Assembly (NCBI GenBank): GCA_934233735.1
Contig: CAKQGQ010000005.1
Coordinates: 24,778-88,777 of the forward strand
Origin: an uncultured Clostridia bacterium
GTDB taxonomy: Bacteria > Bacillota > Clostridia > Peptostreptococcales > Anaerovoracaceae
Direction of reading: 5' to 3'
Length of the DNA: 64,000 nucleotides
Made by a program: the position numbers and the translations under genes
Shown: piece after piece, positions 1 through 64,000 of the stretch
How positions within the stretch are numbered: position 1 is the stretch's first letter
How the letters are laid out: the number at the start of each line of letters is the position of its first letter
The notes under the pieces: model-generated
Told to the model about the DNA's origin: nothing
Database searches by the model: none
Seen by the model: the letters and a program-made list of their open reading frames with translations, nothing else

Positions 1-1
1 T

Positions 2-865
2 TACAACGCAATCGCAGCGGACATTCAGCATCAGGATATCTCGCTTGTTCGCATGGCAGTTGAACATCTTATCGCAGTTGGCTTGATAGAAACTTATGAT
101 GGAGATGGCTTTTCTTACTTCAACTTTCCGCAAGTCGTTAATTCTTTTGCGAAATCTTCTACAGACGCAGACAGAAAAAGATTTGAATATAACAAAGAGA
201 AATCGCTTCCAAAGCCTGAGCAGAGGCAAATGGAAATGCGATTGCCGGAAGGCAAGGGCACAAGAAAGAATGTATTTCTTACGGAAGAGGAGTACCGGAC
301 ATTCTGCAGTGCTTATGAAGACGCAGAAAGAATCATTGATATCTATTCCATGCGAAAGGTGCCGGGCACATCCGAAGATTTTTCAGAGCTTTTTAAGATT
401 GCAAAAGTAATCGGCAGGGCAAAGCCGGGGCAAGAGGCGATTGAGAAAGTCTTAAAAGAGGCTGCAAATACCTATAGCGGTGTTTTCAAAAATGTGAGAC
501 TTTCCGAAGAGGAATGGAAAAAACTACAGCGGATGTATGCAGAGCCTGAAAAACTGGTGGATGTGGTTAGTCAACGAATTTACGCAAACCCGGAGAAAGA
601 CAGTGGACATCATTATGCATTCTGCCTGAAAATTGGTCGAGATGATAAATGGAAAACGCTCGGAGAAAAAATGAAAGAGGAGCAAATGCGGGCAGAGGAT
701 AAGAGACAAAATCAAACAAAAGAAATGCAGAAAATCTATCGCAGGTACCGGACAGAGGCAGAAGCAGGCTTCGATCCGCCAAAGGAAATCATCGAAACCT
801 TGGGAGAAGAAATCTATAGCGAACTAAAGGAAATTGCACAAGCAGCTTTTAAAAAGCAGCAATAA
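2..865 (+). CDS. Mobile-element protein, 5'-partial; possible replication-organizer/DnaD-like (weak)
   Basis: Frame is open from nt 2 to the stop at 865, so the gene starts before the window. It has a duplicated motif (NVFLTEEEY / NVRLSEEEW) and lies upstream of the parA-parB module. The product is not firmly recognised. Confidence 0.5.
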   Translation, partial: YNAIAADIQHQDISLVRMAVEHLIAVGLIETYDGDGFSYFNFPQVVNSFAKSSTDADRKRFEYNKEKSLPKPEQRQMEMRLPEGKGTRKNVFLTEEEYRTFCSAYEDAERIIDIYSMRKVPGTSEDFSELFKIAKVIGRAKPGQEAIEKVLKEAANTYSGVFKNVRLSEEEWKKLQRMYAEPEKLVDVVSQRIYANPEKDSGHHYAFCLKIGRDDKWKTLGEKMKEEQMRAEDKRQNQTKEMQKIYRRYRTEAEAGFDPPKEIIETLGEEIYSELKEIAQAAFKKQQ

Positions 866-890
866 AAAAGGACATGGGAGGCAGGATGTA

Positions 891-1340
891 ATGCCAAAGA
901 AAGCGGAGAAAGTAATACGAGGCTTTGAAGTCATAAAGCCGTTTCGCGAATGCGTAATCACCTACTTGGAAAGCTACCACGCACTATCGCGGGCATATGA
1001 AAGCTTTGCGAACATAGACGGTACAAAAAACAGCTGGTGTGAAAAAGTACTCTCCAAGGCGGCAATTGAACGGCACCTTTTTATGATAGAAGATGCGCTC
1101 GGACAAATCCCCGAAAAGTATCGAAATCCTGTAATGTATACCTTTGCAGGAGAAGCCTTGAGCACAGTCAGGATAGACATTGAATTTGAAATGGGAATGG
1201 ACTATGGAGATGTTATCGTTTTTCGCGAAAAGCTCATCTATTTTGTGGCGAAAAACTTAGGCTTTCCGGTATCCGAAAAGGGAGAAGAGTGGGAAATTGA
1301 AGTACAAAGTGATGGCGAAATTATAGTAGTCAGTGAATAA
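891..1340 (+). CDS. Hypothetical protein
   Basis: ATG at 891 is preceded by GGGAGG; the track ORF starts at 834. The gene is tightly packed with the next one. No recognised motif. Confidence 0.55.
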   Translation: MPKKAEKVIRGFEVIKPFRECVITYLESYHALSRAYESFANIDGTKNSWCEKVLSKAAIERHLFMIEDALGQIPEKYRNPVMYTFAGEALSTVRIDIEFEMGMDYGDVIVFREKLIYFVAKNLGFPVSEKGEEWEIEVQSDGEIIVVSE

Positions 1341-1355
1341 GAGGAGGACAGGACA

Positions 1356-2150
1356 ATGGCAAAAGTAATCGGAATTTGTAATTCAAAAGGCGGTGTAGGA
1401 AAAACAACTACAACCGATGCAATGGGAGCAGGGCTTGTGAAACTGGGAAAGAAAGTATTGATTGTGGATGCGGATGATAGTAACCCATCCTTATCAAAGG
1501 TACATGGTTTTTATGATGAACAAATGACCATCACAGATTTAATGCTTTTTACAAGCTGCGGCAGGCTTCGAAAAGAATTTTTAGATGAAATTATCAAGAC
1601 AACAGACGAAGGGGTTGACATCATTCCAAACGATGAAAAACTTCCGAATATCACAGCAGCACTCAATGCAAGCAAGGATGATGCGGTGCGGTTTGGAACG
1701 ATGAAGCAGATTATTGATATGCTGCGTGAACAGTATGATTACATACTGATTGATACAGCTCCGGCAACCAATACCATGACGCTGAATGTACTGGCGGCGG
1801 TTGACGAAGTGCTGATTGTCTCCCAGGCACAGGATATGGGTGATGCGGCAATAGAGGTACTGTTATCCAATGTGATTGAAACAAAGAAAACAAGAAATGC
1901 AGGAATTAAATTCAGCGGACTGCTTCTTACGATGGTATCAAACTTAAAAGGCAGTCAGAAAAAGGCACAAGAAATGACAGACAAGTTTACCGGATACGGC
2001 GTGAAAGTTTTTCAGTCCGTCATTCCAAGAGGCGGAAGCGCTGAAAAATTTTCCGAGAGCGGAAAGAGCATTTTGGGATACCGGCCGTTTTCTCCGGCTG
2101 CCAAAGCATACCGCTCCTTTGTCAGAGAATATTTAGAAAGCGAGGAATAA
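1356..2150 (+). CDS. parA: ParA/Soj-family partition ATPase
   Basis: N-terminal deviant Walker A (NSKGGVGKTTTT), Walker B-like ILIDTAP, and typical length (264 aa). GAGGAGG RBS upstream. Confidence 0.9.
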   Translation: MAKVIGICNSKGGVGKTTTTDAMGAGLVKLGKKVLIVDADDSNPSLSKVHGFYDEQMTITDLMLFTSCGRLRKEFLDEIIKTTDEGVDIIPNDEKLPNITAALNASKDDAVRFGTMKQIIDMLREQYDYILIDTAPATNTMTLNVLAAVDEVLIVSQAQDMGDAAIEVLLSNVIETKKTRNAGIKFSGLLLTMVSNLKGSQKKAQEMTDKFTGYGVKVFQSVIPRGGSAEKFSESGKSILGYRPFSPAAKAYRSFVREYLESEE

Positions 2151-2153
2151 GGC

Positions 2154-3200
2154 ATGAATGAAAATAAGATGTCAAGCCTGATGGCAGAAATGATGAGCCT
2201 TCAGGCAGAATGCGGAAAGGACAGTCTGCACGACGAGCTGTATGGGACGAAAAAAACGGAAGAGAAAAAAGAAGAGAAGAGCGGTTTTCAAATGCTGCCG
2301 CTTACCGACCTCATGCCGTACCACAGCGGAGACGGACATCCGTTTGAAGTCACAGAAGACGACGATATGAAAAGGCTTCGCGAAATCCTTTCGCAAGACG
2401 GCAAGGTACTGGAGCCAATCATCGTAAGACCGGAAAAAGAATTTCCCGGAAAGTATGAAATCATAGCCGGACATAGAAGAACAAAGCTGTCAAAGGAATT
2501 TGGGTGGGAAACCATTCCGGCAACCATTTGTCCGGATATGGATGAAGCAGACATCACAAAACTTATGATTGTCACCAATACGGAAGGCAGGAAAAATTTA
2601 AAGCCCTCCACGCTGGCAAGGGCATATAAGCAGTACCTTGAGGCAAATAAACGTGCAAAAGGCGGCGACCGCAAATCGCAGAATTTCAACGAAAATCAAT
2701 TTGTTCAAGTTGAACAAATTGATTCTACAATAAGCGCAGCATCTAAGAATTTCGGCGTGAGTATATCAAAAATTCAAAGATATGCTCGCCTGACCGAGCT
2801 TTGCGAGAGCCTGCTTGCGATGGTGGATGAGGACAAGCTGAAAATGGGCATCGGGGTAGAGCTTTCATATCTTTCGCCGGACATTCAGGAGATTATCTAC
2901 CGCATTATCACAAGGAAAAAGGTGAAGGTAAGCCTGGAGCAGGCGCAGGAGCTGCACCGCATGGCAAAAGAAGATACTCTTACAGACGACTTTGTTATAC
3001 AATATTTCAGAGAAGCTGCGGGCGAAAAGGAAAACGCTCCAAGACCTGTGAAGATCAATGAGAAGTCCATCACAAGACTTCTTCCGAAGACGCTGCAGGC
3101 AGCAGAAAATGAGAGAAAAGTAAAATACATTGAAGCTGCGTTTGCAAAGTATGAAGAGTATTTAAAGGAGCACCCGGAAGAAAGCGAAAGCTGGAATTAA
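2154..3200 (+). CDS. parB: ParB-like nuclease-domain protein
   Basis: ParB N-terminal box EPIIVRP...YEIIAGHRR, followed by an HTH-like region. It lies immediately downstream of parA. Confidence 0.8.
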   Translation: MNENKMSSLMAEMMSLQAECGKDSLHDELYGTKKTEEKKEEKSGFQMLPLTDLMPYHSGDGHPFEVTEDDDMKRLREILSQDGKVLEPIIVRPEKEFPGKYEIIAGHRRTKLSKEFGWETIPATICPDMDEADITKLMIVTNTEGRKNLKPSTLARAYKQYLEANKRAKGGDRKSQNFNENQFVQVEQIDSTISAASKNFGVSISKIQRYARLTELCESLLAMVDEDKLKMGIGVELSYLSPDIQEIIYRIITRKKVKVSLEQAQELHRMAKEDTLTDDFVIQYFREAAGEKENAPRPVKINEKSITRLLPKTLQAAENERKVKYIEAAFAKYEEYLKEHPEESESWN

Positions 3201-3327
3201 ACCGATAAGCGTTTTGCCTGTTTCACCATCCCTTCCGAAACAGACAAGGATACTTTATAAAAGCGGGGCGCAAGGTTTCTGCGCTCCGACTATCAAACGA
3301 TGAAATGCAATAGGAAAGGAGCAGGAC

Positions 3328-3681
3328 ATGGAACCAAGAAGAGAAATGAGCTGGACAATCAGCAATAACGAAGAAGAAATCAAGGATATTTGTTTTGAAG
3401 TATTTGACCCGGACGAGCCGTTTGCAAATGCCGATGATGCCGAAGGACAGGCATGGGAAAAAGTTGTGGAAATGGGCGGACTGGAAAAAGGCGAGCACTT
3501 CATCCTTTACTGCAACGGAAACGACACGCTTGCGGTAACCTCCATTTTAAAGGTCTGTATGCGGGAAGGAATCAACATCCGGCTGATGCACCGCACAAAG
3601 AATGGATGGATGGCGCAGGAGTTTGACATGGAGGAGCTGGGCAAAGCCGGAGCCGATGCCATGCTATGGGATGAATTTTGA
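3328..3681 (+). CDS. Hypothetical acidic protein
   Basis: ORF with AGGAAAGGAG RBS; no recognised motif. Confidence 0.55.
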   Translation: MEPRREMSWTISNNEEEIKDICFEVFDPDEPFANADDAEGQAWEKVVEMGGLEKGEHFILYCNGNDTLAVTSILKVCMREGINIRLMHRTKNGWMAQEFDMEELGKAGADAMLWDEF

Positions 3682-4492
3682 TATGGAAACCGTGGTAGAA
3701 ATCAAAATCTCGGATATTCGATTTTTCGGACAAAGCCGAAAAGACCATTATTTCAAATCACAGGAAGCAAAGATTACCGAACTTGCAGAGAGCATTGCGC
3801 GGGTTGGCATTTTGGAGCCGCTGATTGTCCGCAAGGACAAGAGCGGAAAAGCAAAGTATGAACTGATTGCCGGAGAAACAAGGCTAAAGGCTGCATTAAA
3901 AAACGGACTGGAAACGGTTCCGTGCATTATCCGGAATCTTGAGGATTTTGATGCCCGGCGGCAGTACAGTGATACGAACATCTACCGGGAGAGTATCAGC
4001 GTTATGGAAAAAGCCTATATGATTCGCAGTCAAAGAGAAAACTGGGAAGATATAAAGGCAGAGGAGATGGATGTAACGGAAAAACAGAAGATGAAATATA
4101 TCCGGCTTACGGAGCTGATTCCAATGATGCAGGAACTGATAGACAGCAGGCAGATTTCCGTTGATGCAGGAAGTCTTGCATCGGAACTTCCAAAGGAGAT
4201 TCAGAAACTGATTTACATAAACATCGCAGGGACGAAACGAATCCTGATGCCGCAGGCAGTCAAGGAATTAAGCAGCCTTTGCAGGAAGCGAAAGCTTACG
4301 CCCGATGATGTGGAAGAAGTCATTTTAAAGACGCAGCCGGATGTGAAGAAATGCGTTACCTACCGAGTTCCGAGAAGCACTTTGCGACGACTTCCGGAAG
4401 AGTACCGGAAAAAATCAAAATTCGAGGAAATCATTTTGCAGGTTTGCGAAATGCTGGCAGACGGAAGTTTAACACTTCCGAAAAGAAAATAG
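3671..4492 (+). CDS. Second ParB-like nuclease-domain protein
   Basis: ParB box LEPLIVRKDKSGKAKYELIAGETRLKAA. ATG at 3671 overlaps the upstream stop (alternative ATG at 3683); the track ORF start at 3602 is probably too long. Confidence 0.75.
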   Translation: MNFDMETVVEIKISDIRFFGQSRKDHYFKSQEAKITELAESIARVGILEPLIVRKDKSGKAKYELIAGETRLKAALKNGLETVPCIIRNLEDFDARRQYSDTNIYRESISVMEKAYMIRSQRENWEDIKAEEMDVTEKQKMKYIRLTELIPMMQELIDSRQISVDAGSLASELPKEIQKLIYINIAGTKRILMPQAVKELSSLCRKRKLTPDDVEEVILKTQPDVKKCVTYRVPRSTLRRLPEEYRKKSKFEEIILQVCEMLADGSLTLPKRK

Positions 4493-4505
4493 GAGGGAAA
4501 ATAAA

Positions 4506-4691
4506 ATGGGAATTGATAGGATTGTATTTGGCTTTTTTCGTAGTCACTTTCATGGTCTTCTTGTAGGTTTAATTGTGATGATACTTCTTTTGCTGATATC
4601 AAAAAAGTTAGGTGTTGATATTGCTAATGCACTGATGGCACTGATATTCTTATCGATTTTCGTTGGTGCAATAGGGACATTATTTATTTGA
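4506..4691 (+). CDS. Small membrane protein (two hydrophobic segments)
   Basis: 61-aa ORF with GGAGGG RBS and two hydrophobic stretches. Confidence 0.45.
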   Translation: MGIDRIVFGFFRSHFHGLLVGLIVMILLLLISKKLGVDIANALMALIFLSIFVGAIGTLFI

Positions 4692-4753
4692 TTTTGAGAA
4701 GCGCGCTTCCCAAAATCAAATAAAAAAATATTTTCAAAAAACGTATAAAAGTA

Positions 4754-4782
4754 CTGACAAGCCCCAAAAAAAGGTTTATTAT
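4754..4782 (+). promoter_or_regulatory. Candidate sigma70-type promoter for the HU gene (cTGACA-17-TATTAT)
   Basis: CTGACA at 4754-4759, a 17-nt spacer, and TATTAT at 4777-4782. It lies between two copies of a GAAGyGCGCTTCCC palindrome. Confidence 0.45.
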
Positions 4783-4925
4783 GATATTGTGCAAGAGGAG
4801 TTACAAATTCCCTGCCAATGTCCTGGCTTGCCGGCAAGTACGGCAAGCCTATTTTTATACCAAAACCGTAAGGGAAAAATGAAATCCGGGAAGTGCGCTT
4901 CCCGAAATCAAAAAGGAGAAGAAAA

Positions 4926-5204
4926 ATGACAAAGAATGAATTCATTGCTGCTGTTGCAGAAAAAACAGAATTAACAAAGAAGGATACAGAAATAACGCTG
5001 AATGCAATTTTGGATACGATTCAGGAAGCGCTTGCAAATGGCGAAAAGGTTCAGTTTACAGGATTTGGAAGTTTTGAAACGAAAGAGCGTGCAGCAAGAA
5101 CCGGAAGAAATCCAAGAAATCCGGAAGAAACCATTGAAATTCCAGCATCCAAGCAGCCGACTTTTAAGGCAGGGAAACTGCTTAAGGATGCGGTCAATCG
5201 TTAA
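4926..5204 (+). CDS. hup: HU/IHF-family DNA-binding protein
   Basis: [20 protein letters not shown]...[45 protein letters not shown] is a textbook HU sequence. ATG at 4926 follows AAAGGAG. Confidence 0.93.
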
Positions 5205-5213
5205 GAGAAAGCA

Positions 5214-5242
5214 TTGACAGGAGCGAAGATTAGGAGTAAAAT
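5214..5242 (+). promoter_or_regulatory. Candidate sigma70 promoter (TTGACA-17-TAAAAT)
   Basis: Consensus -35 at 5214-5219, a 17-nt spacer, and TAAAAT at 5237-5242, about 55 nt upstream of the 5298 CDS. Confidence 0.6.
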
Positions 5243-5297
5243 AAATATGAACAAATGTTCGCAAGTGTAGTTCTGAAAGAGAAAGAGGAAAGAGATT

Positions 5298-6398
5298 ATG
5301 AAGAAATTATTCACAACCATACTTATTACAATGCTGACTTTCACAGCATCCACATTTGCCTATGCAGACGAAGTCACCGTATGCCCGGAGGAATCCCCAG
5401 CGGCAACCATCGCTGCAGCTCAGGCTGCGGTGAATATAAAAAATATAAAGCCGGAGCTGAAAGCAGCATCGTATTCCTACAACAAAGTTAAGCTGTCATG
5501 GGATGAAGTCAGCGGCGCAGGCGGATATGAAGTGTACCGCGCGACGAGCAAAACAGGCAAGTTTCAGAAAGTCGCTGCTATAGCAGCGGAAAAAACATCC
5601 TATATCAATACCGGGCTTACTTGCGGTAAGGCTTACTGGTATAAGCTCCGTGCATATCAAGTAAAGAGTGGCAAGAAAGTCTACTCAAAATATTCCGAAA
5701 TCAAGAGCACTTATCCGAAGCCGAGTAAGGTGAAGGCCGCAAGCGTAAAATTTTCAAATAGAGATTTTGTTGGATTTGAAATAAACTGGGCGAAAACTAC
5801 CGGAGCAGACGGCTATCAGCTGCAGTTTAAGCCCGGTAACGGAAAATGGAGTACCTACTACCGCGAATACAATAGCTTCACCAAACGATGGGAAAATACT
5901 TATCCGGATGAATATAAGGGTAAGAAAGAAAGATTCAATGTAAAATACATCGTGCTTGGGACTGAGGCAAGCTGGGCAACGGGTTACAGTGAAGATAGCT
6001 ACAGCTTCCGCGTCAGAGCATATAAGACGGTAAACGGAAAGAAAGTCTTTGGACTGTACTCAGAGCCGACCACCATCAAGCCTGTTTGGAAATCCGGAAA
6101 GGAGCTCCAAGATTTTGTGCATACTTGGGTAGACGAAAATTACCCAACCTACGACAGAGCAGAAGCTGAAGAGTATGCAAAACACGCGACCCCGGAAAAC
6201 GGAACGAGCTGGGGAACCACATGGACTTGGTACACAATAAACCAATATACAACGAAAGAAAACATTCTTAAATATTTCTGTGAAGGAACATTAAAATACT
6301 ATTTCGGTGCATGGTGGGGACTTGCAGAAGAAACAAGGGGCATTCTGTATACGCGTGACCTTGGCGATGGAACCTACCAAGTATGGTGGCTTGGATAA
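5298..6398 (+). CDS. Secreted protein with fibronectin type III-like repeats
   Basis: N-terminal signal peptide (MKKLFTTILITMLTFTASTFAYA). Fn3-like signature KLSWDEVSGAGGYEVYRA...YWYKLRAY plus a second similar module. Confidence 0.75.
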   Translation: MKKLFTTILITMLTFTASTFAYADEVTVCPEESPAATIAAAQAAVNIKNIKPELKAASYSYNKVKLSWDEVSGAGGYEVYRATSKTGKFQKVAAIAAEKTSYINTGLTCGKAYWYKLRAYQVKSGKKVYSKYSEIKSTYPKPSKVKAASVKFSNRDFVGFEINWAKTTGADGYQLQFKPGNGKWSTYYREYNSFTKRWENTYPDEYKGKKERFNVKYIVLGTEASWATGYSEDSYSFRVRAYKTVNGKKVFGLYSEPTTIKPVWKSGKELQDFVHTWVDENYPTYDRAEAEEYAKHATPENGTSWGTTWTWYTINQYTTKENILKYFCEGTLKYYFGAWWGLAEETRGILYTRDLGDGTYQVWWLG

Positions 6399-6487
6399 AG
6401 CACTTGCAGAAATGAAAAAAATAGAATAAACTAAGTTAGAATCAGGATTATCCGCTGGGCGGTTTCGTCACTTTCCGAAAGGAGGTG

Positions 6488-6583
6488 ATGCCTATGACAT
6501 ACATAACAGTAAGTGATTTACTCACCTATTCACTTGTATTGATAGGACTTGCGTCACTGATCGTTTCGATTAAACGCAAGTAA
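6488..6583 (+). CDS. 31-aa hydrophobic peptide, candidate type I toxin (holin-like toxin style)
   Basis: Translates as MPMTYITVSDLLTYSLVLIGLASLIVSIKRK: one TM helix with a basic C-terminus. Strong RBS GAAAGGAGGTG; the stop abuts a bidirectional terminator. It is below the ORF-track size cut-off. Confidence 0.5.
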   Translation: MPMTYITVSDLLTYSLVLIGLASLIVSIKRK

Positions 6584-6585
6584 AG

Positions 6586-6665
6586 GAAAAACCGCCAAAC
6601 AATGCGTTTGACGGTTTTCGTTAAAACTTTCGACGGAACCGCCGTGCAAAAAGCGGTAATCCTTT
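6586..6665 (-). ncRNA. Candidate ~80-nt antisense sRNA convergent on the toxin-like ORF (ends approximate)
   Basis: Predicted from the minus-strand promoter at 6672-6700 and the shared terminator at 6591-6619. Contains the internal hairpin ACCGC...GCGGT. Confidence 0.35.
6591..6619. terminator. Bidirectional intrinsic terminator hairpin
   Basis: ACCGcCAAA / TTTGaCGGT stem flanked by an A-run (6586-6590) and a T-run (6615-6618). Confidence 0.5.
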
Positions 6666-6671
6666 TTCTAT

Positions 6672-6700
6672 ATATTACACCACAATTTAAAAAATGTCAA
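6672..6700 (-). promoter_or_regulatory. Minus-strand sigma70 promoter (TTGACA-17-TAATAT)
   Basis: Reverse complement of 6695-6700 is TTGACA and of 6672-6677 is TAATAT, with exactly 17 nt between. There is no minus-strand CDS downstream. Confidence 0.5.
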
Positions 6701-6730
6701 ACAGCAGCAGAGCATTTCTGCTGTTTTTTT
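6699..6730 (+). terminator. Intrinsic terminator-like hairpin plus T-run upstream of the adhesin gene
   Basis: AAACAGCAG / CTGCTGTTT 9-bp stem followed by T7. Confidence 0.5.
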
Positions 6731-6826
6731 GTGCAGAAAACGGGAGGAAAGAAGAATGGGAAAAGCACGAGAGCCGACGAAAAGGAATCGAAACACAGAA
6801 AAATTACAGAGAGGAACAGAAAAAGC

Positions 6827-9800
6827 ATGATAAGAAAATGGGAAAAATCAAAGAAAGCTCTGACGCTGATTTTGGCATTTCTGATTGCCTTCACATATAT
6901 GCCATTCGGCATAGGCGTGGAGAAGGCGGACGCAACAAGCGGCGTTACCGGAAGCTTTAAAGAAGGCAGAGTGCTGGAGTCTGCAGACGGCAGCACATTT
7001 AAATACACCGGAAATGATGCCGGATGGATGCAGATCTACTTCGTTTCATATGAGGGACGAAGTGGTGGAAGCTTCAAGGTGGGTCCCGCAAAGGAAGTCA
7101 GCCCCATCCGTGCGTATCGGGTAAACGGAGATGTTGCCTACTGCCTCGAGCATGGCGTTATGGCGGACGAGACGGTAAAACTTACCGGAAAAGACAGGGA
7201 TAAAGCATTCCTTGAAGAAACATACCGAAAATCTGACTCAGGAAATTTAGAATACATTCTCAATAACATGAGCCTCTGCCTGTTGTACGGAAGACAGAGC
7301 GGCCGTTCAATCGGAATGCTGGAAAATACGCTGGGCTTTAAAGACAGCGACTACTACAAGAAAACGGCCTCAAGTTACAACTTAGACGATTGGGAAGTTG
7401 CAACCAGGCAGTTAATTCATGAAGCGCAGCAGCGTTTTCGTGATGATAAGTTTGATAAAAAATCTTCCAACGGACTGTACTTTGAGGATTACTGGTACAA
7501 GGGCGTGAGCAATCCGGGAAACGGAAACGGCAAGAAGATTTCCCAGAGTCATTACCGTAAGCCGCTGGAAGGCACCGGAGCAGTTGACATCTACGACTAT
7601 ATGGCAAGGCTCATTAAAGACCATCTGCAGCTATCCATGAAAATGGGTAGTTACGATTATAAAAAGCCAAAAGAATTAAAGCTTACACAAGGCGATGATG
7701 GCAAGTGGTACTCCAAAAAAATTCCGCTTACAAAGAAAGAAGCCATCGCTGTTAAGATGGTAAAGGATAACGGCGATGAATACAAGAATTATCACATCAA
7801 ACTTACACCGGAAGGCGGGAAATTTTACTATCAGTACATTATGGATTCCGAACCGAATTGGGATAAAACCTATACGGTGAAGAAACAAATCAGCTATTTT
7901 AAGCAGGTTCCGGATGATATGCTCATTTGGGAGTGCAAAGACGGCAAGGGCGGCCATGTGCAGGCTCTTGCGACGGGCTCGTGCGACCCGATTTCGCGTT
8001 ATGTCAAGTTTACAAAGACCCCGCCGCCGGTGCCAAGTGAGCCGCCGGAGCCGGAATACTTCCCGCAAATCCAAATCAATGTGGAAAAGGAAGATTTGAA
8101 CCCCGGCTGGGACGGCAATACGCATACCGGAATGGGCGATGCCAGTCTTGCTGCAACCTATGTCCTTTTAAGAGATGGCGTTGAAGTTGACCGCATTACT
8201 TTAGATGAATATGGAAACCGTCAGACCTTATCTGATACACCGTGGCCGGACGCGCTGGCATTAACCAAAACCGGAAGCGGCTCGACTGCGGTTCACATGG
8301 TAGGAAATCCACCGTCTGACCACTGCGGAACAGACGGACCGACAAGATATGACTGGGATGGCGAGGTAACCTACGAAGTAAAGGAAATTCGACCGGACGG
8401 CCGTTTCATTGAGCCGGACAGCGGCGAGCGCAGCATGACGGTGTCATACAATGCGTTTACGCGTGACACAAGAAGCTATGCGTGTCAGACGCCAAACTGG
8501 ACGGACATTGTCTATACGGTAAAGACCACGCAGACGGACGGTATCACATTCAGCGACCAAAACGGAACGATTGATTTTGTGGAAGATCCGATTTATGCGG
8601 ATGCGGATACCTTTATCAACGACTGCTACCGCGGAAAACTGACGCTGTCAAAATCGCTTGAGAATTCCGATGTTTTCTCGGAGAGAAAATCCGGAACCGT
8701 CGGAGGCGAAAAAGATTCAACAAAATCGAGATGGAAGATGAAGTTAAACTCCGGCGGCTGGGAAAGCCACCCGTACGTACGCTTCGTGCGGGAAGCTGAT
8801 TTAGCGGACGGGACATCCGTTTACCGCGTGGTAAGGGATACTTCAGGGGAAAATAACGAAACCACCGATATGGAAATCGGAACAAACGGCGATTTATATA
8901 TCTATGATATTCCGTACGGGGAATATACGCTGACGGAAGTTTCTGCAGACGATGAATCCTTCGTGAAGGAAAGCTGTCAGGTCAACATTCAGGAACACGA
9001 TAAGCCCTATACGGTGACAGATAAGAACGATGATAGATATGACTACAATGTGAGGGATAAAAAGAAAACCAACATCATTAAGGTTATCAAGACCAATGCA
9101 GAAACGGGAAAACAAGTGACTGCAGCCGGAACAAAATTCTATCTGCGCTACATGGGCGACCCGCTGCTTGCAGACCCGACAAAATCGAAGAATTACGGAC
9201 GGTTATTACCGAATGCCGAGGACATCACCAAAAAAGGCCCGTATACCTGGGAAGCGGATGAAAACGGTGAGATTACCATTCCGTATGAACTGGAGTGGGG
9301 AATCTACCGCCTTGAAGAGTGGCTGCTTCCGGAAGGATACTTTGCCGGCGAATACGGCGGAGGGGATACTGCCAAAAACCACGACTACGGAAAAGTGGAA
9401 GAAGGACAGCAAAAAGCACTCCTTGGGCATGCGTACAGCGATTTAGTCGGTGTTTATGATGCAGACGGAAAGAAAATCACCTACAAGGGAAAAGACAGCT
9501 ACAAGGTAAACGAAGTCTTTAACTTCTATACCTTTAAGGTTGAAAAGCAGGACGACCATGCGGACGGCAATTTTGCCCATAAGGTGACGGCAGATAAAGA
9601 CATCAGCAAGGCAGACGAGCAGTACGATTCTGCAGATTATCCGTACACGAATTACTATAAAGCCGTGGCAATGCCGAACAACATGGTGAAAGGCAAGATT
9701 GAAATTGCAAAACTCGGACAAATCCTTTCCGGCTTTAAAAAGGAAACGAAGCTCGGAAAGACCGTTTATACACCGATGTTTACCGGAACCTCAAAACTTG

Positions 9801-12800
9801 CAGGCGCAACCTTTGGAATCTTTGCGGCAGAGGATATTCTGTTAAACGACGGAAATGACGGACCGAAAATTTATGATACCCGGACAAACGAAGAGATTGT
9901 GATTCCGATGACGAAAGCAACGCACGAAAAGAATCCGCTGGAAGTTGTGCAGGGACTTTTATCCAAATTCTTTAAAGGCTCCGCGTCCGTTTATGAAACA
10001 GGAGAACTCGAAGTAAACTCCGGCGGCAAGCTTTGGTACCTCAAAGACCGCAGCGCAAAAGAAGATGGACATTATACACGGATGTATGTTTCGCCGGAAC
10101 AGAAAGATACGACCTATGCGTATACCTTTGAAAAAATCGAGGACGGGCTGAAAAAGGTTTATGAGGTACTGGTCAGCATGAACTATCAGGCAGGCGGCCG
10201 AAACATCACCGACATCCAGGTTACGAAAACAACTACGGCGGCAGATGGCTATGTAATCGACATTCCGACCACACTTCCGACTGCGACTGCAGGAGAGGAA
10301 GTCCTTGACCCAATTGAAAACTACCTCAAGAAAACGGATGAGACGGACACCAAAGAAAGAAGCAGCTTTACGGTTAGTGATAAAACCTATACCTTTGAAG
10401 CACTCGGCGAAGAAGATACCGATAAGGACGGAAATCCGGTAGACCTGTCAGACATCGGCGTAAGCCTTTATCTTGCAAAGGACTATTTGCCATATAAACT
10501 TCGTGCAGCCGACCTTGTAAAGGAAGAGCGCGTAATTACACCGGCGCAGGATGCCGATGGAGACGGCGTGTTTGAAGTGCCGGAGGTGAAAGAAAGCAAG
10601 ACGGTATATGAATGGACGCACGGCGGCGAGCTTGTGAATAAAACAGTTGGTGCTGCGGCAGTCTTAAAGACCGGAGACGAAGAATACAAGCTGGATACGA
10701 TAGGATACTATGAAAACGCACAGTATCAGGAGGCGCGCGCGTTTGTCTCCTGCTCCGCTGACGGAACACCGGATGCAGGCTATACGCTTCCGGAAGGCTA
10801 CAGCCTTTCCCCGTTCACCAAAGATGCGGAAAATGACCCGCACTACATTCTTGCAAGCATGGCAGACCCGGAAAATGCAGGACAGATGCTTTATCGCGTG
10901 CTTCTTTCTGACGTCATAACATGGCAGGACTGCGATAAAGACGGAAATTTCAAGAAAAGCGTCGTGCAAAGCTATACTGCAAGATACCTTCAGGCAGCAG
11001 GCGATGCGGATGGGTTCTCCTTTAGCTGGGACGGATTTGAAATTGAATCTTCCGTAAATGCGGAAGAAGATATCGCCATAACAATCGTTACGAAGCAGGA
11101 CGACAGGATCACGCCGGCCATATCGCTTGGCGCAGGCTATACCGATGAAACAAACGGACAAAAGAGCATCTTTACCGCAAGTAAGATTTCCTCACCGATT
11201 TACTTTTTATCAAGAGATGGTATCCGCACGGAGATGTATTATGCAGGCGGCGTAATGAAAACAACGCTTACCCTTCCGCAAAGTGCCGTGGATAAGAATT
11301 TTCAGCATGTTGTGCCAACCTTGAATTTTAAGGAAAACGGAAAGGATAACATCCTTGACTGGTATAAGGCACTTTCTCCGGATAACCCAATCGCTGAAGG
11401 AAGTCCGATTCCGGGTGTAAGCTGGAAGGCAGAGCGTATCGAATCCGGCAAGACCGGGGAGGCGGAAAGCTACCGGATTGAGATTTTATCCAATCAAACA
11501 AAAGATAATCCGATGGAAATCACATTCGCTGACGGGTACACGATGAGCCTGTATGCGGAAACGGCAGAATCCGGAAATGGCGTGGGAATTATTGAACTTG
11601 ATGGAATCTATAAGACAAACCGTGCGCCAAAATCAACACTTGTCGATACCATTACCACGGATGCGGACGGAAAAGCGGTATCAAAGCTCCTTCCGCTCGG
11701 AAAATATATCGTGATGGAGCTTGACACAGGTGCAGGCTATACCACAAGCACGAAATCCTACGAAGTCGAGCTGAAATATGAGAACCAATTTGTTCCGCTG
11801 GTGTGGGAGAAACTGGAGCTTTTAAACGAAAAGACTTCGGTGGAAATCGATTTGGAAAAGGGATTTGAAACCGCATATCAGTCGAAAACCTATACAAAAG
11901 GCGGCGGTGCAGTCTTCGGACTTTACGCAGGAGAGGAATTTACCGCAGCCGAAACAAAGGAAGGATACATCAGAACCGTCAAAGCAGGAACACTGCTTGA
12001 CATTCTGACGCCGGACGAAAACGGAAAGGCGCTTTCCGGCATGAAACTTCCTGACGGCATTTACTATGTCAAGGAAATCAGCACAAGAAGTGACTACAAA
12101 GTAAACGAAATGCCATTTTACTTCGTAGCCGGAGAAGAAAAGGAAGATGTATCGCTTCCATGCAAATTTGAATACACCGATGACGGCATCAGCGGGGAAA
12201 TCGTGCAGGAGAGCTTCGGCATCGCAAATGTTTATCTTCGCGTGCAGAAACGCTATCCGATGCCAAGCTTAACCATTAACGGAAACGAATATGCTCTCTC
12301 TGAAAGCATGGCAGAAGGCGGTGTGAAAATAGAAGCAAAGAAAGACTATACGGATATCATACTGACTGCTGAAAACGGAAAGGAACGAAAAGTTACGCTT
12401 CCAAACGGAAAGAGCCTTGCCGTAAATGTAAACGCAAACACCTATACTTACAAGCTTTCAGGTGGAGCTCTGCTTAACGGTAATTTTACGGTGGATGAAA
12501 TTACAGGAACCTATCTTCCGAAAGCCGTTTACACAGGTTATACCGCAATCTATGAAAGCCCGGAATTTCTTCCGGCAGAAGGCGAAAACTTAACCGTTAA
12601 AACCGATGCTGTCAATCTAAAAACGCCGAAAGAAGCAAATACCATCAAGGCAGAAATCACGCACAGCCCTAAGACCTATACCGTATCGGAAGAAAAATGG
12701 GTGGATGAAAACGACCACAGCCTTGGAATGACAACCGTAACTGTAACAAAAGGAAAAGTGGAAAACGGAAAGCAGCTTTATACGCATACTGCAAACCTCA

Positions 12801-14161
12801 CCTACACAGATGATGCAGGAAACACACAGATTCCGGCTGTGATTACCCGTATCCGCAAGAACCAAACGACCGAAGAGACGGTAGCAGAGCCGGCAGCACC
12901 GATTCTCATGCAGGAAGGAGATAGGATAAGATTTCAGTCCGGAGAAAAATCCGTGGCAGTATCATTAAGCATCGCCGGCATCCTGAAGCTTCAGGAAAGC
13001 GGAACGCTTCATGCTGCCTTAGAGGAAAACGAAAAGCCGAAAGCGACCTATAACGGACAGGAAGATACGAATGTGAAGTTTGTAAAATCTGTTACACTTG
13101 CAAGGCAAGACCATAAGGCAAAGACCATTCAGATTAAGCTGAACACAAAAGATAATCTGAATGCAGAGCTGATTGAAAATGAAAAGCTTCCGCCAACGAC
13201 ACAACCGACGCCGCCAAATTCTACAAACCCGGCAATCCGCACCATCGCAAAGGACAGCAGGACAAACGACCACATCGCCCTTGCAGGAAAGGATATAACC
13301 ATTATTGATACGGTTTACTTCTATAACCTGACCATTGGGCAGGAATACAAACTTGTCGGAAAACTGATGGATAAAGAAACAGGTAAGCCGATTCTGATCG
13401 ACGGCAAGGAAGTAACCGCTGAGGAGACCTTCAAGCCGTCCGTTTCCACCGGAACGCAGGATGTTTCATTTACTTTTGATGCACGAACTTTAGCAGGAAA
13501 AGATGTGGTAGTCTTTGAAACCCTGTTTAAGATTGCAGCTGATAAAGACGGTAAAGTAACCGAAGAAAAAGTTACAAGCCACGAGGACATCAACGATGAC
13601 GGACAGACAATTACATTCCCTGAAATCCACACAACTGCAAGCGGTGAAAATGGCGAAAAAACCATCGAAGCAAAAGGAATCGCAACCATCATCGACACGG
13701 TAAGATATGAGAATCTAATCGCCGGAAAGACCTATATGATGAAGGGCTACTTGGTAGACAAAAAGACCGGAAAGGCAATCTATGAAAACGGTAAGAAAGT
13801 CACTTCCGAGGTAACTTTCGTTGCAGAAGATACTTCCGGCACGGTAGAAATGGTATTTACCGTGAATGCAAAAGCATTATCAGGAAAGAAAATCGTTGTC
13901 TTTGAAGACTGTTACTTTGACGATGTAAAAGTCGGAACCCACACCGACATCAACGACGAAGGACAGACCGTAAAATTCAAAGCAAAAGACGGCCGCATCG
14001 AGTTTGACACCGAGCGTGACGAGGACGACGACGGCGATGTGGATATTGTTCCAAATGTTCCAAAGACCGGAGACCGTATGCAGCTTCAGCTGATGCTGCT
14101 TCTGATGCTTGCATCCCTTTTCGGAATGTTAGCATCCATCAGGATTCGGAGAAAAGAATAG
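6827..14161 (+). CDS. Giant cell-wall-anchored adhesin: candidate thioester domain, Cna-B/SpaA-like Ig domains, two Thr-Gln ester-bond (VaFE-type) domains, VPKTG sorting signal
   Basis: ATG at 6827 gives the signal peptide MIRKWEKSKKALTLILAFLIAFTYMPFGIGVEKADA. Candidate thioester motifs are YCLEHG (about 7135) and TRQLIHE (about 7400). Several G.Y.L.E...P.GY Ig-fold signatures are present. Two C-terminal repeats (about 13230-13985) end in VVVFE/IVVFE and HEDINDDGQT/HTDINDEGQT (HxDxxDxxQ). The C-terminus has VPKTGD, a hydrophobic helix and RIRRKE. Confidence 0.85.
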   Translation: MIRKWEKSKKALTLILAFLIAFTYMPFGIGVEKADATSGVTGSFKEGRVLESADGSTFKYTGNDAGWMQIYFVSYEGRSGGSFKVGPAKEVSPIRAYRVNGDVAYCLEHGVMADETVKLTGKDRDKAFLEETYRKSDSGNLEYILNNMSLCLLYGRQSGRSIGMLENTLGFKDSDYYKKTASSYNLDDWEVATRQLIHEAQQRFRDDKFDKKSSNGLYFEDYWYKGVSNPGNGNGKKISQSHYRKPLEGTGAVDIYDYMARLIKDHLQLSMKMGSYDYKKPKELKLTQGDDGKWYSKKIPLTKKEAIAVKMVKDNGDEYKNYHIKLTPEGGKFYYQYIMDSEPNWDKTYTVKKQISYFKQVPDDMLIWECKDGKGGHVQALATGSCDPISRYVKFTKTPPPVPSEPPEPEYFPQIQINVEKEDLNPGWDGNTHTGMGDASLAATYVLLRDGVEVDRITLDEYGNRQTLSDTPWPDALALTKTGSGSTAVHMVGNPPSDHCGTDGPTRYDWDGEVTYEVKEIRPDGRFIEPDSGERSMTVSYNAFTRDTRSYACQTPNWTDIVYTVKTTQTDGITFSDQNGTIDFVEDPIYADADTFINDCYRGKLTLSKSLENSDVFSERKSGTVGGEKDSTKSRWKMKLNSGGWESHPYVRFVREADLADGTSVYRVVRDTSGENNETTDMEIGTNGDLYIYDIPYGEYTLTEVSADDESFVKESCQVNIQEHDKPYTVTDKNDDRYDYNVRDKKKTNIIKVIKTNAETGKQVTAAGTKFYLRYMGDPLLADPTKSKNYGRLLPNAEDITKKGPYTWEADENGEITIPYELEWGIYRLEEWLLPEGYFAGEYGGGDTAKNHDYGKVEEGQQKALLGHAYSDLVGVYDADGKKITYKGKDSYKVNEVFNFYTFKVEKQDDHADGNFAHKVTADKDISKADEQYDSADYPYTNYYKAVAMPNNMVKGKIEIAKLGQILSGFKKETKLGKTVYTPMFTGTSKLAGATFGIFAAEDILLNDGNDGPKIYDTRTNEEIVIPMTKATHEKNPLEVVQGLLSKFFKGSASVYETGELEVNSGGKLWYLKDRSAKEDGHYTRMYVSPEQKDTTYAYTFEKIEDGLKKVYEVLVSMNYQAGGRNITDIQVTKTTTAADGYVIDIPTTLPTATAGEEVLDPIENYLKKTDETDTKERSSFTVSDKTYTFEALGEEDTDKDGNPVDLSDIGVSLYLAKDYLPYKLRAADLVKEERVITPAQDADGDGVFEVPEVKESKTVYEWTHGGELVNKTVGAAAVLKTGDEEYKLDTIGYYENAQYQEARAFVSCSADGTPDAGYTLPEGYSLSPFTKDAENDPHYILASMADPENAGQMLYRVLLSDVITWQDCDKDGNFKKSVVQSYTARYLQAAGDADGFSFSWDGFEIESSVNAEEDIAITIVTKQDDRITPAISLGAGYTDETNGQKSIFTASKISSPIYFLSRDGIRTEMYYAGGVMKTTLTLPQSAVDKNFQHVVPTLNFKENGKDNILDWYKALSPDNPIAEGSPIPGVSWKAERIESGKTGEAESYRIEILSNQTKDNPMEITFADGYTMSLYAETAESGNGVGIIELDGIYKTNRAPKSTLVDTITTDADGKAVSKLLPLGKYIVMELDTGAGYTTSTKSYEVELKYENQFVPLVWEKLELLNEKTSVEIDLEKGFETAYQSKTYTKGGGAVFGLYAGEEFTAAETKEGYIRTVKAGTLLDILTPDENGKALSGMKLPDGIYYVKEISTRSDYKVNEMPFYFVAGEEKEDVSLPCKFEYTDDGISGEIVQESFGIANVYLRVQKRYPMPSLTINGNEYALSESMAEGGVKIEAKKDYTDIILTAENGKERKVTLPNGKSLAVNVNANTYTYKLSGGALLNGNFTVDEITGTYLPKAVYTGYTAIYESPEFLPAEGENLTVKTDAVNLKTPKEANTIKAEITHSPKTYTVSEEKWVDENDHSLGMTTVTVTKGKVENGKQLYTHTANLTYTDDAGNTQIPAVITRIRKNQTTEETVAEPAAPILMQEGDRIRFQSGEKSVAVSLSIAGILKLQESGTLHAALEENEKPKATYNGQEDTNVKFVKSVTLARQDHKAKTIQIKLNTKDNLNAELIENEKLPPTTQPTPPNSTNPAIRTIAKDSRTNDHIALAGKDITIIDTVYFYNLTIGQEYKLVGKLMDKETGKPILIDGKEVTAEETFKPSVSTGTQDVSFTFDARTLAGKDVVVFETLFKIAADKDGKVTEEKVTSHEDINDDGQTITFPEIHTTASGENGEKTIEAKGIATIIDTVRYENLIAGKTYMMKGYLVDKKTGKAIYENGKKVTSEVTFVAEDTSGTVEMVFTVNAKALSGKKIVVFEDCYFDDVKVGTHTDINDEGQTVKFKAKDGRIEFDTERDEDDDGDVDIVPNVPKTGDRMQLQLMLLLMLASLFGMLASIRIRRKE

Positions 14162-14206
14162 CTTTCCTTTCTTTCTGCGATATTATTTCGTAGATTTTTC
14201 TTATAT

Positions 14207-14230
14207 GCTGCAGGGGATTTCCCCTGCAGC
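14207..14230 (+). terminator. Perfect 10-bp hairpin after the adhesin gene (weak U-tract)
   Basis: GCTGCAGGGG-attt-CCCCTGCAGC. Confidence 0.4.
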
Positions 14231-14252
14231 ACAAATTTTAGGGAGACAAAAC

Positions 14253-14444
14253 ATGACAACCAGGAATAAAAACAACGCAGAGGCTTTTGCGTTTGCCATG
14301 CAGGATCGATGCGGGAAATTCAGCATTGCGCTGAGCGATGTGATTTCTTGCATACTGATAGCGGAAGAAAAAGGATATTTGCCCGAACTTCCTTCGGAAA
14401 TAAAGGAGCAGCTGATTGGCATGGCGAAGCGAGAGGAGATATGA
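14253..14444 (+). CDS. Small hypothetical protein (paralog of the next gene)
   Basis: ATG at 14253 after AGGGAG. The C-terminal motif IAEEKGYLPELPSE resembles IAGEKELIPTLPFE in the next ORF. Confidence 0.5.
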   Translation: MTTRNKNNAEAFAFAMQDRCGKFSIALSDVISCILIAEEKGYLPELPSEIKEQLIGMAKREEI

Positions 14445-14698
14445 CAATGAACAGAAAAGATGCGACTGCCTTAAAAGCACTTGAAAACAGAATGAAATTA
14501 GTTGATAATGATATTATCGACCATAGCGACTGTGAAGAGTGCTTAGAGGAATATCTTTTTCGCTTTTCGGATGGAAACAGCGATAGGTATATTGGACTCA
14601 AAACAATCCTTCAGTGTTTTGAGATAGCAGGAGAAAAGGAGCTTATTCCAACACTTCCTTTCGAATGGTGGATTCCAGTTAAAACAAGGTATGATTAA
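14441..14698 (+). CDS. Small hypothetical protein (paralog of the previous gene)
   Basis: ATGA start/stop overlap with the upstream gene (alternative ATG at 14447), and the shared C-terminal motif. Confidence 0.5.
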   Translation: MTMNRKDATALKALENRMKLVDNDIIDHSDCEECLEEYLFRFSDGNSDRYIGLKTILQCFEIAGEKELIPTLPFEWWIPVKTRYD

Positions 14699-14709
14699 GG
14701 AGAAGGACT

Positions 14710-15594
14710 GTGGATGTTTTTAAAACAAAACCGGGAATAATTGAAAGTATTCCTATATCGGAAGAAAGTTTTACACGCGCAACGCGAAAAAAGAAGCCGT
14801 ATTATTCGCAAAGTCAGCATGGCAAAGATGCAAAATGCTTTGCTGTCTGTCCTCTATGCGATAATCCCATTCAAATTATTGGATTATACAAAGCGCATGA
14901 CGAAGGTAGAAAGCCTTACGGCAGACATTATCCAAAGGATATTATGGGTCTTGCATTTTACGATGAGGAAGCATACTATGGATGCTATTATGCAAGCCCT
15001 GAGCGAAAGAAAAATGTTGTAAAAAGAAAACCGGAACATGCGACCAGTTTGGCTTTGTACAACCTTATGCGCGAGCAATTTGACCGAATGATTTATGTAC
15101 TAGAAATATCCACAGAAATAAAAATCAGTTATGCTTTTGCGGAAGAAATTCTGACGCAATATCTTTCCAATGAAGGATGGCTATACTATGAAACAACCTA
15201 TGCGAATCTTCCGTGGATGCTGATTTATGCAATGCAGGCAAAACCGTTAATCAACCGCTGGATATTAAAAGGGGGTATGTTATATCAATTTTTGCAGAAA
15301 AATTGCAAAACTGTTGTGCTAACGGATATTCCGAACGGCAAATTTGCAAAAGTGGAAGCAAAAAACGGATTTGTTGATTTGAGCTTTTACTTATGCAATC
15401 ATAAAATCGCAAAAGAAGGGGAATCCATAAAGGAAACCTATAAGCTTGTAATTGTAGAGAATGATACTATCATCTATGAGCGCATTCTATGTGTAGAGCA
15501 AGATTTCCTAAAAAAGATGATTTCCCTTCCGATGCAAAGGAGTAAGCGTAACCCCAAATTGCAAGCGATTGCGGAAAAACTGATGAAAAAATAA
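14710..15594 (+). CDS. Hypothetical protein with CPLC...H Cys/His cluster
   Basis: 294-aa ORF with GTG start after AAGGAGAAGGA. No recognised family. Confidence 0.6.
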   Translation: MDVFKTKPGIIESIPISEESFTRATRKKKPYYSQSQHGKDAKCFAVCPLCDNPIQIIGLYKAHDEGRKPYGRHYPKDIMGLAFYDEEAYYGCYYASPERKKNVVKRKPEHATSLALYNLMREQFDRMIYVLEISTEIKISYAFAEEILTQYLSNEGWLYYETTYANLPWMLIYAMQAKPLINRWILKGGMLYQFLQKNCKTVVLTDIPNGKFAKVEAKNGFVDLSFYLCNHKIAKEGESIKETYKLVIVENDTIIYERILCVEQDFLKKMISLPMQRSKRNPKLQAIAEKLMKK

Positions 15595-15610
15595 TAAATC
15601 TTCATATTTT

Positions 15611-15638
15611 AAAGCGAGGCATCAAAGCCCCGCTTTTT
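15611..15638 (+). terminator. Intrinsic terminator
   Basis: AGCGaGGC / GCCcCGCT stem followed by TTTTT. Confidence 0.55.
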
Positions 15639-15659
15639 GATTGTCCGAAAGGAGGAAAC

Positions 15660-16142
15660 ATGAAGCATTCATTTCGATATTTTGATACCGAATATACTTT
15701 CGACGAATGGGTACGAAAGGAAGTCCTTAAAAACAAAGGGACAGATAATATTGTACTTACGAAAGACCTTGAAAAAATTTGTGATGAACGAAATATCAAC
15801 TATAAAAACAGAGCATCGAAAGCTGAATTGTTTGATTTGTTGATGGACAACGGATTCTCCGGCGAACAATTTACAGAAAGATTTCCTATCGGTGTCAACA
15901 GCCGGGCGTTTCAGGATACTTTTGGCATCACAAATGACGATGTGAAAAGGCTCCAAAAACACGGCGCTTTAACCGTTGTCGGTAAAGAGCGATACCGGGC
16001 ATTTGGCAAAGATTGCTATGCACCGCTTTATGACCTAAAGCAGATTTGTGAGCTGACGCCGGATGATATGCAGAAGCTCTTGGAGACATATCCCAAGAGA
16101 AAAAGAATCCAGCGAAAAAAAGAAAACGAAATAGAACTATAG
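15660..16142 (+). CDS. Hypothetical protein
   Basis: 160-aa ORF with AAGGAGG RBS and a basic C-terminal tail. No recognised family. Confidence 0.6.
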   Translation: MKHSFRYFDTEYTFDEWVRKEVLKNKGTDNIVLTKDLEKICDERNINYKNRASKAELFDLLMDNGFSGEQFTERFPIGVNSRAFQDTFGITNDDVKRLQKHGALTVVGKERYRAFGKDCYAPLYDLKQICELTPDDMQKLLETYPKRKRIQRKKENEIEL

Positions 16143-16151
16143 GAGGCACAT

Positions 16152-17156
16152 ATGAGGAAACGAATATTAGCAGCGGTGCTTGCGATGTTTGTACTAACCA
16201 CATCGTCTGCATTTGCTGCTGAAAAAGAAATTACAAAAGAATACACCTTCGTGACTGACAAAGATGCAGAATTAGAATTTGCGGATGTCGGCAAGGGTGA
16301 TTTATCAGAGATTCCGCTGGAAATTGAAATAGAGGGCAAAACCTACAATGCAGTTTCAGCGGATTTTTCTTTAGCGAAAAAACCGACTGAAGTAAAAAAA
16401 ACATATGAGGATTTAGATAAAAAAGAAGTGCCGGAAACCATCGAAAAAGATGGCGAGGAGCTGAAGATCATTGACACAAAATGGACAGAGACCAAGCGTA
16501 CAGCTGCGACCGGAACCAAACGATATTACGGTTACAATACGCAGCCGGAGGCTCCGGCAACAAAAGAAATTACCGCAACCTTGCCAAATGGCAAAACGAT
16601 TACCGTTACCGGAAACTTCATTGACATCAAGAGAGTAAAAGGAGATTTCACAAAGCCTTTTTCGGTAACAGCAAAGTTCATCGGTGGGGAGGATGTTGAA
16701 AACTATATCTTGCCGGATGGAAGTAAAATACCGAATGACGAATCTATCCCGGTATTCAAGGGATACGAGGATATCATACTGAAGAATCTCGGCTACAGCA
16801 CGAAAAATTACCGCATCACGGGTGGAAAATGGATTACGGACTATTACGACGAAAACGGCGAAACCTGCCGGAAAGCGCAATTCACGGGGACGCAGCGCGG
16901 TACCGATTGGGTGGCAACTTATCGGGAAACGCTGACGGAAAACAGTGTGCAGTATGCGACCTACACCGCAGACTGTACCTACCGTTCGGATGATATGATG
17001 GTGAAAGCAACAGTGGCTTACGAGAAAGAAAGCGGAATCAATAAAACAATTCTGATGATCGCCGGAATTTTGCTGGCACTTATGGTGATAGCCGGAGTCA
17101 TATCAGGAATTTTAATGACAGCAAAGAAAAGAAAAAAAGAAGAAACAGAAAATTAA
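16152..17156 (+). CDS. Secreted protein with C-terminal membrane anchor
   Basis: Signal peptide MRKRILAAVLAMFVLTTSSAFAAE. C-terminal TM segment ILMIAGILLALMVIAGVISGILM followed by KKRKKEE. Confidence 0.65.
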   Translation: MRKRILAAVLAMFVLTTSSAFAAEKEITKEYTFVTDKDAELEFADVGKGDLSEIPLEIEIEGKTYNAVSADFSLAKKPTEVKKTYEDLDKKEVPETIEKDGEELKIIDTKWTETKRTAATGTKRYYGYNTQPEAPATKEITATLPNGKTITVTGNFIDIKRVKGDFTKPFSVTAKFIGGEDVENYILPDGSKIPNDESIPVFKGYEDIILKNLGYSTKNYRITGGKWITDYYDENGETCRKAQFTGTQRGTDWVATYRETLTENSVQYATYTADCTYRSDDMMVKATVAYEKESGINKTILMIAGILLALMVIAGVISGILMTAKKRKKEETEN

Positions 17157-17188
17157 AGAGCCGCGAAACGGCAGAAAGGAAAAAAATT

Positions 17189-17416
17189 ATGGTAAAACTT
17201 GTTGAATTAGGACTGTACTGGGTTGCCCAGCTTCAGACGCTGCTTTATATGCTTTGCGCGGGCGCATTAGTGATTGGAGGAATTAAGATGCTGGTGGGAG
17301 ATGATGAAGACAAGGCAAAAGCCCGGAAAAATTTCAAATGGGTAGTCCTTGGTGCTATTGCGGTAGCCGGTGCAACCTACTTTGCAGATGAATTTACAAA
17401 ATCAATGTCCTTTTAA
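17189..17416 (+). CDS. Small two-TM membrane protein (Maff2/VirB2-like position and shape)
   Basis: 75 aa with two hydrophobic helices separated by DDEDKAKARK. This type is typical of Firmicutes conjugative elements; the family call is by resemblance only. Confidence 0.5.
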   Translation: MVKLVELGLYWVAQLQTLLYMLCAGALVIGGIKMLVGDDEDKAKARKNFKWVVLGAIAVAGATYFADEFTKSMSF

Positions 17417-17533
17417 GAACTACCTATGTAGATTTAGGGAAGAGATGATCTTCCCTGAATCTATACCAAAGAATGTCGCAAGCGGCGGATTTTTCGGTAT
17501 GGATTTAGAATTTAAGAAAAAGAGGTGAAGCTT

Positions 17534-17674
17534 ATGAAAAACATCATATTAACAAAACAAGAGGAAAAAGTGACCTATTTTGTGGATGAGGAGACACTGA
17601 CGGAAAAAGAGCTCAAAAATCTTCTGAAGGAAGAGGAAGGAGAAGAAGAGGACGATGAAGAGCCAAGAGTTTAG
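17534..17674 (+). CDS. 46-aa acidic peptide
   Basis: ATG after AAGAGGTGAAG; its stop overlaps the ArdC-like start. It is below the track size cut-off. Confidence 0.35.
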   Translation: MKNIILTKQEEKVTYFVDEETLTEKELKNLLKEEEGEEEDDEEPRV

Positions 17675-19112
17675 ACAAAAAATTGCGGATGCCTTTGTAA
17701 AAAGTATAACTGAATCGCCAAAGACATGGAAGCAAACCTGGCGCGCAACGAGCAGCGCACCACATAATGCTGTGACAAAGCGGAAATACAAAGGAATTAA
17801 CCGCCTGTGGTTATATGTCAGCATGCACAGGCTGGAAAGCGAGGATCCACGCTTTGTTACGTTTCAGCAGGCAAAAGATAACGGCTGGAAAATCAAGAAA
17901 GGGGAAAAAGGAACGCAAATTGAGTATTGGTTTCCCTATGACCTCATAGAGAAAAAAACAATCACTTGGGAGAATTACGCAAAACTCAAGCCCGAAGAAA
18001 GGGAGGACTATACGCTTCTTTCTAAGTGTTTTACCGTCTTTAATGCATGTCAGATTGAAGGGATGCCGGAACTTGAAATGCCGGAAGAAAGAGATATTTC
18101 TTCCAGTGAAGTGGTTGATAAAATTTCGGAGAATATGAAAGTGCCTATCATTCATGACGGAGGTAACGAGGCATTTTATCGAATTGCAGAAGACAACATA
18201 CATCTTCCGAAAAAAGAATACTTTGAAGATGATTATACATACAATGCGACTGTGCTGCATGAGCTGGCACACGCAACCGGACATGAGAAACGCCTGAATC
18301 GTGACATTGCAAATACGTTCGGCAGCGAAAACTATTCCTATGAGGAATTGGTTGCAGAGATGGCGAGCTGCTTTATGGCGGCTGAACTTCCGATCGATAT
18401 GAGCCAGGAGCATTTTGAAAATCATAAAGCATATATTCAAGGATGGGCAGACGGAATTAAGGAGCAGCCGGAGATTCTGATGAAAGCTGTCAAAGATGCG
18501 GAAAAAGCAGCCGATTATTTAAGTATGCAGGGTGAGCTGATGGCAGAAAAAGAATTCACAGAAAAGCACCACGGGATAAAGAAAGCAGGAGAAGTCTCCG
18601 GATGGGTAACTGAAGGAATCGATACCGCAAAGTCTCTACACATGCAAAGGAGACAAGAGAAAAAAAGATATGTGAATGATTATGTAGAAGCATTTATTAA
18701 GCACTATGATTTTACGCATCCTGAGGAGCTGAAGGGAAAGAGCATCACAGCACTTATGATGCAGCCGCTTGTTGCACAGGGCGGTGTTTGCGAAACGAAA
18801 GAAGACTGCATGAAATGGATTGCGCAAGATCCGGAATCCGCATTCGTGTTAAACAACGCATATATTGAAGGGAAGTTTCCTGAATTTGAGGGGGTGACAG
18901 CAGAAAGCAATCCTAAGCTTTACTCCCTGATTATGATGGAAAGTGAACTTTTTAAAGGACTTATGGAATGCGATTATGTACAAAACAACTGGGAGAAAAA
19001 AATAAATTTTGACCGAAGATGTGCAAGCAGCATCTGTGAAGCTTTTGGAATATGCACCCCGGAAAATGCAAGATACCGAAAAATGGATGTAAAAGGATTT
19101 GAACTGGAATGA
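17655..19112 (+). CDS. ardC: ArdC-like antirestriction protein (ArdC-N ssDNA-binding domain plus HExxH metalloprotease-like domain)
   Basis: N-terminal RKYKGINRLWL...FVTFQQAKDNGWKIKKGEKGTQIEYW matches the ArdC-N pattern, followed by the zinc motif HELAHATGH. Confidence 0.8.
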   Translation: MKSQEFRQKIADAFVKSITESPKTWKQTWRATSSAPHNAVTKRKYKGINRLWLYVSMHRLESEDPRFVTFQQAKDNGWKIKKGEKGTQIEYWFPYDLIEKKTITWENYAKLKPEEREDYTLLSKCFTVFNACQIEGMPELEMPEERDISSSEVVDKISENMKVPIIHDGGNEAFYRIAEDNIHLPKKEYFEDDYTYNATVLHELAHATGHEKRLNRDIANTFGSENYSYEELVAEMASCFMAAELPIDMSQEHFENHKAYIQGWADGIKEQPEILMKAVKDAEKAADYLSMQGELMAEKEFTEKHHGIKKAGEVSGWVTEGIDTAKSLHMQRRQEKKRYVNDYVEAFIKHYDFTHPEELKGKSITALMMQPLVAQGGVCETKEDCMKWIAQDPESAFVLNNAYIEGKFPEFEGVTAESNPKLYSLIMMESELFKGLMECDYVQNNWEKKINFDRRCASSICEAFGICTPENARYRKMDVKGFELE

Positions 19113-19128
19113 AAAAAAGGAGGAGAGC

Positions 19129-22100
19129 ATGGCAATCAGAAAAGAAGACCTGGCAGCAGAAATAAAAAACACAATGCAAAATATCAATGATGAGCCGCAA
19201 ACGTTTCGCGATGTGCTGAAAAGCATTTCAAACACATACCGATATTCCTTTGAAAATCAGATGGCCATTTTTTCACAAAGAAAAGATGTCATGGCAGTTG
19301 CAAGCATGAATTTGTGGAATCGGCTGCACCGAAGTGTACAGAAAGGACATATTGGTATTCGCCTGCTAAACAGGGAAGACTTCAGCAGACAAATTTATGT
19401 ATGGGATATCAATGATACAGAAGGCGAAGAAATTAAGCTGTGGCAGCTTCAAGACGCAAAAGAGAATACCATTTCAAACGCTTTGCAGCGCATCTGCGGA
19501 GAAAAAGAAGAAAGTTTGGAAGAAAAAATCGGAAGAATTGTGAAAGAGGAAGCCGAAGAAATCTATATGCAAAGACTGGAAGGATTCACAAGGAGAAAAA
19601 AAGACAGCTTAACGGAAGAATACATTGCTGCAATCGGAGACGGATTCGAGGTTGCATCGAAAATGGCAGCCTACCTATGCAAGTTACGGTGTGGTTTGGT
19701 TACTGACCGTTTGCCGCAAGACGCATTTGGCTTTTATGATATTCCAAAGCCTATCCGGGAAGACGAAGATTATTTTTATATGCTTTTTTCATCTGCGAGC
19801 GAAGCCGCATCCGGAATGCTTTCCTTCATTTCACAGGAAGTAAAAAAGGAAATTGCAGAAAAAAGAAAAATCCAGTACAATAAAGAAAAAGAAGAGGAAA
19901 GGGGAAGAAACAATGAGAACGGCAAAGGAAATAACGGAGAAGAAGAGCTGGATGCAGATGGGCAGATACGGCCGCGCAAGGGAAGCATTTTTACAGAAAG
20001 AGAATCCGAAACTGTACAGACAGATGCTGGCGGAAGGCGTGATGCTGGAGTATCTGACGGACACGGACAAGAGCGCGCAGCAGATGAGGGAGAATATCAT
20101 GAGGCAGAAGATGAAAAAAGAGGGCGTGAGCGAAGAACTGAAAGCGCAGAACCCACAGGAATGGACAGCGAGGATGAATCAAATCATGATAGAAGCGGAC
20201 AGCATCGTCATGCGGGAAATGATTTTGACCTTATAAGCATAGACAACCATATCTGTAGGAAGATGGATGAATGGCAGCAGGATACTGCAAGCTATATGCT
20301 TGGACAATGCCTTGAGGATGAAGCTTTTTTCTACGTAGCGGCTCGTGAAACCATTGAGGACTTTCAGGGAAAATACACCTATGAATTTGACCGGATGCCG
20401 GAACGGGAAAGCGTGCAGGATGTCCATATTTCACATATTGCAGAACTTGCTATTGACCGAAACGAGGCGAAAGCAGAAGGATATGCTTTCCCACAAGGAA
20501 GAGGGACGGATTTTGATACCGTAGAAGTGCAGGCAGCCAGCCGAAGCAATTATAAAGGATACAATGTTTTCGCTAAATTTAACCGATACAGCAGGGATAA
20601 CGAGTATCAAATTTTAATGGGAAAACAAGAGAATTATCATGTCGAAGATGGAAAAGGGCTTTACGACAATCGTGATAATTCTCTTCTTTTTATCACAGAA
20701 AACCGGCGCATGTTCGGACTACTGGATGCCGGGCGCGGCTGGGTAAAAAGCCAGCAGGAGATGATTGACGTCGGAGCCTTTACAGAGGAAGACTACCGGG
20801 AGTATGCAGAACTTGAAAATGGAATTTTAAGTCATTTTGATAAGCTGCAGGACAAAATGTTTTCTATTGATATTGATAACGATGCGAGCGGAGAAGCGTT
20901 TATCTATCCGAAGTGGCGCAAAGAAAGAAATATTGACCTGATTGACCGTGCGATGCGCCTGATTGATGAATACTGCATGGAAGAATTCGAGCATCATGCG
21001 GACTTTTCCGAGCCGGAAGAAGTAGGCCTTGCATGCACGGAAACATCAGACGGAAAGCATGAAATCCAGGTTTCCTGCGATTTGCTTCATTTTGAAATCC
21101 GGACGCAAATTGACGGAGTGATGGTTGATAAAAGAAACTATGACACTTTGCAGGAACTGATCGATCAGGAACTTGTTTTCTTAGAATTTTCGGCATTAAC
21201 ACAGAATCTTCCGGAACATGTATGGAAGGATAAAAACCTTCGATACTCGGTTCTTGAAGTCTATGGACGAGGCGTATATGGCATATGGGACAATCAAGAA
21301 GAAGCCTTTATCAGCATCGATGAGAAGGATATCACGACCTTTGCGACAGAAGCAGAGGCGCTCGCTGCACTGAATCCGCCGAAAGATATTACACCGGAAC
21401 TGGTGGAAATCGGGGAACAGATAAGCTTTATAAATACGCAAAGCGTAAAACATACTGCGGATTTGATTACGAAGGATGATATTGACCAAATTCTGATGTA
21501 TGGAAGCAACGATCGGCTGGGAAGAGCAAAAATCTGTCTCGAATATATGAAAAGAAAATCTGCAGAAGAAATAATAGAAAGTCTCCCTTCTGTTTATAAA
21601 GGCAGTTACGGACTTAAAACGCTCGAAAAGGAAATCAGTGCAAGATATGAAAAAGAAGGAATATTCCTCTCAATCGGAGGAGGTTTCAATGAGAATGACT
21701 GTATACTTCTTTCATGGAGAATGGCGGAAGATAAAATCCGCAGCATGATAGAGAAAGGCACTTTTGCAAGCAGAAGCGATGTTGCCATGGCGCATGGATA
21801 TGAGAAAACTTTTACTGCTGAAAGCTTGATCGAAATGTGGCACGACCTATCGGATGAAGCAAAAATGCAGCACTATCTTCCGAGCATAGAGAAAATCGAA
21901 AATCAAAAGCTCGGAAGAGAAGGCAGTAAAGAAATTTTGGCAGAAAAATTCTATGATGAATTTTTCCTGCAGGTTATCACCGGAGAATATGAGCGTTTCT
22001 ATCAGGACTACCTGAAAAACCCAAATTTACTGCGATTCTCTTTTCACAAAACAGAGGCACTTCGTACGCATCTTAAGGAACTTAGCATACCGCTTACGCA

Positions 22101-25100
22101 GCTTTCGATGCAGGCGCAGGCCATGACAGAGCCTGCAAGTTTTATCACCCATGATGAAATCATGTACGCTTTGAAAGAGGGCAGTATGTTTGCCGGAGGA
22201 AAGTACCGCATTTATCGATATTTTCAGGAAAAGCACAGTCTGAAGGAAAAAGCCGCATTTCTTTCCGGAGAATATGGCACCGGTGGACATTCCTATGCTT
22301 TTGCAGGAGAAAATTGGAGTGAACAAAATCATGACAGTAAAGGCCTCGAATATCAAAAGTACGATTGTGAAACCATTAAACTTTCGTGGAGCCAGGCTGC
22401 ACATCGAATTGATGAACTGATACAAAGGGAAGACTATTTAACGGATGAGGAACTTCTTGAAATCGCAAAGGAAAAAGAGCTGCAGGAGGAAAATCCTGAA
22501 GACAAGGCAGAAGTGACAAACGCTGCTTCGGAAAGCAATTCGGCGGCAGAGGAACAAACTGCGGCCGAAAACTATAGCATTACAAACGAAGCGCTTGGAG
22601 ATGGAAGCAAAGCGGAAAAAATACGACGAAATCTTGACGCAATTCGGACGCTGAAAGAAATTGAAAGCAGAGGAACTTTAGCAACTTCATCCGAGCAGGA
22701 TATCTTGGCCGGATATGTGGGCTGGGGCGGAATCCCCGAAATTTTCGAGGAAAAGCATGCACAGCATCAAGAGCTGAAAAACTTGCTCACGGAAGAAGAA
22801 TATACGAGTGCAAGACAGAGCGTTCTTAGTGCGTATTATACCAAGCCGGTTGTCATCGATGCGATGTACGGGATGCTAAAAAACTTCGGCTTTGACGGTG
22901 GAAACCTGTTAGAACCATCTTGCGGCGTCGGAAACTTTTTCGGAAGACTGCCAAGTGCTATGCGCGAAAGCACGAATCTTTATGGAGTGGAACTTGACAG
23001 CCTTACCGCGCGGCTTGCACAGATGATTTATCCGCAGGCAAAGATTATCCAAGCAGGATATGAAGAAACAAATTTTGAAGACAATTCCTTTGATATTGCC
23101 ATCGGTAATGTACCGTTTGGTGATTTTGGAGTAAATGACCATGCCTATAAAGAAAACTTTTTGATTCATGATTATTTCTTTGCCAAAACGCTGGATAAGG
23201 TAAGAAGCGGCGGGCTGATACTGTTTATTACATCAAGCGGGACAATGGATAAGAAGTCATCAAAAGTCAGAGAGTACCTTGCAAAACGTGCGGATCTTCT
23301 CGGTGCGATTCGGCTTCCAAACAGCGCATTCTCGAATGCCGGAACAAAGGTTACAAGTGATATTTTGGTTCTGCAGAAAAAGGAGATTCCAAAAGAACCG
23401 GAGGAAAACCTTGCATGGCTGCATGTGGGAACCGATGAAAAGGGGCTTTCGTATAACCAATATTTCATTGAGCATCCGGAGATGATTGTCGGGACGATGC
23501 AGGAAGTAACCGGTCCGTATGGAAACGCTGCTGCCTGCATTCTTTCGGACCCGGAAAGACTGAAAGAAAAACTAACAGAAGCAGTAGAGAAAATAAACGG
23601 ACACTACAGCCCGATTGTTATCTTCGATGAAGATGAGGAAGAAACAGACAGTATCCCTGCAGATATTGCTATGCCGAGCTTTTCTTACTCGGTGAAGGAC
23701 GAAAAACTTTTTTACAAAGAAACATCCGTTATGTATCCGGTGGATAGGGGAAGCACGGTAAACGGAAGAATCGCAGGCATGATTAAAATACGGGAAAGCT
23801 TGCGCGAACTGATTCAGGCACAGATGGAAGATAAAGACGATGAAGAAATTCATGCGCTGCAGGAAAGACTTATGGGCATCTATCAGAGCTTTGTAAAAAA
23901 GCATGGTGCAGTCAGCAGCAGGGCGAATGCACTGGCATTTCGTGATGACAGCGCCTATCCGCTGATTTGCTCGCTTGAGGAGCTGGACGAGGAAGGCAAT
24001 GTAAAAAAGCTTGCAGATATTTTCCACAAACGAACCATCAGTGCAAAAAAAGAATACACAAGCGTGGCAAGTGCAAAGGATGCACTTGCTATTTCTTTGC
24101 GGGAAAAAGGATATGTGGACATTTCCTATATGCAAAGTCTTTATGATAAGAGCGAAAACGAAATTGTAACCGACCTTTCCGGTCAGATTTTCAGAAAACC
24201 GGATTTTGAGCAGGACGCCGAGCCGCAATATTTGACAAGAGATGAGTACCTGTCCGGAAATGTGCGGCGAAAACTTGCTGAAGCAAAAGCAGCAGATGAA
24301 GGGCTGGGAGGTATCTATCAGGAAAATGTTGCAGCACTTACCGAAGCACTTCCCAAGTGGCTGGACGGCTCTCAAATTGATGTCAGACTTGGCAGCACGT
24401 GGGTACCGCCGCATATTGTCGAGGAATTTATCGCAGAACTTTTAAATGTGCAAGGCTGGGGGCGTCAGTCGCTTTCTGTGACCTATAACAGTCTTTCGGG
24501 AACTTGGAATGTAGACGGCGGATATCGATGGTCAGTCGAAGCGACAAGGACTTACGGAACAAGTAAGGCAGATGCTTACCGCATTATCCGAGATACGCTC
24601 AATCTTCGAACGGTAAATATCACAGAAGAAGATTCTGAGGGAAGGCGTGTAACCAACCTGCAGGAAACAACACTTGCCTGTCAGAAGCAGGATATGATTA
24701 AGGATAAATTTAAGCAGTGGGTTTGGAAGGATATTGACAGACGAAAGGAACTTGAAGAAATCTATAATAAGCAGTTTAACAGCGTTGTTCCGAGAAAGTA
24801 TGATGGAAGTTTTCTTGACTTTCCGGGAATGAATGCGTCAATTACCTTAAAGCCACATCAAAAAGATGCGGTAGCACGGCAGATTTTCGGTGGGAATACA
24901 CTTCTCGCTCACACCGTCGGCGCAGGCAAAACTTTTGAGATGGCAACCGCTATCATGGAAAAGAAACGCCTTGGATTATGCCATAAAGCAATGCTTGTTG
25001 TGCCAAACCATCTGACAGACCAATGGGCAAATGAATTTTTACGGCTGTATCCAAACGCAAAAGTGCTTGCAACAACGAAAAAGGATTTTACACCAATGAA

Positions 25101-27327
25101 CCGAAAGCGTTTCTGCTCAAGGATTGCAACCGGAGATTACGATGCAATTATCATCGGGCATAGCCAGTTTGAAAGAATTCCGCTGTCGAAAGAAAGGCAG
25201 ACTGCGTTTATCAATCTGCAGATTACGGATATTGAAAAGGAAATTACGGTACTCAAAGAGATGCACGGCGAGAGAGTTTCCATTAAGCAGCTTGAGCTGA
25301 TGAAGAAAAAACTTGCTACAAAACTCCAAGCACTCAATGATGCAAGCGTCAAAGATAATACCGTAACCTTTGAAGAACTGGGGATTGATTTCCTTTGTGT
25401 GGATGAGGCGCACAACTACAAAAATCTCGCGCTAAACACGAAGATGAGTAATGTCGCAGGCATTTCCGGCGCGTCGGCAAATAAAGCTTATGATATGTTT
25501 GCAAAATGTAGATACCTGGACGAAATCACAGACGGATGCGGCATTACCTTTGCAACCGGAACGCCGGTATCAAACTCCATGGCAGAGCTGTATACCATGC
25601 AGCGCTACCTGCAGTATGATACGCTAAAGGAAATGAATCTGTTATCCTTTGATGCATGGGCATCAACCTTTGGCGAGACAGTAAGTGCATGGGAGCTGGC
25701 ACCGGAGGGGACGAAGTACAAGAGAAGAACGCGCTTTGCAAAATTCTTCAATCTTCCGGAACTTATGGGAAGCTTCTGCGAAGTTGCGGATATTAAGACC
25801 GCAGATATGCTGAATCTTGATACGCCGAATGTTGTGCAGGAGACGGTTACTGTGCCTGCTACCCAGGTGCAGCTTCAGACACTTCGAGAGATTGGAAAGC
25901 GCGCAGATGCAATCAGGGAAGGCAGTATCGATCCGTCGATTGACAATATGCTTAAGATTACAACGGACGGCAGAAAGCTTGCACTTGACGAACGCATTCT
26001 TTTGGGAGGAAGCGAACACCCGCTTGGAAAGACAAAGGTAGACTACCTGGTTGAAGCCGCAGCCGAGATTTATCACAGAACCGCAGAAAAGAAGTCAACA
26101 CAACTCATATTCTGTGATTTAAGCACGCCCAAAAGGGATGGCAGCTTTAGCATTTATGATGAAGTGAAGAAAGGACTGATTGCGCATGGTGTAGCGGAAG
26201 AAGAAATTGCATTTATGCATGACTATAACAGCGACAGTCAAAAAGAGAATGTCAGAAGAAAAGTACGTACCGGTGCGGTTCGGTTTCTTCTTGGAAGCAC
26301 GGCTCTCATGGGCGAGGGAATGAACGTGCAAAACAAGCTGATTGCCATTCATCATTTGGATGTACCGTGGCGTCCGAAAGACCTTGACCAAAGACAAGGA
26401 AGAATTGAACGTCAGGGAAATGAAAACGAAGAGGTATATGTATACCGCTATATTACAGCCAATACTTTTGATGCTTATTCCTGGCAGACACTTGAAACCA
26501 AACAGCGCTATATTTCGCAGATTATGACCAGTAAATCACCGGCGCGAAGCATGGAAGACATCGACGACACCTGTCTTGACTATGCCGCAACAAAATCACT
26601 TTGTACCGGAAATCCGAAAATCAAAGAGAAAATGGAACTTGAAAATGACATTTCGCAGCTGAAACTCTTAGAACAAAGTTATCACTCTGCGCAGATTCAT
26701 ATGCAGGAGGAGCTTTATCGGTCGTATCCTGAAAGCCTTGCAGCAAAACTGAAAGAACTGAAGCTTTGCGAGGAAGATAATGCCTTGTATCAAAAAAATA
26801 AAGGAGATAAGACTGTGCAGGTAGCAGATGCTGCTTTTACGAATCCTGATGCCGCAGGCACCGCACTGTTTGCACTTACTGCGAAGTACAAAAACGAACC
26901 GGGCTGGAAAAAGATTGGCTCCTATAAGGGCTTTGACATCAGCACAATGTTTGAGGACAGCTATTACAAGCTGCGTGTAAAGAATCCGGAAAAGAGCAGC
27001 GGTTACATCATCAAGCGAGGCGCGGATCCGGAGAAAATCGTACCTAATATTGATGAACTTTTTGAAGGCTACAGCGAGAAGATTTCAAAGCTGAAAGAAA
27101 CGATTGAAGGTCTGGAAAGAAACATGGAAAAACTGAAAAAGGAACTTGAAGTGCCGTTTGCGTATGCGAAAGAGCTTTCAGAAAAGGAGAAAAGGCTGGA
27201 AAGGCTCGATGAAGAACTTCTGCAAGAGCAGCAGGCAAATACGGCCGAAAGTGCAGAAGAAAAACTTCCTGAAAGCGAGGAAGAAGTGACCTATGAAAAA
27301 TGTGAGGACGAGGAATGGGATATATAG
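19129..27327 (+). CDS. Giant polyvalent protein: ArdC-N-like domain, uncharacterised LPD-type modules, N6-adenine DNA methyltransferase, SNF2/DEAH helicase, coiled-coil tail
   Basis: ATG at 19129 after AGGAGGAG.
- N-terminus YSFENQMAIFSQ...WNRLHRSVQKGHIGIRL is ArdC-N-like.
- Methyltransferase motif I is LEPSCGVGNFFG (about 22909) and motif IV is GNVPFG (about 23104).
- Helicase motif I is AHTVGAGKTF (about 24907), motif II is VDEAHNYKN (about 25399), and motif VI is QRQGRIERQG (about 26389).
- The frame is uninterrupted for 2732 codons. Confidence 0.88.
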   Translation: MAIRKEDLAAEIKNTMQNINDEPQTFRDVLKSISNTYRYSFENQMAIFSQRKDVMAVASMNLWNRLHRSVQKGHIGIRLLNREDFSRQIYVWDINDTEGEEIKLWQLQDAKENTISNALQRICGEKEESLEEKIGRIVKEEAEEIYMQRLEGFTRRKKDSLTEEYIAAIGDGFEVASKMAAYLCKLRCGLVTDRLPQDAFGFYDIPKPIREDEDYFYMLFSSASEAASGMLSFISQEVKKEIAEKRKIQYNKEKEEERGRNNENGKGNNGEEELDADGQIRPRKGSIFTERESETVQTDAGGRRDAGVSDGHGQERAADEGEYHEAEDEKRGRERRTESAEPTGMDSEDESNHDRSGQHRHAGNDFDLISIDNHICRKMDEWQQDTASYMLGQCLEDEAFFYVAARETIEDFQGKYTYEFDRMPERESVQDVHISHIAELAIDRNEAKAEGYAFPQGRGTDFDTVEVQAASRSNYKGYNVFAKFNRYSRDNEYQILMGKQENYHVEDGKGLYDNRDNSLLFITENRRMFGLLDAGRGWVKSQQEMIDVGAFTEEDYREYAELENGILSHFDKLQDKMFSIDIDNDASGEAFIYPKWRKERNIDLIDRAMRLIDEYCMEEFEHHADFSEPEEVGLACTETSDGKHEIQVSCDLLHFEIRTQIDGVMVDKRNYDTLQELIDQELVFLEFSALTQNLPEHVWKDKNLRYSVLEVYGRGVYGIWDNQEEAFISIDEKDITTFATEAEALAALNPPKDITPELVEIGEQISFINTQSVKHTADLITKDDIDQILMYGSNDRLGRAKICLEYMKRKSAEEIIESLPSVYKGSYGLKTLEKEISARYEKEGIFLSIGGGFNENDCILLSWRMAEDKIRSMIEKGTFASRSDVAMAHGYEKTFTAESLIEMWHDLSDEAKMQHYLPSIEKIENQKLGREGSKEILAEKFYDEFFLQVITGEYERFYQDYLKNPNLLRFSFHKTEALRTHLKELSIPLTQLSMQAQAMTEPASFITHDEIMYALKEGSMFAGGKYRIYRYFQEKHSLKEKAAFLSGEYGTGGHSYAFAGENWSEQNHDSKGLEYQKYDCETIKLSWSQAAHRIDELIQREDYLTDEELLEIAKEKELQEENPEDKAEVTNAASESNSAAEEQTAAENYSITNEALGDGSKAEKIRRNLDAIRTLKEIESRGTLATSSEQDILAGYVGWGGIPEIFEEKHAQHQELKNLLTEEEYTSARQSVLSAYYTKPVVIDAMYGMLKNFGFDGGNLLEPSCGVGNFFGRLPSAMRESTNLYGVELDSLTARLAQMIYPQAKIIQAGYEETNFEDNSFDIAIGNVPFGDFGVNDHAYKENFLIHDYFFAKTLDKVRSGGLILFITSSGTMDKKSSKVREYLAKRADLLGAIRLPNSAFSNAGTKVTSDILVLQKKEIPKEPEENLAWLHVGTDEKGLSYNQYFIEHPEMIVGTMQEVTGPYGNAAACILSDPERLKEKLTEAVEKINGHYSPIVIFDEDEEETDSIPADIAMPSFSYSVKDEKLFYKETSVMYPVDRGSTVNGRIAGMIKIRESLRELIQAQMEDKDDEEIHALQERLMGIYQSFVKKHGAVSSRANALAFRDDSAYPLICSLEELDEEGNVKKLADIFHKRTISAKKEYTSVASAKDALAISLREKGYVDISYMQSLYDKSENEIVTDLSGQIFRKPDFEQDAEPQYLTRDEYLSGNVRRKLAEAKAADEGLGGIYQENVAALTEALPKWLDGSQIDVRLGSTWVPPHIVEEFIAELLNVQGWGRQSLSVTYNSLSGTWNVDGGYRWSVEATRTYGTSKADAYRIIRDTLNLRTVNITEEDSEGRRVTNLQETTLACQKQDMIKDKFKQWVWKDIDRRKELEEIYNKQFNSVVPRKYDGSFLDFPGMNASITLKPHQKDAVARQIFGGNTLLAHTVGAGKTFEMATAIMEKKRLGLCHKAMLVVPNHLTDQWANEFLRLYPNAKVLATTKKDFTPMNRKRFCSRIATGDYDAIIIGHSQFERIPLSKERQTAFINLQITDIEKEITVLKEMHGERVSIKQLELMKKKLATKLQALNDASVKDNTVTFEELGIDFLCVDEAHNYKNLALNTKMSNVAGISGASANKAYDMFAKCRYLDEITDGCGITFATGTPVSNSMAELYTMQRYLQYDTLKEMNLLSFDAWASTFGETVSAWELAPEGTKYKRRTRFAKFFNLPELMGSFCEVADIKTADMLNLDTPNVVQETVTVPATQVQLQTLREIGKRADAIREGSIDPSIDNMLKITTDGRKLALDERILLGGSEHPLGKTKVDYLVEAAAEIYHRTAEKKSTQLIFCDLSTPKRDGSFSIYDEVKKGLIAHGVAEEEIAFMHDYNSDSQKENVRRKVRTGAVRFLLGSTALMGEGMNVQNKLIAIHHLDVPWRPKDLDQRQGRIERQGNENEEVYVYRYITANTFDAYSWQTLETKQRYISQIMTSKSPARSMEDIDDTCLDYAATKSLCTGNPKIKEKMELENDISQLKLLEQSYHSAQIHMQEELYRSYPESLAAKLKELKLCEEDNALYQKNKGDKTVQVADAAFTNPDAAGTALFALTAKYKNEPGWKKIGSYKGFDISTMFEDSYYKLRVKNPEKSSGYIIKRGADPEKIVPNIDELFEGYSEKISKLKETIEGLERNMEKLKKELEVPFAYAKELSEKEKRLERLDEELLQEQQANTAESAEEKLPESEEEVTYEKCEDEEWDI
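19913..20236 (+). CDS. tnpV: TnpV-family small protein, nested in the +1 frame inside the giant ORF
   Basis: 107 aa. GRYGRAREAFLQKENPKLYRQMLAEGVMLEYL...EGVSEELKAQNPQEWTARMNQIMIEADSIVMREMIL follows the TnpV pattern (G.WG....YL....P.LY..L..G.L..YL...AQ...EGVTEELKA....W...MN.I...AEEI...E.I). Own RBS AGGAAAGGGGAAG, and the stop falls at the family's natural C-terminus. Confidence 0.7.
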   Translation: MRTAKEITEKKSWMQMGRYGRAREAFLQKENPKLYRQMLAEGVMLEYLTDTDKSAQQMRENIMRQKMKKEGVSEELKAQNPQEWTARMNQIMIEADSIVMREMILTL

Positions 27328-27346
27328 AGAAATATCCCAATTCTCA

Positions 27347-27375
27347 TTGTAGAAATCAGAAGAACATGGTAAAAT
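27347..27375 (+). promoter_or_regulatory. Candidate promoter TTGTAG-17-(TGg)TAAAAT
   Basis: -35-like hexamer at 27347-27352 and extended -10 TGgTAAAAT ending at 27375, about 28 nt before the 27403 CDS. Confidence 0.5.
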
Positions 27376-27402
27376 ATTATTAGCGAAAAGGGGGCGAAGA
27401 AA

Positions 27403-27600
27403 ATGGAAAAGAAATACACATCAAAAGAGGTTCTTGCGATTTTGGAAAAAACCTTTCCTGAAAGCGAAGTTGATTTTCAGCCGGAGTTTTTGGATAACGC
27501 GGAATTTACACAAAAGCAGCTTGATAAAATCATTGAAAATTTTCCGGCTATTGAGGGGAATCTCCAAAAAAAGTATACCTATAACGGGTACAGTCTGTAG
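27403..27600 (+). CDS. Small hypothetical protein
   Basis: 65-aa ORF. Its RBS/start block is almost identical to that of the next gene. Confidence 0.5.
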   Translation: MEKKYTSKEVLAILEKTFPESEVDFQPEFLDNAEFTQKQLDKIIENFPAIEGNLQKKYTYNGYSL

Positions 27601-27617
27601 GAAAAGGGGCGAAGAAA

Positions 27618-28022
27618 ATGGAATATATTTCAGGAATCCACGCACTGAATCTTCCGTGCGAGCTTGAGACCTGCGGAGACTGGCATACATCGGCGCTGCA
27701 ATGGAAAAAGCCTTTTGTACGAGAATCAAACGGCAGCCTTTTCGGTGATTACGGAATCGAAAAGAATAAGACGATACCGGAGCACGAGGAGCGATATTAT
27801 GCAGCAAACCACATCCGGGCATTGCTGGATCTCTTAGAAGAGGGGCGATTTTCCGTTGCGCAGGGGATGCGAGATGATTTTATCTGCAATGACAAATACG
27901 ACGAGGAGATCTTTGCGAAGGTATGGATGCTAAGAGGCTTGCCAAACTGGGAAAACATTGACCGTTTCATGCAGAAAGAATATTACCGAAAATGGAGAAA
28001 TTACAAGGAGAAGCATTCATGA
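27618..28022 (+). CDS. Hypothetical protein, putative partner (antitoxin position) of the AbiEii-like gene
   Basis: 134-aa ORF. Its stop overlaps the downstream ATG (ATGA). No wHTH/AbiEi signature recognised. Confidence 0.55.
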   Translation: MEYISGIHALNLPCELETCGDWHTSALQWKKPFVRESNGSLFGDYGIEKNKTIPEHEERYYAANHIRALLDLLEEGRFSVAQGMRDDFICNDKYDEEIFAKVWMLRGLPNWENIDRFMQKEYYRKWRNYKEKHS

Positions 28023-28753
28023 AGGATTGGAAAGAACTGCACGGAAAAGTCATTGATGACTTTTTGCTGTATCTGAATGAGAGGACAGACAATTTCATTC
28101 TCAAAGGAGGAACGGCACTTTTAGAATGTTATGGCCTTGACCGTTTTTCCGAAGATATTGATTTTGACGGAAAAGAACCGAATATCGAAGAATATGTTGC
28201 GGCATTTTGTGAGAAGAATCAGTATGATTATCGGGTTGCAAAAGATACGGACACCGTAAAGCGATATATGATTCACTATGGAAACGAAAGAAAACCGTTA
28301 AAAGTTGAGACTTCGTTTCGTAGAAAGCAGATTCCGCAAGAAGAGACAACAAAGATTAACGGCGTGAATGTCTACCGGATTAATCCGCTTTGCACCATGA
28401 AAGTCAATGCCTATATGGGAAGAGATAAGCTTCGTGATTTATATGATGTTGCTTTTATCTGCGGCCACTATTTTGATGAGCTGCAGCCGACCACGAAAGC
28501 GCTTCTTCAAAATGCATTGATGTACAAAGGAATCGAACACTTCGATTACATTGTCAATCAGGAAAAAGACGAACTCATCGACGAAAACAGACTGGCAGAG
28601 TCTTTTCTGAATATGTTTGAACAATTCGATTTACTTTACACCGAAGAAGAAAAAGAAATTCTTCGTGATGTGGCGAAAGCTTCCGAAAATGTACGGACAA
28701 GAGAGAAAGCGAATCTCAAGAATAAGAAAAAAAATTTTGACTTGGAAATTTAA
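28019..28753 (+). CDS. Nucleotidyltransferase, AbiEii/AbiGii toxin family (DUF1814-like)
   Basis: ILKGGTALLECYGLDRFSEDIDFD is the family's NTase signature (GG..L....R.S.DIDF); length is about 244 aa. Confidence 0.75.
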   Translation: MKDWKELHGKVIDDFLLYLNERTDNFILKGGTALLECYGLDRFSEDIDFDGKEPNIEEYVAAFCEKNQYDYRVAKDTDTVKRYMIHYGNERKPLKVETSFRRKQIPQEETTKINGVNVYRINPLCTMKVNAYMGRDKLRDLYDVAFICGHYFDELQPTTKALLQNALMYKGIEHFDYIVNQEKDELIDENRLAESFLNMFEQFDLLYTEEEKEILRDVAKASENVRTREKANLKNKKKNFDLEI

Positions 28754-28777
28754 ACGAAACTGAATAAGCATGAAGAA

Positions 28778-28803
28778 AGTGAGGAACACCCTCACTTTTT
28801 TTC
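28778..28803 (+). terminator. Intrinsic terminator
   Basis: AGTGAGG-aacac-CCTCACT followed by T7. Confidence 0.7.
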
Positions 28804-28821
28804 GTGGAAAGGAAAGGGACT

Positions 28822-31800
28822 ATGAAAGAAAAAAAGGAAGCCTCCTCCTATTTAAGAGAGGCGCTCGAACAAAATTTTCCGCAATATCAAGAAGATAAAA
28901 ACGCCTTCGGTATTGCAGCGGATGCTTTAGAAGAATATGAAAGAAAGGGAATCTTGGGTTATGAGGATATTGTGGAGCATTTTCTCCATGACGGAAGATT
29001 GCAGTATGAGGGCTTTCCGGTTAGAGATGCACATTCCCTTGCACTGCTTCTGCAGACCTTTCGGAATGTACAATTTGAGACCTTTCGCATGGTATATACG
29101 AAAGGGGATACCATTGCCGCAATTACCGGAGTGGAAAGCAGGCTGCCGCATTTATCCTTTACCATGCCGGAAAAGAGCATCTCAAAAGGATTTTATAACA
29201 TACAAAGACGAATGGAGCGGCTGGGGGCGGATGGATTTTATATGGTACATAATCATCCTACCGGAGATGTGCTTCCGTCCGCTGACGACACCAATGAGAC
29301 GATGAGATTTGCGCAAAATCTTCCGGGCTTTCGCGGGCATATCATTTTAGATCATACAAAATATTCCGTGCTTGATGAAAACGGTGTAATCGGTATTTAC
29401 GATATTCCCGAAGATTATCAGAATCCGCTGTATTACGAGACCGAAACATTCTTAATCGGAACAAAAGTCAGGAATTCAGATGAAGTGGCAGCCTTTTTTG
29501 ACCACTTAAATCCGGCACCGGAGCGCAGCCTTCTTGTATTAACCACGGCAAAGGGAAGCATCCGAACTTTTGAGGAAGTAAGTAACAAAGTAATTTTGCA
29601 TGACAAAAATTTCAAAAATTATATCCGAAATGAAATGGTCCGAAATGGCTGCACGCATGCATTTCTTGCAACACAAAGCGAAGAAATCTATGATAGCTGC
29701 CGACCACTTGTCATCGATCGATACTTGATGGACGCAGTGTTTTTAGATGAAATCGGCATGGAAAGCGTAAATCGCTGGATGCATGAGCATAATGTCGAGC
29801 GAAATAAAGAAATTGAATGGGCAGGACTTCATTTAGAGAAGATGCACAGAGACAAAAATAACAGCGGAAAAATGCCCACATCACTTTTGCGTGAAGAAAT
29901 AAGTCCTTATGAATTTGAACAGGAGGTTAGAAGCATGAATATGACAGCGGGAGAATTTTTAGAAGAAATGCGTGTCTATTTTGCAGGTGAAAAGGAAGAA
30001 ATGTCAACAGACGGGCTTATTTTCACAGATGAGGTAGGTGCAGATATCGAGCTGCAAGTATCCAATCTTAAAGATTGTTACTGGGAGATATTTGAGAGTT
30101 CACAAGCGACTTTATATCGACTTTCTTCAGGAAATGAGGTTGCAAGGTACGACGCAGTTTCCTACAAATACTTGGATGCGAGCGGATGGCATCGTTCCTC
30201 CGAAATTACAGATGATATTGACGCTGCAATTAGGATGATAGAAGGACTTTTATACTGGGGAGAAGCCAATCCAGTGGATGGGAACAGTGTCGAATATATG
30301 GAAGGTAAGCCGATTCCCAATATTTTTAATATAAGGGAAGATTATATGCATACGGATGAATACCCATCGGAGAAAGAAATCGCAAAAAAACATTTAGAAA
30401 TGCTACGAGAAGCGGACGAAAGGAATGATATAAAAATGCCGTCGCTAAGTCATTCAAACGATGTTGATAATGTAGAAGTTTCCATGCGTCTTGCAGAAAC
30501 GCTCAAAGGCTGCTATTGGAAAACTTACGATGATGGCTCCGGCAGCCTTCGGAGACTTCAAACGGATACCGTAATCTTGGGATATAATCTGCATCCGGTT
30601 GATAGCGGATATGATGAATATGAAGATGCAAGAGGATGGCATGACTTTGAACGCAGCGAAGACTTTAGGCTTGCTTTGGAAAACCTTGTGACAGATGGAA
30701 TTGTAAGCCCGATGGATCATGGAGCAAACGATTTTGATTTAAGAAGTAATGAATTTGAACAAGAGGAGGTTAGAAGTATGAATATGACACCGGGAGAATT
30801 TTTAGAAGAAATGCGTGCTTATTTTGCAGGCGAGAAAGAAGCGATGTCAACCGATTCGCTTGTTTATATAGACCATGAAAGCGGTCTGGGGCAGACACTG
30901 CTGTTATCCGGCATCAAAGGCTGCTATTGGCATCAGATTGAGGATGAAGTGGCAACCTTGTATCGTCTTTCCACCGGCGAAGAAATGGGCACTTGCTTCG
31001 CCGGTGAGCGGCAGGAGTATCGCGATAGAAATGGGTGGCATAGTATACTTCCTGATGTTGATACCCCGGGCGAATCGGACGATCCTACATTTAATTATAT
31101 TTCATATACGATAGAAGAGATGATGCAGTCATTGGAACTGGATATTCAGGCTGGTGATGTAATCCCGATGGATAAAACTGCAGAGGAACATTTTATAGAA
31201 CTCTTAAAAGACTATGACCAAAAAAATGATACGAAAAAGAAACCTCTTCGCTATAAGAATGAGGAGGACCTTACTGTCTCTATACAGCTTGCCAAAACAA
31301 TGAAAGGATGCTACTGGCAATCCTTTGACGACGGAAGTGGTTCGCTTAGAAGACTGGAAGGAAACAGCACCATTTTAAGATATGATGCGATTTCGGAATA
31401 TCGGGATGCTACCGGATGGCATGGCTTTGAACGCGGCACAGACTTTAAGCTTGCATTGGAAAAACTTGTGACAGATGGGATTGCAAGCCCGATGGATCAT
31501 GGTTCCACTATGTTTGATGTTCGTAATGAGATGAGCATGGAAGAATTAAATCGAATTTTAGAAGCGCATGAAAAGTGGCTGCGTGGGGAAGCGGGCGGAC
31601 GGCAGGCAGATTTAAGAAGTACCAGCTTGCAGGGCGCCGATTTATCAGAACGTAATTTAGAACGCATAAATCTGATTGGTGCCGATCTGTATGGAGCAAA
31701 CCTTGCGTTTACGAATCTGCAGGGAGCAAAGCTGTTCTCCGCCGACCTTACAAATGCGGATTTGACGAATGCCAACTTGGAAAAGGCAGGTCTCGCATAT

Positions 31801-32787
31801 GCAACCGTTCAGGGTGCAAACTTCAAAGGTGCGAATCTGCAGAACACAAGTCTGCTGGAAACGATAGGTCTTGAGGAGGCACAAGGTGTTTCGCAAGATA
31901 AGCTCAAAGAAGAAATCGCAGTGCTCAAAGATAAGATTGAGCAAAGGGAGCTTGACAAGTTTTATTCTGATTCTTGGGAGCAGTCTGCACAAATTCGCAG
32001 TGACATCGAAACATTACAAAGCAAGCTGGAGAATCTCACGGAATCCGAGAAACGACAGTCTGCGAAGCGACTTTTTATCGATATGGACGGAACGCTTTGT
32101 GAGGGAGAGGAGATAGACGATATGAATATGGAAAATAAAAACATAGAAAATGCGGAGCTTTTGCAGCAGTTTCAAAGCGCAGCTACACCCAAAATGCAAA
32201 CTGTTTTTCAGATGATGAACGGACATTTGACATCAAATCCGCAAGCAGCTGTAGAAAAAAGGGAGTATGGTATGCAGGATGTATGTAAAGCAGAACTGCT
32301 TTATCCTGTAAGCAATACAGAGAATAAAGTAATTAAGCTCACGGCAACGCAGGATGCTGCCCAGGCACTTTCAAAGTATAACGAAGGAGACATTATCACA
32401 TTTGTCGGCATTCCAACAAATGACGGATATAAAATTTGCAGAATGGATGATGGAACCGTCTTTGCAAAACAGCAAAAGATGTTATATGACTTTACGATGC
32501 GCGGTGAGATTCCTGAAAATGATAGGAAAAGAGAACTTGCGCTTTCCGATATTAAGGAAGGATTTAAGAATCTAAGTTATGAAGAGAAATTTAAACTTGT
32601 CCTGGAAGAAGAGGTGGACTGCCATGACAATGAAGACTTGAAGGAAGAACTATGGGAAAGTTTTAGGGACAACGATTCTTATCTCGGATTTTTCGGAAAA
32701 GACGAAGTAGCGGAGCTGATAAAACGAAGAGATCGTTTCCTAGAAATTCAAGCAGATACGGAAAAAGACGGAGGGATGGAACTTTGA
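28822..32787 (+). CDS. Polyvalent protein: RadC-like JAB/JAMM domain, four copies of an unrecognised GCYW...GWH domain, pentapeptide-repeat segment, coiled-coil and C-terminal domain
   Basis: JAMM motif MVHNHPTGDVLPSADD (about 29248). Tandem internal duplication at 29908-31530. About 17 A(D/N)LXX pentapeptides (ADLRSTSLQGADLSERNLERINLIGADLYGANLAFTNLQGAKLFSADLTNADLTNANLEKAGLAYATVQGANFKGANLQNTSL, about 31600-31860). Confidence 0.8.
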   Translation: MKEKKEASSYLREALEQNFPQYQEDKNAFGIAADALEEYERKGILGYEDIVEHFLHDGRLQYEGFPVRDAHSLALLLQTFRNVQFETFRMVYTKGDTIAAITGVESRLPHLSFTMPEKSISKGFYNIQRRMERLGADGFYMVHNHPTGDVLPSADDTNETMRFAQNLPGFRGHIILDHTKYSVLDENGVIGIYDIPEDYQNPLYYETETFLIGTKVRNSDEVAAFFDHLNPAPERSLLVLTTAKGSIRTFEEVSNKVILHDKNFKNYIRNEMVRNGCTHAFLATQSEEIYDSCRPLVIDRYLMDAVFLDEIGMESVNRWMHEHNVERNKEIEWAGLHLEKMHRDKNNSGKMPTSLLREEISPYEFEQEVRSMNMTAGEFLEEMRVYFAGEKEEMSTDGLIFTDEVGADIELQVSNLKDCYWEIFESSQATLYRLSSGNEVARYDAVSYKYLDASGWHRSSEITDDIDAAIRMIEGLLYWGEANPVDGNSVEYMEGKPIPNIFNIREDYMHTDEYPSEKEIAKKHLEMLREADERNDIKMPSLSHSNDVDNVEVSMRLAETLKGCYWKTYDDGSGSLRRLQTDTVILGYNLHPVDSGYDEYEDARGWHDFERSEDFRLALENLVTDGIVSPMDHGANDFDLRSNEFEQEEVRSMNMTPGEFLEEMRAYFAGEKEAMSTDSLVYIDHESGLGQTLLLSGIKGCYWHQIEDEVATLYRLSTGEEMGTCFAGERQEYRDRNGWHSILPDVDTPGESDDPTFNYISYTIEEMMQSLELDIQAGDVIPMDKTAEEHFIELLKDYDQKNDTKKKPLRYKNEEDLTVSIQLAKTMKGCYWQSFDDGSGSLRRLEGNSTILRYDAISEYRDATGWHGFERGTDFKLALEKLVTDGIASPMDHGSTMFDVRNEMSMEELNRILEAHEKWLRGEAGGRQADLRSTSLQGADLSERNLERINLIGADLYGANLAFTNLQGAKLFSADLTNADLTNANLEKAGLAYATVQGANFKGANLQNTSLLETIGLEEAQGVSQDKLKEEIAVLKDKIEQRELDKFYSDSWEQSAQIRSDIETLQSKLENLTESEKRQSAKRLFIDMDGTLCEGEEIDDMNMENKNIENAELLQQFQSAATPKMQTVFQMMNGHLTSNPQAAVEKREYGMQDVCKAELLYPVSNTENKVIKLTATQDAAQALSKYNEGDIITFVGIPTNDGYKICRMDDGTVFAKQQKMLYDFTMRGEIPENDRKRELALSDIKEGFKNLSYEEKFKLVLEEEVDCHDNEDLKEELWESFRDNDSYLGFFGKDEVAELIKRRDRFLEIQADTEKDGGMEL
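29908..31530 (+). repeat. In-frame tandem duplication (units 29908-30747 and 30748-31530), each unit containing two GCYW...GWH subdomains
   Basis: The unit starts EFEQEVRSMNMTAGEFLEEMRVYFAGEKEEMSTD / EFEQEEVRSMNMTPGEFLEEMRAYFAGEKEAMSTD and the unit ends LVTDGIVSPMDHG / LVTDGIASPMDHG are nearly identical at nucleotide level. The interiors have diverged. Confidence 0.85.
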
Positions 32788-35384
32788 GAAGTGATAATAT
32801 CAAACACACCATGAAATTAAACCGCTTTTTGGGAAGCTGGTTTGTTGTGATTACGCTTTGCCTGGCAATCGACCTCATTCTACTTGCCGGGCTTGACTAC
32901 ATTATGAATCTTGTTGCCGCAATCCCTGATATGATACAGAAAGGTGCTACAAGCTACAACTATATCGATGCGGCAAACTTCTTGCCGCACTTTGGCAGAT
33001 ATAAGTGGAGCCTAAAAATCATATATCTCCTATGCATTCTTGTTCTGATTGGTGCTAATGTGGTCAAAGGCTATGGAATTCGTGTCAGTTATGCGGACAA
33101 GGAAGTGAATTATGGACAGAAGGGAACACGACGCTGGACGACGACAGAGGAAAAGAAAAAGCAGTATCGTGCAATTCCGCTGAAAGACGAATTCTATCCC
33201 GGAGAATCCGGGACGATCATCTCCCGAATCGGAAACAAACTGTATATCGATGTCGGTGGCTCAAATCAGCTCATCATCGGAACAACCCGTTCCGGTAAAG
33301 GCGAGATGTATGTGGTACCGAGCATCGATGTGATTACAAGAACTGCACTTATGAAAGACCGCAAAAGCATGATTATTACAGACCCGAAGCCGGAACTATA
33401 TAAAATGGCAAAGTATATTTTAGAAAAACGCGGCTATGAAGTAATTTTCATCAATCTTGCGGATCCAATTCACTCTGCAGGATATAACCCACTGTACCTT
33501 GTCATTGAATACTATAAAAAGGGTGAAGTGGATAAATCCAAAATGGCGGCAAGAAGCTTTGCCTATGCGATTTTTAATGCAGACCCGATGCAGGAAATGA
33601 TTTGGAAAAATACTGCGACCGACCTTTTTACGGCGCTTATCGTGGCGGTCACCAGCGACTGCCTGGAAGAAGATAAATTACTGAATGAAAAAAGGCGAAG
33701 AGCCTGGATTGAAAAAAAGCGGGCATATCGTGAGCTTTCAGCAGAAGAACAGGGGAACGCCGCAAAGCATTATCGGATGATTTATGAGCAAGAGGTTTTT
33801 GCCATAAAAACAAAATACAGAGAGCTTTCCGAAGAAGGAATTACCTTTAAATCGGCTGTTATGGAAAATGAAATGAGCGAAATTGACATGTTCCTCAAGG
33901 GGAATGTGTTTTTTATTCCTGACGATGTACCTTTTTGCGAAATCCATCCAAATGAAAAAAAGGTGAATTGCTATTCTTGTCTGAATTTTTTCCGCGAGCT
34001 TGCTGACACGAAAGCCCTGGAAGCTGCGGGAAGTGATGCGGAGCGTGAGAAAATTGCAGAGACGGCACTTGATGAATACTTTAATAATCGTCCGCCGCTT
34101 GACTATGCGAAATCACTCTATCAGGAAATCAAAGGAACCGGGGACAGAACCAAAGGCAGCGTATATATCAATATGCAGTCTGCGCTTTCCATTTTCTCGC
34201 TGGACAGTATTGCTATGCTAACAGCAGAAAATGATATTGATATTGAAAAAATCGGCTATGGAGATAAGCCGGTAGCACTGTTCATTGGGATTCCGTCGCA
34301 GGACAAGTCCAATCACTTTTTAGCAACAACCTTGATTACGCAGATTTATCAGTATCTATTTAATTTGACCAGTATCCGCAAAGAAACTGCAGGGACGCAA
34401 GGGAAACTCAAGCGTAAAGTGAAATACATCTTGGACGAATTTGGAAATTTACCGCCAATCGAAGAATTTCCAAGCTTTGTTACGGTTGGTCTTGGTCTTG
34501 GCATCAGTTTTGATATTTATGTTCAGGCACTTGCACAGCTTGAGGAAAAATATAAGGATTCGTACAACACGATTATGGAAAATATGGCAAATCAGATTTA
34601 CATTAAATCCATTTCCAATGAAACGGCAGAATCCTTTTCAAAATCGCTGGGAAATACAACGGTCATTGAAATACAGCGAAGCGGCTCGCGCTTTTCGACC
34701 AATAAGCATTTTACCGAGACGCCAATCGAACGGCCGCTGATGTATCCGCAGGAACTTCAGGAGCTGAAAGAGGGTGAGTGCGTTATCCTTCGAGGCATGG
34801 ACAGAAAAGATAAGCTTGGTGTGGACATCAAGAGCTATCCGATTATTAACGAGGTTGCAGATGAACTGAATACGTCCGAAAAACTGTGGGTGCTGCTTAC
34901 TTCTTTTTATCATGTGCTCATAAAGAAGCAGCCGGAATATATTCGACTGGAAAATAGACAGGCAAGCCTATCCGAAGATATTCAGATTCGAATGAATCTG
35001 AAAAAGAGAGAAAAGGGAACGCAGCTATATTACCGCTATCAGTATCTATCCGATACTTTCCCGAATCCGGATGAAATCTTCATTGAGGACATCAATAACG
35101 AGAGCAGGGAGCATCTTGACTACACCAAGATGGTTTACGACCCGCAGGAGGTAATTGAAAACTTGGAAGAAGAACGAAAGGGTACAAGGATGCTGCAGCT
35201 TAAGAACGTAACAAACAGACACGAAATCATTATGCTGCTTGTTCAGATTGATAAAGACTGGAGAAGAAACCTTGACATTTCCGAAAAGGATACCTTATCG
35301 CGGATCACGGATGTGCTGCAGCATGCAGAAATTGATAAAACATTAAAAGAAAAAGTTATGCAGGAGCTTGAAAAGGCAGCATAA
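32784..35384 (+). CDS. virD4: Type IV coupling protein (VirD4/TraG/TraD family)
   Basis: N-terminal TM helices, Walker A GTTRSGKGE, Walker B KYILDEFGNLP. TTG start after GGAGGGA overlaps the upstream stop (alternative ATG at 32811). Confidence 0.85.
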   Translation: MRSDNIKHTMKLNRFLGSWFVVITLCLAIDLILLAGLDYIMNLVAAIPDMIQKGATSYNYIDAANFLPHFGRYKWSLKIIYLLCILVLIGANVVKGYGIRVSYADKEVNYGQKGTRRWTTTEEKKKQYRAIPLKDEFYPGESGTIISRIGNKLYIDVGGSNQLIIGTTRSGKGEMYVVPSIDVITRTALMKDRKSMIITDPKPELYKMAKYILEKRGYEVIFINLADPIHSAGYNPLYLVIEYYKKGEVDKSKMAARSFAYAIFNADPMQEMIWKNTATDLFTALIVAVTSDCLEEDKLLNEKRRRAWIEKKRAYRELSAEEQGNAAKHYRMIYEQEVFAIKTKYRELSEEGITFKSAVMENEMSEIDMFLKGNVFFIPDDVPFCEIHPNEKKVNCYSCLNFFRELADTKALEAAGSDAEREKIAETALDEYFNNRPPLDYAKSLYQEIKGTGDRTKGSVYINMQSALSIFSLDSIAMLTAENDIDIEKIGYGDKPVALFIGIPSQDKSNHFLATTLITQIYQYLFNLTSIRKETAGTQGKLKRKVKYILDEFGNLPPIEEFPSFVTVGLGLGISFDIYVQALAQLEEKYKDSYNTIMENMANQIYIKSISNETAESFSKSLGNTTVIEIQRSGSRFSTNKHFTETPIERPLMYPQELQELKEGECVILRGMDRKDKLGVDIKSYPIINEVADELNTSEKLWVLLTSFYHVLIKKQPEYIRLENRQASLSEDIQIRMNLKKREKGTQLYYRYQYLSDTFPNPDEIFIEDINNESREHLDYTKMVYDPQEVIENLEEERKGTRMLQLKNVTNRHEIIMLLVQIDKDWRRNLDISEKDTLSRITDVLQHAEIDKTLKEKVMQELEKAA

Positions 35385-35399
35385 CAGAAAGGAGCAAAA

Positions 35400-37310
35400 G
35401 TGAGCGAACAAGAACTAATTGATTTTTTTATCAGAAATCGGGATTTGTTTCATAATAACGACATCTTGGCCAGTATGGGACGCGGAATCGCATGGGGGTT
35501 TTGCAAATTTATGATTATTCTTGCCGATGTTTGCAAGACTTTATATGATACCGCTTTTGGGCTGATTGATTTTACATCAAATGAAAAAATAAATGACTTC
35601 ATCAGTGAATTTCAGCCGCTGCTTATGGTGCTTTTGGCACTCAGCATTGTTGCTCTTGGAATTTCCCTCATTATGGGAAGCGAGAAACGACCGAAACTTG
35701 TGCAAAACGCGCTGATAATGATTCTTTGCGTTTGCTGCTCAACCGTCGTTTTTTCAGAACTAAACAAAATGACACTCAGTTTTAAAAATGCGGTGGAAGA
35801 AATACCGGTAACGGACGAAAAAGCGGATGGTGTCTATGACATGGTATCGGATCATTTATATGACATCTATTACTATGACCAAAAACTTTCAGGAGGTATG
35901 AAAAGCATTGACTTCACAAAGAAAGAATCGCTGCCAAGTAGAAATATCAATGCGGAAATTGTCAGCATTCTTGATTACAACGAAGGATTGGACTGGGACG
36001 GCAGTGTATATAACTTTAAATCCGGGGCAGCAGAAGACATTCTAAGCCATCGGCTGATTGCTGCGGTCGATTCAAGCAGTACCTATATCTTAGGAGAGGT
36101 GAATACCGGTGCCCTTTGGACAAACATCGGAAATCAATTTTACTATCGCTACCAAATGGATTTTTTCCCACTGTTTTGTCAGCTTGGGGCGTTGATTGTG
36201 ATTTATGTTGCCTTCGGGTATCGCGTAATACGCGTTATGTTTGAGCTTGTCTTTGCAAGGCTGCTTGCAACCCTATATGCGGCAGAAGTATCGGGAGGAG
36301 AAAGAATCCGGAAGATTCTTATTTTCATTAGGGATAGCTATATACTGCTTGTTACCACAACGCTATGCATTAAATTCTTTTTTATGCTGACCGGTCTTGT
36401 AACAAGCAGCGTGGCGAATACTTGGGTGCAGGGACTTCTCATCTTGTTTATTGCTTTCTGCGTATCGGATGGTCCGACACTCATTCAGATGCTGATTGGC
36501 ATGGATGCAGGACTTTCCGGTGGAATTGGAAAAACTCTAATGACGGTGCGCGTGGCAAGCTGGGTATCCAATAAAACGACATCCCTTGCAAAGCATGGAA
36601 TGGGGTTGTTTTCCGGGCTTCTTGGCGGCAAAAGCGGTGGCAAGACCCCTCCGGGAGGCGGCATCAATCAAAATTCATCAAATCAAAGCACAGATTTTAT
36701 GAACGGAAGCAGTGATGGTTCAAATAATACAAATAATTTTGATGAAAATGGTGGAAATGGAAATTCCCCGGGCATGGGCGGAAACGATGGAACCGGCACA
36801 AACGGTTCAAACAGCGCAAATGATTCGAGCAGCGGTAGCTCATCCGGCACAGGAGAGTATGCAAATCAAGGCGCAAATCCAAATCAAAGGCAAGACTATG
36901 GCACGCAAGATACAGGCTTTATGGATGAAAGCGGCACGGATACACCTTTACATGATACCTCTCCGCAAAGCCCAAGCTCGTTCATGGAGCAAGAGCCACA
37001 ATCTTTTACGACACCAGATGCAGAAAGTGAGGTTCTGTCCGGTAGCGGCAGCGGAAAACCACAGGACATGATGCATGATAAAGAAGAGAATCTGATGAAT
37101 AACGAAACGCATCATTCCTCGGAAAAGGAGAAAAAGCTATCAAAGGAAAGAACGTCCACAAGGCGCATGCGCGACGCGGATGATCGAAGATGGAACTTCA
37201 TGGACGATAAGGAAACACAGCCGGAGCGGCGCAGCAGTTTTCTGAATAAGCGAAAGGATGACAGCAGCTTGACCTTATCGAAAAAGAAGAAAGGACGGTA
37301 TGACGAATGA
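35400..37310 (+). CDS. Polytopic T4SS membrane protein (VirB6-like role) with Gly/Ser/Asn-rich disordered tail
   Basis: GTG start after AAGGAG. It has at least 6 hydrophobic helices, then a low-complexity C-terminus. The position between the coupling protein and the VirB3/VirB4-like genes supports the role. Confidence 0.65.
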   Translation: MSEQELIDFFIRNRDLFHNNDILASMGRGIAWGFCKFMIILADVCKTLYDTAFGLIDFTSNEKINDFISEFQPLLMVLLALSIVALGISLIMGSEKRPKLVQNALIMILCVCCSTVVFSELNKMTLSFKNAVEEIPVTDEKADGVYDMVSDHLYDIYYYDQKLSGGMKSIDFTKKESLPSRNINAEIVSILDYNEGLDWDGSVYNFKSGAAEDILSHRLIAAVDSSSTYILGEVNTGALWTNIGNQFYYRYQMDFFPLFCQLGALIVIYVAFGYRVIRVMFELVFARLLATLYAAEVSGGERIRKILIFIRDSYILLVTTTLCIKFFFMLTGLVTSSVANTWVQGLLILFIAFCVSDGPTLIQMLIGMDAGLSGGIGKTLMTVRVASWVSNKTTSLAKHGMGLFSGLLGGKSGGKTPPGGGINQNSSNQSTDFMNGSSDGSNNTNNFDENGGNGNSPGMGGNDGTGTNGSNSANDSSSGSSSGTGEYANQGANPNQRQDYGTQDTGFMDESGTDTPLHDTSPQSPSSFMEQEPQSFTTPDAESEVLSGSGSGKPQDMMHDKEENLMNNETHHSSEKEKKLSKERTSTRRMRDADDRRWNFMDDKETQPERRSSFLNKRKDDSSLTLSKKKKGRYDE

Positions 37311-37636
37311 AATATCTGATTACGCAAGACATTGAGAGCCCTGCAAAAGCGACCAAACATATAGAAGTTAAGGATATGTTTTTCTTTCTTGGCTATATCA
37401 CGATTGCATTTGCATTTAAAAATCTCGTACATGACAGTCTTGAAATTCCGTATCTAATTTTCTCGGCTCTCATGGCAGGGTTTTTGACCATGAAAAGTTA
37501 TTACAACAAACGGAGACGAAATTACGAGAGCCTGTATATTTTAACCAGTCGGTTCTTTAGCGACGGTATCTACGGATACCGTCCAATTTATGAGAGAGAG
37601 GAAAACAGAAGTGTGGAAAAAACAGAAGAAAAATGA
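37307..37636 (+). CDS. PrgI/VirB3-like small membrane protein
   Basis: 109 aa with two adjacent TM helices, immediately upstream of the VirB4 region. ATGA overlap with the previous gene. Confidence 0.6.
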   Translation: MKYLITQDIESPAKATKHIEVKDMFFFLGYITIAFAFKNLVHDSLEIPYLIFSALMAGFLTMKSYYNKRRRNYESLYILTSRFFSDGIYGYRPIYEREENRSVEKTEEK

Positions 37637-38174
37637 GCAAAAAGGAAAAGGCAGCTATCTGAAAACCAATGCAGAGATTTTTCCGATTCGCAGCTACGAT
37701 GAGCAAATGTCTTGTTTTGTTCTTGCAAACGGCACTTATCTTGATATTGTTGAAAAAACTCCGGAGGATGTCGGTAACATGCTTCCGGATGAAATTGAGT
37801 ATAAGATGATTCTTTTCGCAAAATTCCTGAAGCTGTACAAGGATGATATAAAGCTTGTCTTTATGAATTTTCCAACGAATACAACAGGGCAGCAAAACCA
37901 TCTAAAACGCAGGCTGGAAAAAACAAGCGACCCGGTGCGACGGAAGTGGCTTGAGCGAAAAATATCGGAGCTTGAGAGAGCAGACAAGGGAACTCACCTA
38001 AAGGAATCGTATTTCTTTATTTTCAGTAAAACCATAGAATCCCACCAAAAACATATGAGGGAGATTTCTATTATGGAAGGCGGGCTTGTACCGATGAGTT
38101 TTCAGAAAAAGTGTCAAATCCTATTTAAAATGGCAAACTCAAATTCAATTATAATCAGGGAGGACGAAGCATGA
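37590..38174 (+). CDS. T4SS-associated protein translationally coupled to VirB4 (possible detached N-terminal module)
   Basis: ORF of 194 aa; a GTG at 37611 after GAGAGGA is a plausible alternative start. Its stop overlaps the VirB4 ATG (ATGA). Confidence 0.55.
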   Translation: MRERKTEVWKKQKKNEQKGKGSYLKTNAEIFPIRSYDEQMSCFVLANGTYLDIVEKTPEDVGNMLPDEIEYKMILFAKFLKLYKDDIKLVFMNFPTNTTGQQNHLKRRLEKTSDPVRRKWLERKISELERADKGTHLKESYFFIFSKTIESHQKHMREISIMEGGLVPMSFQKKCQILFKMANSNSIIIREDEA

Positions 38175-40096
38175 GAAAAAAGAAAAAAAGCAGTACAAAA
38201 AAAGAAGATGTATTCTTTGATCTTCCTCTTTTTGCCGCCTTGCAGCCGCAGGGCGGCATTACATTTAAAGAACCGAATTATATCATCACAGGAGACGGCT
38301 ATGCGAAGATTATCCATATTTATGGACTGCCGACAAAAATAAAGGACTACTGGCTTAGCAGCCTGACGCAGCAGACGGACTGCATTACCACACTTGATAT
38401 TATGACCCGTGATACTGCGGAGGTTCAGAAAAACATCAATAGCGCCATCAAAGAAGAACGCGGAAGAGAACTGTCTGCAGGCGGTGATTATCAGACGATT
38501 TACAGCAGCCAGCAAAGACAAATCATGCTGCAAAGTTTATATGATGAAATTACCTCAATGGGAGAAGTCGTGAAAATGGTACATATCCGCCTTTATGTAT
38601 CCGGAAGAAGCCTTGTGATGCTCGAAGAAAAGGTCGGGCAAATCATGAAATTTCTTGAGGGAAACGAATTTAAGCCAACCGTACTTTTAAATGAAGGAGA
38701 GCGTGAGTGGAAAGCACTGTTTCAGCCGTATGAAATTCAGGCAAGGGAACCGTTTACCATGAAAGGGCTGACACTGATGAGTGAGCAGATTGCCGGCGGC
38801 TACCCTTTCAACTTTTCCTATCTGAAAGATGATGGCGGGGATCTTCTCGGCTTTACCAATAATAACGGGGTGGTCGTGTTCAATGAATTTACGAAAACAG
38901 AAAAAAGAAAGCACTATAACAGCGTTGTCATCGGGGATATGGGAAGCGGAAAATCGACGCTGCTGAAAAAGCGGTTTGCATACCATGCCGCACTTGGAAA
39001 CTATATCCGCTGCTTTGATGTATCCGGAGAATTTACCGGACTGACAAAAGAGTTTGGCGGACGCGTAATCAAATGCGATTCCGATAGCAGCATGTTAAAT
39101 CCACTTGAAATCATGAAATCATCGGATGACGAACGAACAAGTTTTTCCATTCATATTTCAAAACTTCGAACATTTTACCAATGCCTGATTCCAAGCGTTA
39201 CCGATGATTTGATGACTAAGTATCAGAATCTTTTGCACGATTTTTATGATTCCCTGGACTTGACCCCAAAACCAGGACGCAGCGTGATAGGACTTCCTGC
39301 AGGCAGGTATCCGACATTCACAGAATTTTGCACATTCCTTGAAAATGACATCAGGAAAAAAGAGGAGAGTGCACTTGGCGAAAATGAAGTAAAGCGCGTG
39401 CTTCTGATCAAAGTAATCGAGCAGGAACAACAAATTTATGATACCCTTTCTTCGATGATTAAAGACTATGGGCAAATATTCGACGGACATACCACTATCA
39501 GTAATCTTGTTGATGAAAAAATTGTAACCTTTAATATATCAAGTATCAAGGACATGGATAAGCGTATTTTTGCGGCGCAGCTTTTCAACATGATGTACTT
39601 CTGCTGGGATAACTGCATTGGAAACGGACAGATGATGAAAGAATTATATGAAAAAGGAGAACTTGCATTTGAAGATGTTGAGCGATTCCTGATTTTAATT
39701 GATGAATCGCATCGATGGGTAAATACCCAGTTCCCATTCATATTAGAACGAGTTGCTATCCTAATGCGAGAAGCAAGAAAATATTTTGGAGGTATTACTT
39801 TGGCGTCACAGTCGTTCCGCGACTATGCGCCGGATGGAACCAGCGACCAGGCGATAGAGCAGCTCAAAGTTATTTTCGAACTGACACAGTATAAGTTTAT
39901 CTTCAAGCAGGATACCTCTGTGCTTCCGCTTATTGATAAACTGTTTGGAAAGATTGTTACACCATGGCAGAGAGATAAAATTCCATATCTAAGCATGGGA
40001 GAAACGGTACTTGTTATTTCCGGAGACCGCAATCTTTTCTTTAAGGTATGGATTTCGGAACGCTATGAGAAAAATCTGTTTGCGGGTGGTGCATAA
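38171..40096 (+). CDS. virB4: VirB4-family conjugative ATPase
   Basis: Walker A GDMGSGKST, Walker B LILIDESHRW. Typical N-terminal region (YAKIIHIYGLPTKI...) and GGGAGGA RBS. Confidence 0.85.
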   Translation: MRKKKKSSTKKEDVFFDLPLFAALQPQGGITFKEPNYIITGDGYAKIIHIYGLPTKIKDYWLSSLTQQTDCITTLDIMTRDTAEVQKNINSAIKEERGRELSAGGDYQTIYSSQQRQIMLQSLYDEITSMGEVVKMVHIRLYVSGRSLVMLEEKVGQIMKFLEGNEFKPTVLLNEGEREWKALFQPYEIQAREPFTMKGLTLMSEQIAGGYPFNFSYLKDDGGDLLGFTNNNGVVVFNEFTKTEKRKHYNSVVIGDMGSGKSTLLKKRFAYHAALGNYIRCFDVSGEFTGLTKEFGGRVIKCDSDSSMLNPLEIMKSSDDERTSFSIHISKLRTFYQCLIPSVTDDLMTKYQNLLHDFYDSLDLTPKPGRSVIGLPAGRYPTFTEFCTFLENDIRKKEESALGENEVKRVLLIKVIEQEQQIYDTLSSMIKDYGQIFDGHTTISNLVDEKIVTFNISSIKDMDKRIFAAQLFNMMYFCWDNCIGNGQMMKELYEKGELAFEDVERFLILIDESHRWVNTQFPFILERVAILMREARKYFGGITLASQSFRDYAPDGTSDQAIEQLKVIFELTQYKFIFKQDTSVLPLIDKLFGKIVTPWQRDKIPYLSMGETVLVISGDRNLFFKVWISERYEKNLFAGGA

Positions 40097-40099
40097 GCG

Positions 40100-41173
40100 A
40101 TGAAAAAGATACTAATCTTTTTCCTGATACCGACACTTGTGATTTTAATGATCATCCTTACGGCCGTCGCTTCCGTGTATCAGATGCTTGCGACCGGAGG
40201 TAATGGAAAAGCAGATATGGAAACTGTCATGCGCCTTCCGCTGCCGCTTTCGTATGAGATTGTGGATGCTGCTATGACCTGTGAGCGAAACTACGGTGTG
40301 AAGGCTTCCGTGATTCTGGCCGTCTTATATGAGAGAGGACGCGGGCTTGAAGAAGGAGGCAAGGGCGTACTTGCAGCGGAAATCAACAATTATTTTCAAA
40401 TGAAGGGAACCGGAACGAAAGGCAGCAAGCGCTATTCGAATTACACGGAAGTTTATGAAATCGAAACGGATGATGAAGGAAATGTCATTTCGGAAAAAAC
40501 AAGAATCCTAAACGGACGATACCGAAAATACCGAAATTATGCGGAAAGCATGGACGATTTTTGCAAGCTGATTACCAAAAAAAAATATAAAAAACACACC
40601 CAAAAAGCAACGGACAGCGTTTCCTATATCAAGGCAATGCGAAAAGGCGGCTATTTTTTTAGCGATGAAGAAATGGAAAACTGCATTGCGACTGTTTTGG
40701 AATATGACCTTGCATCATTTGACGCGGGCGGTTATCAAGATGGAGACGGAATCGCAACCGGAGATTATTTATGGCCAACGGTTACAAACAGCGTGATTAC
40801 ATCCTATTTTGGGCAGAGAAATACCGGGATTGCAGGCGCGTCCACTTACCATCAGGGAATTGACATTGGCGTGTATGGAAACGCATCCGGCGCGCCGATT
40901 TATGCAGTAGACGGCGGAACCGTAACCTTTGCAGGCTATCTAAATGATGCAGCCGGATATGCGATTTATATCGACCATGGCAGCGGAGTGAAAACCAGCT
41001 ATATGCATCTTCGATCCGATGGCGTATTGGTTCGCAAAGGACAAAGCGTTACGCGCGGACAACACATCGGAAAAATGGGTTCCACCGGAGTTTCGTCCGG
41101 AACGCATCTTGATTTCCGTATCTATATCAATGGAAAAGCGCAAGACCCATTAAGATATTTACATAGGGAGTAA
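40100..41173 (+). CDS. Membrane-anchored cell-wall hydrolase with C-terminal M23/LytM peptidase domain
   Basis: N-terminal TM helix. M23 motifs YHQGIDIG, YIDHGSGVKTSYMHL and GSTGVSSGTHLDFRIY. Confidence 0.85.
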   Translation: MKKILIFFLIPTLVILMIILTAVASVYQMLATGGNGKADMETVMRLPLPLSYEIVDAAMTCERNYGVKASVILAVLYERGRGLEEGGKGVLAAEINNYFQMKGTGTKGSKRYSNYTEVYEIETDDEGNVISEKTRILNGRYRKYRNYAESMDDFCKLITKKKYKKHTQKATDSVSYIKAMRKGGYFFSDEEMENCIATVLEYDLASFDAGGYQDGDGIATGDYLWPTVTNSVITSYFGQRNTGIAGASTYHQGIDIGVYGNASGAPIYAVDGGTVTFAGYLNDAAGYAIYIDHGSGVKTSYMHLRSDGVLVRKGQSVTRGQHIGKMGSTGVSSGTHLDFRIYINGKAQDPLRYLHRE

Positions 41174-41185
41174 AGGGAGAATAAG

Positions 41186-41491
41186 ATGAAAGAAAAAGTA
41201 TATTTATCTGCAAGTAAGCAGACAAAGGATTGGATTATGAAGAAAAAAGCTCTGCAAAACCGGATTATTTTTGTGGATGACTTAAATGATGCAGACTATC
41301 TGCTGCTTGAAACAGACGGTAAAATCAAACTTCCGTCCGAACAGTTTTCCGACTTGTTCCGGGCAAAAAGCAGCGGGATGAAAGTAAGGATTTTGAAGCG
41401 GGAAAATATTATCCGACTGGAAAATGAAATGGAGAAAAAGGAAAAAATCCATAAAAATACGCAGAAAAATCTTGAGGCAAGTTTAGAGTAG
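41186..41491 (+). CDS. Hypothetical protein
   Basis: 101-aa ORF with GGGAGA RBS inside the T4SS operon. Confidence 0.5.
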   Translation: MKEKVYLSASKQTKDWIMKKKALQNRIIFVDDLNDADYLLLETDGKIKLPSEQFSDLFRAKSSGMKVRILKRENIIRLENEMEKKEKIHKNTQKNLEASLE

Positions 41492-41509
41492 AGGGAAAGG
41501 AGAACGCAT

Positions 41510-42349
41510 TTGAATATTGATGAGAAATTAAGCGAGCAGATTTTGAAGGAAAAGAATGAAAAACTGAAACGAAATACAAATCGATTCTTAGTTTCGTTTC
41601 TGATTATTTTTTTCAGCGGTTATCTCATATTTTTTTCTTCAAAATTATGGCTTCCGAATACCTATAACGATGTCACGGTAACGCCCCTTGGCGAGGAAAT
41701 TGAAGTGCAGAATCGAAAAATACGCATTGATAAATGGGCATACAGTCCGGAAAGCCGCGAAATGGAAATCATTTTAGAAATCGAAAATCTTTCAAGTGAT
41801 GGAATTAACGAATATAGATTTACACTTTTTGACCGCGGCACAGGAGCGCAAGAAATAAGACAGACCATAAACACTACAGATTTTATCGTACTTCGGGCAA
41901 CTCTCAGCAGGCGCTGGTCAGAACTTTCGTTTCGGATAAGTGCAAAGGATCCGGCAGATGAGCTTAGTACCATGAAGTTTTATACAACTAAAAAAAGCAT
42001 TGAGATAGAAGAGCCCTTACAGGAGAAAACACCGGAAGCGTATCGAAGAGAAATTTGTGATATTCGAATTCGAAAGATTGAATCAGAGATTGCAGAAAAA
42101 TCAGAAGAAATTGAAAAGCAAAGACAAACAATGAACAATGCAAAGGAGGCTGCGGAAAATCTCATAGAAAAAGCAGAGTACAAGACATATGAGGAGCGCG
42201 AAGAGTCACTGCAAAATGCTGAAAAACTTATGCAGGAAAGAGCAAGCGCACAAAGCAGCATGGAGACGCTGCAGGATGAGATAGCGGAGATGCGAAAGCA
42301 GATTCAGCTTCAGGAAGAACTGAAAGAGAAAGCAGGTGAGGAAAAATAA
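41510..42349 (+). CDS. Membrane-anchored protein with C-terminal coiled coil (T4SS accessory)
   Basis: TTG start after GGAAAGGAG. One TM helix, a beta-rich middle region and a heptad-rich acidic tail. Confidence 0.55.
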   Translation: MNIDEKLSEQILKEKNEKLKRNTNRFLVSFLIIFFSGYLIFFSSKLWLPNTYNDVTVTPLGEEIEVQNRKIRIDKWAYSPESREMEIILEIENLSSDGINEYRFTLFDRGTGAQEIRQTINTTDFIVLRATLSRRWSELSFRISAKDPADELSTMKFYTTKKSIEIEEPLQEKTPEAYRREICDIRIRKIESEIAEKSEEIEKQRQTMNNAKEAAENLIEKAEYKTYEEREESLQNAEKLMQERASAQSSMETLQDEIAEMRKQIQLQEELKEKAGEEK

Positions 42350-43503
42350 TGGCAGATATTTTATATATTGGAGACAAATTCTCCGGATATTTCGTGCAGG
42401 AAGTAGCACGCACACGCAATTTAAAATTTTTATCCTACGAGAGCGGAAGCTCTGTGAGAGAAATCGTCAATAATGTTATGTGGTATCTACAGGAGCAAGC
42501 CGGAAAGCCGGAGTATGCGGTTATTTGTCCGGAGGGATTCAATGATGAAGCCTATGTCATTGCAGATGAAATCACAAAACTTTCAAAAGCACTGGGTGTG
42601 ACGCCAATTATCTACTTGAAGTCCTATAGCCCGGAAAGTGAAATGGCAAAAGAGTTTTTAGACCACGATATCAAACGCTTTGTTTACTATGGCAGCACCG
42701 GCGATTTGATTGACCAGCTCGAAAAAAATATGACCGGATACTATGAAGCAAACCAAAGACAAGAAATTGAAGAAGTCTTAAAAGCCCAGGAAGAAATGCG
42801 AGCCAAGGTAAATGCTTTTCAGTCCATTGGTGTAGCAGGAACAATGAATCGCTGCGGCTGTACGAGCTGCGCACTGCAAATTGTAAAATACCTGCAGAAG
42901 AAAGGCTATACCGCTTGTTATGTGGAACTTAACGAGGCGCAGTATTTTGATATGACCGCGCGGGACGGTGCAAAACGCTCCGTTAGTTTTGTTGCGAAAT
43001 ATGCCATTTGGACGCAGCAGGAAGAAAAAGTGAACGTTCGCTATAAAGACATTGATATGTACCGCGGAAAAGACCTGACAGAAGCGCAAAATAAAGGATA
43101 TGATTACTTTGTCTTTGATTACGGAAATATGTTCCTTGCAACCTTTGACCGTAACGCTTTTATCAAAGACGATGTAAAAATTATCGTAGGGGGTGCAAGT
43201 CCGGTAGAGTTTGATACGACCCTTCGTGCGCTGACTCTTGCAGCATACCGAGATGCCATGCTTTTTCTGACTTTTACGGATAAGGCAGACCGGGAGGATG
43301 TTTTGAAGACCTTACATACTCTCTGTACGGCATCCGGTATGCAGGAGAGAAAAATCAGCTTTTTAAGTCATGTTACAGACCCATTTCTTCTTTTGGATGA
43401 TTCCGCGATCGAAGAAATGCTTGGTGTGGATATCAAGCCGGGAACAAAAATAGAAGAGGAAAAAGCAAAATTTTCACTTTTCGGAAAGGGGAGGAAAAAG
43501 TGA
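42349..43503 (+). CDS. ParA/MinD-fold-like protein with degenerate Walker A
   Basis: IGVAGTMNRCGCTSCALQIVKYLQKKGYTACYVELN and YDYFVFDYGN resemble P-loop/Walker B positions of SIMIBI ATPases, but the Walker A lysines are missing. The call is tentative. Confidence 0.45.
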   Translation: MADILYIGDKFSGYFVQEVARTRNLKFLSYESGSSVREIVNNVMWYLQEQAGKPEYAVICPEGFNDEAYVIADEITKLSKALGVTPIIYLKSYSPESEMAKEFLDHDIKRFVYYGSTGDLIDQLEKNMTGYYEANQRQEIEEVLKAQEEMRAKVNAFQSIGVAGTMNRCGCTSCALQIVKYLQKKGYTACYVELNEAQYFDMTARDGAKRSVSFVAKYAIWTQQEEKVNVRYKDIDMYRGKDLTEAQNKGYDYFVFDYGNMFLATFDRNAFIKDDVKIIVGGASPVEFDTTLRALTLAAYRDAMLFLTFTDKADREDVLKTLHTLCTASGMQERKISFLSHVTDPFLLLDDSAIEEMLGVDIKPGTKIEEEKAKFSLFGKGRKK

Positions 43504-43781
43504 GCCTATATGAAAATCGAGTGCGTATTGCAGAAGAGGTAAAAGAGCAAGAAGCGCTACGCAAGAAATATGAAATTGAGGAAAATGTTGTCGTTAAAGA
43601 AAAAACTTTTTTTGGGAAGTTTGTGCTTCGGTATCTGAAAGATACTGTTAAAGTGCTACTATCCATTCTATTTTGGATTTTGGCAGGAATCGGCGTCTTT
43701 GCAGTCAGTTATCCGGATATTCGATCTGAACTTTTGGCAGCTCTTTCTGATGTACTGGGATTTGTTCATTTAGGAGGCTGA
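43500..43781 (+). CDS. Small membrane protein
   Basis: GTG start after GGGAGG. One long hydrophobic segment. Confidence 0.5.
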   Translation: MSLYENRVRIAEEVKEQEALRKKYEIEENVVVKEKTFFGKFVLRYLKDTVKVLLSILFWILAGIGVFAVSYPDIRSELLAALSDVLGFVHLGG

Positions 43782-43783
43782 TT

Positions 43784-45391
43784 ATGTCACTTTGGAACAC
43801 AAAGGAACTGATGGCAATCGTTACAAGCAGCAATCTTTTAAATAGTGCTTTGCAGGCTCTTTACGGCGGTGAGGAAAATAGTCAAAATGGGATAAAGTAC
43901 AGCATATTTTATATTCCCAAAGCGGCGTTTACGGACGGAACTCTGCGTGAGCAGAGAGGCTTTCGGAATCTAAAAAGCGAAGCGTATCTATTTGAAAAGA
44001 TTGTTTTGGCTTTCGAGCCCAGTGAAGATGGGGAAGCAGAAAAAGCCATTTTCGTAAAAAACTTCGGAGAGGCAGATTATGAGGAGCTGGATACAAAGAA
44101 CAACGAACTCTGCAAAACGATTTTCAAGAAGCCACAAGAAGCAGCGATTACTCTTTCCGCTATGCGAAAACAAGCAGAAGAAGAAATCAATCGAGAAGTC
44201 AATCGGAAGCTTCAAAGCAGAGGTCAGAATATAAATTATAACTATCGCACATTTCCGCTGCTGATGGAAATCTATCAAAGGCAGAAAGCCGCAGGGACTG
44301 CAGAAGCGTACCAAACAGAATATGTCATCCATGCACAAAATAAAGAGGATAGGCAAAAGCGCATCACGCTGCATAGCTTAGATGAAAAAATCCTTACAGC
44401 CGAAGGCAAGGAAATCACGATTACGAAGGCTGACAAGCAGAAAAGAATCTTGATGCCGCCTAAATTTTATAACACCCTTGATTTTTTGCAGGATGCCGAG
44501 GAAAAAGGAATTTCTTATCACCAAGTAGTGACAATGCTTGAAATGCTATATCGAAGTGGTCTGATACCTTACTATCTGACAGATGGATGTGAAATTACTC
44601 CAGGCTTAAAAGATTCTGTCATGGACATTGCTGCAATTGCATTTCCGACAAATGATTTTTTTCAGTATTTGCACGGCTTAACGAAAAATCTATCACTTCC
44701 GGAAGGATGTTTTGCCGAAAAAAAAGAAGCAAATGGTCTTTGTCTAAGGCATTCAGAAAAGGCTTCTTTCTTTTCGATTTATGACTGTGCAGAAGATAAG
44801 GACAAAGAATTGCTGGAACTCTTAATTTGCAGACAATTTGCAGTATACCTACCGGAAGCTAATACCGAAAGACTTACCTATGAAGCAGAATGCGAAAGCA
44901 TTAGGCTTATCGGAACGAAGGACATTCTTATAAGCCCCGGCTGGAAGAAAGCATACGGAGAAAGTGAAGAAATTCCTTTTGAGATATTTCAGGATATGAA
45001 ATTTGAGATTGTAAAGATTGAGCAGATGCCGGCTGCAAAGTGCGAACTTGCTAGTTTTTCGAGCTTGTGTAAATCTTTAAAACTCTTTTGCTGCGGTGAC
45101 ACTTATGAGATTTTACGCATTTTCGATGCACTTTTTAACCGGGCGCAGTCCCCTTGGCTGATTACGGAATCCGGCTACTTTTTAATAAATGGAGAAGGAA
45201 AAAGCTTTTTTGATAATTTTCCGGTAAAACCGGAGGCTTTTTCCTTTTCTATTATGACATTCCTGTGGCAGCTTGCAGATGATGCAGCATCCGGAAAAAT
45301 TTCGGAGAACAATTTCCAAAAGCAGCTAAAAGAAAAGGCAAGTCAGCTATCAGAAGAACTTGAGAATATTTTTAGTAGGCAGCAAGGATAA
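43784..45391 (+). CDS. Topoisomerase IA-like protein with degenerate catalytic motifs (tentative)
   Basis: LEMLYRSGLIPYYLTDG resembles the type IA active-site box (LYE.GLITYxRTD), with Tyr kept and Arg replaced. N-terminal LMAIVTSS and AFEPSEDGE resemble a TOPRIM domain with its acidic residues altered. Confidence 0.4.
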   Translation: MSLWNTKELMAIVTSSNLLNSALQALYGGEENSQNGIKYSIFYIPKAAFTDGTLREQRGFRNLKSEAYLFEKIVLAFEPSEDGEAEKAIFVKNFGEADYEELDTKNNELCKTIFKKPQEAAITLSAMRKQAEEEINREVNRKLQSRGQNINYNYRTFPLLMEIYQRQKAAGTAEAYQTEYVIHAQNKEDRQKRITLHSLDEKILTAEGKEITITKADKQKRILMPPKFYNTLDFLQDAEEKGISYHQVVTMLEMLYRSGLIPYYLTDGCEITPGLKDSVMDIAAIAFPTNDFFQYLHGLTKNLSLPEGCFAEKKEANGLCLRHSEKASFFSIYDCAEDKDKELLELLICRQFAVYLPEANTERLTYEAECESIRLIGTKDILISPGWKKAYGESEEIPFEIFQDMKFEIVKIEQMPAAKCELASFSSLCKSLKLFCCGDTYEILRIFDALFNRAQSPWLITESGYFLINGEGKSFFDNFPVKPEAFSFSIMTFLWQLADDAASGKISENNFQKQLKEKASQLSEELENIFSRQQG

Positions 45392-45426
45392 GGAGGCAGA
45401 AAGCAAGAGCATTCTGCGTTTTCTTA

Positions 45427-45712
45427 TTTCTCAAATCCATTTCCGAGAGATTTGAGAAATGGCAGCAGAGGGGATTTCACAGTGCCGATTGTACCAATCA
45501 GCCGCAAGAAATCCCTTTTTGATTTTCCTTGTTCACTTGGTGGTTCATTTTAAACGATTCGAAGCTACAGACAAGGTGCGAGCCGTTGTAAAAATAAATA
45601 TTTTTCTCCACGGGCAGGTCTGCCACCTTGTCTTTCGCTTCTCATCGGCCGCCTGCGGCTTTTCTTTCACCACTATCAAGTGAACAACAAAAATTCATGT
45701 TCACGAGATAGG
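45427..45712. promoter_or_regulatory. Structured repeat element, copy 1 (candidate single-strand promoter / structured leader)
   Basis: 5' hairpin TTTCTCAAATC/GATTTGAGAAA, then a long imperfect hairpin (stems at 45531-45543/45670-45685, 45556-45565/45637-45646 and 45570-45578/45624-45632). About 93% identical to copy 2. Confidence 0.6.
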
Positions 45713-45725
45713 AAGGGATAAGAAA

Positions 45726-46544
45726 ATGAAAAAAGAAACTTACGAAGCATTCAAAGAAATGCTGAAACAAGAACTGAAGTCGCAAGGAATGGATTTCGAA
45801 GTGAAAAAAGTATTTAAAGTCAATCAGGAGCTGGATGGAATCGGCTTTGGAAATCCGAAAGAAGGTGTGCAATCCGTCTTTTATCTGCAAAATCTTTTTC
45901 AAGACTACCAGGCAGGGCAAAGCCTTACAGAGATTGCAGAAATGATAAAAGAAAATGCGGTAAAGCGTACTGTATTTAAAGGTAGCAAGCTTGCTGAACT
46001 CCTTAAAGGAAGCGGATGGCGGCAAAAACTGATTGCAGAGGTTATCAACACAAAAGTCAACGAAGAATTGCTCTTAGAGCTTCCATATCGAAGCCTCTTC
46101 GACTTATCGGTCATTTACCGAATTGAATTTTCCAATGGGAGTATTATCGTGGACGACGCTCTGATGGAAACACTCAACACGAGCGAGCCGGAGCTTTACA
46201 AATTGGCAAAGGAAAATATATCCGAACGCTATCCGCTTTTCACCTTACAGATTTTTGAAACATTTTACGCAGTTTCTAATAAAGAGTATCTGTACGGAGC
46301 AAACGCATTCCTATTTGAAGAGAAGTTTGAAAAAATGGCTGAATGCGCTCACGATGATATCTATATCATTCCGTCATCCATCCACGAACTTCTTTTTGTC
46401 AGAGCAAGCCTCTTTACCGAGGAAGAATTGCTCGAAATAGTCAGAGATGCAAATAGAGTAGCGGTAAGTACAGAAGAATTCTTGTCAAATAACATCTATC
46501 ATTACAGTAGAAAAACAAAGAAGCTGAAAATGATTACACGCTGA
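45726..46544 (+). CDS. Conserved mobile-element protein (IIPSSIHELLFV motif; DUF5688-like by resemblance)
   Basis: 272-aa ORF with GGAAGGGA RBS. It is the first gene after structured element copy 1. Confidence 0.65.
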   Translation: MKKETYEAFKEMLKQELKSQGMDFEVKKVFKVNQELDGIGFGNPKEGVQSVFYLQNLFQDYQAGQSLTEIAEMIKENAVKRTVFKGSKLAELLKGSGWRQKLIAEVINTKVNEELLLELPYRSLFDLSVIYRIEFSNGSIIVDDALMETLNTSEPELYKLAKENISERYPLFTLQIFETFYAVSNKEYLYGANAFLFEEKFEKMAECAHDDIYIIPSSIHELLFVRASLFTEEELLEIVRDANRVAVSTEEFLSNNIYHYSRKTKKLKMITR

Positions 46545-46596
46545 AACGAAAAAGGCACGATGAGCCGGACTTAAACGGTAGAAAGTGAGGGAACTT

Positions 46597-46839
46597 ATGA
46601 CATTATCAAAATTCTTTGATTTATTGAATCAAGACTGTGAGGTGCATTTTGTCGCAAATCGCATTGAAAACGGACGCCCGGTTGATATGAGATTTACTTA
46701 CAAGAAACCTGATGATATTGATATCGCCCCCGAAGATAACGATTCGCTATCTTCGGTACACAGGTTCTTAGACTGGAAAGTAGCCGGTCTTCATCCGGAA
46801 GACGACGGAAGTATCTTCGTTGGTGTTGGTCAATGGTAA
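46597..46839 (+). CDS. Small acidic hypothetical protein
   Basis: ATG at 46597 after GTGAGGGA; the track ORF starts at GTG 46585. Confidence 0.5.
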   Translation: MTLSKFFDLLNQDCEVHFVANRIENGRPVDMRFTYKKPDDIDIAPEDNDSLSSVHRFLDWKVAGLHPEDDGSIFVGVGQW

Positions 46840-47019
46840 TTTGCCTGCACTATGACAGGCTCAAACGGTAGAAAGGTACGACGCGGAGATGCGAAAGCAT
46901 CTCCGTGAAAGTTTCCTTGCCGCAGAGAAAAAGACTCTGCGGCAAGGAAAAAATCGGAAGACAGCTGCCGCTCCGGTCGATAGATTCCATCAACCGAAGC
47001 TGGCGCTCTCGATGATTTG

Positions 47020-47304
47020 AATTTCTCAAATCCATTTACGAGAGATTTGAGAAATGTCAATGGTGGGATTTTTCCGGCTACTTGTACCAATCAACCGCAA
47101 GAAATCTCTTTTTGATTTTCCTTGTTCACTTGGTGGCTCATTTTAAACGATTCGACGCTACAGACAAGGTGCGAGCCGTTGTAAAAATAAATATTTTTCT
47201 CCACGGGCAGGTCTGCCACCTTGTCTTTCGCGTCTCATCGGCCGCCTGCGGCTTTCTTTCACCACTATCAAGTGAACAACAAAAATTCGTGCTCACGAGA
47301 TAGA
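47020..47304. promoter_or_regulatory. Structured repeat element, copy 2
   Basis: Direct repeat of 45427-45712 at an offset of 1593 nt. It has a 1-nt T-run deletion and a compensatory pair (47156 C / 47232 G). Confidence 0.6.
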
Positions 47305-47317
47305 AAGGAAAGCAAAG

Positions 47318-47494
47318 ATGTTTACAAGAGAAGAATTTAAAAGAACAGCTTGGAAGATGTCCTACGAGGAATATGCAGCTTGCTGCTGTCAGGAATGCGA
47401 AAAGAAAAAAGACTGCATACACTATGGTGCATACCGCAGGGTGCCGGAGATTGATGGGGGTTTGGGGCTGTGTCCGAATTTGAAAAACGATTAA
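47318..47494 (+). CDS. 58-aa cysteine-rich protein (Cys-rich VLP-like)
   Basis: Translates as MFTREEFKRTAWKMSYEEYAACCCQECEKKKDCIHYGAYRRVPEIDGGLGLCPNLKND. RBS AAAGGAAAG. It is below the track size cut-off. Confidence 0.6.
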   Translation: MFTREEFKRTAWKMSYEEYAACCCQECEKKKDCIHYGAYRRVPEIDGGLGLCPNLKND

Positions 47495-47512
47495 AAATAG
47501 GAGGTAAGAAAA

Positions 47513-47878
47513 ATGAAAATCACGGTTTATGGCTATCAAGATAAGTTTAGCGGAAAAATTACAAAATACAACCTTCAGCTTATAAAAAGCTTTGATGGTG
47601 GGAACGCGTTAAAAATGGAAGTGGAAATACCCGATTATCTAAAACCGGAGTGGACAGAATACGGTGATATTTTAATCAACGACAAAGGCAGCACCTATCT
47701 TATCTTGCTTGACAAGCTGCTTCGCGTTCACGGCAAGAACTATACACCTGTAATTTTACTGCCAAATACCGATATGATGACAAGAGGAAATGGATACCTT
47801 GCTCTTAAGGTATATAGTGAAGAATGGGTTAGCTGTGCCTTTTCTATTGAAGAATATTTAGGCAATAAGGACAATTAA
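47513..47878 (+). CDS. Hypothetical protein
   Basis: 121-aa ORF with AGGAGGTAAG RBS. Confidence 0.6.
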   Translation: MKITVYGYQDKFSGKITKYNLQLIKSFDGGNALKMEVEIPDYLKPEWTEYGDILINDKGSTYLILLDKLLRVHGKNYTPVILLPNTDMMTRGNGYLALKVYSEEWVSCAFSIEEYLGNKDN

Positions 47879-47940
47879 AAAAATCAAGAATTACCATACC
47901 GACCGTCGGCGGTATATCCGGCGGAGAAAGGGAGGAAAAA

Positions 47941-48168
47941 GTGAAAACGTTAGAAGAGCTCTTACAAGAGTATTTCGGCTGCGAAAAGCCGTTTATTGGA
48001 AGTACGGACTGCGATAACGAAGAAGAATGCGTGATTGCCTTTACGGAAGAAGGATTAGAGGCATATGATAAGCTTATCCAGCTTGTTTATGATATTCATG
48101 CGCTGGTAGGCAGCGGGGAAGCAAACAAAATGGTCGACATGATTGATTCAATCACAAGAGAAATGTAG
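47941..48168 (+). CDS. Small highly acidic hypothetical protein
   Basis: GTG start after GGGAGGAAAAA; 75 aa, rich in Asp/Glu. Confidence 0.5.
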   Translation: MKTLEELLQEYFGCEKPFIGSTDCDNEEECVIAFTEEGLEAYDKLIQLVYDIHALVGSGEANKMVDMIDSITREM

Positions 48169-48184
48169 AAAGGAAGAGGAAACT

Positions 48185-48505
48185 ATGAACATTGAAAACG
48201 GAACACAGGCAAATGTATTTGAAGCAAGAATTGATGAAAAAAGAAAAAGAACCGTGATTGCTGACATCAGTGTATACGAAGGAAAAGACCAAGATGATAA
48301 AGCAAGGTATTCTTCTTGGAAAACGAAATTCGTAGGAGAAGCCTACGAAGACGCTTTGAAGCTCAATGACAAAGATAAAATTGTGATTCGATCCGGGCTT
48401 GTCGATAACTTTTACAATAAGGAAACGAAAAAACTTTATGTTACCGTAACGATTTTCAAATTTGAAAAAGTAACAAGGGAAGCAGCGGAAGAAAATGAGG
48501 AATAA
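48185..48505 (+). CDS. OB-fold/SSB-like small protein (tentative)
   Basis: ATG at 48185 after AGGAAGAGGA. The beta-rich pattern ...SSWKTKFVGEAYEDALKLNDKDKIVIRSGLVDNFYNKETKKLYVTVTIFKFE resembles single-OB SSBs. Confidence 0.5.
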   Translation: MNIENGTQANVFEARIDEKRKRTVIADISVYEGKDQDDKARYSSWKTKFVGEAYEDALKLNDKDKIVIRSGLVDNFYNKETKKLYVTVTIFKFEKVTREAAEENEE

Positions 48506-48522
48506 ACCGAAAAAATATTCAG

Positions 48523-48561
48523 CGGATACGGAGGGCATACAAACCCTCCGTATCCGTTTTT
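48523..48561 (+). terminator. Strong intrinsic terminator
   Basis: 12-bp stem GGATACGGAGGG / CCCTCCGTATCC followed by TTTTT. Confidence 0.8.
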
Positions 48562-48574
48562 AAGGAGAATCATC

Positions 48575-48685
48575 ATGTTTTTAACAGAGCAAGACTTAAG
48601 AGATACCTTTTGGACAAATTATAACTACAATAATCGGGCAATCAAATATCAATTTGAATGTCCACTGCGGCAAGGCAATATGTAG
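48575..48685 (+). pseudogene. Truncated 5' duplicate (36 codons) of the 50988 PD-(D/E)xK-like gene
   Basis: MFLTEQDLRDTFWTNYNYNNRAIKYQFECPLRQGN is identical to the start of the 50988 ORF, then the sequences diverge and a stop follows. Confidence 0.75.
48576..48679 (+). repeat. Direct repeat, left copy (104 nt, 1 mismatch to 50989-51092)
   Basis: Aligned by eye; the single mismatch is gaatgTccac versus gaatgCccac. Confidence 0.9.
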
Positions 48686-48823
48686 CAAGTATGTTTGAAA
48701 TAAGCTATAATGTTTAAGTGGTGTAGAGAATATAATTAAAAAATGAAAAATTTTTGTAACATTTTCATTCTTTTTGACTCTAATATATGAAGCCCGAATA
48801 ATTCAGATGAAGGGAGATCACAT

Positions 48824-49315
48824 ATGGAGGAATTTGAATATCTTTGTCACCAGTATAAAGACATTATATATCGATATCTTCTATCACTTTGTCACGATGA
48901 ACATTTGTCCGAGGAACTGACGGCAGAAACATTTTATCGTGCTTTCCTGCATATTGACCGCTTTCGAGGAGAATGTAATGTTGCAACTTGGATGTGTCAA
49001 ATCGCTAAGAACATATATTACAAAGAACAGAAGAGAAGAAAGAAGCATGATTCCTTAGAAGATGTTTTAGAAATAAAAGATCCCGAGCACTTTCTGGACA
49101 AGCTGTGTGAAAAAGAACAGGTAGCAGAGATTGTCCGAGCGGTACAGAACTTAAATGAGCCGTATAAGGAAGTATTTACCTTAAGAGTTTTAGGAAATTT
49201 AAGCTTCAAGGAAATTGCAATGATATTTTCGAAGACGGATTCATGGGCAAGAGTTACCTATTATCGGGCAAAAGAAAAATTGATATATAAATTGGAGGGC
49301 GAAAATGAAAATTAG
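48824..49315 (+). CDS. ECF-type sigma-70 family factor
   Basis: Region 2 (YRYLLSLCHDEHLSEELTAETFYRAF...WMCQIAKN) and region 4 (YKEVFTLRVLGNLSFKEIAMIFSKTDSWARVTYYRAKEKL). Confidence 0.8.
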   Translation: MEEFEYLCHQYKDIIYRYLLSLCHDEHLSEELTAETFYRAFLHIDRFRGECNVATWMCQIAKNIYYKEQKRRKKHDSLEDVLEIKDPEHFLDKLCEKEQVAEIVRAVQNLNEPYKEVFTLRVLGNLSFKEIAMIFSKTDSWARVTYYRAKEKLIYKLEGENEN

Positions 49316-50009
49316 TTGTAATGTGGTAGAGGATTTACTACCTTTATATGTCGATAATTGCTGTTCGGATGATAGTAGGATGCTCCTTGAGGAGCATTTG
49401 GTCGAGTGTCAAGCCTGCCGAGAAAAATATGAACGCATGAAAAGAAGTGATTATATCTCAAAATCAGCAGAAGCAGGTACAGAGCAAACGTTTCACATCG
49501 CCGCTTATGCTAAAAAGATACGTCGCCACAGAATCACTTTCCGTATTCTAACACCTATTGCGATTCTTCTGCTGACCTTGCTTCTGTCAGTAACATGGCA
49601 GGCAGTTAAGCTTATGGACTATCCAAATACCGAGTTGAATGCTACGATAGAAGCCGGAACTTGGAATTTGACGACCGGAGATCTCGAAACAGATGTCTGT
49701 GAAATCGATAGATACCGGTTGTATAGCGAATCATCTCGACTATACGTCTGTGTGCAGGCAGAATCTGAGTTGACAGGAAAAGTTGTGCTGTACAAAATAG
49801 AAAGCAAAGGAGAACAGAATGCAGATAACTCGATTATGGAAGCAGATATTGACGATAGCAAAAAATGGTGTGTCTTTACGCATTTGTCCACAGAAAATCA
49901 ATATTGTATCCGCGTGGAAGGTATTCAAAAAGGTACGATTACGGTCAGTGAAAAGATTCCTTTTACACAAGCCCTGCGCATAGCATGGAATGATTTCTTT
50001 TTCATCTGA
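49305..50009 (+). CDS. Anti-sigma factor with zf-HC2 motif and one TM helix
   Basis: LEEHLVECQACREKY (H-x3-C-x2-C), overlap with the sigma gene, and a central TM segment. Confidence 0.75.
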   Translation: MKISCNVVEDLLPLYVDNCCSDDSRMLLEEHLVECQACREKYERMKRSDYISKSAEAGTEQTFHIAAYAKKIRRHRITFRILTPIAILLLTLLLSVTWQAVKLMDYPNTELNATIEAGTWNLTTGDLETDVCEIDRYRLYSESSRLYVCVQAESELTGKVVLYKIESKGEQNADNSIMEADIDDSKKWCVFTHLSTENQYCIRVEGIQKGTITVSEKIPFTQALRIAWNDFFFI

Positions 50010-50295
50010 TGTAAAACGACAGGAAGCGGCGCAAAGATAAGGAGTTTGCTCTTTGGTCTTGCTGGTGCGAACTTTCAGTTTGAGTTTGTATTGAATATAA
50101 CATTATGTCCTGTGATTGTTCGAATCGTGCTATTGAGAAGTAAGTTGAGCTCAGAGGATATCAACAAGGAATCACGAAAGGAGGTGTTTCTGATGTGAAC
50201 GAAATAAGTTTCCCTGTTGTGTAACAAAACAGGGAAAAACGCAGAGAATTTTATACTTTTGAAATGTTGGATAAAGACAAAAAGGGAGGAAGAAA

Positions 50296-50826
50296 ATGTT
50301 AAGATTGATTGTGTGTACACTTGCACTTGCCTGTGTTTTCCCTATGTCAGCTTTTGCAGCTGAACCGGCACAAGGGGTAAAAGAAAATAGTGTTGCTCCC
50401 GTTGGTGTACTCGTTGAAACCGTAGCGGAAGATTTAATTTCATCTTACAATTACAGCAATATGCCAACACTTGCAAAGCGTACTACAGTTGATTTATCAG
50501 AGGGCCCAAGTCATTTTACGGTTGGAGCATTGGATGCAAATAAGTCGTATACAACAGATACATATAAAATTACGAAAACCACTCTTAAGATTGGTCTTCA
50601 GAGTATCGCGCGACCATCAAGCCACATCAAAGTAGTCCTTTACAAAAAAAATGGCACCAGTGTTGCAGAAACGACAATTTCTTTACCACAAGTGAATCCA
50701 ATAGGTGGCTCTACTACTTATATTTCATTCACAAATCTTAGCACAGCAAATAATTATTACGCAAAAATCAAAAATATTGATACTGCAACAAGCGGAAGTA
50801 TCTTTGCTATTGCAAAGCAGGCATAG
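50296..50826 (+). CDS. Secreted protein of unknown function
   Basis: Signal peptide MLRLIVCTLALACVFPMSAFAAE. AGGGAGGAAG RBS. Confidence 0.65.
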   Translation: MLRLIVCTLALACVFPMSAFAAEPAQGVKENSVAPVGVLVETVAEDLISSYNYSNMPTLAKRTTVDLSEGPSHFTVGALDANKSYTTDTYKITKTTLKIGLQSIARPSSHIKVVLYKKNGTSVAETTISLPQVNPIGGSTTYISFTNLSTANNYYAKIKNIDTATSGSIFAIAKQA

Positions 50827-50927
50827 AGCGGTCTTTCGCAATAACATAATAAATATTGACTAAATTGGGCTTGGAATAATGCAAGATGTCTTTAGCCGAT
50901 TATCAATATTAAACATCTGCAAAAAAG

Positions 50928-50960
50928 AAAACCTCGGAGCATCGTTTCCGAGGTTTTTTG
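50928..50960 (+). terminator. Intrinsic terminator
   Basis: ACCTCGGA / TCCGAGGT stem followed by T6. Confidence 0.75.
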
Positions 50961-50987
50961 CGATAAGATTTTTTAGGGAGGTAGACA

Positions 50988-51410
50988 GTGTTTTTAACAG
51001 AGCAAGACTTAAGAGATACCTTTTGGACAAATTATAACTACAATAATCGGGCAATCAAATATCAATTTGAATGCCCACTGCGGCAAGGCAACATTGACCT
51101 TGTGACAGTCGAAAAATTCCAAGAGAACTATCAGATTAACGCTTTTGAGTTTAAATTGGATGATATAAAAAAGGTACTGCTCCAGGCAAAGGGCAATATC
51201 CCTTATTGCAACAAATCCTGGATTGTCGTTCCGGGGGAAAAAAAGAAAGTAATCCTGGAGCGATACAGAAATTATCTTGATGACGCCAAACACATTGGGG
51301 TTATTGCTGTAGAAGAGGGTGGCAAGTGGGAAATGATATACAGGCCGTTGTTTAAACGCGAACTTGTTTTTGAACAGCCGCTCTTAAATTTTTTAATGAG
51401 GGGACTGTAA
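50988..51410 (+). CDS. PD-(D/E)xK nuclease-fold protein (tentative)
   Basis: GTG start after AGGGAGG. GNIDLV ... AFEFKL gives a D...ExK arrangement. 140 aa. Confidence 0.55.
   Translation: MFLTEQDLRDTFWTNYNYNNRAIKYQFECPLRQGNIDLVTVEKFQENYQINAFEFKLDDIKKVLLQAKGNIPYCNKSWIVVPGEKKKVILERYRNYLDDAKHIGVIAVEEGGKWEMIYRPLFKRELVFEQPLLNFLMRGL
50989..51092 (+). repeat. Direct repeat, right copy
   Basis: See 48576-48679. Confidence 0.9.
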
Positions 51411-51922
51411 TGAAAAAAATTATAACATGGCTGAAAGATGACAAAAAAAGAATTGCCGGGCTCATTTTGATAGTGCTGGCAGCGTTAATCGTTATTTTTC
51501 TGATACGAAGTATTGTACTTGGAAATGAAATGGCGGAGGATGAGCCTAAGACGGAGAATAATCTCACAGAGACAGAACGCAATCTTCTCATCGAAGACCT
51601 TAACCTAAACGGAAACGATGCAGAAGATGTGAATCCGGACATAGCGAAAAAAATCATGAATCTTGAGGTTGTCATTTCCGATGAAATTGTAAAAGACTGC
51701 TTACCGGAGCAGGAAGAAAAACTCACAAGAGAAATGGAAAACTTTCTTGTTGAAAATGATTTTTACATGGATGTGACAAAAGCAAGCTGCACACAGGAAG
51801 TTACAAAGAATTATCTTACGAAAGAAATCTATATGGAATTTAAGTTAAACGATCCGGCGCGGACGATTGTGTCCGTCGAGTTTCGTCAGGGAAGCAGTCG
51901 TTTTTCCTTTAACTTCTACTAA
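51410..51922 (+). CDS. Membrane-anchored hypothetical protein
   Basis: ATG overlaps the upstream stop. N-terminal TM helix IAGLILIVLAALIVIFLI. Confidence 0.55.
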   Translation: MKKIITWLKDDKKRIAGLILIVLAALIVIFLIRSIVLGNEMAEDEPKTENNLTETERNLLIEDLNLNGNDAEDVNPDIAKKIMNLEVVISDEIVKDCLPEQEEKLTREMENFLVENDFYMDVTKASCTQEVTKNYLTKEIYMEFKLNDPARTIVSVEFRQGSSRFSFNFY

Positions 51923-51959
51923 CGAAGACGGAAAAACACCGGGAAAAGGAAAGAAAGCC

Positions 51960-52200
51960 GTCCGAAATTCGTCCTCTTTCTTTCGTCCTATGCATGGCAA
52001 ATCTGTTTCCAGTAATTCTATGCCATGCGGGTTTTGGAAGAGCATAAGGGAAATCTGTCACACATGCTGTGTGAAATCGGCAGTGCCGATTGATTTCCTG
52101 CGCTTTCTTTCTTTGCTTTTTGTGTAACAACAAAATATCGGTTTGCCAGCATAAAGCCATACAAATCGTCCTGAAATTCGTCCTTTTTTCGTCCTTGCCG
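51960..52200. other. Candidate oriT region (iterated TCGTCCT repeats and three inverted repeats)
   Basis: TCGTCCT occurs five times (ending at 51975, 51989, 52172, 52184 and 52195). Inverted repeats are GCATGGCA/TGCCATGC (51992-51999 / 52021-52028), TCACACA-tgc-TGTGTGA (52058-52074) and CGGCA-g-TGCCG (52078-52088). The region is the non-coding gap immediately upstream of the RHH/relaxase operon. Confidence 0.45.
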
Positions 52201-52251
52201 TCAAAAAGCCATACGAAAAATGGAAAAACATATGAAAGGAAATGCGAAGAT

Positions 52252-52647
52252 ATGAGTAAAAAAACATTTCGTCTGTCAGAAGAAGCAGTGGCATGTATCA
52301 AAAAAATCCAAGAAGATAATCATCTGAGGACAGAAACAGCAGCGGTCGAATTTGTCCTGAAAGACTATTGCAAAGGGCAAGCATTTGAAAGTCTCCTTGA
52401 AAAAATCCTAGAAGAAAAATTGGGTAGTGAAATCAAAGCCTTAATAAAAATGAGCCGGGCGGAGGAAGAGAAAATAGACCTGCTCCTTGACGGCATGAAT
52501 TCCCAACTGATTCATTTTGCCGTCGGCCGCTTGGAGGCTTATGACAAGAATCCAGCGCCAATTTTGATCCAGGCAAGGAAACATCGTGAAGATAAAATCA
52601 CAGAATTACAAATACGAAAAAATTATGAACAGACAAAGGGGAAATAA
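52252..52647 (+). CDS. Ribbon-helix-helix-like relaxosome accessory protein (tentative)
   Basis: ATG at 52252. N-terminus MSKKTFRLSEEAVACIKKIQ is RHH-like. It is the first gene of the relaxase operon; the track ORF start at 52090 is too long. Confidence 0.5.
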   Translation: MSKKTFRLSEEAVACIKKIQEDNHLRTETAAVEFVLKDYCKGQAFESLLEKILEEKLGSEIKALIKMSRAEEEKIDLLLDGMNSQLIHFAVGRLEAYDKNPAPILIQARKHREDKITELQIRKNYEQTKGK

Positions 52648-52650
52648 AAA

Positions 52651-52947
52651 ATGAAGTCATTATATATCCGAGGAATGGATGAAACTCTATACCTAACACT
52701 TTCAGAACAAGCGGAAAAGATGGAATTGAGTTTGCCGGAGCTTGCGCGAAGAGTACTTGCGAATTATGCAGCGGCTCCTGCGCTTGTCGCAATTGACCAT
52801 AAGTATCGTGTTTTCGTGGATGAAGTGCAGGAAGTCTTGGCACTTGATTTTGCTAATTTGAAAAACTTAACAGAAGAACTTGCGCTTATGCTGCAAACAT
52901 CACAGGAGATGATGCAGGAGCTGATGGAGGAAACACATGGCAAGTAA
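52651..52947 (+). CDS. MobC/RHH-like relaxosome accessory protein
   Basis: MKSLYIRGMDETLYLTLSEQAEKMELSLPELARRVL is a beta-strand/helix/helix CopG-like pattern. It overlaps the relaxase start. Confidence 0.55.
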   Translation: MKSLYIRGMDETLYLTLSEQAEKMELSLPELARRVLANYAAAPALVAIDHKYRVFVDEVQEVLALDFANLKNLTEELALMLQTSQEMMQELMEETHGK

Positions 52948-54403
52948 TGTAGGGATCACACTTATGAACACGTTTTGCCGCCCTGCCTCAAAGTTTTTTG
53001 CAAATTATATCAACTATATGGATCGAGAAGAAGCGGTGAAGAAAGAACATTTATCGGATTTTGACCTATTTGCCGCTGAAAACTTTGACCTTTTCTCCGG
53101 ATATATGGACTATATGGGAAACCCTGAAAAAGCACATGCCCAGGATAAGCCTGAGAAGATTTCAGGACTTTTTACCGCAAATCGGGATAACTTATCAAAA
53201 GAAGAAATAAAATCGCTGAAATCGGCATTTAGGACGGCGCAGGCAAAAGGAAGTCTTATGTGGCAGACCGTTTTAAGCTTTGATAATGACTGGTTAAAAG
53301 AAATGGGCATCTACAAAGATACAGGGCTTGATGAAAAAAGATTTCAAACATGTGCAAGAGCAGCCATCGGAAAAATGCTGGAAAGCGAAAACCTAAAAAA
53401 TGCGATTTGGACAGCTGCCGTTCATTATAATACAGATAACATTCATATCCATGTGGGCATTGTAGAGCCGGAGCCGATGCGGAAAAAGAAGAAGTTTAAA
53501 CAATGGGAGATTATACAAAAAGATGGTAAGTGGCAGTATAAAAGACAAAAGAATCCAACTACCGGGAAGATGGAAAAGGTTCCTGTCGTCGATGCAAGCG
53601 GAAGGCAGCTGGAGAGCGAAGAATATATCGGAAAATTTAAGCTGCAAAGTTTGAAAAATGCGAAGGCAGAGATGATGAGCTTTTTACAAATGGATAAGGC
53701 TTCCCACAGCGAAATCAACAAAGTCAATCAAAGAATCCGGGAAAATATCGTAGGAAGTCTGAAAGCATATGCACTTTATGAAGATGAAGATTTTCGGACG
53801 CTTTACGAAGCCATCTATGAGAAACTTCCCTCTGACAAACGCACATGGAAGTACGGCTATCAGAAAATGAATCCGCTGCGAACGGAAATTGACGCACTTT
53901 CCGAGGCTTACATCAAAAAATATTGCACGGATGAATTTGAAATGTTTTCTGTAAATCTAAGAAAAAAAGAAGAAGAATATCAAAAGGCATATGGCGGGGA
54001 GACAAACCATTATGCAGAAAAGCAAATAAAAGAGTTATATCATCGCATGGGAAATGCAATTTTGTTTTCTATGCGTATGTACGATAAAAAGCTGCAGCTT
54101 GAAACGGATGGAGAATATGAAAGCTATGCTTCTGCAGAAATGTCGGCCGGGCAGAAACGAAAGGAAAAAACATACAGCACGAAAGCAAAGAAAATAACCG
54201 AGCCTTCCTACAGACCGGCAAGAAGAAAGAGAACCGGAAAAGATTCTATCAGAAGTATCCTTGCAGCCCTAAAGCACAGCCTGGATAATACAACCGAAAA
54301 AATATTAAATCAGCAAGAATATGAAAGACTTCAGCGTGAAATCGGAGGAGGAGAAATTGAATACGAAAGAATGCAAGGAGACTGGTATCATCACCTGTCT
54401 TAA
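52937..54403 (+). CDS. Relaxase/mobilization nuclease (MobA/VirD2-type, HxDxxxHxH-like histidine triad)
   Basis: AAVHYNTDNIHIHVGIVEP is a relaxase metal-binding motif. N-terminal Tyr candidates lie in FANYINYMDRE. 488 aa. Confidence 0.75.
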   Translation: MASNVGITLMNTFCRPASKFFANYINYMDREEAVKKEHLSDFDLFAAENFDLFSGYMDYMGNPEKAHAQDKPEKISGLFTANRDNLSKEEIKSLKSAFRTAQAKGSLMWQTVLSFDNDWLKEMGIYKDTGLDEKRFQTCARAAIGKMLESENLKNAIWTAAVHYNTDNIHIHVGIVEPEPMRKKKKFKQWEIIQKDGKWQYKRQKNPTTGKMEKVPVVDASGRQLESEEYIGKFKLQSLKNAKAEMMSFLQMDKASHSEINKVNQRIRENIVGSLKAYALYEDEDFRTLYEAIYEKLPSDKRTWKYGYQKMNPLRTEIDALSEAYIKKYCTDEFEMFSVNLRKKEEEYQKAYGGETNHYAEKQIKELYHRMGNAILFSMRMYDKKLQLETDGEYESYASAEMSAGQKRKEKTYSTKAKKITEPSYRPARRKRTGKDSIRSILAALKHSLDNTTEKILNQQEYERLQREIGGGEIEYERMQGDWYHHLS

Positions 54404-54529
54404 TTTTTATCTAAACAAAACAAAGAATCCAAGAAAGGCAGCTTTTATTGCAGAATGCATTTTTGGAGAGCAGTACGAGAACATAATTCAGCGGTGGCTT
54501 GAGGCATATGGAAAAAGTGTGCTTTAAAC

Positions 54530-55730
54530 TTGCTTTGCATAGGTGTCTGCAAGTATAATAAAGAAAAAAAGGCGGGCTGGCTTATGAGAAAAAGAAAAGA
54601 CAAGTATAAACATTTATCACTCGAGAAGAGGTACACGATTGAACGTATGCTCAAAGGCGGTTTTCGCGCTGCAGAGATTGCAGTAGCGATTGGCTGCTGC
54701 GTCGCGACCGTTTATAACGAAAAGAAACGATTTACCTATAAGCATACAAAAGATTACCGAGATGTGACGATGTATGCTCCCGAAACGGCGTATAACAGAT
54801 ACCGTCAAAGCTTAAAGTTGAAAGGGAAAAAACCAGTTCTATTGGAAGATGTAAATCAAAGGAACGCAATCGAAAAGCTGATCCTGGAAAAGAACTATTC
54901 TCCGGCAGTAGCACTGAAATATCTCAAAAGGAAGAGGAAAGATAAAGAATACGACTTCAAATATCCGATTGTTTCGGTCAATACCGTATACAAAGGAATT
55001 GAGAAAGGGTATTTTGAAAATCTCATTTTGGAGAAATTGCCGGACGGTGGCAGGCATAAAAAGCAAGAAAAGCGGAAAGTTCAGCAAGCAAAGAAAGGAG
55101 CAAAAGGAACTTCGATTGAAATGCGCCCGGAAGAGATTGACAAAAGAGAAGAATTCGGTCACTGGGAAATGGATACGGTTCACGGAAAACAAACGAATCG
55201 AAAATGCCTTTTGGTGCTGACTGAGCGAGTAAGCAGAAACGAGATTATCGAGCCGCTGAAAGCAAATACTACGATAGAAGTTGTACGCGCACTCAATCGA
55301 CTTGAGAAAATCTATGGCAGCACATTCTATAAGCTGTTCAAATCAATAACCGTAGATAACGGCACCGAGTTTTCGAATTACGAAGGAATGGAGAAGGCCT
55401 TGTACCGTGTCGGAAAACGTACAAAGATCTACTATTGTCATGCGTACTGCTCATATGAACGCGGCAGCAATGAAGTGAATAACAAACTGATTCGACGACG
55501 ATTCCCGAAAGGAGCGGATTTTGATAAAATTGTAAATAAGAAGGATGTGAAAAGGACGCAAGCATGGATGAATGATATGCCCCGGAAACTCCTTGGATGG
55601 CAAACAGCCAGCGAGATTTTCCGGGAATGCATGGAAGCAAATGCGCTTCTCTGATAGAGAAAACTCTAAATTCTGTTAGAATATTTGTTATTATAAGATT
55701 GTCTTTTTTTAAAAATGGGTTATGCATATA
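54530..55730 (+). mobile_element. IS30-family insertion sequence (ends not resolved)
   Basis: It contains an intact IS30-type transposase gene. I could not identify convincing terminal inverted repeats by eye, so the boundaries are approximate. Confidence 0.5.
54584..55654 (+). CDS. IS30-family DDE transposase
   Basis: N-terminal HTH (LSLEKRYTIERMLKGGFRAAEIAVAIGCCVATVYNE). DDE region HWEMDTV ... ITVDNGTEF ... SYERGSNEVNNKLIRRRFPKG. Confidence 0.88.
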   Translation: MRKRKDKYKHLSLEKRYTIERMLKGGFRAAEIAVAIGCCVATVYNEKKRFTYKHTKDYRDVTMYAPETAYNRYRQSLKLKGKKPVLLEDVNQRNAIEKLILEKNYSPAVALKYLKRKRKDKEYDFKYPIVSVNTVYKGIEKGYFENLILEKLPDGGRHKKQEKRKVQQAKKGAKGTSIEMRPEEIDKREEFGHWEMDTVHGKQTNRKCLLVLTERVSRNEIIEPLKANTTIEVVRALNRLEKIYGSTFYKLFKSITVDNGTEFSNYEGMEKALYRVGKRTKIYYCHAYCSYERGSNEVNNKLIRRRFPKGADFDKIVNKKDVKRTQAWMNDMPRKLLGWQTASEIFRECMEANALL

Positions 55731-55951
55731 ACAAAGTTGTTTTGAAAAAAAGGCAGATTTTAGCGTGTTTCAAAACATGGTTTATTGCTAATTCGCATGT
55801 GGTTTGCACTTTACCAAGCTACAGTTTTGCGTAAAATAAACATTTGTTTTGGTACTACAAAACACAATCAAATGCACAAACAAAGAAAGTCAAACATTTT
55901 TTCTAACTTTCCCTTGACATTTATATTAGAAAAAAATTCGCAAATTTGCCC

Positions 55952-55980
55952 TTTACAAAAGGGAAAAAGTTTTGTATAAT
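55952..55980 (+). promoter_or_regulatory. Candidate promoter TTTACA-17-TATAAT upstream of the tRNA
   Basis: Hexamers at 55952-55957 and 55975-55980, 56 nt before the tRNA 5' end. Confidence 0.5.
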
Positions 55981-56036
55981 AACAAGGTACGAAATGCAAG
56001 GCATATGTACACAATACATTCCCTGCATTTCGATAT

Positions 56037-56113
56037 GCGCCATTAGCTCAATTGGATAGAGTCGCGCACTACGAATGCGAAGGTTAGGGGTTCGAGTCCC
56101 TTATGGCGCACCA
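56037..56113 (+). tRNA. tRNA-Arg (anticodon ACG), CCA encoded
   Basis: Cloverleaf folded by hand: acceptor GCGCCAT/ATGGCGC, D stem GCTC/GAGT, anticodon stem-loop GCGCA-CTACGAA-TGCGA, T arm AGGGG-TTCGAGT-CCCTT, then ACCA. Confidence 0.9.
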
Positions 56114-56117
56114 AATC

Positions 56118-56146
56118 AAAAAGACACCCGTGTGGGTGTTTTTTTG
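56118..56146 (+). terminator. Intrinsic terminator after the tRNA
   Basis: ACACCC-gtgt-GGGTGT followed by T7. Confidence 0.75.
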
Positions 56147-56595
56147 ATTTTATACGAAAATAGAAGGGACTCGAACCCGTGAGGGCATGAGCGTAATTCG
56201 AATGTCCTGCGAACATTCGACTAGCGAATGGTCCGAAGGCGACCGAAATGTATAAAAACATACCAAATGGAGATTTTGAAGCCGGTCGCGTGTAAAAAGT
56301 GTCAGATAATGGGAAAACGCAAAAAAGAGAAAGACAGGATAGAATGCAGGGGATTGAACATAGATTTGGAAATGTTAGAATTTCAACGCTTTAGTTCTGT
56401 GATAAAATACTAATCCGCAATACGCACACACGGAAAAGAAAGCGACTGGGTATATATGGGAAAAAATACACGCGAATAAGGTTCATTTTGCGATTTGGTA
56501 TGTAATTATACATTTGAGAACGCGACCGATTTGAATACGGGACCGAGCGGGGAGCCGAGGAGGCAGCCTGCAAGCAAAGCGCAGCAGGCGGTCAG

Positions 56596-56613
56596 GTCCC
56601 TCATGGTGCACCA
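56596..56613 (+). repeat. Decayed direct copy of the tRNA-Arg 3' end (16/18 match to 56096-56113)
   Basis: GTCCCTCATGGTGCACCA versus GTCCCTTATGGCGCACCA, exactly 500 nt apart. Confidence 0.6.
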
Positions 56614-56723
56614 CATCGCAGCAAACTGTACTGCTATCAAAAATTTTGCAACAAAATGAAACTTTTTGCTGGGCTGCGAGGTATAATAGATGAAATGCAT
56701 TTCAAAAGGGAGGCCGGCGAAGT

Positions 56724-57230
56724 TTGAAGGGCGCGGAATTCGAGGCAGCGGCGGAGCGATATGCAGACCGCATTTACGCAGTTGCTTTTAACTATTTTAA
56801 AAATCCATATGATGCGGACGACATCGTGCAGGATGTGCTGATGAAGCTGTATCGCAGGGAGATTGGCTTCGAGAGCGAAGCACATCTCAGGCACTGGCTG
56901 CTGCGGGTTGCTGTCAACCAATGCAAGAAGATTTCGCTCTCTGCCTGGCATCGGCGGAATGTTTCGCTGGAAGATTATCTTTTGAGCATTCAGGCTGTTG
57001 CCTGCGCTGAAGACGCAGAGAGCATGCCGGAAGAAGCTGCATGCCGAAGAGAGATTTTGCAGGAAATTTTGGGGCTGCCGAAGAAATATCGGCTGATTAT
57101 TCACCTCTACTATTATGAGGATTATGACACGAAGGAAATCGCGGGGATTTTAAAAATGAAGGAAGCGACGGTGCGGACCAGACTTGCGCGTGGTCGTAAA
57201 ATTTTGAAGGAGGTGCTTTCGGATGTATGA
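56724..57230 (+). CDS. ECF-type sigma-70 family factor
   Basis: Region 2 (DIVQDVLMKLY...HWLLRVAVNQC) and region 4 (YRLIIHLYYYEDYDTKEIAGILKMKEATVRTRLARGRKIL). TTG start. Confidence 0.8.
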   Translation: MKGAEFEAAAERYADRIYAVAFNYFKNPYDADDIVQDVLMKLYRREIGFESEAHLRHWLLRVAVNQCKKISLSAWHRRNVSLEDYLLSIQAVACAEDAESMPEEAACRREILQEILGLPKKYRLIIHLYYYEDYDTKEIAGILKMKEATVRTRLARGRKILKEVLSDV

Positions 57231-57678
57231 CGCAAATCGGAACGAAGAAACTAAGCGCGCGGAGCAAAACCTATATCGAGCAGCGTTTTCGGGGCTCCAT
57301 GCTTCTGCAAAGCTCAAAAGGGAGGCTTTTTATATGAAAAACAGCGGAACGAAACGAATTCGGGTTGGCCGCATGGCATTTACCTGTATGCTGCTTGCGG
57401 CGCTTTTGTGCATGATGTCGGCAATTTCCTATGCGGCAACCGACGGGGAAACGGCAAATCCCGTGACTGCAGTCAAAATTTATATTGACGGGAAGGATGT
57501 GTCCGGACAGATGCAGAAACAGGAGGATGGCAGCTATATCTTAAAGTACGGCTCGGAAGAGGAAGGCGAGCGGGCAGAAGTCTGGATTGCCGCAGGTGCA
57601 GAGGAGGCGCCGGGCGAAGACGCTGCAGGCGGCTTGGAATTTAATATCTATTCGGAGTACGAAGAGGACGACGAATAA
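57223..57678 (+). CDS. Putative membrane anti-sigma factor
   Basis: It overlaps the sigma gene stop, has a single TM helix (FTCMLLAALLCMMSAISYA) and an acidic tail. Confidence 0.5.
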   Translation: MYDANRNEETKRAEQNLYRAAFSGLHASAKLKREAFYMKNSGTKRIRVGRMAFTCMLLAALLCMMSAISYAATDGETANPVTAVKIYIDGKDVSGQMQKQEDGSYILKYGSEEEGERAEVWIAAGAEEAPGEDAAGGLEFNIYSEYEEDDE

Positions 57679-57689
57679 AAGTTGACAGA

Positions 57690-57726
57690 CCACACCTGCG
57701 GCAGGCGCCAAAGGTGTGGTTTTTTA
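57690..57726 (+). terminator. Intrinsic terminator
   Basis: CCACACCT / AGGTGTGG stem followed by T6. Confidence 0.7.
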
Positions 57727-58283
57727 TGCGCTTGGGGTGGTGGATGGCTCGGCGAGGATTGAGGGCTCGCTGGGTTTGGTGTGCATGTCTGACTTGGCGA
57801 ATACCCCTCGGGGGTATTTAAATGTATATTTACACGAAAAACTTGCTTTTTTTGAAGTAGTTTCGTGTACGAGAGGCGGCATTGTGCCAAAAAAGTGTGT
57901 GAAATACGGGGTAAAGGAGTAACAGAAAACCAAAAAGAAAACTCGGACTGAAAAGGCAATTTATAAAACTGTTGAAATTTCAACGGTTTAAGAGAATAGC
58001 TTAAAAATGTAAAAAACTTACGAAATGCCGCGGATAAAAATACCGCTCCGAAAAAGGTGGATTTACACGAAAATCTTGCTTTTTTTGCTGCTTTTTCGTG
58101 CATTTATACATTTTTGAGCCCGAAGCCGCCCACGTCACCCGAATCCGCCCGCGCCGCTCAGCAGCCCGGCCGCCGCCGACATTTTTCGACAAATTTCGCC
58201 ATGAAAGAATTGCCGAAAGGCCGCATTTGTTATAAACTGATAGCATAGGCTAAACTTTTGAGACAACCGGGAGGACAGAAGAA

Positions 58284-59396
58284 GTGAAGAAAAAGTTATG
58301 CAGGAAGTTAATTGCATTGATGGCGGCGTTTTGCGTTTTAGCGGCGGGCTGCGGTGCGAACGGAATCAGCGGTGTGGGAAGCGCCGGCAGTACAGGCAGC
58401 GCAATCGAAGCAGGCGGCGCAGGGGCCGGCAGTCAAACGGGTACAGCAGCCGCAGCCGGGGTGGCATATGCGGCGGAGCAGGGCGGCGCCAAAACATCGA
58501 CAAGCATTATCAGCGTGAAGCAGGTCAAGTATGAATCGCTGAATATAAAATGGAAGAAAGTCGAAAACATAAAGAAGTATCAGGTTTATCGAGCGGACAA
58601 AGCGTCGGGGACTTATAAGAAGATTGCGACCGTAAGCGGCGAAAGCTACAGCGACGCGAAGATAAAGCAAAATAAAACTTACTATTATAAAATAAAGCCA
58701 GCTGTGGACGGAGCAGCGCAGAGTGCGAAAAAATCCGGAAAGATTAAGACAACGGTTTCTCTTGCGAAAATTCCAAAGCAGAAAGAAGGCAGCGCCTACA
58801 CGGAAGTCAACGGCGGCAAGCCAACATTTTCGAGCTTTGAAAAGAAGAGAAGAGGTTTTGAGGAGTATGCGGCGCTGGATAAACTCGGAAGGTGTGGGAT
58901 TACCTATGCCTGCATCGACAAGAGCATGATGCCGACGGAAAAGCGCGGCAGTATCGGGATGATTAAACCGTCGGGCTGGCATACCGTGCGTTACGATGAT
59001 TTGATTTCCGACAAATATCTATATAACCGCTGCCATTTAATCGGCTATCAGCTCACAGGGCAAAACGCCAATAAGCAGAACCTGGTTACGGGAACGCGAT
59101 ATCTGAATGTTACGGGAATGCTGCCTTTTGAGGATGAGGTGGCGGAGTATGTGAAAAAGACCGGAAATCATGTGCTTTACAGGGTTACACCGATTTTCAA
59201 AGGAAATAATCTGGTTTGCAGCGGGGTGCAGATGGAAGCGCAGTCGCTGGAAGATGATGAGATTTCGTTCAACATTTTTGCGTATAATTCTCAGCCGGGA
59301 ATTGTAATCGACTACAAGACCGGAGACAGCCATGCGGCGGGCAGCACCGGTAGCGCAGGCAGTTCGAACACCTTAGGAAGCGCAGTCAGGTTGTGA
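58284..59396 (+). CDS. Secreted lipoprotein-like DNA/RNA non-specific endonuclease with Fn3-like domain
   Basis: Lipobox LAAGC; Fn3-like NIKWKKVENIKKYQVYRA...YYYKIKP; nuclease signature NRCHLIGYQLTGQNANKQNLVTGTRYLN. GTG start. Confidence 0.75.
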   Translation: MKKKLCRKLIALMAAFCVLAAGCGANGISGVGSAGSTGSAIEAGGAGAGSQTGTAAAAGVAYAAEQGGAKTSTSIISVKQVKYESLNIKWKKVENIKKYQVYRADKASGTYKKIATVSGESYSDAKIKQNKTYYYKIKPAVDGAAQSAKKSGKIKTTVSLAKIPKQKEGSAYTEVNGGKPTFSSFEKKRRGFEEYAALDKLGRCGITYACIDKSMMPTEKRGSIGMIKPSGWHTVRYDDLISDKYLYNRCHLIGYQLTGQNANKQNLVTGTRYLNVTGMLPFEDEVAEYVKKTGNHVLYRVTPIFKGNNLVCSGVQMEAQSLEDDEISFNIFAYNSQPGIVIDYKTGDSHAAGSTGSAGSSNTLGSAVRL

Positions 59397-59437
59397 AAGC
59401 GGGCTATGAGCCGTGCGGACAGTGCAAGCCGTGAGTT

Positions 59438-60103
59438 TCAGCTCCGGCTTCCGGGCTTCGGCAGGCTCCATCTGTAGTGAGAAGCGAGCAGGCGGATGAC
59501 AACGATGACAACCGCGCCGGAAAGCATGGCGATGTACTCCTTTGTGAACGGCAGGAGCGCACAAAAAAGCAGTGCGCCGATAATCGAGGCGGTCGCATAG
59601 ATATGCTTTACGAAGATATATGGCATATCGCCGGCCATCACATCGCGGAGAAGTCCCCCGCCCACGCCGGTAATCACGCCGACGAATACAGCAAGAAAGA
59701 CCGTTGGGTGGTCGGAAACCTCGAAGGCGCGCATTGCGCCGGAAACCGTAAAGATGCCAAGGCCAATGGAGTCGGCAAGCAGCATGATGCGGCTGCTGCG
59801 CTCCAAAAGGCCACGCACCTGCGGGATGAAGACGATGAGACAGGTGATAAATGCCGTCAGTGCGTAAATCGGATTTTGGAACATTGCAGGCGGAAATGCG
59901 CCGAGGATGATATCGCGGATGATTCCGCCGCCGACCGCGACGGTGAGGGCGAGCACAAAAGCCCCGAAAATATCCATATGCTTGCGTATCCCTGTCATCG
60001 CGCCCGAAACCGCAAATGCAGCGGCGCCGATCAGTTCCAAAACTAAAATAAAGATATCCATAAGAAGATTCCGTTTCCTTTTATATAAGAATAGCTTGTC
60101 CAT
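59438..60103 (-). CDS. TRIC/UPF0126-family membrane protein (YadS-like)
   Basis: Duplicated GGG(I/L)(I/L)RD(I/V) motifs (GGGIIRDIILG, GGGLLRDVMAG) and about 7 TM helices. Confidence 0.8.
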   Translation of the reverse strand: MDKLFLYKRKRNLLMDIFILVLELIGAAAFAVSGAMTGIRKHMDIFGAFVLALTVAVGGGIIRDIILGAFPPAMFQNPIYALTAFITCLIVFIPQVRGLLERSSRIMLLADSIGLGIFTVSGAMRAFEVSDHPTVFLAVFVGVITGVGGGLLRDVMAGDMPYIFVKHIYATASIIGALLFCALLPFTKEYIAMLSGAVVIVVIRLLASHYRWSLPKPGSRS

Positions 60104-60324
60104 CCGCAGCGTGAAGATGTGGATGTATGGAAATTCTAACCCGTAAAAGGAGGAAAGTCAACGACGGATTTTTTCCGAAGCAGGCTGTGGAGTTCCATGA
60201 AATGATAATTGTGGCAAAAAACAAATTTTTTTGAAAAAATATTCAAAAAAACACAAAAAACCTATTGACATCCTTTTCGAACTATGGTACACTTCGTATA
60301 TCACTTAAGGAAAGGAGAAAAACA

Positions 60325-60480
60325 ATGAACTTCATGGTACTCATTAACAGCATTATAGTCATTAGCATTATTTTACTGGTCCTCGTCATTAGCAGCCTAA
60401 TTATGAATAGTGCTTATTGCGTTGCGGGTAATGAAACGAGTTCGTGTGGTTTCTCCGAAAGATTTGCTTTTCATGCTTGA
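60325..60480 (+). CDS. 51-aa Ile/Leu/Val-rich hydrophobic peptide upstream of the liv-like operon
   Basis: ATG at 60325 after AAGGAAAGGAG. Translates as MNFMVLINSIIVISIILLVLVISSLIMNSAYCVAGNETSSCGFSERFAFHA. Confidence 0.35.
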   Translation: MNFMVLINSIIVISIILLVLVISSLIMNSAYCVAGNETSSCGFSERFAFHA

Positions 60481-60641
60481 TGAAGCAGATTGAAACCCTA
60501 AGAAAGAACTTTGCAGCCTGCAGGCAATGAGCCGGCGGGCTTTTTTGCTGCGACAGCAGGACAGAGGCCGAACGAAAAATCGGCTTTTGGAAAACATCAA
60601 AAATGAAAAATAATTAAAGATTAAAAACGGAGGAAAAGAAA

Positions 60642-61820
60642 ATGAACATGAAGAAATTTATGAAGAAATTTGCAGCTGTCTCTATGGCGGCAGTCATGAC
60701 GGTAGCATTCGCAGGATGCGGCGATTCCGGCACAGGCACAGAAGGCAGTGACTCTGCTGCAAAATTCGTAATCGGCGGTATCGGACCTACAACGGGCGGT
60801 GCGGCAGTTTACGGTCAGGCAGTTAAGAACGCAGCTGAAATGGCAGCAGAAGAAATCAACGCTGCAGGCGGCATCAACGGCTATCAGATCGAATTCAAGT
60901 GGCAGGATGATGAACACGACACAGAAAAGGCAGTAAACGCATACAACTCTTTGAAAGATGACGGCATGCAGATGTTAATGGGTACCGTTACTTCCGCACC
61001 ATGCACAGCAGTTGTTGCACTTACGGAAGAGGATAATATGTTCCAGCTTACACCGTCAGGATCGGCTGTTGAATCCATCAAAGGCGACAATGCGTTCAGA
61101 GTTTGCTTCTCCGACCCGAACCAGGGCGTAGGTTCTGCGGACTATTTCGCAGAAAACTTCCCGAACGCTAAGGTTGGCGTAGTATACAACTCATCCGATG
61201 TATATTCAAACGGCATCTTCAAGACATTCAAGAAAGAAGCCGCGGCTAAGGGCGTCAATGTTGTTGCAACAGAAGCTTTTACAAAGGATTCCGCACAGGA
61301 TTTCACAGTACAGATCCAGAAGATGAAAGAAGCAGGTGCTGACTTAGTATTCCTTCCATTCTATGCACAGGAAGCATCCTTGTTCCTGACTCAGGCAGAC
61401 AAAGCGGGACTTGATGTACAGTTCTTCGGATGTGATGGTCTTGACGGCGTAATCGACCAGCTCGGATCCAACGCACAATTAGCAGAAGGCGTAATGCTTT
61501 TGACACCTTATGCAGCTGACTCCGATAACCCGGAATCAAAGAAATTCACGGAAGCTTACAAAGCAAAATATAACGGAGAAGTTCCGAACCAGTTTGCAGC
61601 AGACGCTTACGATGCAATGTACATCATCAAGGCAGCAGCAGAAAAGGCAGGTGTAACCCCTGATATGAGCGTTTCCGACATCTGCGACGCTATGAAGACA
61701 GCTATGACAGAAATCGAATTCACAGGTGCAACCGGCACAATGACATGGTCTGCAGACGGTGAACCGACCAAGACACCGATGGCTATGGTAATCAAGGATG
61801 GCGCATACAAGGCTATGTAA
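60642..61820 (+). CDS. Branched-chain amino acid ABC transporter substrate-binding lipoprotein (LivJ/K family)
   Basis: Lipobox FAGC. Typical type I periplasmic-binding-protein pattern (IGGIGPTTGGAAVYG...). It is followed by the LivH/M/G genes. Confidence 0.85.
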   Translation: MNMKKFMKKFAAVSMAAVMTVAFAGCGDSGTGTEGSDSAAKFVIGGIGPTTGGAAVYGQAVKNAAEMAAEEINAAGGINGYQIEFKWQDDEHDTEKAVNAYNSLKDDGMQMLMGTVTSAPCTAVVALTEEDNMFQLTPSGSAVESIKGDNAFRVCFSDPNQGVGSADYFAENFPNAKVGVVYNSSDVYSNGIFKTFKKEAAAKGVNVVATEAFTKDSAQDFTVQIQKMKEAGADLVFLPFYAQEASLFLTQADKAGLDVQFFGCDGLDGVIDQLGSNAQLAEGVMLLTPYAADSDNPESKKFTEAYKAKYNGEVPNQFAADAYDAMYIIKAAAEKAGVTPDMSVSDICDAMKTAMTEIEFTGATGTMTWSADGEPTKTPMAMVIKDGAYKAM

Positions 61821-61912
61821 TTTTTTACAGATTTTGAAAATGTAAAATAGAAAGATAATTAAGGGGACGGCATTGCCGTCCCCGATTCCAAATTTTGAAC
61901 GAGGTAATTTTT

Positions 61913-62791
61913 ATGAACTTTTTATCGTATTTGATCAGCGGCATCAGCCTGGGAAGCGTATATGCGCTGATCGCACTTGGGTATACAATGGTATACGGAA
62001 TTGCAAAAATGTTAAACTTCGCTCATGGTGATGTAATCATGATCGGGGGTTTTGTAATTTTCACAGCGGTTTCCTCTGCGCATACTTCGCCTGCGGTTGC
62101 AATCATCGCAGCAATTATCGTATGTACGGTACTGGGCGTTTCGATTGAAAAAATCGCATACAAGCCTTTGAGAAATGCATCGCCTCTGGCTGTTTTAATC
62201 ACGGCAATCGGCGTCAGCTATTTCCTTCAGAATGTCGCACTGCTGATTTTCGGCTCAGCATCCAGAAACTTTCCGGATGTACTGAAACTTGATGACTGGC
62301 ATGTGGCAGACGGTCTCACGATTACCGGTGAGACAATTGTAACAATTTTAGCGACAATTATTATCATGGTCGCATTGACAACCTTCATCAACCATACGAG
62401 AATCGGTGCTGCCATGCAGGCGGTTTCCGAGGATCGCGGAGCGGCTCAGCTCATGGGCGTAAATGTGAACAGCACCATCAGTATTACCTTCGCCATCGGC
62501 TCTGCGCTTGCAGCCGTTGCAAGCCTTCTGCTCTGCTCTTCCTATCCGCTTATCGGTCCATATACCGGAGCAATGCCGGGAATCAAAGCTTTCGTAGCCG
62601 CGGTATTCGGCGGAATCGGCTCCATTCCGGGCGCTATGATCGGTGGAATCCTGCTCGGCGTTATCGAGAACCTGAGCAAAGCGTACATCTCCACGCAGCT
62701 TTCGGATGCAATCGTATTCGGCGTGCTGATTATCGTTCTGTTAGTAAAACCGACAGGCATTTTAGGCAAAGCAATGCGTGAGAAAGTGTAG
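61913..62791 (+). CDS. livH: Branched-chain amino acid ABC transporter permease (LivH family)
   Basis: ATG at 61913 after GAGGT. Typical LivH start and motif (SLGSVYALIALGYTMVYG; GGIGSIPGAMIGG). Confidence 0.88.
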   Translation: MNFLSYLISGISLGSVYALIALGYTMVYGIAKMLNFAHGDVIMIGGFVIFTAVSSAHTSPAVAIIAAIIVCTVLGVSIEKIAYKPLRNASPLAVLITAIGVSYFLQNVALLIFGSASRNFPDVLKLDDWHVADGLTITGETIVTILATIIIMVALTTFINHTRIGAAMQAVSEDRGAAQLMGVNVNSTISITFAIGSALAAVASLLLCSSYPLIGPYTGAMPGIKAFVAAVFGGIGSIPGAMIGGILLGVIENLSKAYISTQLSDAIVFGVLIIVLLVKPTGILGKAMREKV

Positions 62792-62800
62792 GTGGACGGG

Positions 62801-63910
62801 ATGAAGAAAATGACAACGACTTTAAACAAGACAACAAAGCAGAATGCAATCACCTATGCAATCGTTTTCGCGTGTTTCGTATTCTGCATCATATACAGCG
62901 GACTGCCTTCAGCTTCCAGCCTAATTAAAGGTTTGTTCGTTCCGATTTGTGCTTATGTAATTATGGCGATTTCCCTGAACCTTACCGTAGGAATCCTCGG
63001 TGAACTGAGCCTTGGACACGCGGGCTTCATGTGTCTGGGTGCTTTCGTGGGAAGCACTTTCAGTATGCTGACACAGGAAAGCCTGACCTCTGTATGGGTG
63101 CGCTTTCCACTGGCGATTTTGCTGGGCGGCGCGGTAGCTGCAGTCGCAGGCATTTTAATCGGCATTCCGGTTTTGAGACTGAAGGGCGACTATCTGGCAA
63201 TCGTTACATTGGCGTTCGGTGAAATCATTAAGAACATCGTAAACAATATTTACCTTGTAAAGGATATCAACGGCGTACATTTCGCGCTGGGTGTAGACGC
63301 TTACAACAATATGGAACTCGATGACATGACGGCTGAAAACATCATCAACGGCGCCATGGGCATCACAGGTGCGCCAAGAGACTCCAATTATATCGTCGGA
63401 TTCATACTGGTGCTGATTACATTAATCGTAATCTTGAATCTGGTGCAGTCCAGAACAGGAAGAGCTATCATGGCAATCAGAGACAACCGCATCGCAGCGG
63501 AATCCGTGGGAATAAATATTACGAAGTATAAATTAATCGCATTCTCGGTTTCCGCAATGTTTGCAGGCATGGCGGGCGTACTTTACGGACACAACCTTTC
63601 CAGCTTGGTTGCAGTAAAATTCGACTACAACCTGTCCATTTTGGTATTGGTATTCGTCGTACTGGGCGGTATCGGAAGCATGAGAGGCTCGATTATCGCT
63701 GCAATCATACTGACGGCGCTTCCGGAACTTCTCAGAGGCTCGTTCAGTGACTACAGAATGCTGATTTACGCAATCCTTTTGATTGTAATGATGCTGGTAA
63801 ACAACAACGAAAATATGAAAATGTATAAAGACAGATTCAAATCATATCTGCATATCGGTAAAGGCGGAAAGAAAGCCGATGCTGAGGAAAGTCAGGAGGT
63901 GAGCGCATGA
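62801..63910 (+). CDS. livM: Branched-chain amino acid ABC transporter permease (LivM family)
   Basis: LGELSLGHAGFMCLGAF and GGIGSMRGSII motifs. Alternative GTG start at 62792. Confidence 0.85.
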   Translation: MKKMTTTLNKTTKQNAITYAIVFACFVFCIIYSGLPSASSLIKGLFVPICAYVIMAISLNLTVGILGELSLGHAGFMCLGAFVGSTFSMLTQESLTSVWVRFPLAILLGGAVAAVAGILIGIPVLRLKGDYLAIVTLAFGEIIKNIVNNIYLVKDINGVHFALGVDAYNNMELDDMTAENIINGAMGITGAPRDSNYIVGFILVLITLIVILNLVQSRTGRAIMAIRDNRIAAESVGINITKYKLIAFSVSAMFAGMAGVLYGHNLSSLVAVKFDYNLSILVLVFVVLGGIGSMRGSIIAAIILTALPELLRGSFSDYRMLIYAILLIVMMLVNNNENMKMYKDRFKSYLHIGKGGKKADAEESQEVSA

Positions 63911-64000
63911 CAGCTATGCTTGAAACGAAAAACTTAGGAATCTCTTTCGGCGGGCTGAAGGCAGTTGATGAGCTCACGATGACGATCCAAAAGGGACAGT
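63907..64000 (+). CDS. livG: ABC transporter ATP-binding protein (LivG family), 3'-partial
   Basis: MTAMLETKNLGISFGGLKAVDELTMTIQKGQ is a typical LivG N-terminus. ATGA overlap with livM. The gene runs off the window. Confidence 0.8.
   Translation, partial: MTAMLETKNLGISFGGLKAVDELTMTIQKGQ

Follow-up and report, generated by a model that had tools for sequence, protein, structure and literature searches.

A tnpV gene in the +1 frame of a giant polyvalent-protein gene: a probable nested gene pair of Bacillota conjugative elements

The window analysed here, a 64,000-nucleotide stretch of DNA from an uncultured Clostridia bacterium, carries a tnpV gene that lies wholly within a giant ORF for a polyvalent protein, on the same strand and in another reading frame. 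On the comparative sequence evidence, we consider tnpV and the giant ORF to be a genuine nested gene pair, kept by selection on conjugative elements of Bacillota, with a probability of roughly 0.8. The initial annotation of this locus had offered three explanations. The first, overlapping genes with a small protein embedded in a linker, was supported by the conserved frames, the shift of substitutions between codon positions and the avoidance of stops. The second, three ancestral genes welded into one, may stand as a historical origin only, since no extant three-gene state was found and the welded state appears to be under selection. The third, paired frameshift errors in the assembly, is weighed below with the other alternatives.

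Architecture of the giant ORF and its surroundings

The giant ORF, its recognisable domains and its upstream neighbour were located as follows.

17655 to 19112, + strand: upstream neighbour, canonical ArdC (ArdcN plus zincin metallopeptidase; PF08401, 6.8e-25; PF18818, 2.5e-36)
19129 to 27327, + strand: giant polyvalent ORF, 2,732 aa, with head, linker, uncharacterised modules, methylase and helicase
19129 to 19911, + strand: ArdC-N-like head, giant aa 1-261, 25-38% identical to related giant-gene N-termini
22801 to 23385, + strand: N6 DNA methylase domain, giant aa 1225-1419 (Pfam PF02384, E = 3.4e-8)
24841 to 25428, + strand: SNF2/ResIII helicase N-lobe, giant aa 1905-2100 (PF00176, 3.6e-10; PF04851, 2.7e-7)
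26197 to 26418, + strand: helicase C-terminal domain, giant aa 2357-2430 (Pfam PF00271, 1.5e-6)

The giant ORF starts at ATG 19129 (the earliest in-frame start codon is TTG 19099), 17 nt downstream of the stop of the canonical ArdC gene, and encodes a single polypeptide with several effector domains, among them by Pfam a DNA methylase and an SNF2 helicase. The setting is that of a conjugative element, with ArdC and a VirD4/TraG coupling protein near the giant ORF; a T4SS pilin was among the neighbours in copy L005, and homologues of the giant gene were carried by MOBP/MOBQ plasmids. Judged from its sequence context, the giant gene sits on a conjugative element.

The ArdC-N-like head proposed initially is plausible at the level of the family. 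Pfam ArdcN was reached at 6.5e-6 or better by 4 of 12 aligned head homologues, and the RefSeq name of the Listeria homologue is 'ArdC-like ssDNA-binding domain-containing protein'. For the head of the window alone the assignment was weak (ArdcN, E = 0.42), and a profile search against PDB sequences gave no ArdC match. The head was 25-38% identical to the N-termini of other nested-type giant genes, and it also resembled those of plasmid SNF2 giant proteins. A homologous-protein search with giant aa 1-524 and 371-924 returned nothing, though metagenome loci of 85-94% identity exist, and the empty result thus reflects a limit of candidate selection rather than absence. Neither a first contig scan with the giant N-terminus nor a megablast of 19129-21500 against plasmids and phages gave a match, and exact-protein look-ups for the giant protein, the AbiEii gene and the ORF at 16152-17156 found no record.

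Identity of the nested ORF

The following two readings of the same DNA form the overlap.

19913 to 20236, + strand: nested tnpV, 107 aa, +1 frame relative to the giant ORF (Pfam PF14198, 86.3 bits)
19912 to 20238, + strand: giant-frame linker over the overlap, 109 codons, hydrophilic and of low complexity, without a stop in any copy

The coordinates and the frame of the nested ORF were verified, the offset of 784 nt (19913 - 19129) being 1 mod 3; the ORF would encode 127 aa if begun at TTG 19853. In an HMM search, the 107-aa product matched Pfam TnpV with a score of 86.3 bits against a cut-off of 27 (E = 1.8e-24). The match covered profile positions 17-111 of 111, so that the earlier statement that the TnpV pattern extends over the whole length stood except for about 16 N-terminal model residues. 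The missing segment, which contains 'GDYLIP.L' (model positions 1-16), was kept in the nested copies L012, L017, L019, L049, L011, L094 and L095; it is not family-defining, because some free genes are likewise short forms that lack it. The stop was placed correctly at the natural C-terminus of the family, the match running to model position 111 and the stop lying 3 residues past the last matched residue. The product aligned end to end with short-form TnpVs, and by sequence the TnpV of the window is a short-form family member, as some free-standing TnpVs are also short.

A phmmer search with the nested TnpV found 2,120 relatives. The best 150 of these span 96-318 aa, with none longer than 318 aa, and in the large majority of them the domain is C-terminal. 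PHROG 24764 was matched at 4.6e-19. Among solved structures, none was sequence-related to TnpV. The predicted model was all-helical with a pLDDT of 70 (medium confidence), and a Foldseek search of this model against the PDB gave no match with E below 5.

Start signals upstream of tnpV

Two elements precede the ATG of tnpV.

19843 to 19912, + strand: A-rich 70 nt upstream of tnpV, nearly invariant, starting right after the +1-frame stop TAA 19840-19842
19896 to 19904, + strand: Shine-Dalgarno sequence of the nested tnpV, GGAAAGGGG, ending 8 nt 5' of the ATG

The claim that the nested ORF has its own ribosome-binding site was thus confirmed in the window, and GAAAGGAG was found 7-9 nt upstream of the tnpV ATG in most nested loci. 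Degenerate versions (GAAAGGGG, GAAAGGAAGG, AAAAGGAG and AGAGAGGG) were present in L049 and in the Bacilli and C. botulinum plasmid copies. The A-rich 70 nt showed 1 difference from L010, with approximately 8 expected. A stop closed the tnpV frame ahead of the ATG in other copies as well; a TAA lay 2 codons upstream in L010, and the stop lay 5-8 codons upstream in other lineages.

Promoter-like elements were also seen in the A-rich stretch. In the window they were weak, TTGCAG (19853-19858) being followed after a 17-nt spacer by TACAAT (19876-19881). At the homologous place, the L017/L043/L019/L032 lineage carried TTGCCA or TTGCAA, 17 nt and TATAAT (10-11 of 12). An internal promoter was rejected as a general mechanism, since a strong version was seen only in the L017/L019 lineage and other loci had a weak one or none; any promoter role of the elements at 19853-19881 would not be universal.

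Conservation of the nested layout

Both ORFs were kept, with no indel in 19129-20700, in L004 (100%), L005 (97.7%), L006, L007-L009 (96%) and L010 (89%). Counting L001, eight assemblies (L004-L010 and L001) that differ in sample and assembler (Logan, ENA, JGI and others) had identical frames and no indels. At a coverage of about 1, L001 had the giant frame interrupted by TAA at 19858, amid eight clustered A-to-T changes unique to this copy. Since these clustered changes occur in no other copy, the stop is probably a read error. When homologues were inspected for stops in the giant frame, the linker was open across the diverged loci.

Among 80 tnpV loci of GTDB species-representative genomes, nine had a head-bearing giant ORF with tnpV in its +1 frame; this ORF began 244-286 codons 5' of tnpV. 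In six of these loci the giant ORF ran on for over 2,000 codons, and in the other three it ended at 816-903 codons (stop or contig end). The heads were 25-38% identical to that of the window, the TnpVs 36-43%, and the methylase/helicase core 45-53%; the conserved layout comprised the head, a Shine-Dalgarno sequence, tnpV in +1 and, across tnpV, a hydrophilic linker encoded by the giant frame. None of the 80 loci had tnpV preceded by a separate head gene, and head homologues were confined to the nested ones.

The nested layout was also present in plasmids of Virgibacillus, C. botulinum, Listeria, Subdoligranulum, Cohnella and Monoglobus, whose nested ORFs all scored above the Pfam TnpV cut-off or had an equivalent HMM match. 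The Listeria nested ORF was complete in 95 plasmids, with a score of 29 bits. The Monoglobus record has a stop within the head, and the giant protein of a Flavonifractor copy ends at 903 aa. Altogether, open frames for both genes were seen in more than 15 loci, representing at least 8 lineages, with TnpV identity down to about 36-43% or lower, and the offset was +1 without exception. The nested TnpVs were not monophyletic in a neighbour-joining tree (90 aa), which was poorly resolved, and a single origin is therefore unsupported. In the giant gene of S. agalactiae pR31, a +1 ORF was open at the same place, its similarity to TnpV being only marginal.

Codon-position shift within the overlap

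To locate the frame on which selection acts, the differences between related copies were counted at giant codon positions 1/2/3, in the head, the overlap and the downstream region.

Window and L010: head 21/8/54; overlap 25/7/7; downstream 17/15/59
L019 and L032: head 12/9/63; overlap 13/5/4; downstream 31/23/86
L017 and L043: head 42/25/101; overlap 25/17/11; downstream 64/48/148
L048 and L062: head 22/13/54; overlap 22/10/8; downstream 40/28/74

In the four independent pairs, the substitutions of the flanks fell mostly at giant position 3, and within the overlap only they shifted to position 3 of tnpV. Between the window and L010, the amino acid identity over the overlap was 90% for TnpV and 73% for the other frame; TnpV identity exceeded linker identity in all five compared pairs. 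Judged from these substitution patterns, purifying selection acts on the nested tnpV frame.

Open giant frame and stop avoidance

As described initially, the overlap contains no giant-frame stop and is read in that frame as a Gly/Glu/Arg/Asp-rich linker. Its hydrophobic fraction was 0.10, compared with 0.32-0.33 in the remaining giant protein, and its mean Kyte-Doolittle hydropathy was -1.75. The probability of an open giant frame was estimated by holding the TnpV protein fixed and sampling synonymous codons from local or flank usage. For the window this probability was 0.0035-0.0055; in ten other nested copies from six lineages it ranged from below 1e-5 to 0.0045, values that are not fully independent since the lineages are homologous. 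In 71 non-embedded tnpV genes, the equivalent frame was interrupted by 1-17 stops, except in about five genes, of which one is a 4-codon fragment. The view that so long an open alternative frame is unlikely by chance was thus upheld.

The codons of the nested genes were depleted of T where it would create a stop. In the window, none of 21 tnpV codons preceding AA, AG or GA ended in T, compared with 6 of 40 elsewhere. In other nested copies, the counts were 0/19 to 0/39 at the at-risk junctions and 5/56 to 20/66 at other junctions. The median T3 ratio of tnpV to flanks was 0.27 for nested genes versus 0.74 for 66 free-standing ones (Mann-Whitney p = 1.6e-6). Moreover, the overlap was free of indels even at 34% nucleotide divergence, while the flanks were gapped. 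The constraint on the host frame in the overlap is stop avoidance; no amino acid constraint beyond it was detected.

Alternative explanations

If the head, tnpV and the methylase-helicase were separate genes that merely lack stops, the 2,732-codon ORF would be accidental. The few T-ending codons of tnpV by themselves favour an open alternative frame; in about 5 of 71 free-standing tnpV genes it is open by chance, giving short ORFs of at most 149 codons; and L001 has its stop just upstream of tnpV. Nevertheless, in all of the more than 15 loci the open frame connects with a head and a giant body, and the probability of an open frame is 0.005 or less per lineage; the T3 depletion was confined to nested copies, and no locus had a separate head gene and then tnpV. 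Furthermore, the first in-frame ATG after tnpV (20263) is replaced by CTG in L007-L010, L006 and L001, so that the giant body has no conserved start of its own. An accidental ORF is extremely unlikely. Errors of sequencing or assembly that conceal a TnpV domain really in frame within the giant protein might be suspected from the homopolymer A runs just upstream (19843-19870), and are otherwise only an a priori possibility. The eight independent assemblies agreed in frame structure without indels, distant homologues kept the +1 offset, and the same layout occurred in complete plasmid sequences of isolates. The Shine-Dalgarno sequence, the ATG and the stop at the family C-terminus were all conserved, and no TnpV relative in the best 150 of 2,120 exceeded 318 aa; the chance of such an error is practically negligible.

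A programmed +1 frameshift or transcriptional slippage in the A-rich tract could yield a head-TnpV fusion, that is, a short isoform ending at the tnpV stop. Such an event is suggested by the A-rich runs that precede tnpV, in which the motif A_AAA_AAG (19842-19848) is phased for -1 slippage, by the unusual conservation of the 70 nt upstream, and by one database protein, P0009, that is a head-TnpV fusion. However, the tnpV frame is +1 (or -2) and not -1; this frame is closed by TAA 19840-19842 and, elsewhere, 2-8 codons before the ATG. No slippery motif was conserved among lineages, whereas the Shine-Dalgarno sequence and the ATG were, an Rfam search gave no match, and P0009 is compatible with a 592-nt deletion or misassembly. 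The fusion was rejected for its wrong phase, the stops before the ATG and the want of a conserved motif, and we rate it as very unlikely. That tnpV is instead a decaying, unexpressed relic of an old insertion, persisting because the giant protein needs a linker, would agree with the loss of about 16 N-terminal model residues in the window and with the low score of the Listeria copy. The overlap substitutions lay at tnpV third positions and TnpV was better conserved than the linker in all pairs, which argues against a linker-driven constraint, as this would give the reverse pattern. The ORF, start, Shine-Dalgarno sequence and stop were intact in all copies down to about 36-40% identity or less, and free-standing short-form TnpVs exist; a relic is very unlikely.

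Proposed origin and expression of the nested pair

For the genuine nested pair that we favour, the comparisons indicate that tnpV, whose family is widespread in the form of free-standing genes, is the older frame and that the linker of the giant protein is an alternative-frame reading of it. The giant gene reads through tnpV in the frame one base upstream and gains only a hydrophilic, probably disordered spacer between head and body. Giant codon position 2 coincides with tnpV codon position 1, which is purine-rich, and the linker is therefore rich in Gly, Arg, Asp, Glu and Ser almost automatically. The sole strong demand on the linker frame would be the absence of stops, met by tnpV avoiding T-ending codons before AA, AG or GA.

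From the start signals, TnpV is predicted to be translated from its own ATG behind the strong internal Shine-Dalgarno sequence on the giant-gene mRNA, with an internal sigma-70-type promoter presumably added in some lineages. Ribosomes starting at 19129 would yield the full 2,732-aa protein, and both products are probably made. We speculate that TnpV acts together with the polyvalent protein while the element is established in a new host. More tentatively, and with the odds rather against it, TnpV may be a dedicated partner (e.g. chaperone, regulator or co-effector) of the ArdC-head/SNF2 protein, required on entry into a new host, the nesting enforcing co-inheritance and co-expression.

Comparison with known systems

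In Bacillus subtilis, comS encodes a 46-aa lineage-specific peptide overprinted on an enzyme domain of srfA-B. In both cases a giant multidomain gene contains a small ORF on the same strand but out of frame, which has a ribosome-binding site of its own and shares the mRNA. In contrast to comS, the nested tnpV appears to be the older gene, encodes 107-165 aa, belongs to a large Pfam family and occurs in Bacilli and Clostridia, and it is the giant frame that is derived and unconstrained. The Rz/Rz1 spanin genes of phage lambda, and B in A and E in D of phiX174, are nested phage lysis or replication genes of very compact genomes, in which the embedded gene is usually the novel one. They resemble the present pair in that a gene is fully embedded in the +1 frame, both genes are maintained and the host is a mobile element. 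Here, however, the hosting gene measures 8 kb and belongs to a conjugative element, it is the embedded gene that would be ancestral, and what the host reads there is a spacer.

By its HMM score, full-length alignment and C-terminus, the nested product belongs to the TnpV family (PF14198) of Tn4451/Tn4453. Classical TnpVs are small free-standing genes, and are so annotated in plasmid records, whereas the nested tnpV is not flanked by intergenic DNA. Polyvalent proteins of conjugative elements and phages are a known class (Iyer et al. 2017, PMC5512222). The giant gene is like them in joining a DNA methylase and an SNF2 helicase behind a putative ArdC-N-type head, and in adjoining ArdC and a VirD4 coupling protein. 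The text of that paper (PMC5512222) does not mention TnpV, overlapping frames or frameshifts, and an embedded gene with an alternative-frame linker is not part of the architecture described there.

Significance

In the annotation tables examined, only one gene of the pair was annotated in each case, namely the giant gene for the Listeria, C. botulinum and Virgibacillus plasmids and TnpV for Cohnella and Monoglobus. The tables for at least 95 Listeria plasmid records, and for many integrative elements of the gut, would thus lack a real gene. A literature search found no paper that connects TnpV with polyvalent proteins or with the overlap or nesting of genes. To our knowledge, nested out-of-frame genes of more than 100 codons that are conserved across bacterial classes are rare.

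The two frames can be separated by single bases; T19914C would remove the internal ATG and be silent in the giant gene, and C19963T would be silent in tnpV and turn a giant-frame codon into TAG. The direction of overprinting is unusual, in that an established gene appears to be read in a second frame to provide a putatively disordered spacer for a giant protein. The pairing also ties the TnpV family to anti-restriction and establishment proteins, which provides a testable functional lead. If TnpV proves to be a dedicated partner of the giant protein, few of the same-strand nested pairs known in mobile elements of bacteria would be as widely conserved as this one, the overprinted frame would be carried by the host gene and not by the nested gene, and the orphan TnpV family would gain a first functional handle.

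Overlapping reading frames in the window

The giant ORF starts at ATG 19129, stops at 27327, and encodes 2,732 aa; TTG 19099 is its first in-frame start codon. The initial annotation described a TnpV-family ORF in the +1 frame of this still-open ORF, and every observed element of that description was confirmed. The nested ORF of 107 aa is shifted one base downstream relative to the giant frame (784 = 1 mod 3), GGAAAGGGG ends 8 nt 5' of its ATG, and its product matched the Pfam TnpV model (PF14198; cut-off, 27 bits) with 86.3 bits and an E-value of 1.8e-24. The family pattern had also been said to cover the whole ORF length, which held for model positions 17-111 of 111; the first ~16 positions are absent, and some free-standing TnpVs have the same short form. 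In the giant frame, the overlap is stop-free and encodes a Gly/Glu/Arg/Asp-rich stretch with a hydrophobic fraction of 0.10, compared with 0.32-0.33 in the rest of the protein. The first in-frame Met past tnpV (ATG at 20263) is CTG in the related copies L001, L006, and L007-L010, so that the giant protein's body lacks a start conserved as its own.

Features of the locus (window positions unless stated)
6602-14161: further ORF of 2,519 aa
17655-19112: canonical ArdC (ArdcN and zincin peptidase), directly upstream of the giant ORF
19129-27327, + strand: giant ORF
Giant aa 1225-1419: N6 DNA methylase (Pfam)
Giant aa 1905-2100: SNF2/ResIII helicase (Pfam)
Giant aa 2357-2430: Helicase_C (Pfam)
19896-19904: GGAAAGGGG
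19913-20236, + strand: nested tnpV
27618-28753: AbiEii toxin gene, with a 134-aa ORF before it
28804-32787: 1,327-aa protein with pentapeptide repeats and a RadC-like JAB domain

Since ArdC lies upstream of the giant ORF, and AbiEii, the pentapeptide/RadC giant protein, and a VirD4/TraG coupling protein lie downstream, the window belongs to a conjugative element. Head residues 4-250 shared 26-37% identity with the N-termini of plasmid proteins from Listeria, C. botulinum, and Virgibacillus, annotated as 'SNF2-related protein' or 'ArdC-like ssDNA-binding domain-containing protein'; giant SNF2 proteins of this family thus normally carry a fused head. The window head alone matched ArdC-N weakly (E = 0.42); the match was 6.5e-6 or better in 4 of 12 head relatives, which supports the predicted ArdC-N assignment.

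Independent copies of the locus

Paired assembly frameshifts hiding an in-frame TnpV had been offered as an explanation. The locus was present in copies from other samples, namely L004 (100% identity to the window locus over 6.6 kb), L005 (97.7%, with no difference across 19000-20250), L006 (99.5%), L007-L009 (96%), and L010 (89%). All of these kept both ORFs intact with zero indels throughout 19129-20700, which rules out an assembly artefact. The sole exception among the window-like copies was L001, a 741-bp contig with a coverage of ~1, whose giant frame is interrupted by TAA at 19858. This TAA is one of eight A-to-T changes clustered at the contig end (L001:1-110, window 19829-19934) and found in none of the other copies; it was therefore treated as a read error. 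Beyond 20445, L001 is wholly unlike the window.

Distribution of the nested layout

When a single genome of each bacterial species was scanned with a TnpV alignment, 80 tnpV loci were obtained. In nine of them (L012, L017, L019, L032, L043, L048, L049, L050, and L062, including the isolates Flavonifractor sp. An82, Lachnoclostridium sp. An14, and Eisenbergiella porci), the frame starting one base before the tnpV codons was open over the whole of tnpV and part of a head-bearing giant ORF. The tnpV offset was +1 in all nine, and the giant ORF started 244-286 codons upstream of tnpV; it stayed open for >2,000 codons in six and ended at 816-903 codons (stop or contig end) in three. Compared with the window, identities were 25-38% for the head, 36-43% for TnpV, and 45-53% for the methylase/helicase body. 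Among the 80 loci, head homologues were confined to those with nested tnpV. No locus was found in which head, tnpV, and body form three separate genes.

The +1 frames of plasmid giant genes were translated and scored for TnpV. By Pfam, nested TnpV scored 76.5 bits in a Virgibacillus plasmid (L003), 91 bits in C. botulinum pCDC3875 (L093), 29 bits in a Listeria monocytogenes plasmid (L092), and 144.8 bits in Subdoligranulum (L011); by an HMM built from alignment A2, it scored 98 bits in Cohnella (L094) and 127 bits in Monoglobus (L095). A full-length nested ORF was present in 95 Listeria plasmid records, each time under a gene whose sole annotation is SNF2-related or ArdC-like.

Several loci showed further particulars. 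Subdoligranulum (OY725878.1) carries a second, free-standing tnpV (L011:11227-11616) further downstream, two genes past the giant gene that contains the nested tnpV. The Cohnella (L094:2947-6582) and Monoglobus (L095:3139-6378) records annotate the nested 'TnpV protein' and no giant gene; a minus-strand hypothetical gene is called across the Cohnella head, and the Monoglobus head contains a stop (2992-3138, after which the frame re-opens). The S. agalactiae plasmid pR31-snf2-M (CP138365.1; L096:2998-6456) has a head-bearing giant gene with a 136-codon open +1 ORF at the equivalent place after the head and, in the giant frame across it, a linker of the same kind. This +1 ORF resembled TnpV only marginally (hhalign P 0.0018; nested-TnpV HMM score, 8 bits) and may be a very diverged tnpV copy.

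Selection on both frames

Giant codon position 1 corresponds to tnpV position 3, and giant position 2 to tnpV position 1. We compared the homologous giant genes by codon position, a check proposed with the initial annotation.

Differences at giant codon positions 1/2/3 in pairs of loci
Window and L010: head 21/8/54; overlap 25/7/7; downstream 17/15/59
L019 and L032: head 12/9/63; overlap 13/5/4; downstream 31/23/86
L017 and L043: head 42/25/101; overlap 25/17/11; downstream 64/48/148
L048 and L062: head 22/13/54; overlap 22/10/8; downstream 40/28/74

In the overlap, the differences between the window and L010 switched to giant position 1, that is, tnpV position 3, and the switch recurred in three more independent pairs, showing that the tnpV frame is under purifying selection there. 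Between the window and L010, TnpV is consequently 90% identical, compared with 73% for the giant-frame reading. Furthermore, the overlap contained zero indels even at 34% nucleotide divergence, and indels were present in the flanks.

With the TnpV protein fixed and synonymous codons drawn from flanking giant-gene usage, the exact probability of an open giant frame was 0.0035 for the window, 0.0012 for L010, 5e-5 for L012, 0.003 for L017, below 1e-5 for L048, and 0.0045 for L049. A giant-frame stop requires that a tnpV codon end in T and that AA, AG, or GA come next; T-ending codons numbered 0/19 to 0/39 at such junctions compared with 5/56 to 20/66 elsewhere. The median ratio of T-ending codons in tnpV to those in neighbouring ORFs was 0.27 for nested genes and 0.74 for 66 free-standing ones (Mann-Whitney p = 1.6e-6, the lineages being not fully independent). 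Free-standing tnpV genes had 1-17 stops in the corresponding frame, except for ~5 of 71, which were open by chance as short ORFs only, one of them a 4-codon fragment. Selection maintains an open giant frame over tnpV.

Probable translation of TnpV

In most nested copies, GAAAGGAG or the window's GAAAGGGG stands 7-9 nt 5' of the ATG; the copies of Bacilli and the C. botulinum plasmid have more degenerate versions. A head-TnpV fusion made by frameshifting was considered and rejected, since the tnpV frame is shut upstream and no usable slippage signal was found. In the window this frame ends in TAA at 19840-19842; L010 has an additional TAA just two codons ahead of the ATG, and in other lineages tnpV-frame stops lie 5-8 codons upstream of it. 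No slippery motif was conserved among the nested lineages, A_AAA_AAG is in the wrong phase for entry into the +1 frame, and the Rfam search gave no match. From the shut frame and the missing slippage signal, we infer that TnpV would be translated by internal initiation.

In the lineage of L017 (4842-4870, homologous to window 19853-19881), L043, L019, and L032, a near-consensus sigma-70-type candidate promoter (TTGCCA/TTGCAA-17-TATAAT) lies inside the giant ORF and ends 46 nt before the ATG. Its score was unmatched by the other 100-nt windows of these giant ORFs, and in the giant frame its TATAAT is read as a conserved 'YN'. The equivalent in the window is weaker (TTGCAG-17-TACAAT); the 70 nt before the ATG differ between the window and L010 at one position, compared with ~8 expected. 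The other nested lineages had no convincing promoter, and an internal promoter is therefore not the general mechanism.

Among database proteins, P0009 (210 aa) joins an L017-type head (residues 1-117) in frame to TnpV residues ~29-119 (compared with L017:4058-5276). It is either a deletion of ~592 nt (1 mod 3), which would give a natural head-TnpV fusion, or a misassembly. The cluster representatives P0026, P0062, P0088, and P0101-P0137 include many 'long' TnpVs with unrelated N-termini (relaxase, VirD4, SSB, topoisomerase, integrase), whose join points vary slightly near 'IPNIIIRKTKPLGHYG'; some contain VYKRQ or SYTHL, which look like sequencing-adapter-derived peptides. Given these joins and peptides, the long TnpVs are probably chimeric contigs built around repeated tnpV.

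Discussion

The purine-rich position 1 of tnpV codons is giant position 2, which makes the alternative frame hydrophilic and Gly/Arg/Asp/Glu/Ser-rich. In all lineages, the linker has a hydrophobic fraction of 0.09-0.15 and a mean hydropathy of -1.3 to -1.8, and by direct reading its apparent motifs, such as 'PDGMG' and 'DLQL', reflect NQMEW and LIYS-stop, which are conserved TnpV motifs in the other frame. The evidence is consistent with tnpV being the ancestral frame and the linker having been overprinted on it. The overlap may have arisen by insertion of tnpV into an existing linker or by fusion of three genes.

No solved structure related to TnpV was found; a single-sequence AlphaFold model was all-helical (pLDDT 70, pTM 0.52) and gave no match in a fold search, and the PHROGs entry for the family lists its function as unknown. 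One hypothesis is that TnpV and the polyvalent protein might cooperate while the element becomes established in a new host.

The nearest analogues are comS inside srfA-B, Rz1 inside Rz, and the nested genes of phiX174. Unlike in these, the nested gene here is a member of a large, old family, the derived frame is borne by the host gene, and conservation of the pair extends over both Bacilli and Clostridia. The paper defining polyvalent proteins (PMC5512222) mentions neither TnpV nor overlapping frames, and full-text literature searches returned no description of tnpV nested in a giant gene. The annotation tables examined, of which the PLSDB table is incomplete, list one gene of the pair only. 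What makes the nested arrangement interesting is the strong comparative evidence for the tnpV/giant gene pair, together with the simplicity of the experiments required.

Follow-up and report, generated by a model that had tools for sequence, protein, structure and literature searches.

A multi-domain polyvalent protein with a previously unrecognised acidic repeat module adjoins the coupling-protein gene of a gut conjugative element

Immediately ahead of the coupling-protein gene in a 64,000-nt stretch of DNA (the window, meaning the whole stretch analysed) runs one long open frame, whose product raises three questions: what is it built from, how was it assembled and what might it do for the element that carries it? 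The frame is intact (28822–32787, forward strand; 3966 nt, 1321 residues), all relatives share the start MKEKKE, and the pI of the complete product is 4.6. Its domain order is a RadC-type JAB domain, a degenerate JAB domain, acidic modules arranged A-B-A-B, 17 pentapeptides, a helical linker, the scar of an NT5C domain and a C-terminal domain. This is a real multi-domain polyvalent protein of a gut-bacterial conjugative element, belonging with the proteins of conjugative elements and phages that Iyer, Burroughs, Anand, de Souza and Aravind grouped under that name in 2017 (PMC5512222). A preliminary description had already proposed a RadC/JAB-headed protein of polyvalent type, which a PF04002 score above cut-off and a complete motif support. 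The degenerate JAB domain, the NT5C scar, the Shine–Dalgarno (SD) sequence plus ATG at the joints and the fact that this is one of many cassette permutations had been missed there. The features of the gene are as follows:

28822–32787, forward strand: polyvalent protein gene (open frame; relatives of 74–95% identity share the start)
28999–29406, forward strand: JAB domain 1, RadC type (PF04002, profile against 2qlc, complete motif)
29419–29826, forward strand: JAB domain 2, degenerate RadC-like, residues 200–335 (AF2 model and Foldseek)
29922–29937, forward strand: cassette joint 1, in-frame GGAGG, 8 nt, ATG (M372)
29932–30297, forward strand: module A1, residues 371–492, CYW at 419, GWH at 455 (53 bits to a B-only HMM)
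30367–30738, forward strand: module B1, residues 516–639, CYW at 564, GWH at 605 (the modelled copy)
30765–30780, forward strand: cassette joint 2, in-frame GGAGG, 8 nt, ATG (M653)
30775–31191, forward strand: module A2, residues 652–790, CYW at 701, GWH at 738 (47 bits to a B-only HMM)
31168–31518, forward strand: module B2, residues 783–899, CYW at 830, GWH at 865 (motif and homology)
31531–31860, forward strand: pentapeptide cassette, a cap helix (residues 904–928), then 17 pentapeptides (residues 929–1013) (Pfam, PDB)
31861–32067, forward strand: helical or coiled-coil-like linker, residues 1014–1082 (judged by sequence alone)
32068–32121, forward strand: scar of NT5C (HAD-type 5'-deoxynucleotidase), 18 residues (PF06941 at the same place in relatives)
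32122–32784, forward strand: C-terminal region, residues 1101–1321, a beta-rich part, then a helical tail (LSYEEKF...)

JAB domain 1 carries the JAMM motif HNHPTGDVLPSADD as first reported, with H143, H145, S153 and D156 in place and E86 upstream. It scores 25.3 bits against the Pfam RadC family PF04002 (cut-off 22.1), its profile matches RadC 2qlc (E 9e-5), and a free-standing 352-residue homologue, P0043, also bears PF04002. JAB domain 2 is devoid of metal ligands, with TQS in place of HNH, and sequence-only tests of its homology were not significant. Its AF2 model (pLDDT 83, pTM 0.78) returns five RadC 2qlc chains as the top Foldseek matches in the PDB (E 1.2e-5 to 1.7e-4, probability 1.00, TM 0.50–0.67). 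The predicted structure identifies domain 2 as a RadC-like fold, an inactive copy paired in cis with JAB domain 1. As an analogy only, this tandem of JAB and pseudo-JAB recalls the eukaryotic MPN+/MPN- pairs Rpn11/Rpn8 and CSN5/CSN6.

Behind the head lie four homologous copies of an acidic domain of ~120 residues, in two duplicated units whose limits agree with those first described (29908–30747, residues 363–642; 30748–31530, residues 643–903). Module B1 yields a confident AF2 model (pLDDT 92.3, pTM 0.87) of a helix, seven strands and a helix; module A2 has an insert of ~20 residues ahead of the final helix. The model has no structural neighbour in the PDB (best E 0.49, TM ≤0.29) or in BFVD (best E 0.12), and sequence searches found no match in Pfam (LPD families included), NCBIfam, PHROGs, PADLOC or the PDB, in keeping with the earlier view that these repeats belong to no recognised family. 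The module is a previously unrecognised alpha+beta domain. Its net charge is -6 to -15 per 100 residues, and the conserved residues (C, Y, W, L, R, D, G, E, G, P and D) look structural, pointing to no mechanism. Searched exhaustively with a profile, 1.84 billion proteins yield only 10 clusters at 50% identity, a family so small that general importance need not follow.

The pentapeptide segment matches Pfam Pentapeptide (E 7e-17), and the approximately 17 consecutive repeats first counted prove to be exactly 17, uninterrupted. Their assignment to the DNA-mimic type of Qnr and MfpA is not supported. Against Qnr/MfpA models the segment scores 13–21 bits, where the cut-offs are 240–500 bits. Pentapeptide proteins in the PDB match it with E 5e-21 to 1e-13; the closest relatives are generic proteins of cyanobacterial type (E 1e-16 to 5e-21), far stronger than QnrB1 (E 5e-5) and MfpA (E 5e-3), which are among the weakest PDB matches. 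Structures of MfpA and Qnr have 8–10 coils, whereas 17 repeats give about 4, roughly half of either monomer and not long enough to imitate a stretch of DNA bound by gyrase. Neither Qnr loops nor a Qnr-type dimerisation module was recognised in the segment. In favour of a DNA mimic acting on gyrase, topoisomerase or restriction enzymes, whether as protector or as inhibitor, are a pentapeptide fold that is certain at sequence level, the mild acidity of the segment, a helical stalk behind it that could dimerise it, and a ~45%-identical small pentapeptide gene that lies, within a P22-like record, next to sieB and the anti-restriction gene ral; many roles of pentapeptide proteins, however, have no tie to DNA, and we consider such a mimic improbable here.

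How these parts came together is best seen among the relatives, about 50 in number, all metagenomic and from the human gut wherever a source is named. They display at least 12 architectures with one to five modules. A module stands by itself in P0039 (140 residues); P0035 has an A-B pair, P0036 and P0037 have modules ahead of NT5C, P0030 has them after an ArdC-N/metallopeptidase head, and in P0038 modules and JAB domain follow another order; the JAB pair stands alone in P0043 and with NT5C in P0044. Relatives that have the pentapeptide cassette, ArdC-headed P0030 among them, keep the linker as well, and the LSYEEKF tail motif is common to module/NT5C proteins that have no JAB domain. Across 11 loci the pattern GGAGGTTA[GA]AAG[CT]ATGAA is conserved at each boundary between cassettes. 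In three of these loci (L003, L004 and L014) it is a real gene start with a terminator hairpin ahead, and joint 1 matches, letter for letter, the region where their gene P0023, a free-standing homologue, truly starts. Within the polyvalent gene of the window, GGAGG, 8 nt and ATG occur in frame at the joints only; in ~27 kb of other long frames the combination appears once, itself a probable true start. A third, weaker joint (GGAGA...ATG, M1101) opens the C-terminal region.

The joints also differ from the rest of the repeat in nucleotide conservation. Between the two units, identity is 90–93% over the starts (first ~30 codons) and 85–87% over the ends (last ~30 codons), as against 45–60% in the interiors. 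Where residues are identical at the unit ends, 13–16 of 15–18 codons are identical too, compared with 5 of 15 in the KGCYW..GSLRRL core; homogenisation of synonymous sites is confined to the unit ends. Indels relative to L001 coincide exactly with the 27-nt repeated joint. The earlier contrast between similar ends and diverged interiors is thus real, although 'nearly identical' overstated it. Of the two origins offered for it, recent duplication or gene conversion, the ends carry a signature of conversion or recombination; recent duplication of whole units is unlikely, because each type, A1/B1 and A2/B2, has conserved orthologues in diverged elements, which leaves the joints as the only homogenised parts. 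Recombination at conserved joints, ~100–200 nt long and kept alike by gene conversion, has shuffled, duplicated and deleted the cassettes, and each joint is a former gene start whose SD and ATG are now read through in frame. Taken alone, this anatomy and cassette mode of evolution are, in our judgement, very probably correct. The retained internal starts may give products of 950 and 669 residues that lack the N-terminal part, and perhaps one of 221; their conservation could also be due only to their location in recombination joints.

One cassette has been lost from the window copy. Alignment to L001 places an in-frame deletion of ~447 nt at 32096/32097, where motif I (DMDGTL) now abuts CEGEEIDD (DMDGTL/CEGEE), and the remnant cannot be active because ~149 residues of the domain are gone. 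In this respect the window copy may be a partly decayed variant. Might the whole protein be a decaying mosaic close to a pseudogene, its repeats neutral by-products of unequal crossing-over? The destroyed NT5C domain would fit, as would relaxed constraint on the modules and the presence of the exact protein in the protein collection with no gene record in the contig index. Yet the frame is open over all 3966 nt, the modules fold with confidence in the AF2 model, the architecture recurs, the NT5C difference aside, in several independent metagenomes, and in comparisons with two relatives eight of nine segments have a dN/dS well under 1. It is 0.05–0.07 for JAB domain 1 and the coupling protein and 0.17–0.47 for the modules and pentapeptide segment; the one value above 1 (A1 against L001) derives from just 1.5 synonymous and 11.5 non-synonymous changes. 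The higher of these two ranges, still below 1, may reflect relaxed constraint, not conflict. General decay of the protein seems improbable.

The flanking genes bear on function:

27618–28753, forward strand: AbiEi/AbiEii pair directly upstream (PADLOC, AbiEi E 2e-63, AbiEii E 3e-75)
28769–28806, forward strand: terminator-like hairpin (A-run, 16-bp stem, T-run) between AbiEii and the polyvalent gene
32784–35384, forward strand: coupling protein, VirD4/TraG type (Pfam T4SS-DNA_transf E 3e-48)

The element is of the integrative conjugative kind; it belongs to a gut bacterium, probably a Firmicute, and also encodes a MobL relaxase, VirB4 and an M23/glucosaminidase hydrolase. Upstream of the polyvalent gene lie ArdC (17655–19112), a 2742-residue methylase plus SNF2 helicase (DarB-like) and AbiEi/AbiEii, the last previously noted as a toxin-like nucleotidyltransferase pair; the order ArdC, methylase-helicase, AbiE, polyvalent gene and coupling protein is repeated in L001, L005 and L006. 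An anti-defence island with a methylase, darB and abiEii-abiEi has been described in a Gram-positive conjugative element (PMC11541004). The polyvalent gene follows AbiEi/AbiEii directly on the same strand, an adjacency retained in several relatives, and it could belong to that abortive-infection/toxin–antitoxin system as a sensor or extra effector. Such membership is highly improbable: the protein has no PADLOC match, two other small genes replace AbiEii in L005, and the L003 module protein has no AbiE neighbour. The intervening hairpin, moreover, is strong (-19.5 kcal/mol, z = -5.0, as stable in 0 of 200 shuffles), and a near-identical one precedes the free-standing homologue in L003.

On the downstream side, the TTG start of the coupling protein overlaps the TGA stop of the polyvalent gene by 4 nt (TTGA), as had been noted, and the coupling-protein GGAGG, 8 nt upstream of that start, sits inside the polyvalent gene. 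The overlap and the location are kept in L001, L005 and L006, and in another type of element (L003, L002) the module protein adjoins a MobL relaxase operon. Translational coupling of this kind could also mark a factor that works in the donor, serving the coupling protein or relaxosome as adaptor or regulator, with the modules as protein–protein interaction repeats and no recipient effector. We judge this unlikely, if the least so of the alternatives: cassette number and order are free, and the gain or loss of NT5C, pentapeptide, X and JAB cassettes is unusual for a stoichiometric machine part, and RadC, NT5C and the ArdC head of P0030 are of enzyme or anti-restriction types, as is typical for effectors of the polyvalent class (PMC5512222). 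The polyvalent protein showed no identifiable translocation signal.

The most likely role, on our analysis, would be to help the element establish in new hosts, a proposal made only through guilt by association with the ArdC/DarB-like/AbiE island. The earlier suggestion that the gene lies where a protein delivered to, or acting early in, the recipient would be expected goes further than this association supports. As an establishment or counter-defence factor, the protein would be produced together with the coupling protein; its JAB head might process a nucleic-acid or nucleotide substrate, and the acidic modules and pentapeptide helix might offer binding or decoy surfaces towards host proteins. 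Among polyvalent proteins, RadC has been seen only in those of conjugative elements, with a proposed action on nucleic acids or nucleotides (PMC5512222). For the account as a whole, a cassette-built polyvalent protein with this establishment or counter-defence function, the chances seem to us evenly balanced.

Set against known systems, each part is familiar only in outline. Domain 1 shares with RadC (JAB/MPN superfamily; 2qlc) the HNHPxG...PS..D motif and upstream Glu, and domain 2 shares the fold; unlike RadC, the protein has two such domains in tandem, the second without any metal ligand, and no helix-hairpin-helix N-terminal region like that of canonical RadC was detected. Like Qnr, MfpA and AlbG, it has pentapeptide repeats that presumably form the same right-handed quadrilateral beta-helix, but in a segment far under the family thresholds, half as long and embedded in 1321 residues. 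Relatives hold a HAD domain of the NT5C/YorS-type 5'(3')-deoxyribonucleotidases (PF06941; PHROG 2643) between linker and C-terminal domain, whereas the window protein retains motif I with most of the remainder deleted. The closest parallel is the polyvalent class itself (PMC5512222): large multi-domain conjugative-element proteins that join a listed enzymatic head, here RadC and in P0030 ArdC-N plus MPTase, to domains of unknown function, with architectures that differ among close relatives and with anti-restriction genes and transfer apparatus adjoining. The window protein departs from it in a ~120-residue repeat outside every Pfam family, LPD included, in a head of JAB plus pseudo-JAB and in joints that retain ribosome-binding sites. 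The 2017 survey holds no pentapeptide repeats and mentions 'nucleotidase' once, in discussing ParB domains (PMC5512222); there and among database relatives, unnamed or 'hypothetical', we found no described example that combines JAB, this repeat module and pentapeptides, as the preliminary description had supposed. The protein fits a known class, to which it adds a new domain and new combinations.

The polyvalent protein encoded at 28822-32787 (+) fills an open frame of 1321 residues and opens with a RadC-like JAMM domain, both as stated in the preliminary description; its MKEKKE N terminus is common to all close relatives. Pfam RadC (PF04002) matches at 22.6 bits for the whole protein and 25.3 bits for the N-terminal fragment, a small margin over the cut-off of 22.1 from a match limited to profile positions 57-96, and scores against the NCBIfam RadC models lie far under their cut-offs. 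A profile of this first JAB domain, built from seven homologues, matches 2qlc, a crystal structure of RadC, with E 9e-5, and the complete metal-binding motif E...HxH...S..D (E86, H143, H145, S153 and D156) is invariant in the 7 homologues and aligns to RadC 2qlc. Residues 200-335 form a second JAB domain, which was recognised by structure after sequence comparison had fallen short: E was 0.11 when the two halves were compared by hhalign, and the best PDB profile match was to an unrelated protein (E 0.075). The model of this region (7-sequence alignment; pLDDT 83, pTM 0.78) returns RadC 2qlc chains as its top five Foldseek matches (E 1.2e-5 to 1.7e-4, probability 1.00, TM 0.50-0.67), with proteasomal MPN subunits, archaeal JAMM1 and deaminases ranked below. 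Its JAMM motif is missing and, because T-Q-S occupies the HNH position, the modelled domain cannot bind metal and is a predicted pseudo-enzyme. With a RadC fold but without the metal ligands, it makes the head a JAB/pseudo-JAB tandem, an arrangement also found free-standing (P0043, 352 aa) and fused directly to NT5C (P0044).

Behind the head lie four homologous copies of the GCYW...GWH module, paired as units A1-B1 and A2-B2. A model of B1 (residues 516-639), computed from an alignment of 20 sequences that covers every module type, reaches pLDDT 92.3 and pTM 0.87 and predicts an N-terminal helix, seven consecutive β-strands and a C-terminal helix. Foldseek gave a best E of 0.49 with TM ≤0.29 against the PDB (noise-level matches to WD40 blades and the C-terminal domain of MotA) and a best E of 0.12 against BFVD. 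Proposed kinship with SUKH/SMI1-type immunity domains, WG/MORN-like β-hairpin repeats or the MotA C-terminal 'double wing' was rejected at Foldseek E ≥0.1 and TM ≤0.36. Pfam gave zero matches on all 20 module members, and NCBIfam, PHROGs, PADLOC and the PDB profile search gave none for the module, so that the earlier view of it as belonging to no recognised family stands for the databases searched. Conserved residues look like a hydrophobic/aromatic core with salt bridges; no catalytic constellation was seen among them, and the His of GWH varies among modules. All modules are acidic (net charge -6 to -15 per 100 residues), and the module is an autonomous unit, since it constitutes a 140-aa single-module protein (P0039).

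The module family is tiny. When 1.84 billion cluster representatives were searched exhaustively with hmmsearch, only 10 proteins reached E ≤1e-3, 9 of them members of the family. Against 72,556 plasmids, megablast of the target gene found no match, and tblastn found pentapeptide matches and one JAB match only, with none for the modules; no relative turned up in 185,579 species-representative genomes, scanned twice, or in a scan of viral contigs, and the contig index lacks a gene record for the exact window protein. Six loci come from metagenomes, one of them labelled human gut, and the contigs obtained by protein look-up include one from a Hadza/Nepal stool sample. The preliminary description had proposed modelling the repeat and seeking it in other polyvalent proteins: the B1 model lacks neighbours in PDB or BFVD, and an ArdC-headed protein (P0030) carries A2/B2 module types.

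Downstream of the modules, the ~17 consecutive A(D/N)LXX pentapeptides reported earlier prove to be 17 in unbroken register, ~4.25 coils, with Pfam Pentapeptide (PF00805) matching residues ~929-1013 at 61 bits (cut-off 20.2) and solved pentapeptide proteins in the PDB matching at E down to 5e-21. A separate pentapeptide-repeat gene of 214 aa, ~45% identical to the window cassette, lies at 5538-6182 of locus L007, a P22-like entry of the plasmid collection (NZ_CP043906.1); it sits between a ral anti-restriction gene and superinfection-exclusion genes including sieB, in an early-left operon with an anti-RecBCD gene. The Qnr/MfpA monomer is a rod of ~8-10 coils that dimerises to DNA-like dimensions. 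The predicted helix of the window protein, at ~4 coils, is roughly half a Qnr or MfpA monomer, and the segment scores 13-21 bits against Qnr/MfpA family models whose cut-offs are 240-500 bits; the former label of a Qnr/MfpA-type DNA mimic is therefore not supported. DNA mimicry as a working mode is unlikely: only the fold itself speaks for it, with the L007 gene beside ral and sieB as one circumstantial lead. Literature on pentapeptide repeats as plasmid or phage anti-defence factors yielded nothing specific.

In nearly all relatives a helical linker is followed by an NT5C domain (PF06941, a HAD-type 5'-deoxynucleotidase; 29-31 bits), of which the window protein keeps a scar:

32068-32121, NT5C scar, DMDGTL (motif I) joined directly to CEGEE(IDD)

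Alignment to the related locus L001 reveals an in-frame deletion of ~447 nt at 32096/32097, with an overlap of just 2 nt, that removed the NT5C core. The window protein has no Pfam NT5C match and, of HAD motifs I-IV, retains motif I alone, a scar unique to it among ~50 relatives. The C-terminal helical motif that follows, L[ST]YE[DE]KF...GFF (32122-32784), is common to P0023, P0036, P0037 and P0040, proteins of otherwise different architectures; it may serve them as a shared address or as a tail for interactions.

These parts are permuted in the family: the relatives display at least 12 architectures, with module counts of 1-5.

Examples of architectures among ~50 relatives, assigned by motif (PRP, pentapeptide-repeat cassette; X, ~105-aa cassette of relatives)
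JAB-A/B-NT5C-Cterm (885 aa, the simplest form)
JAB-A-B-NT5C-Cterm
JAB-X-B-NT5C-Cterm
JAB-X-B-A-B-NT5C-C-Cterm
JAB-(X)-A-B-A-B-PRP-NT5C-(C)-Cterm
X-B-A-B-NT5C-tail
ArdC-N/MPTase-A-B-PRP
B-NT5C-JAB...
A-B alone
C-tail

The pentapeptide cassette always lies 3' of an A-B pair. The X cassette (L001 9114-9428; also in P0005, P0017 and P0023), a stretch of ~105 aa with ERDAYGYTYEDMMPL...IFGIE..DW and no Pfam match, starts with a joint bearing a Shine-Dalgarno sequence and ATG; the window lacks this 105-aa cassette of L001, and the gap falls exactly at the 27-nt repeated joint. Free-standing 221-aa C-terminal genes (P0056 and P0058) were rejected as a separate cassette: at L009 1200-3000 a relative is seemingly split into 199-, 587- and 221-aa genes, an artefact of N runs in the scaffold. 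The protein evolves by gain, loss and exchange of cassettes, and its parts differ in dN/dS. In comparison with two relatives, JAB1 has a dN/dS of 0.05-0.06 and the coupling protein one of 0.05-0.07, against 0.17-0.47 for the modules and pentapeptide segment, so that protein change in the variable middle is several-fold faster; the value of 2.0 for A1 versus L001 rests on just 13 substitutions. The faster middle is compatible with conflict-driven change or relaxed constraint.

How the cassettes are joined is recorded in the DNA. Aligned codon by codon, unit 1 (residues 363-642) and unit 2 (643-903) share 90-93% nucleotide identity over the first ~30 codons, 85-87% over the last ~30 and 45-60% in the interior; the ends are indeed more alike than the diverged interiors, as first described, although 'nearly identical' was too strong for 85-93%. 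Of the 15-18 codons at a unit end that specify the same residue in both units, 13-16 are the same codon, against just 5/15 in the strongly conserved KGCYW...GSLRRL core. Selection on the protein would not by itself make synonymous sites alike, so this supports the gene conversion or recombination at unit ends that had been suspected. The accompanying proposal of a recent duplication fails for whole units: A1/B1 and A2/B2 types are each orthologous in diverged elements, the A2/B2 modules of P0030 being one example.

A-type cassettes open with ...GAACAGGAGGTTAGAAGCATGAATATG..., in which GGAGG is followed after 8 nt by an in-frame ATG (M372 and M653), and a weaker version precedes M1101. In L003, L004 and L014 the joint sequence is the genuine start of the P0023 gene (815 aa), with an intergenic region and terminator hairpin upstream and an upstream open frame of just 25 codons. 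The motif GGAGGTTA[GA]AAG[CT]ATGAA lies at boundaries opening X- and A-type cassettes in the 11 loci where it was found, the window included; in L002 and L015 it is at the junction 3' of the ArdC head. Within the target gene, in-frame GGAGG-(4-10 nt)-ATG occurs at the joints only, and the other long ORFs of the window (~27 kb) hold one such site, probably the true start of a 2742-aa gene (ATG at 19129). The joints are homogenised and bear ribosome-binding sites, clear evidence of in-frame gene-cassette fusion in which those sites were kept; from the joint sequences we infer that the internal starts may be used.

The window is an integrative conjugative element, marked as such by its MobL relaxase, coupling protein of VirD4 type, VirB4-like ATPase, cell-wall hydrolase, ParA/ParB and ArdC. 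Around the target gene the order is:

ParA/ParB, first in the order
6602-14161, surface protein (2519 aa) with T-Q ester(-bond) and SpaA prealbumin-like domains
17655-19112, ArdC (ArdC-N + MPTase-PolyVal), overlapping the start of the 2742-aa ORF
19099-27327, 2742-aa ORF with N6-methylase/Eco57I and SNF2/ResIII/Helicase_C domains
27403-27600, conserved 65-aa ORF, 5' of AbiEi/AbiEii
27618-28753, AbiEi/AbiEii (PADLOC, E 2e-63 and 3e-75)
directly downstream of the target gene, coupling protein of VirD4/TraG type (E 3e-48)
after the coupling protein, VirB4-like ATPase, then M23/glucosaminidase hydrolase
after the hydrolase, topoisomerase and DUF5688
52937-55654, MobL relaxase (52937-54403), then IS30-like transposase (HTH_38 + rve)
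58284-59396, non-specific endonuclease gene
60642-63910, chromosomal-type branched-chain amino-acid ABC transporter genes, beyond the IS30-like transposase

The element's right end probably falls between about 56 and 60 kb. The 2519-aa protein probably acts as the element's surface adhesin and aids mating-pair formation, and the 2742-aa protein is DarB-like in make-up, a second giant polyvalent protein. Both neighbours named in the preliminary description are borne out: the toxin-like nucleotidyltransferase pair upstream is AbiEi/AbiEii, and the coupling-protein TTG start overlaps the target-gene TGA stop, with its own GGAGG 8 nt upstream. The methylase-helicase-to-coupling-protein block is conserved in L001 and L006. 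The AbiEii slot is variable, as L005 has two unrelated small genes there, and a strong terminator-like hairpin (z = -5.0) lies between AbiEii and the target gene. Membership of the target gene in the AbiE system was rejected, given this variable neighbour, the intervening terminator and the lack of a PADLOC match. A Gram-positive conjugative element described by Samuel et al. has an anti-defence island with MTase, darB and abiEii-abiEi (PMC11541004).

The neighbourhood of ArdC, the DarB-like protein and AbiE would fit a protein that arrives with the incoming DNA, or is expressed early from it, and acts against host defences. Polyvalent proteins are regarded as the tools of mobile elements during their first minutes within a new host, and most of their domains, to our knowledge, remain uncharacterised. 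The target protein may be an establishment or counter-defence factor, in which the modules and pentapeptide helix would offer binding or decoy surfaces and the JAB head would be the enzymatic part; we put this reading as a whole at roughly even chances, and each specific step is much less certain. An extended version, which we consider unlikely, would have the module as a new fold that, in modular fashion, inhibits host defence proteins or decoys them, the Shine-Dalgarno and ATG joints as a 'cassette array inside one ORF' whose recombination reshuffles the repertoire, and internal initiation yielding nested products of 1321, 950, 669 and perhaps 221 aa, with cassettes acting fused or free. Internal initiation, if real, would change the annotation of such giant ORFs. 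The assembly itself, with whole genes fused in frame, ribosome-binding sites intact and joints kept alike by gene conversion, indicates how cassettes can be gained, lost and swapped. The module, a domain that is confidently foldable, has no relatives that could be detected and occurs in a small family of conjugative elements from the gut, is a target for structure determination and partner screens, and the JAB/pseudo-JAB tandem could help define the role of the RadC domain.

The kind of protein is already known. Iyer et al. 2017 place RadC among the domains confined to polyvalent proteins of conjugative elements and argue that its substrates are nucleic acids or nucleotides; their paper nowhere uses the word 'pentapeptide' (PMC5512222). 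New here are the module family, with a confident predicted fold that lacks a neighbour in PDB or BFVD, the JAB/pseudo-JAB tandem, the fact that polyvalent proteins have recruited a pentapeptide cassette and an NT5C domain, and the evidence that gene cassettes were fused in frame with their ribosome-binding sites kept. Like the proteins of that class, the window protein is encoded by a conjugative element and fuses diverse domains (JAB twice, the module four times, a pentapeptide repeat, an NT5C scar and a C-terminal domain), in an architecture that varies among its relatives.

Follow-up and report, generated by a model that had tools for sequence, protein, structure and literature searches.

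In enterobacterial plasmids, single-strand promoters explain how anti-defence and establishment genes are expressed within minutes of entry. The F plasmid carries two of them: Frpo1 and Frpo2 share 92% identity at a distance of 5 kb, and early expression of the leading genes requires both (PMC9849209). In the literature consulted, such promoters have been shown in Gram-negative systems only (PMC6294495, PMC8708921, PMC11541004), and a large survey of leading regions left MOBP2 elements out of its analysis and came upon nothing resembling Frpo in the Gram-positive example that it included (PMC11541004). Among the Bacillus MOB_L plasmids of the pLS20 family, the positional analogue is EGeRS1, for which its authors held a single-stranded DNA (ssDNA) promoter to be unlikely and whose working mechanism is an open question (PMC8708921).

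The locus considered here lies in a window of 64,000 nucleotides (the whole stretch of DNA analysed) from an uncultured Clostridia bacterium, and contains two copies of a structured non-coding unit. On balance, we lean towards reading each copy as a Frpo-like single-strand DNA promoter on the transferred (minus) strand of a MobL element, a grade that applies to the reading as a whole, including the identity of the carrier as an integrative or plasmid-like conjugative element with a MobL relaxase. Judged from its sequence, which has no kinship to known Frpo, the promoter family would be new, and in the model proposed below its copies probably activate the genes that arrive first, while the DNA is still single-stranded. 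An earlier note on this DNA had put forward the single-strand promoter reading; it is supported here, in that every computational test run agrees with it.

The repeated unit and its genomic setting

The unit occurs in direct orientation at 45420..45725 (copy 1) and 47013..47317 (copy 2), as delimited by direct repetition, folding and the covariance model R1, which matches 45523-45705 with 201.6 bits and 47116-47297 with 194.3 bits; the proposed functional strand is the minus strand in both. The earlier note had described two direct copies 1593 nt apart, and the repeat search recovers them as a block of 174 nt with 97% identity at this spacing (45489-45662 versus 47082-47255). The spacing falls to 1592 in the following block (45661-45716 versus 47253-47308, 95% identity) because of a 1-nt indel in a T-run, which the note had also seen and which can be located at 45660. 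The outer 5' segments (45426-45477 versus 47021-47072) are 85% identical, and the full units 88% identical across 308 aligned columns; in the core at 45519-45712, where about six differences had been estimated, the count is six substitutions and the indel. The 5' part of the repeat (45426..45515) folds into two accessory hairpins, at 45426-45466 and 45471-45515, which are kept among close relatives only.

Neither copy codes for protein, as had been claimed from the sequence, and the G+C content of the element (0.42) is at the local level (0.41–0.43). Both copies stop about 10–20 nt ahead of the RBS and start codon of a plus-strand gene, and the RBS and ATG that the earlier note had placed shortly after them do follow (45726 and 47318). 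The first gene after copy 1 (45726..46544, plus strand) codes for a DUF5688 protein of 272 aa (Pfam PF18941, E 1.5e-53), which also follows the element at two related loci (L011 and L160). The first after copy 2 (47318..47494, plus strand, from the ORF list) is a small ORF of 58 aa, with counterparts of 60–62 aa at the same place in two others (L001 and L007), and is succeeded by an ORF at 47513-47878 and further plus-strand genes.

The MobL (MOB_L or 'MobP2') relaxase gene lies at 52937..54403 on the plus strand (Pfam PF18555, E 4.4e-75). A candidate oriT, marked by intergenic inverted repeats and a pLS20-like layout, is found at 51923..52089; it precedes the relaxase gene, with two small genes (857 bp) in between, an arrangement also seen in pLS20 (layout in PMC5313138). 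The two copies lie 4.6–6.5 kb from this candidate oriT, on the side predicted to enter first and upstream of establishment genes, and all genes point to oriT; with the predicted polarity, theirs is thus a leading-region placement. Since the MobL relaxase gene is on the plus strand, the minus strand is predicted, by homology to pLS20, to be the transferred one; the relaxase/oriT layout of the window is the same as that of pLS20, and the polarity deduced by this analogy agrees with the nick strand mapped experimentally for the homologous MobL relaxase RelLS20 (PMC5313138). Wherever a copy and a MobL relaxase gene occur at one locus, the copy is on the strand that codes for the relaxase, with the exception of one reduced copy (L016) that runs the opposite way. 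In Mogibacterium, at least one copy is situated 7 kb downstream of the relaxase; therefore, not all copies are leading. Both of these cases count against the promoter reading. An ECF sigma/anti-sigma pair at 48824-50009 was considered as the cognate factor and dropped, because relatives have the element without the pair.

Homologs that keep the fold occur in at least seven lineages of MobL-relaxase conjugative elements, from Oscillospiraceae, Mogibacterium, Ileibacterium and gut metagenomes. The core-only covariance model R2, run on 80 MobL loci from named genomes, added no members except the reduced L016 copy. By Pfam, the downstream genes code for DUF5688 and for a primase-like protein with DUF3991 and Toprim domains, to which can be added, as judged by eye, an SSB-like protein of 97–99 aa; such genes fit early functions.

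This neighbourhood bears on the possibility that the element is an sso/ssi-type site, in which the folded transferred strand would recruit RNA polymerase for a primer RNA only, with the genes being driven otherwise. Here the recognition logic would be identical (a folded -35 and -10), the sso of rolling-circle plasmids and sso1 of ICEBs1 are likewise structured, act in one orientation and are on the transferred strand (PMC4595007), and the Frpo of F primes DNA synthesis too (Masai and Arai 1997, as cited in PMC6294495). A priming site, however, needs no RBS next door, whereas in most lineages the element ends 20–40 nt before an RBS-preceded, co-oriented start codon; moreover, the downstream genes differ between lineages and each conjugative element has at least two copies. 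Nor is there similarity to sso of the pTA1060/ICEBs1 type: with filters off, R1 finds at best a 14-bit match (E 0.36) on pTA1060 and pTA1040, away from the sso coordinates, by which homology to ssoT and ICEBs1 sso1 is ruled out. By eye, the ssoA CS-6 motif TAGCGT is absent from the terminal loops of the window copies. Priming alone is thus an unlikely account of the element. Priming and promoter functions are compatible with each other.

Rfam, searched at the gathering threshold across the whole window, returns a tRNA at 56037 only; at a permissive E-value on 45300-47400 it gives only chance microRNA-like matches (E>0.2), and on 20 related loci nothing. For the relatives grouped as class R, SRP RNA, 6S RNA, tmRNA, RNase P and riboswitches were weighed by eye and ruled out by Rfam. 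No blastn match to copy 1 was found in PLSDB (72,556 plasmids, presumably including F-like and IncI plasmids; word size 11, E<=0.01) or in phages, nor to a class R element in plasmids and phages; exact patterns anchored on the stems gave 0 matches in representative genomes, as did the exact core pattern in viral contigs.

Fold, covariation and promoter-like boxes

The earlier note had proposed that the unit folds into a long hairpin, and in shuffle-controlled folding both the ssDNA and RNA forms surpass their shuffles, with z from -4.7 to -8.7: the minus-strand ssDNA reaches -61.8 kcal/mol in copy 1 (z -8.7) and -60.8 kcal/mol in copy 2 (z -7.0), and for copy 1 the plus strand reaches -55.3 kcal/mol as ssDNA (z -5.5) and -99.2 kcal/mol as RNA (z -4.7). 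In all 24 distinct members, ssDNA of the minus strand is more stable than that of the plus strand. Stems A, B and C of the note are each recovered at the positions it gave.

The 5' arm of stem A, GTTCACTTGGTGG (45531..45543), pairs with 45670-45673 and 45677-45685 of the 3' arm, CCAC-TAT-CAAGTGAAC (45670..45685), and gives the folded minus strand its duplex stretch downstream of the -10 loop; its helices 1 and 2 have compensatory changes in 9 of 13 pairs in an alignment of 70 sequences. The CTA of the 3' arm is invariant in the alignment A3, and the TAT bulge at 45674-45676 would be the template side of the transcription start, as placed from the -10 spacing. A small plus-strand hairpin found by sequence comparison, GTGAACA..TGTTCAC (45681..45704), falls in the predicted 5' UTR and is a rival of stem A for the GTGAAC segment; its GAACA-loop-TGTTC form is kept across all lineages. 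The 5' arm of stem C, CGAT..GAAGC (45555..45565), pairs with 45637-45647 and makes the spacer between -35 and -10 duplex, with compensatory changes in columns 102-106 and 186-190 of the RNAalifold alignment.

One piece of evidence in the earlier note did not survive: the pair 45563/45639 of stem C, offered as compensatory, shows all four combinations (A/T, C/G, A/G and C/T) among close relatives (alignment A1) and is rejected as covariation evidence for that reason. The covariation is, instead, strong elsewhere in the structure, among distant homologs. RNAalifold on nine divergent copies gives compensatory changes in 14–15 pairs, and across 70 distinct sequences pairing holds in 98% of cells and double changes affect 17 of the 30 pairs, values matched by none of 500 shuffles. 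Wobble cells are rare (6 G-T and 14 A-C among 1484), such that the pairing looks like that of DNA, and they favour the minus strand because a plus-strand A-C is a minus-strand G-T; the minimum free energy folds have the same lean (15 versus 6). The asymmetry of 14 versus 6 is small, and this is counted against the single-strand promoter reading.

On the minus strand, copy 1 has a -35-like TTGTCT (45569..45574), paired in stem B, followed after 16 nt by a -10-like TAAAAT (45547..45552) in the internal loop, with unpaired probabilities of 0.01 and 0.79, respectively; the promoter scan and pairing probabilities place the same boxes of copy 2 at 47162..47167 and 47140..47145. As the earlier note had read it, TTGTCT-16-TAAAAT is present in both copies, and it is the sole promoter-like site that the scan detects in or just upstream of them; the promoter scan of the copies and homologs found no conserved plus-strand duplex promoter, again as the note had it. 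Its further claim of a duplex -35 and a looped -10 extends to all 24 distinct full-length members: TTGnnn is paired (unpaired probability 0–0.35; the sequence is TAGCTG in L019), the spacer is 15–17 nt, and TA(A/T)AAT is mostly unpaired (mean probability 0.48–0.91). The TTG is conserved in homologs, the latter box in all ICE-type lineages (TAGAAT in L008), and a downstream duplex of 10–14 bp is present in 23 of the 24, with L155 having none in that fold. Among all 59 unique sequences with the apical core, a TAnnnT lies 12–17 nt past TTG in 48 of the minus-strand tails, against 4 of the plus-strand tails and 4.5 of the shuffled ones. A paired TTG, a looped TA(A/T)AAT and then a duplex may be seen as mimicking an open promoter complex.

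The same boxes might serve as an ordinary duplex promoter firing leftwards, its antisense or interfering RNA acting against the upstream topoisomerase and T4SS operon. Indeed, TTGnnn-15/17-TAnAAT would be acceptable to sigma-A in duplex form as well, and the reduced relative L016, with TTGACA and an extended -10 (TGATATAAT), could be a normal promoter. Such a transcript holds one hairpin arm only and therefore leaves stems A, B and C with a covariation that has no explanation; there is no conserved product or terminator to the left, where the flanks vary by lineage, and the consistent position of the -10 in a loop and of the -35 in a stem would have arisen by chance. Accordingly, we give this possibility hardly any weight.

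The apical junction and the T-run

Two parts of the element, a three-way-junction apex and a plus-strand T-run, are absent from the earlier note. The apical core spans 45569..45633 in copy 1 and 47162..47226 in copy 2 (75.6 bits each with R2; covariation helices 3–5), and is common to 59 unique sequences of metagenomic and genomic origin. In copy 1, it comprises stem B (45570-45578 with 45624-45632), stem D (CCGT/ACGG), an AT-rich apical hairpin and a side hairpin, GGCAGGTCTGCC. The unpaired nucleotides of the apex, GCRAGCSGTTGT and CTCCACSG, are strongly conserved; since such conservation would be superfluous for a simple promoter, it suggests an additional specific ligand. A plain promoter leaves the conserved apex unexplained.

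The core is also found in chromosomal intergenic DNA and beside IS transposase genes, where the spacing is 12–13 nt (non-canonical) and the box is TAYCCT. The chromosomal and IS-adjacent contexts are unexplained and count against the promoter reading. In the class R relatives, the box is TA(T/C)CCTG. The MOBP nick consensus is YATCCTG, which the class R box resembles, and invariant unpaired nucleotides are typical of specific protein contacts; hence one might consider a folded-ssDNA protein site and not a promoter, with a primase, a relaxase or HUH nuclease, or a recombinase (at attC-like cassette boundaries) as its ligand, and the layout of element-ORF-element-ORF with mosaic genes recalls cassette arrays (PMC5737381). 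Against this, the loop of the ICE-type elements keeps only TA(A/T)AAT, with the degeneracy of a -10 box and not of a nick site; at least two direct nick sites would fragment the transferred DNA, and the likely oriT is located elsewhere. The attC-like version is unlikely because no integron-type integrase lies nearby and the loop conservation has the -10 pattern. Overall, a protein site of this kind seems very improbable.

The plus strand has a small G+C hairpin (GGCCGCCTGCGGC) with a T-run at 45647..45667, and its equivalent at 47240..47259; the terminator scan matches 45647-45660 and 47240-47253. In every ICE-type lineage, 6–8 T come directly after the 3' arm of stem C; on the minus strand this segment is A-rich and forms the template side of the -10 loop. 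Thus, the stable hairpin and subsequent U-run of an intrinsic terminator are both present on the plus strand, and the conserved T-run suggests that the element would also terminate transcription in duplex DNA.

This raises the alternative that the unit is in the first place a plus-strand RNA element, either a long-stem terminator or insulator (maybe resistant to antitermination) or a cis leader, the minus-strand boxes being incidental. In pLS20, EGeRS1-B, itself lacking a duplex promoter, stops read-through in its native orientation (PMC8708921), and long stems give terminators resistance to conAn antitermination (PMC10325885). A terminator fails to account for stem A, which lies beyond the T-run and yet covaries; it leaves unexplained the looped TA(A/T)AAT and the strand bias of the boxes, and would leave the downstream genes with no promoter at all. 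Furthermore, G-U pairs are common in functional RNAs, whereas here they are nearly absent and are exceeded by plus-strand A-C cells. We regard an RNA element as improbable, on a par with priming alone. A terminator role is compatible with the single-strand promoter as a second function.

Proposed mechanism and comparison with known systems

Under the single-strand promoter reading, the minus strand would enter the recipient 5' end first, beginning at the oriT that immediately precedes the relaxase operon, and the element, once inside, would fold into a long imperfect hairpin. Stems B and C would restore a duplex -35 (TTGTCT) and the 16-nt spacer, the -10 (TAAAAT) would be kept unpaired in the internal loop and stem A would supply the downstream duplex, the folded ensemble thereby resembling an already opened promoter. 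Host sigma-A RNA polymerase could then bind, start near 45674-45677 (47266-47269 in copy 2) and copy the same strand toward its 5' end, yielding plus-sense mRNA with a leader of about 50 nt for DUF5688 (copy 1) and the string of small ORFs (copy 2). With the complementary strand made, the hairpin and with it the promoter would be gone; from the duplex, a plus-strand transcript would form the long hairpin and U-run, and terminate, shielding the genes from upstream transcription. Short transcripts could also prime complementary-strand synthesis, like the Frpo of F.

More tentatively, with a confidence that stops just short of even, the element may be viewed as one member of a widespread and hitherto undescribed family of folded-ssDNA promoters for the zygotic expression of first-entering genes in MobL elements of gut and oral Bacillota—an open-complex mimic that turns into a terminator as duplex, with a three-way junction that recruits a factor of the host or one transferred with the DNA, and whose apical module is reused in the chromosomal and IS-adjacent settings, which would indicate a general device for ssDNA recognition. 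The covariation-backed structure and its precise predicted start make early expression in conjugative elements of Bacillota directly testable, and Mogibacterium timidum ATCC 33093 (locus L019) is a cultured carrier. In gut elements through which resistance genes spread, it would mark the sets of genes expressed early (DUF5688, primase-like, SSB-like and small ORFs).

Among the known systems, TerR of pLS20 (PMC10325885) parallels the present element in its long hairpin and following U-run, and in lying where a block of conjugation genes of a MOB_L element ends. It differs in being a simple 15-bp stem with neither a conserved internal loop nor an apex, whereas the present element exceeds it about fivefold in size and has minus-strand boxes. 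In ssoA and ssoU, host RNA polymerase recognises promoter-like features of the fold. The Gram-positive sso (ssoA, ssoT, ssoU and ICEBs1 sso1) share with the present element a structured, orientation-specific ssDNA on conjugatively transferred strands (PMC4595007), a location that is predicted for the present element. Unlike it, they are not positioned where genes begin, and they yield a short primer and not an mRNA. A parallel can also be drawn with 6S RNA and with bubble or fork-junction templates, in which an upstream duplex, an unpaired -10 and a downstream duplex imitate the open complex and bind the sigma-70-type holoenzyme; 6S, however, is a polymerase decoy made of RNA, and no Rfam 6S match is found here.

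EGeRS1 of the pLS20 family comes with the same relaxase family, and likewise consists of repeated structured non-coding blocks lying directly before the RBS of several operons (establishment operons in pLS20), without a duplex promoter and with mosaic downstream genes; it blocks read-through in its native orientation (PMC8708921), for which the present element has its predicted terminator. Homology at more than 60% identity is not found: regex, R1 and R2 searches of the complete pLS20 (NC_015148) gave no match, with a chance-level 9-mer only. EGeRS1 is also longer (420–750 bp) and G+C-rich (51% versus 38%), in contrast to about 300 bp at the local G+C content here, and the transferred strand of pLS20 is the non-template of the controlled genes, while here it is the predicted template. 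The doubt of the pLS20-family authors over an ssDNA promoter for EGeRS1 counts against the present reading; the gene orientation in pLS20 is the opposite one.

From the Frpo/ssi elements of F and ColIb-P9 (MOBF/IncI), the present element differs in having no sequence similarity to them (blastn, 72,556 plasmids), in its host phylum (Bacillota) and relaxase (MOB_L/MobP2), in a -10 that sits in a conserved internal loop and not in a stem, in its conserved three-way-junction apex, in a plus-strand T-run that suggests a built-in terminator, and in that its promoter function is a prediction. The likenesses are, nevertheless, extensive: a non-coding block of a few hundred nucleotides on the transferred strand (here predicted), an imperfect hairpin that rebuilds -35 and -10 at promoter spacing, an orientation that makes the incoming strand the template for the following genes (again predicted here), two near-identical direct copies as in Frpo, and establishment-type genes that come next.

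A duplicated block in a conjugative region

The region of the window under study is a conjugative element with all its genes on the + strand. Genes for a VirB4-like ATPase (38171), a cell-wall hydrolase (40100) and a topoisomerase (43784–45391) precede two direct copies of a block of ~300 nt each (copy 1, 45420–45725; copy 2, 47013–47317), with a DUF5688 gene between them. Small ORFs (47318 onwards), an ECF sigma/anti-sigma cassette (48824–50009; Sigma70_r2 and r4_2, zf-HC2), further small ORFs (50296–51922), a 167-bp intergenic region with inverted repeats (51923–52089), two small genes (52090–52947) and the gene for the relaxase MobL (52937–54403) follow. An IS30-like DDE gene (HTH_38 and rve; 54530–55654) stands directly behind the relaxase gene here and in L001, L003, L007, L008 and L019, and a tRNA (56037–56110) lies 380 nt beyond it in the window; the two are a possible DDE-type integrase of the element and, at the element end, a possible site of its insertion.

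Identity between the copies is 97% over the central 174 nt (spacing 1593), 95% over the final 56 nt, where a 1-nt indel in the T-run at 45660 reduces the spacing to 1592, and 85% over the initial ~50 nt. An RBS and ATG come immediately after each copy (ATG at 45726 and 47318), the frame of the short ORFs overlapping both copies is not conserved, and the block has no Rfam match. What the earlier note had observed is confirmed: the direct repeat with its 1593-nt spacing, the non-coding block, and the stems and hexamers at the coordinates it gave. Among the few differences between the copies is a T to C change (45700 versus 47292) in a small 5'-UTR hairpin, which makes an A–C mismatch on the + strand and a G–T wobble on the minus strand. 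Between an 84-aa ORF and copy 2 lies an inverted repeat of 17 bp, nearly perfect (TTTCCTTGCCGCAGAGA...TCTCTGCGGCAAGGAAA; 46896–46965); it has no T-run behind it on either strand, and Rfam gave chance matches only.

In pLS20, two genes and a distance of 865 bp separate oriT from the relaxase gene downstream of it (PMC5313138), and the window has two genes and 857 bp between 51923–52089 and the relaxase gene. By this analogy the region, which holds three inverted repeats (GAAAGAAAG/CTTTCTTTC, GCATGGCA/TGCCATGC and AATCGGCA/TGCCGATT) and in which no similarity to the pLS20 nick region was seen, is a candidate oriT, and the pLS20-like layout predicts the minus strand as the transferred strand. Entry of that strand would begin at ~52 kb and proceed toward lower coordinates, and every gene between 51.9 and 45.7 kb would have it as template. 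Inside this predicted leading region, the ECF cassette, which L001 and L007 do not have, carries its own + strand promoter-like site, TTGACT-17-AATAAT (48774–48802).

In close gut-metagenome relatives (L001–L009) the block is found at the same two positions. A search of 80 loci from named genomes, fetched via a MobL relaxase alignment, with nhmmer and the covariance model R1 brought up diverged copies, all on the relaxase coding strand, in an Oscillospiraceae MAG (L011, two copies), Mogibacterium timidum ATCC 33093 (L019), a Mogibacterium MAG (L046) and an Ileibacterium MAG (L021). At L019:5755-12054 the element is preceded by a replisome-organiser-like gene, parA and parB and followed by a small ORF and a Mob_Pre-type relaxase gene, the whole set lying downstream of the MobL relaxase and DDE genes; the arrangement could reflect either a circular permutation of the element or a second mobile module. 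A degenerate pattern from the best-conserved apical part detected at least 71 metagenomic loci, the matches listed including about 30 full-length members and about 55 core-only ones. The start of a co-oriented ORF, equipped with an RBS, is 20–40 nt beyond the element in most lineages. By Pfam, these first genes encode DUF5688 (three lineages) or a DUF3991 and Toprim primase-like protein; the remainder, a 97–99 aa protein that by eye resembles OB-fold/SSB proteins and small ORFs, have no Pfam match. Such first genes suit early functions in a recipient.

Folding and promoter-like geometry of the minus strand

Folded with DNA and RNA parameters, both copies surpass shuffled controls, and their best fold is that of the minus strand as ssDNA (copy 1, -61.8 kcal/mol, z -8.7; copy 2, -60.8 kcal/mol, z -7.0; plus strand, z -5.5 as ssDNA and -4.7 as RNA). 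The minus-strand ssDNA is likewise the more stable in all 24 distinct full-length members. As the note's reading entails, homologs carry compensatory changes: RNAalifold on nine divergent copies finds them in 14–15 pairs, and in a set of 70 distinct sequences pairing extends to 98% of cells, with changes on both sides in 17 of 30 pairs. No column shuffle out of 500 reaches any of five pairing measures, and slid controls are only 32–51% paired; part of the core columns entering these values is fixed by the search pattern, with stem A, the side hairpin and variable stem B positions left free. The compensatory pair in stem C that had been singled out (45563/45639) fails in close relatives. Wobble cells are near absent (6 G–T and 14 A–C out of 1484) and, since an A–C cell on the plus strand is a G–T cell on the minus strand, favour the latter; the wobbles of the MFE folds lean the same way (15 versus 6). 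Judged by these alignments, the structure is real and its pairing DNA-like. A folded single strand might instead act as an sso for priming only, a reading that we consider improbable.

Each of the 24 distinct full-length members has a paired minus-strand TTGnnn (TAGCTG in L019; unpaired probability 0–0.35), a 15–17-nt spacer to the -10 box that is mostly duplex via stem C, and a largely unpaired TA(A/T)AAT (TAGAAT in L008; a perfect TATAAT in L011, L108 and L160), whose mean unpaired probability is 0.48–0.91. This box sits in an internal loop, behind which 23 of the 24 members have the 10–14 bp duplex of stem A. Such a pairing state of the boxes is the one that the earlier note had described. 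With the plus strand, where TTGAC also follows the core, as internal control, TAnnnT lies 12–17 nt past TTG in 48 of 59 unique core-containing sequences on the minus strand, 4 of 59 on the plus strand and 4.5 of 59 with shuffled tails. As modelled, upstream duplex, unpaired -10 and downstream duplex together are shaped like an open promoter complex. The arm that would serve as template runs on into the downstream gene, and at its invariant CTA bulge (45674–45676 in copy 1, 47266–47268 in copy 2) transcription would be expected to start. Neither inside nor upstream of the element is there a conserved + strand duplex promoter, in agreement with the note. The same boxes, read in duplex DNA, would form a promoter firing leftward; we regard this as highly improbable.

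On the + strand, a run of 6–8 T lies right behind the stem C 3' arm in every lineage, and a scan calls terminators at 45647–45660 and 47240–47253; in duplex DNA the element would therefore stop transcripts arriving from upstream. The same was measured for EGeRS1-B, a block of pLS20 in an analogous position, which lacks a duplex promoter and halts read-through in the native orientation alone (PMC8708921), and the long-stem terminators of that plasmid fit as well (PMC10325885). A purely RNA-level terminator or leader is nonetheless unlikely, for a terminator alone leaves stem A, which lies beyond the T-run, and the minus-strand boxes unaccounted for. In our most likely reading, which we favour with moderate confidence, the transferred strand bears a single-strand promoter, and the element would also terminate transcription when duplex; all available computational tests agree with the note on this promoter, its covariation example excepted.

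Relatives of the core outside conjugative elements

The invariant unpaired nucleotides of the apical three-way junction (45569–45633, 47162–47226) are superfluous for a plain promoter. They might mark a protein site on ssDNA instead of a promoter, an explanation to which we assign little weight. The core also occurs elsewhere. In class R, from rumen metagenomes (L116, L118, L133, L098, L138, L124 and others, alignment A7), it ends a ~280-nt multi-hairpin block without an Rfam match, in chromosomal intergenic regions 850–900 nt upstream of co-oriented glycoside hydrolase genes. The consensus fold of this block favours the strand complementary to the core reading (-46.5 versus -36.7 kcal/mol), with about 9% G–U pairs there. 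IS21 (istB), IS110 and IS256 adjoin or interrupt its 5' hairpin (L132/L144, L098, L133, L096/L115); their transposase genes end 134–178 nt upstream of the core and similarity to intact IS copies stops within the hairpin, at slightly varying points, so that it looks like an IS insertion hot spot. In class T, from termite gut (L117, L131, L154, L099, L127, L157, L159), the core lies 70–76 nt past an IS3-family orfB, between a conserved hairpin (GGGCGTTTGCCGCA..TGCGTCAAACGCCC) and a conserved block (TCACTGAAACT..TTGACAATATCA) resembling an IS3-type end that bears an outward -35. The minus-strand boxes of both classes read TTGAC(G/A)-N12-13-TAnnnT, a spacing non-canonical for duplex DNA; the class R box TA(T/C)CCTG is similar to a MOBP nick motif. 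In a Merdimonas MAG, a reduced core (L016:8332-8382, minus) lies 1.6 kb upstream of a MobL relaxase gene in the opposite orientation, and its complementary strand bears TTGACA-N12-TGATATAAT, an extended -10, pointing toward the relaxase. With such relatives, a link between the core as such and conjugative transfer becomes less certain; for the ICE-type copies, the argument from geometry stands unchanged.

Comparison with known systems

Kinship with ssoT/ICEBs1 sso1 and with EGeRS1 of pLS20 was considered and rejected, neither being related to the element. EGeRS1 is longer and G+C-rich in comparison, and the genes it controls face the opposite way from those of the window element. In EGeRS1-A (L164:10060-10200; ~44,060–44,200 of the pLS20 record) and EGeRS1-B, the motif CACAAGGGGTTACGAGCCGTT(G/A)A...CCCTTGTGTG stands opposite the transferred strand, which thus bears its complement, as in the window. 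This motif is faintly like the core (CAAGG..GAGCCGTTG), in the same orientation to the transferred strand; the 9-mer they have in common is no more than chance would give, and no match between the two came from the covariance models. Promoters on ssDNA are stated as known from Gram-negative plasmids (PMC6294495, PMC8708921), and a large survey of leading regions left out MOBP2 elements, with Frpo similarity absent from its Gram-positive example (PMC11541004). The F plasmid expresses its leading genes early by means of two Frpo copies, 92% identical and separated by 5 kb (PMC9849209); this is the arrangement predicted for the window, where the incoming strand would template the leading genes. 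Sharing no sequence with Frpo/ssi, the element is like them on every feature testable by sequence analysis.
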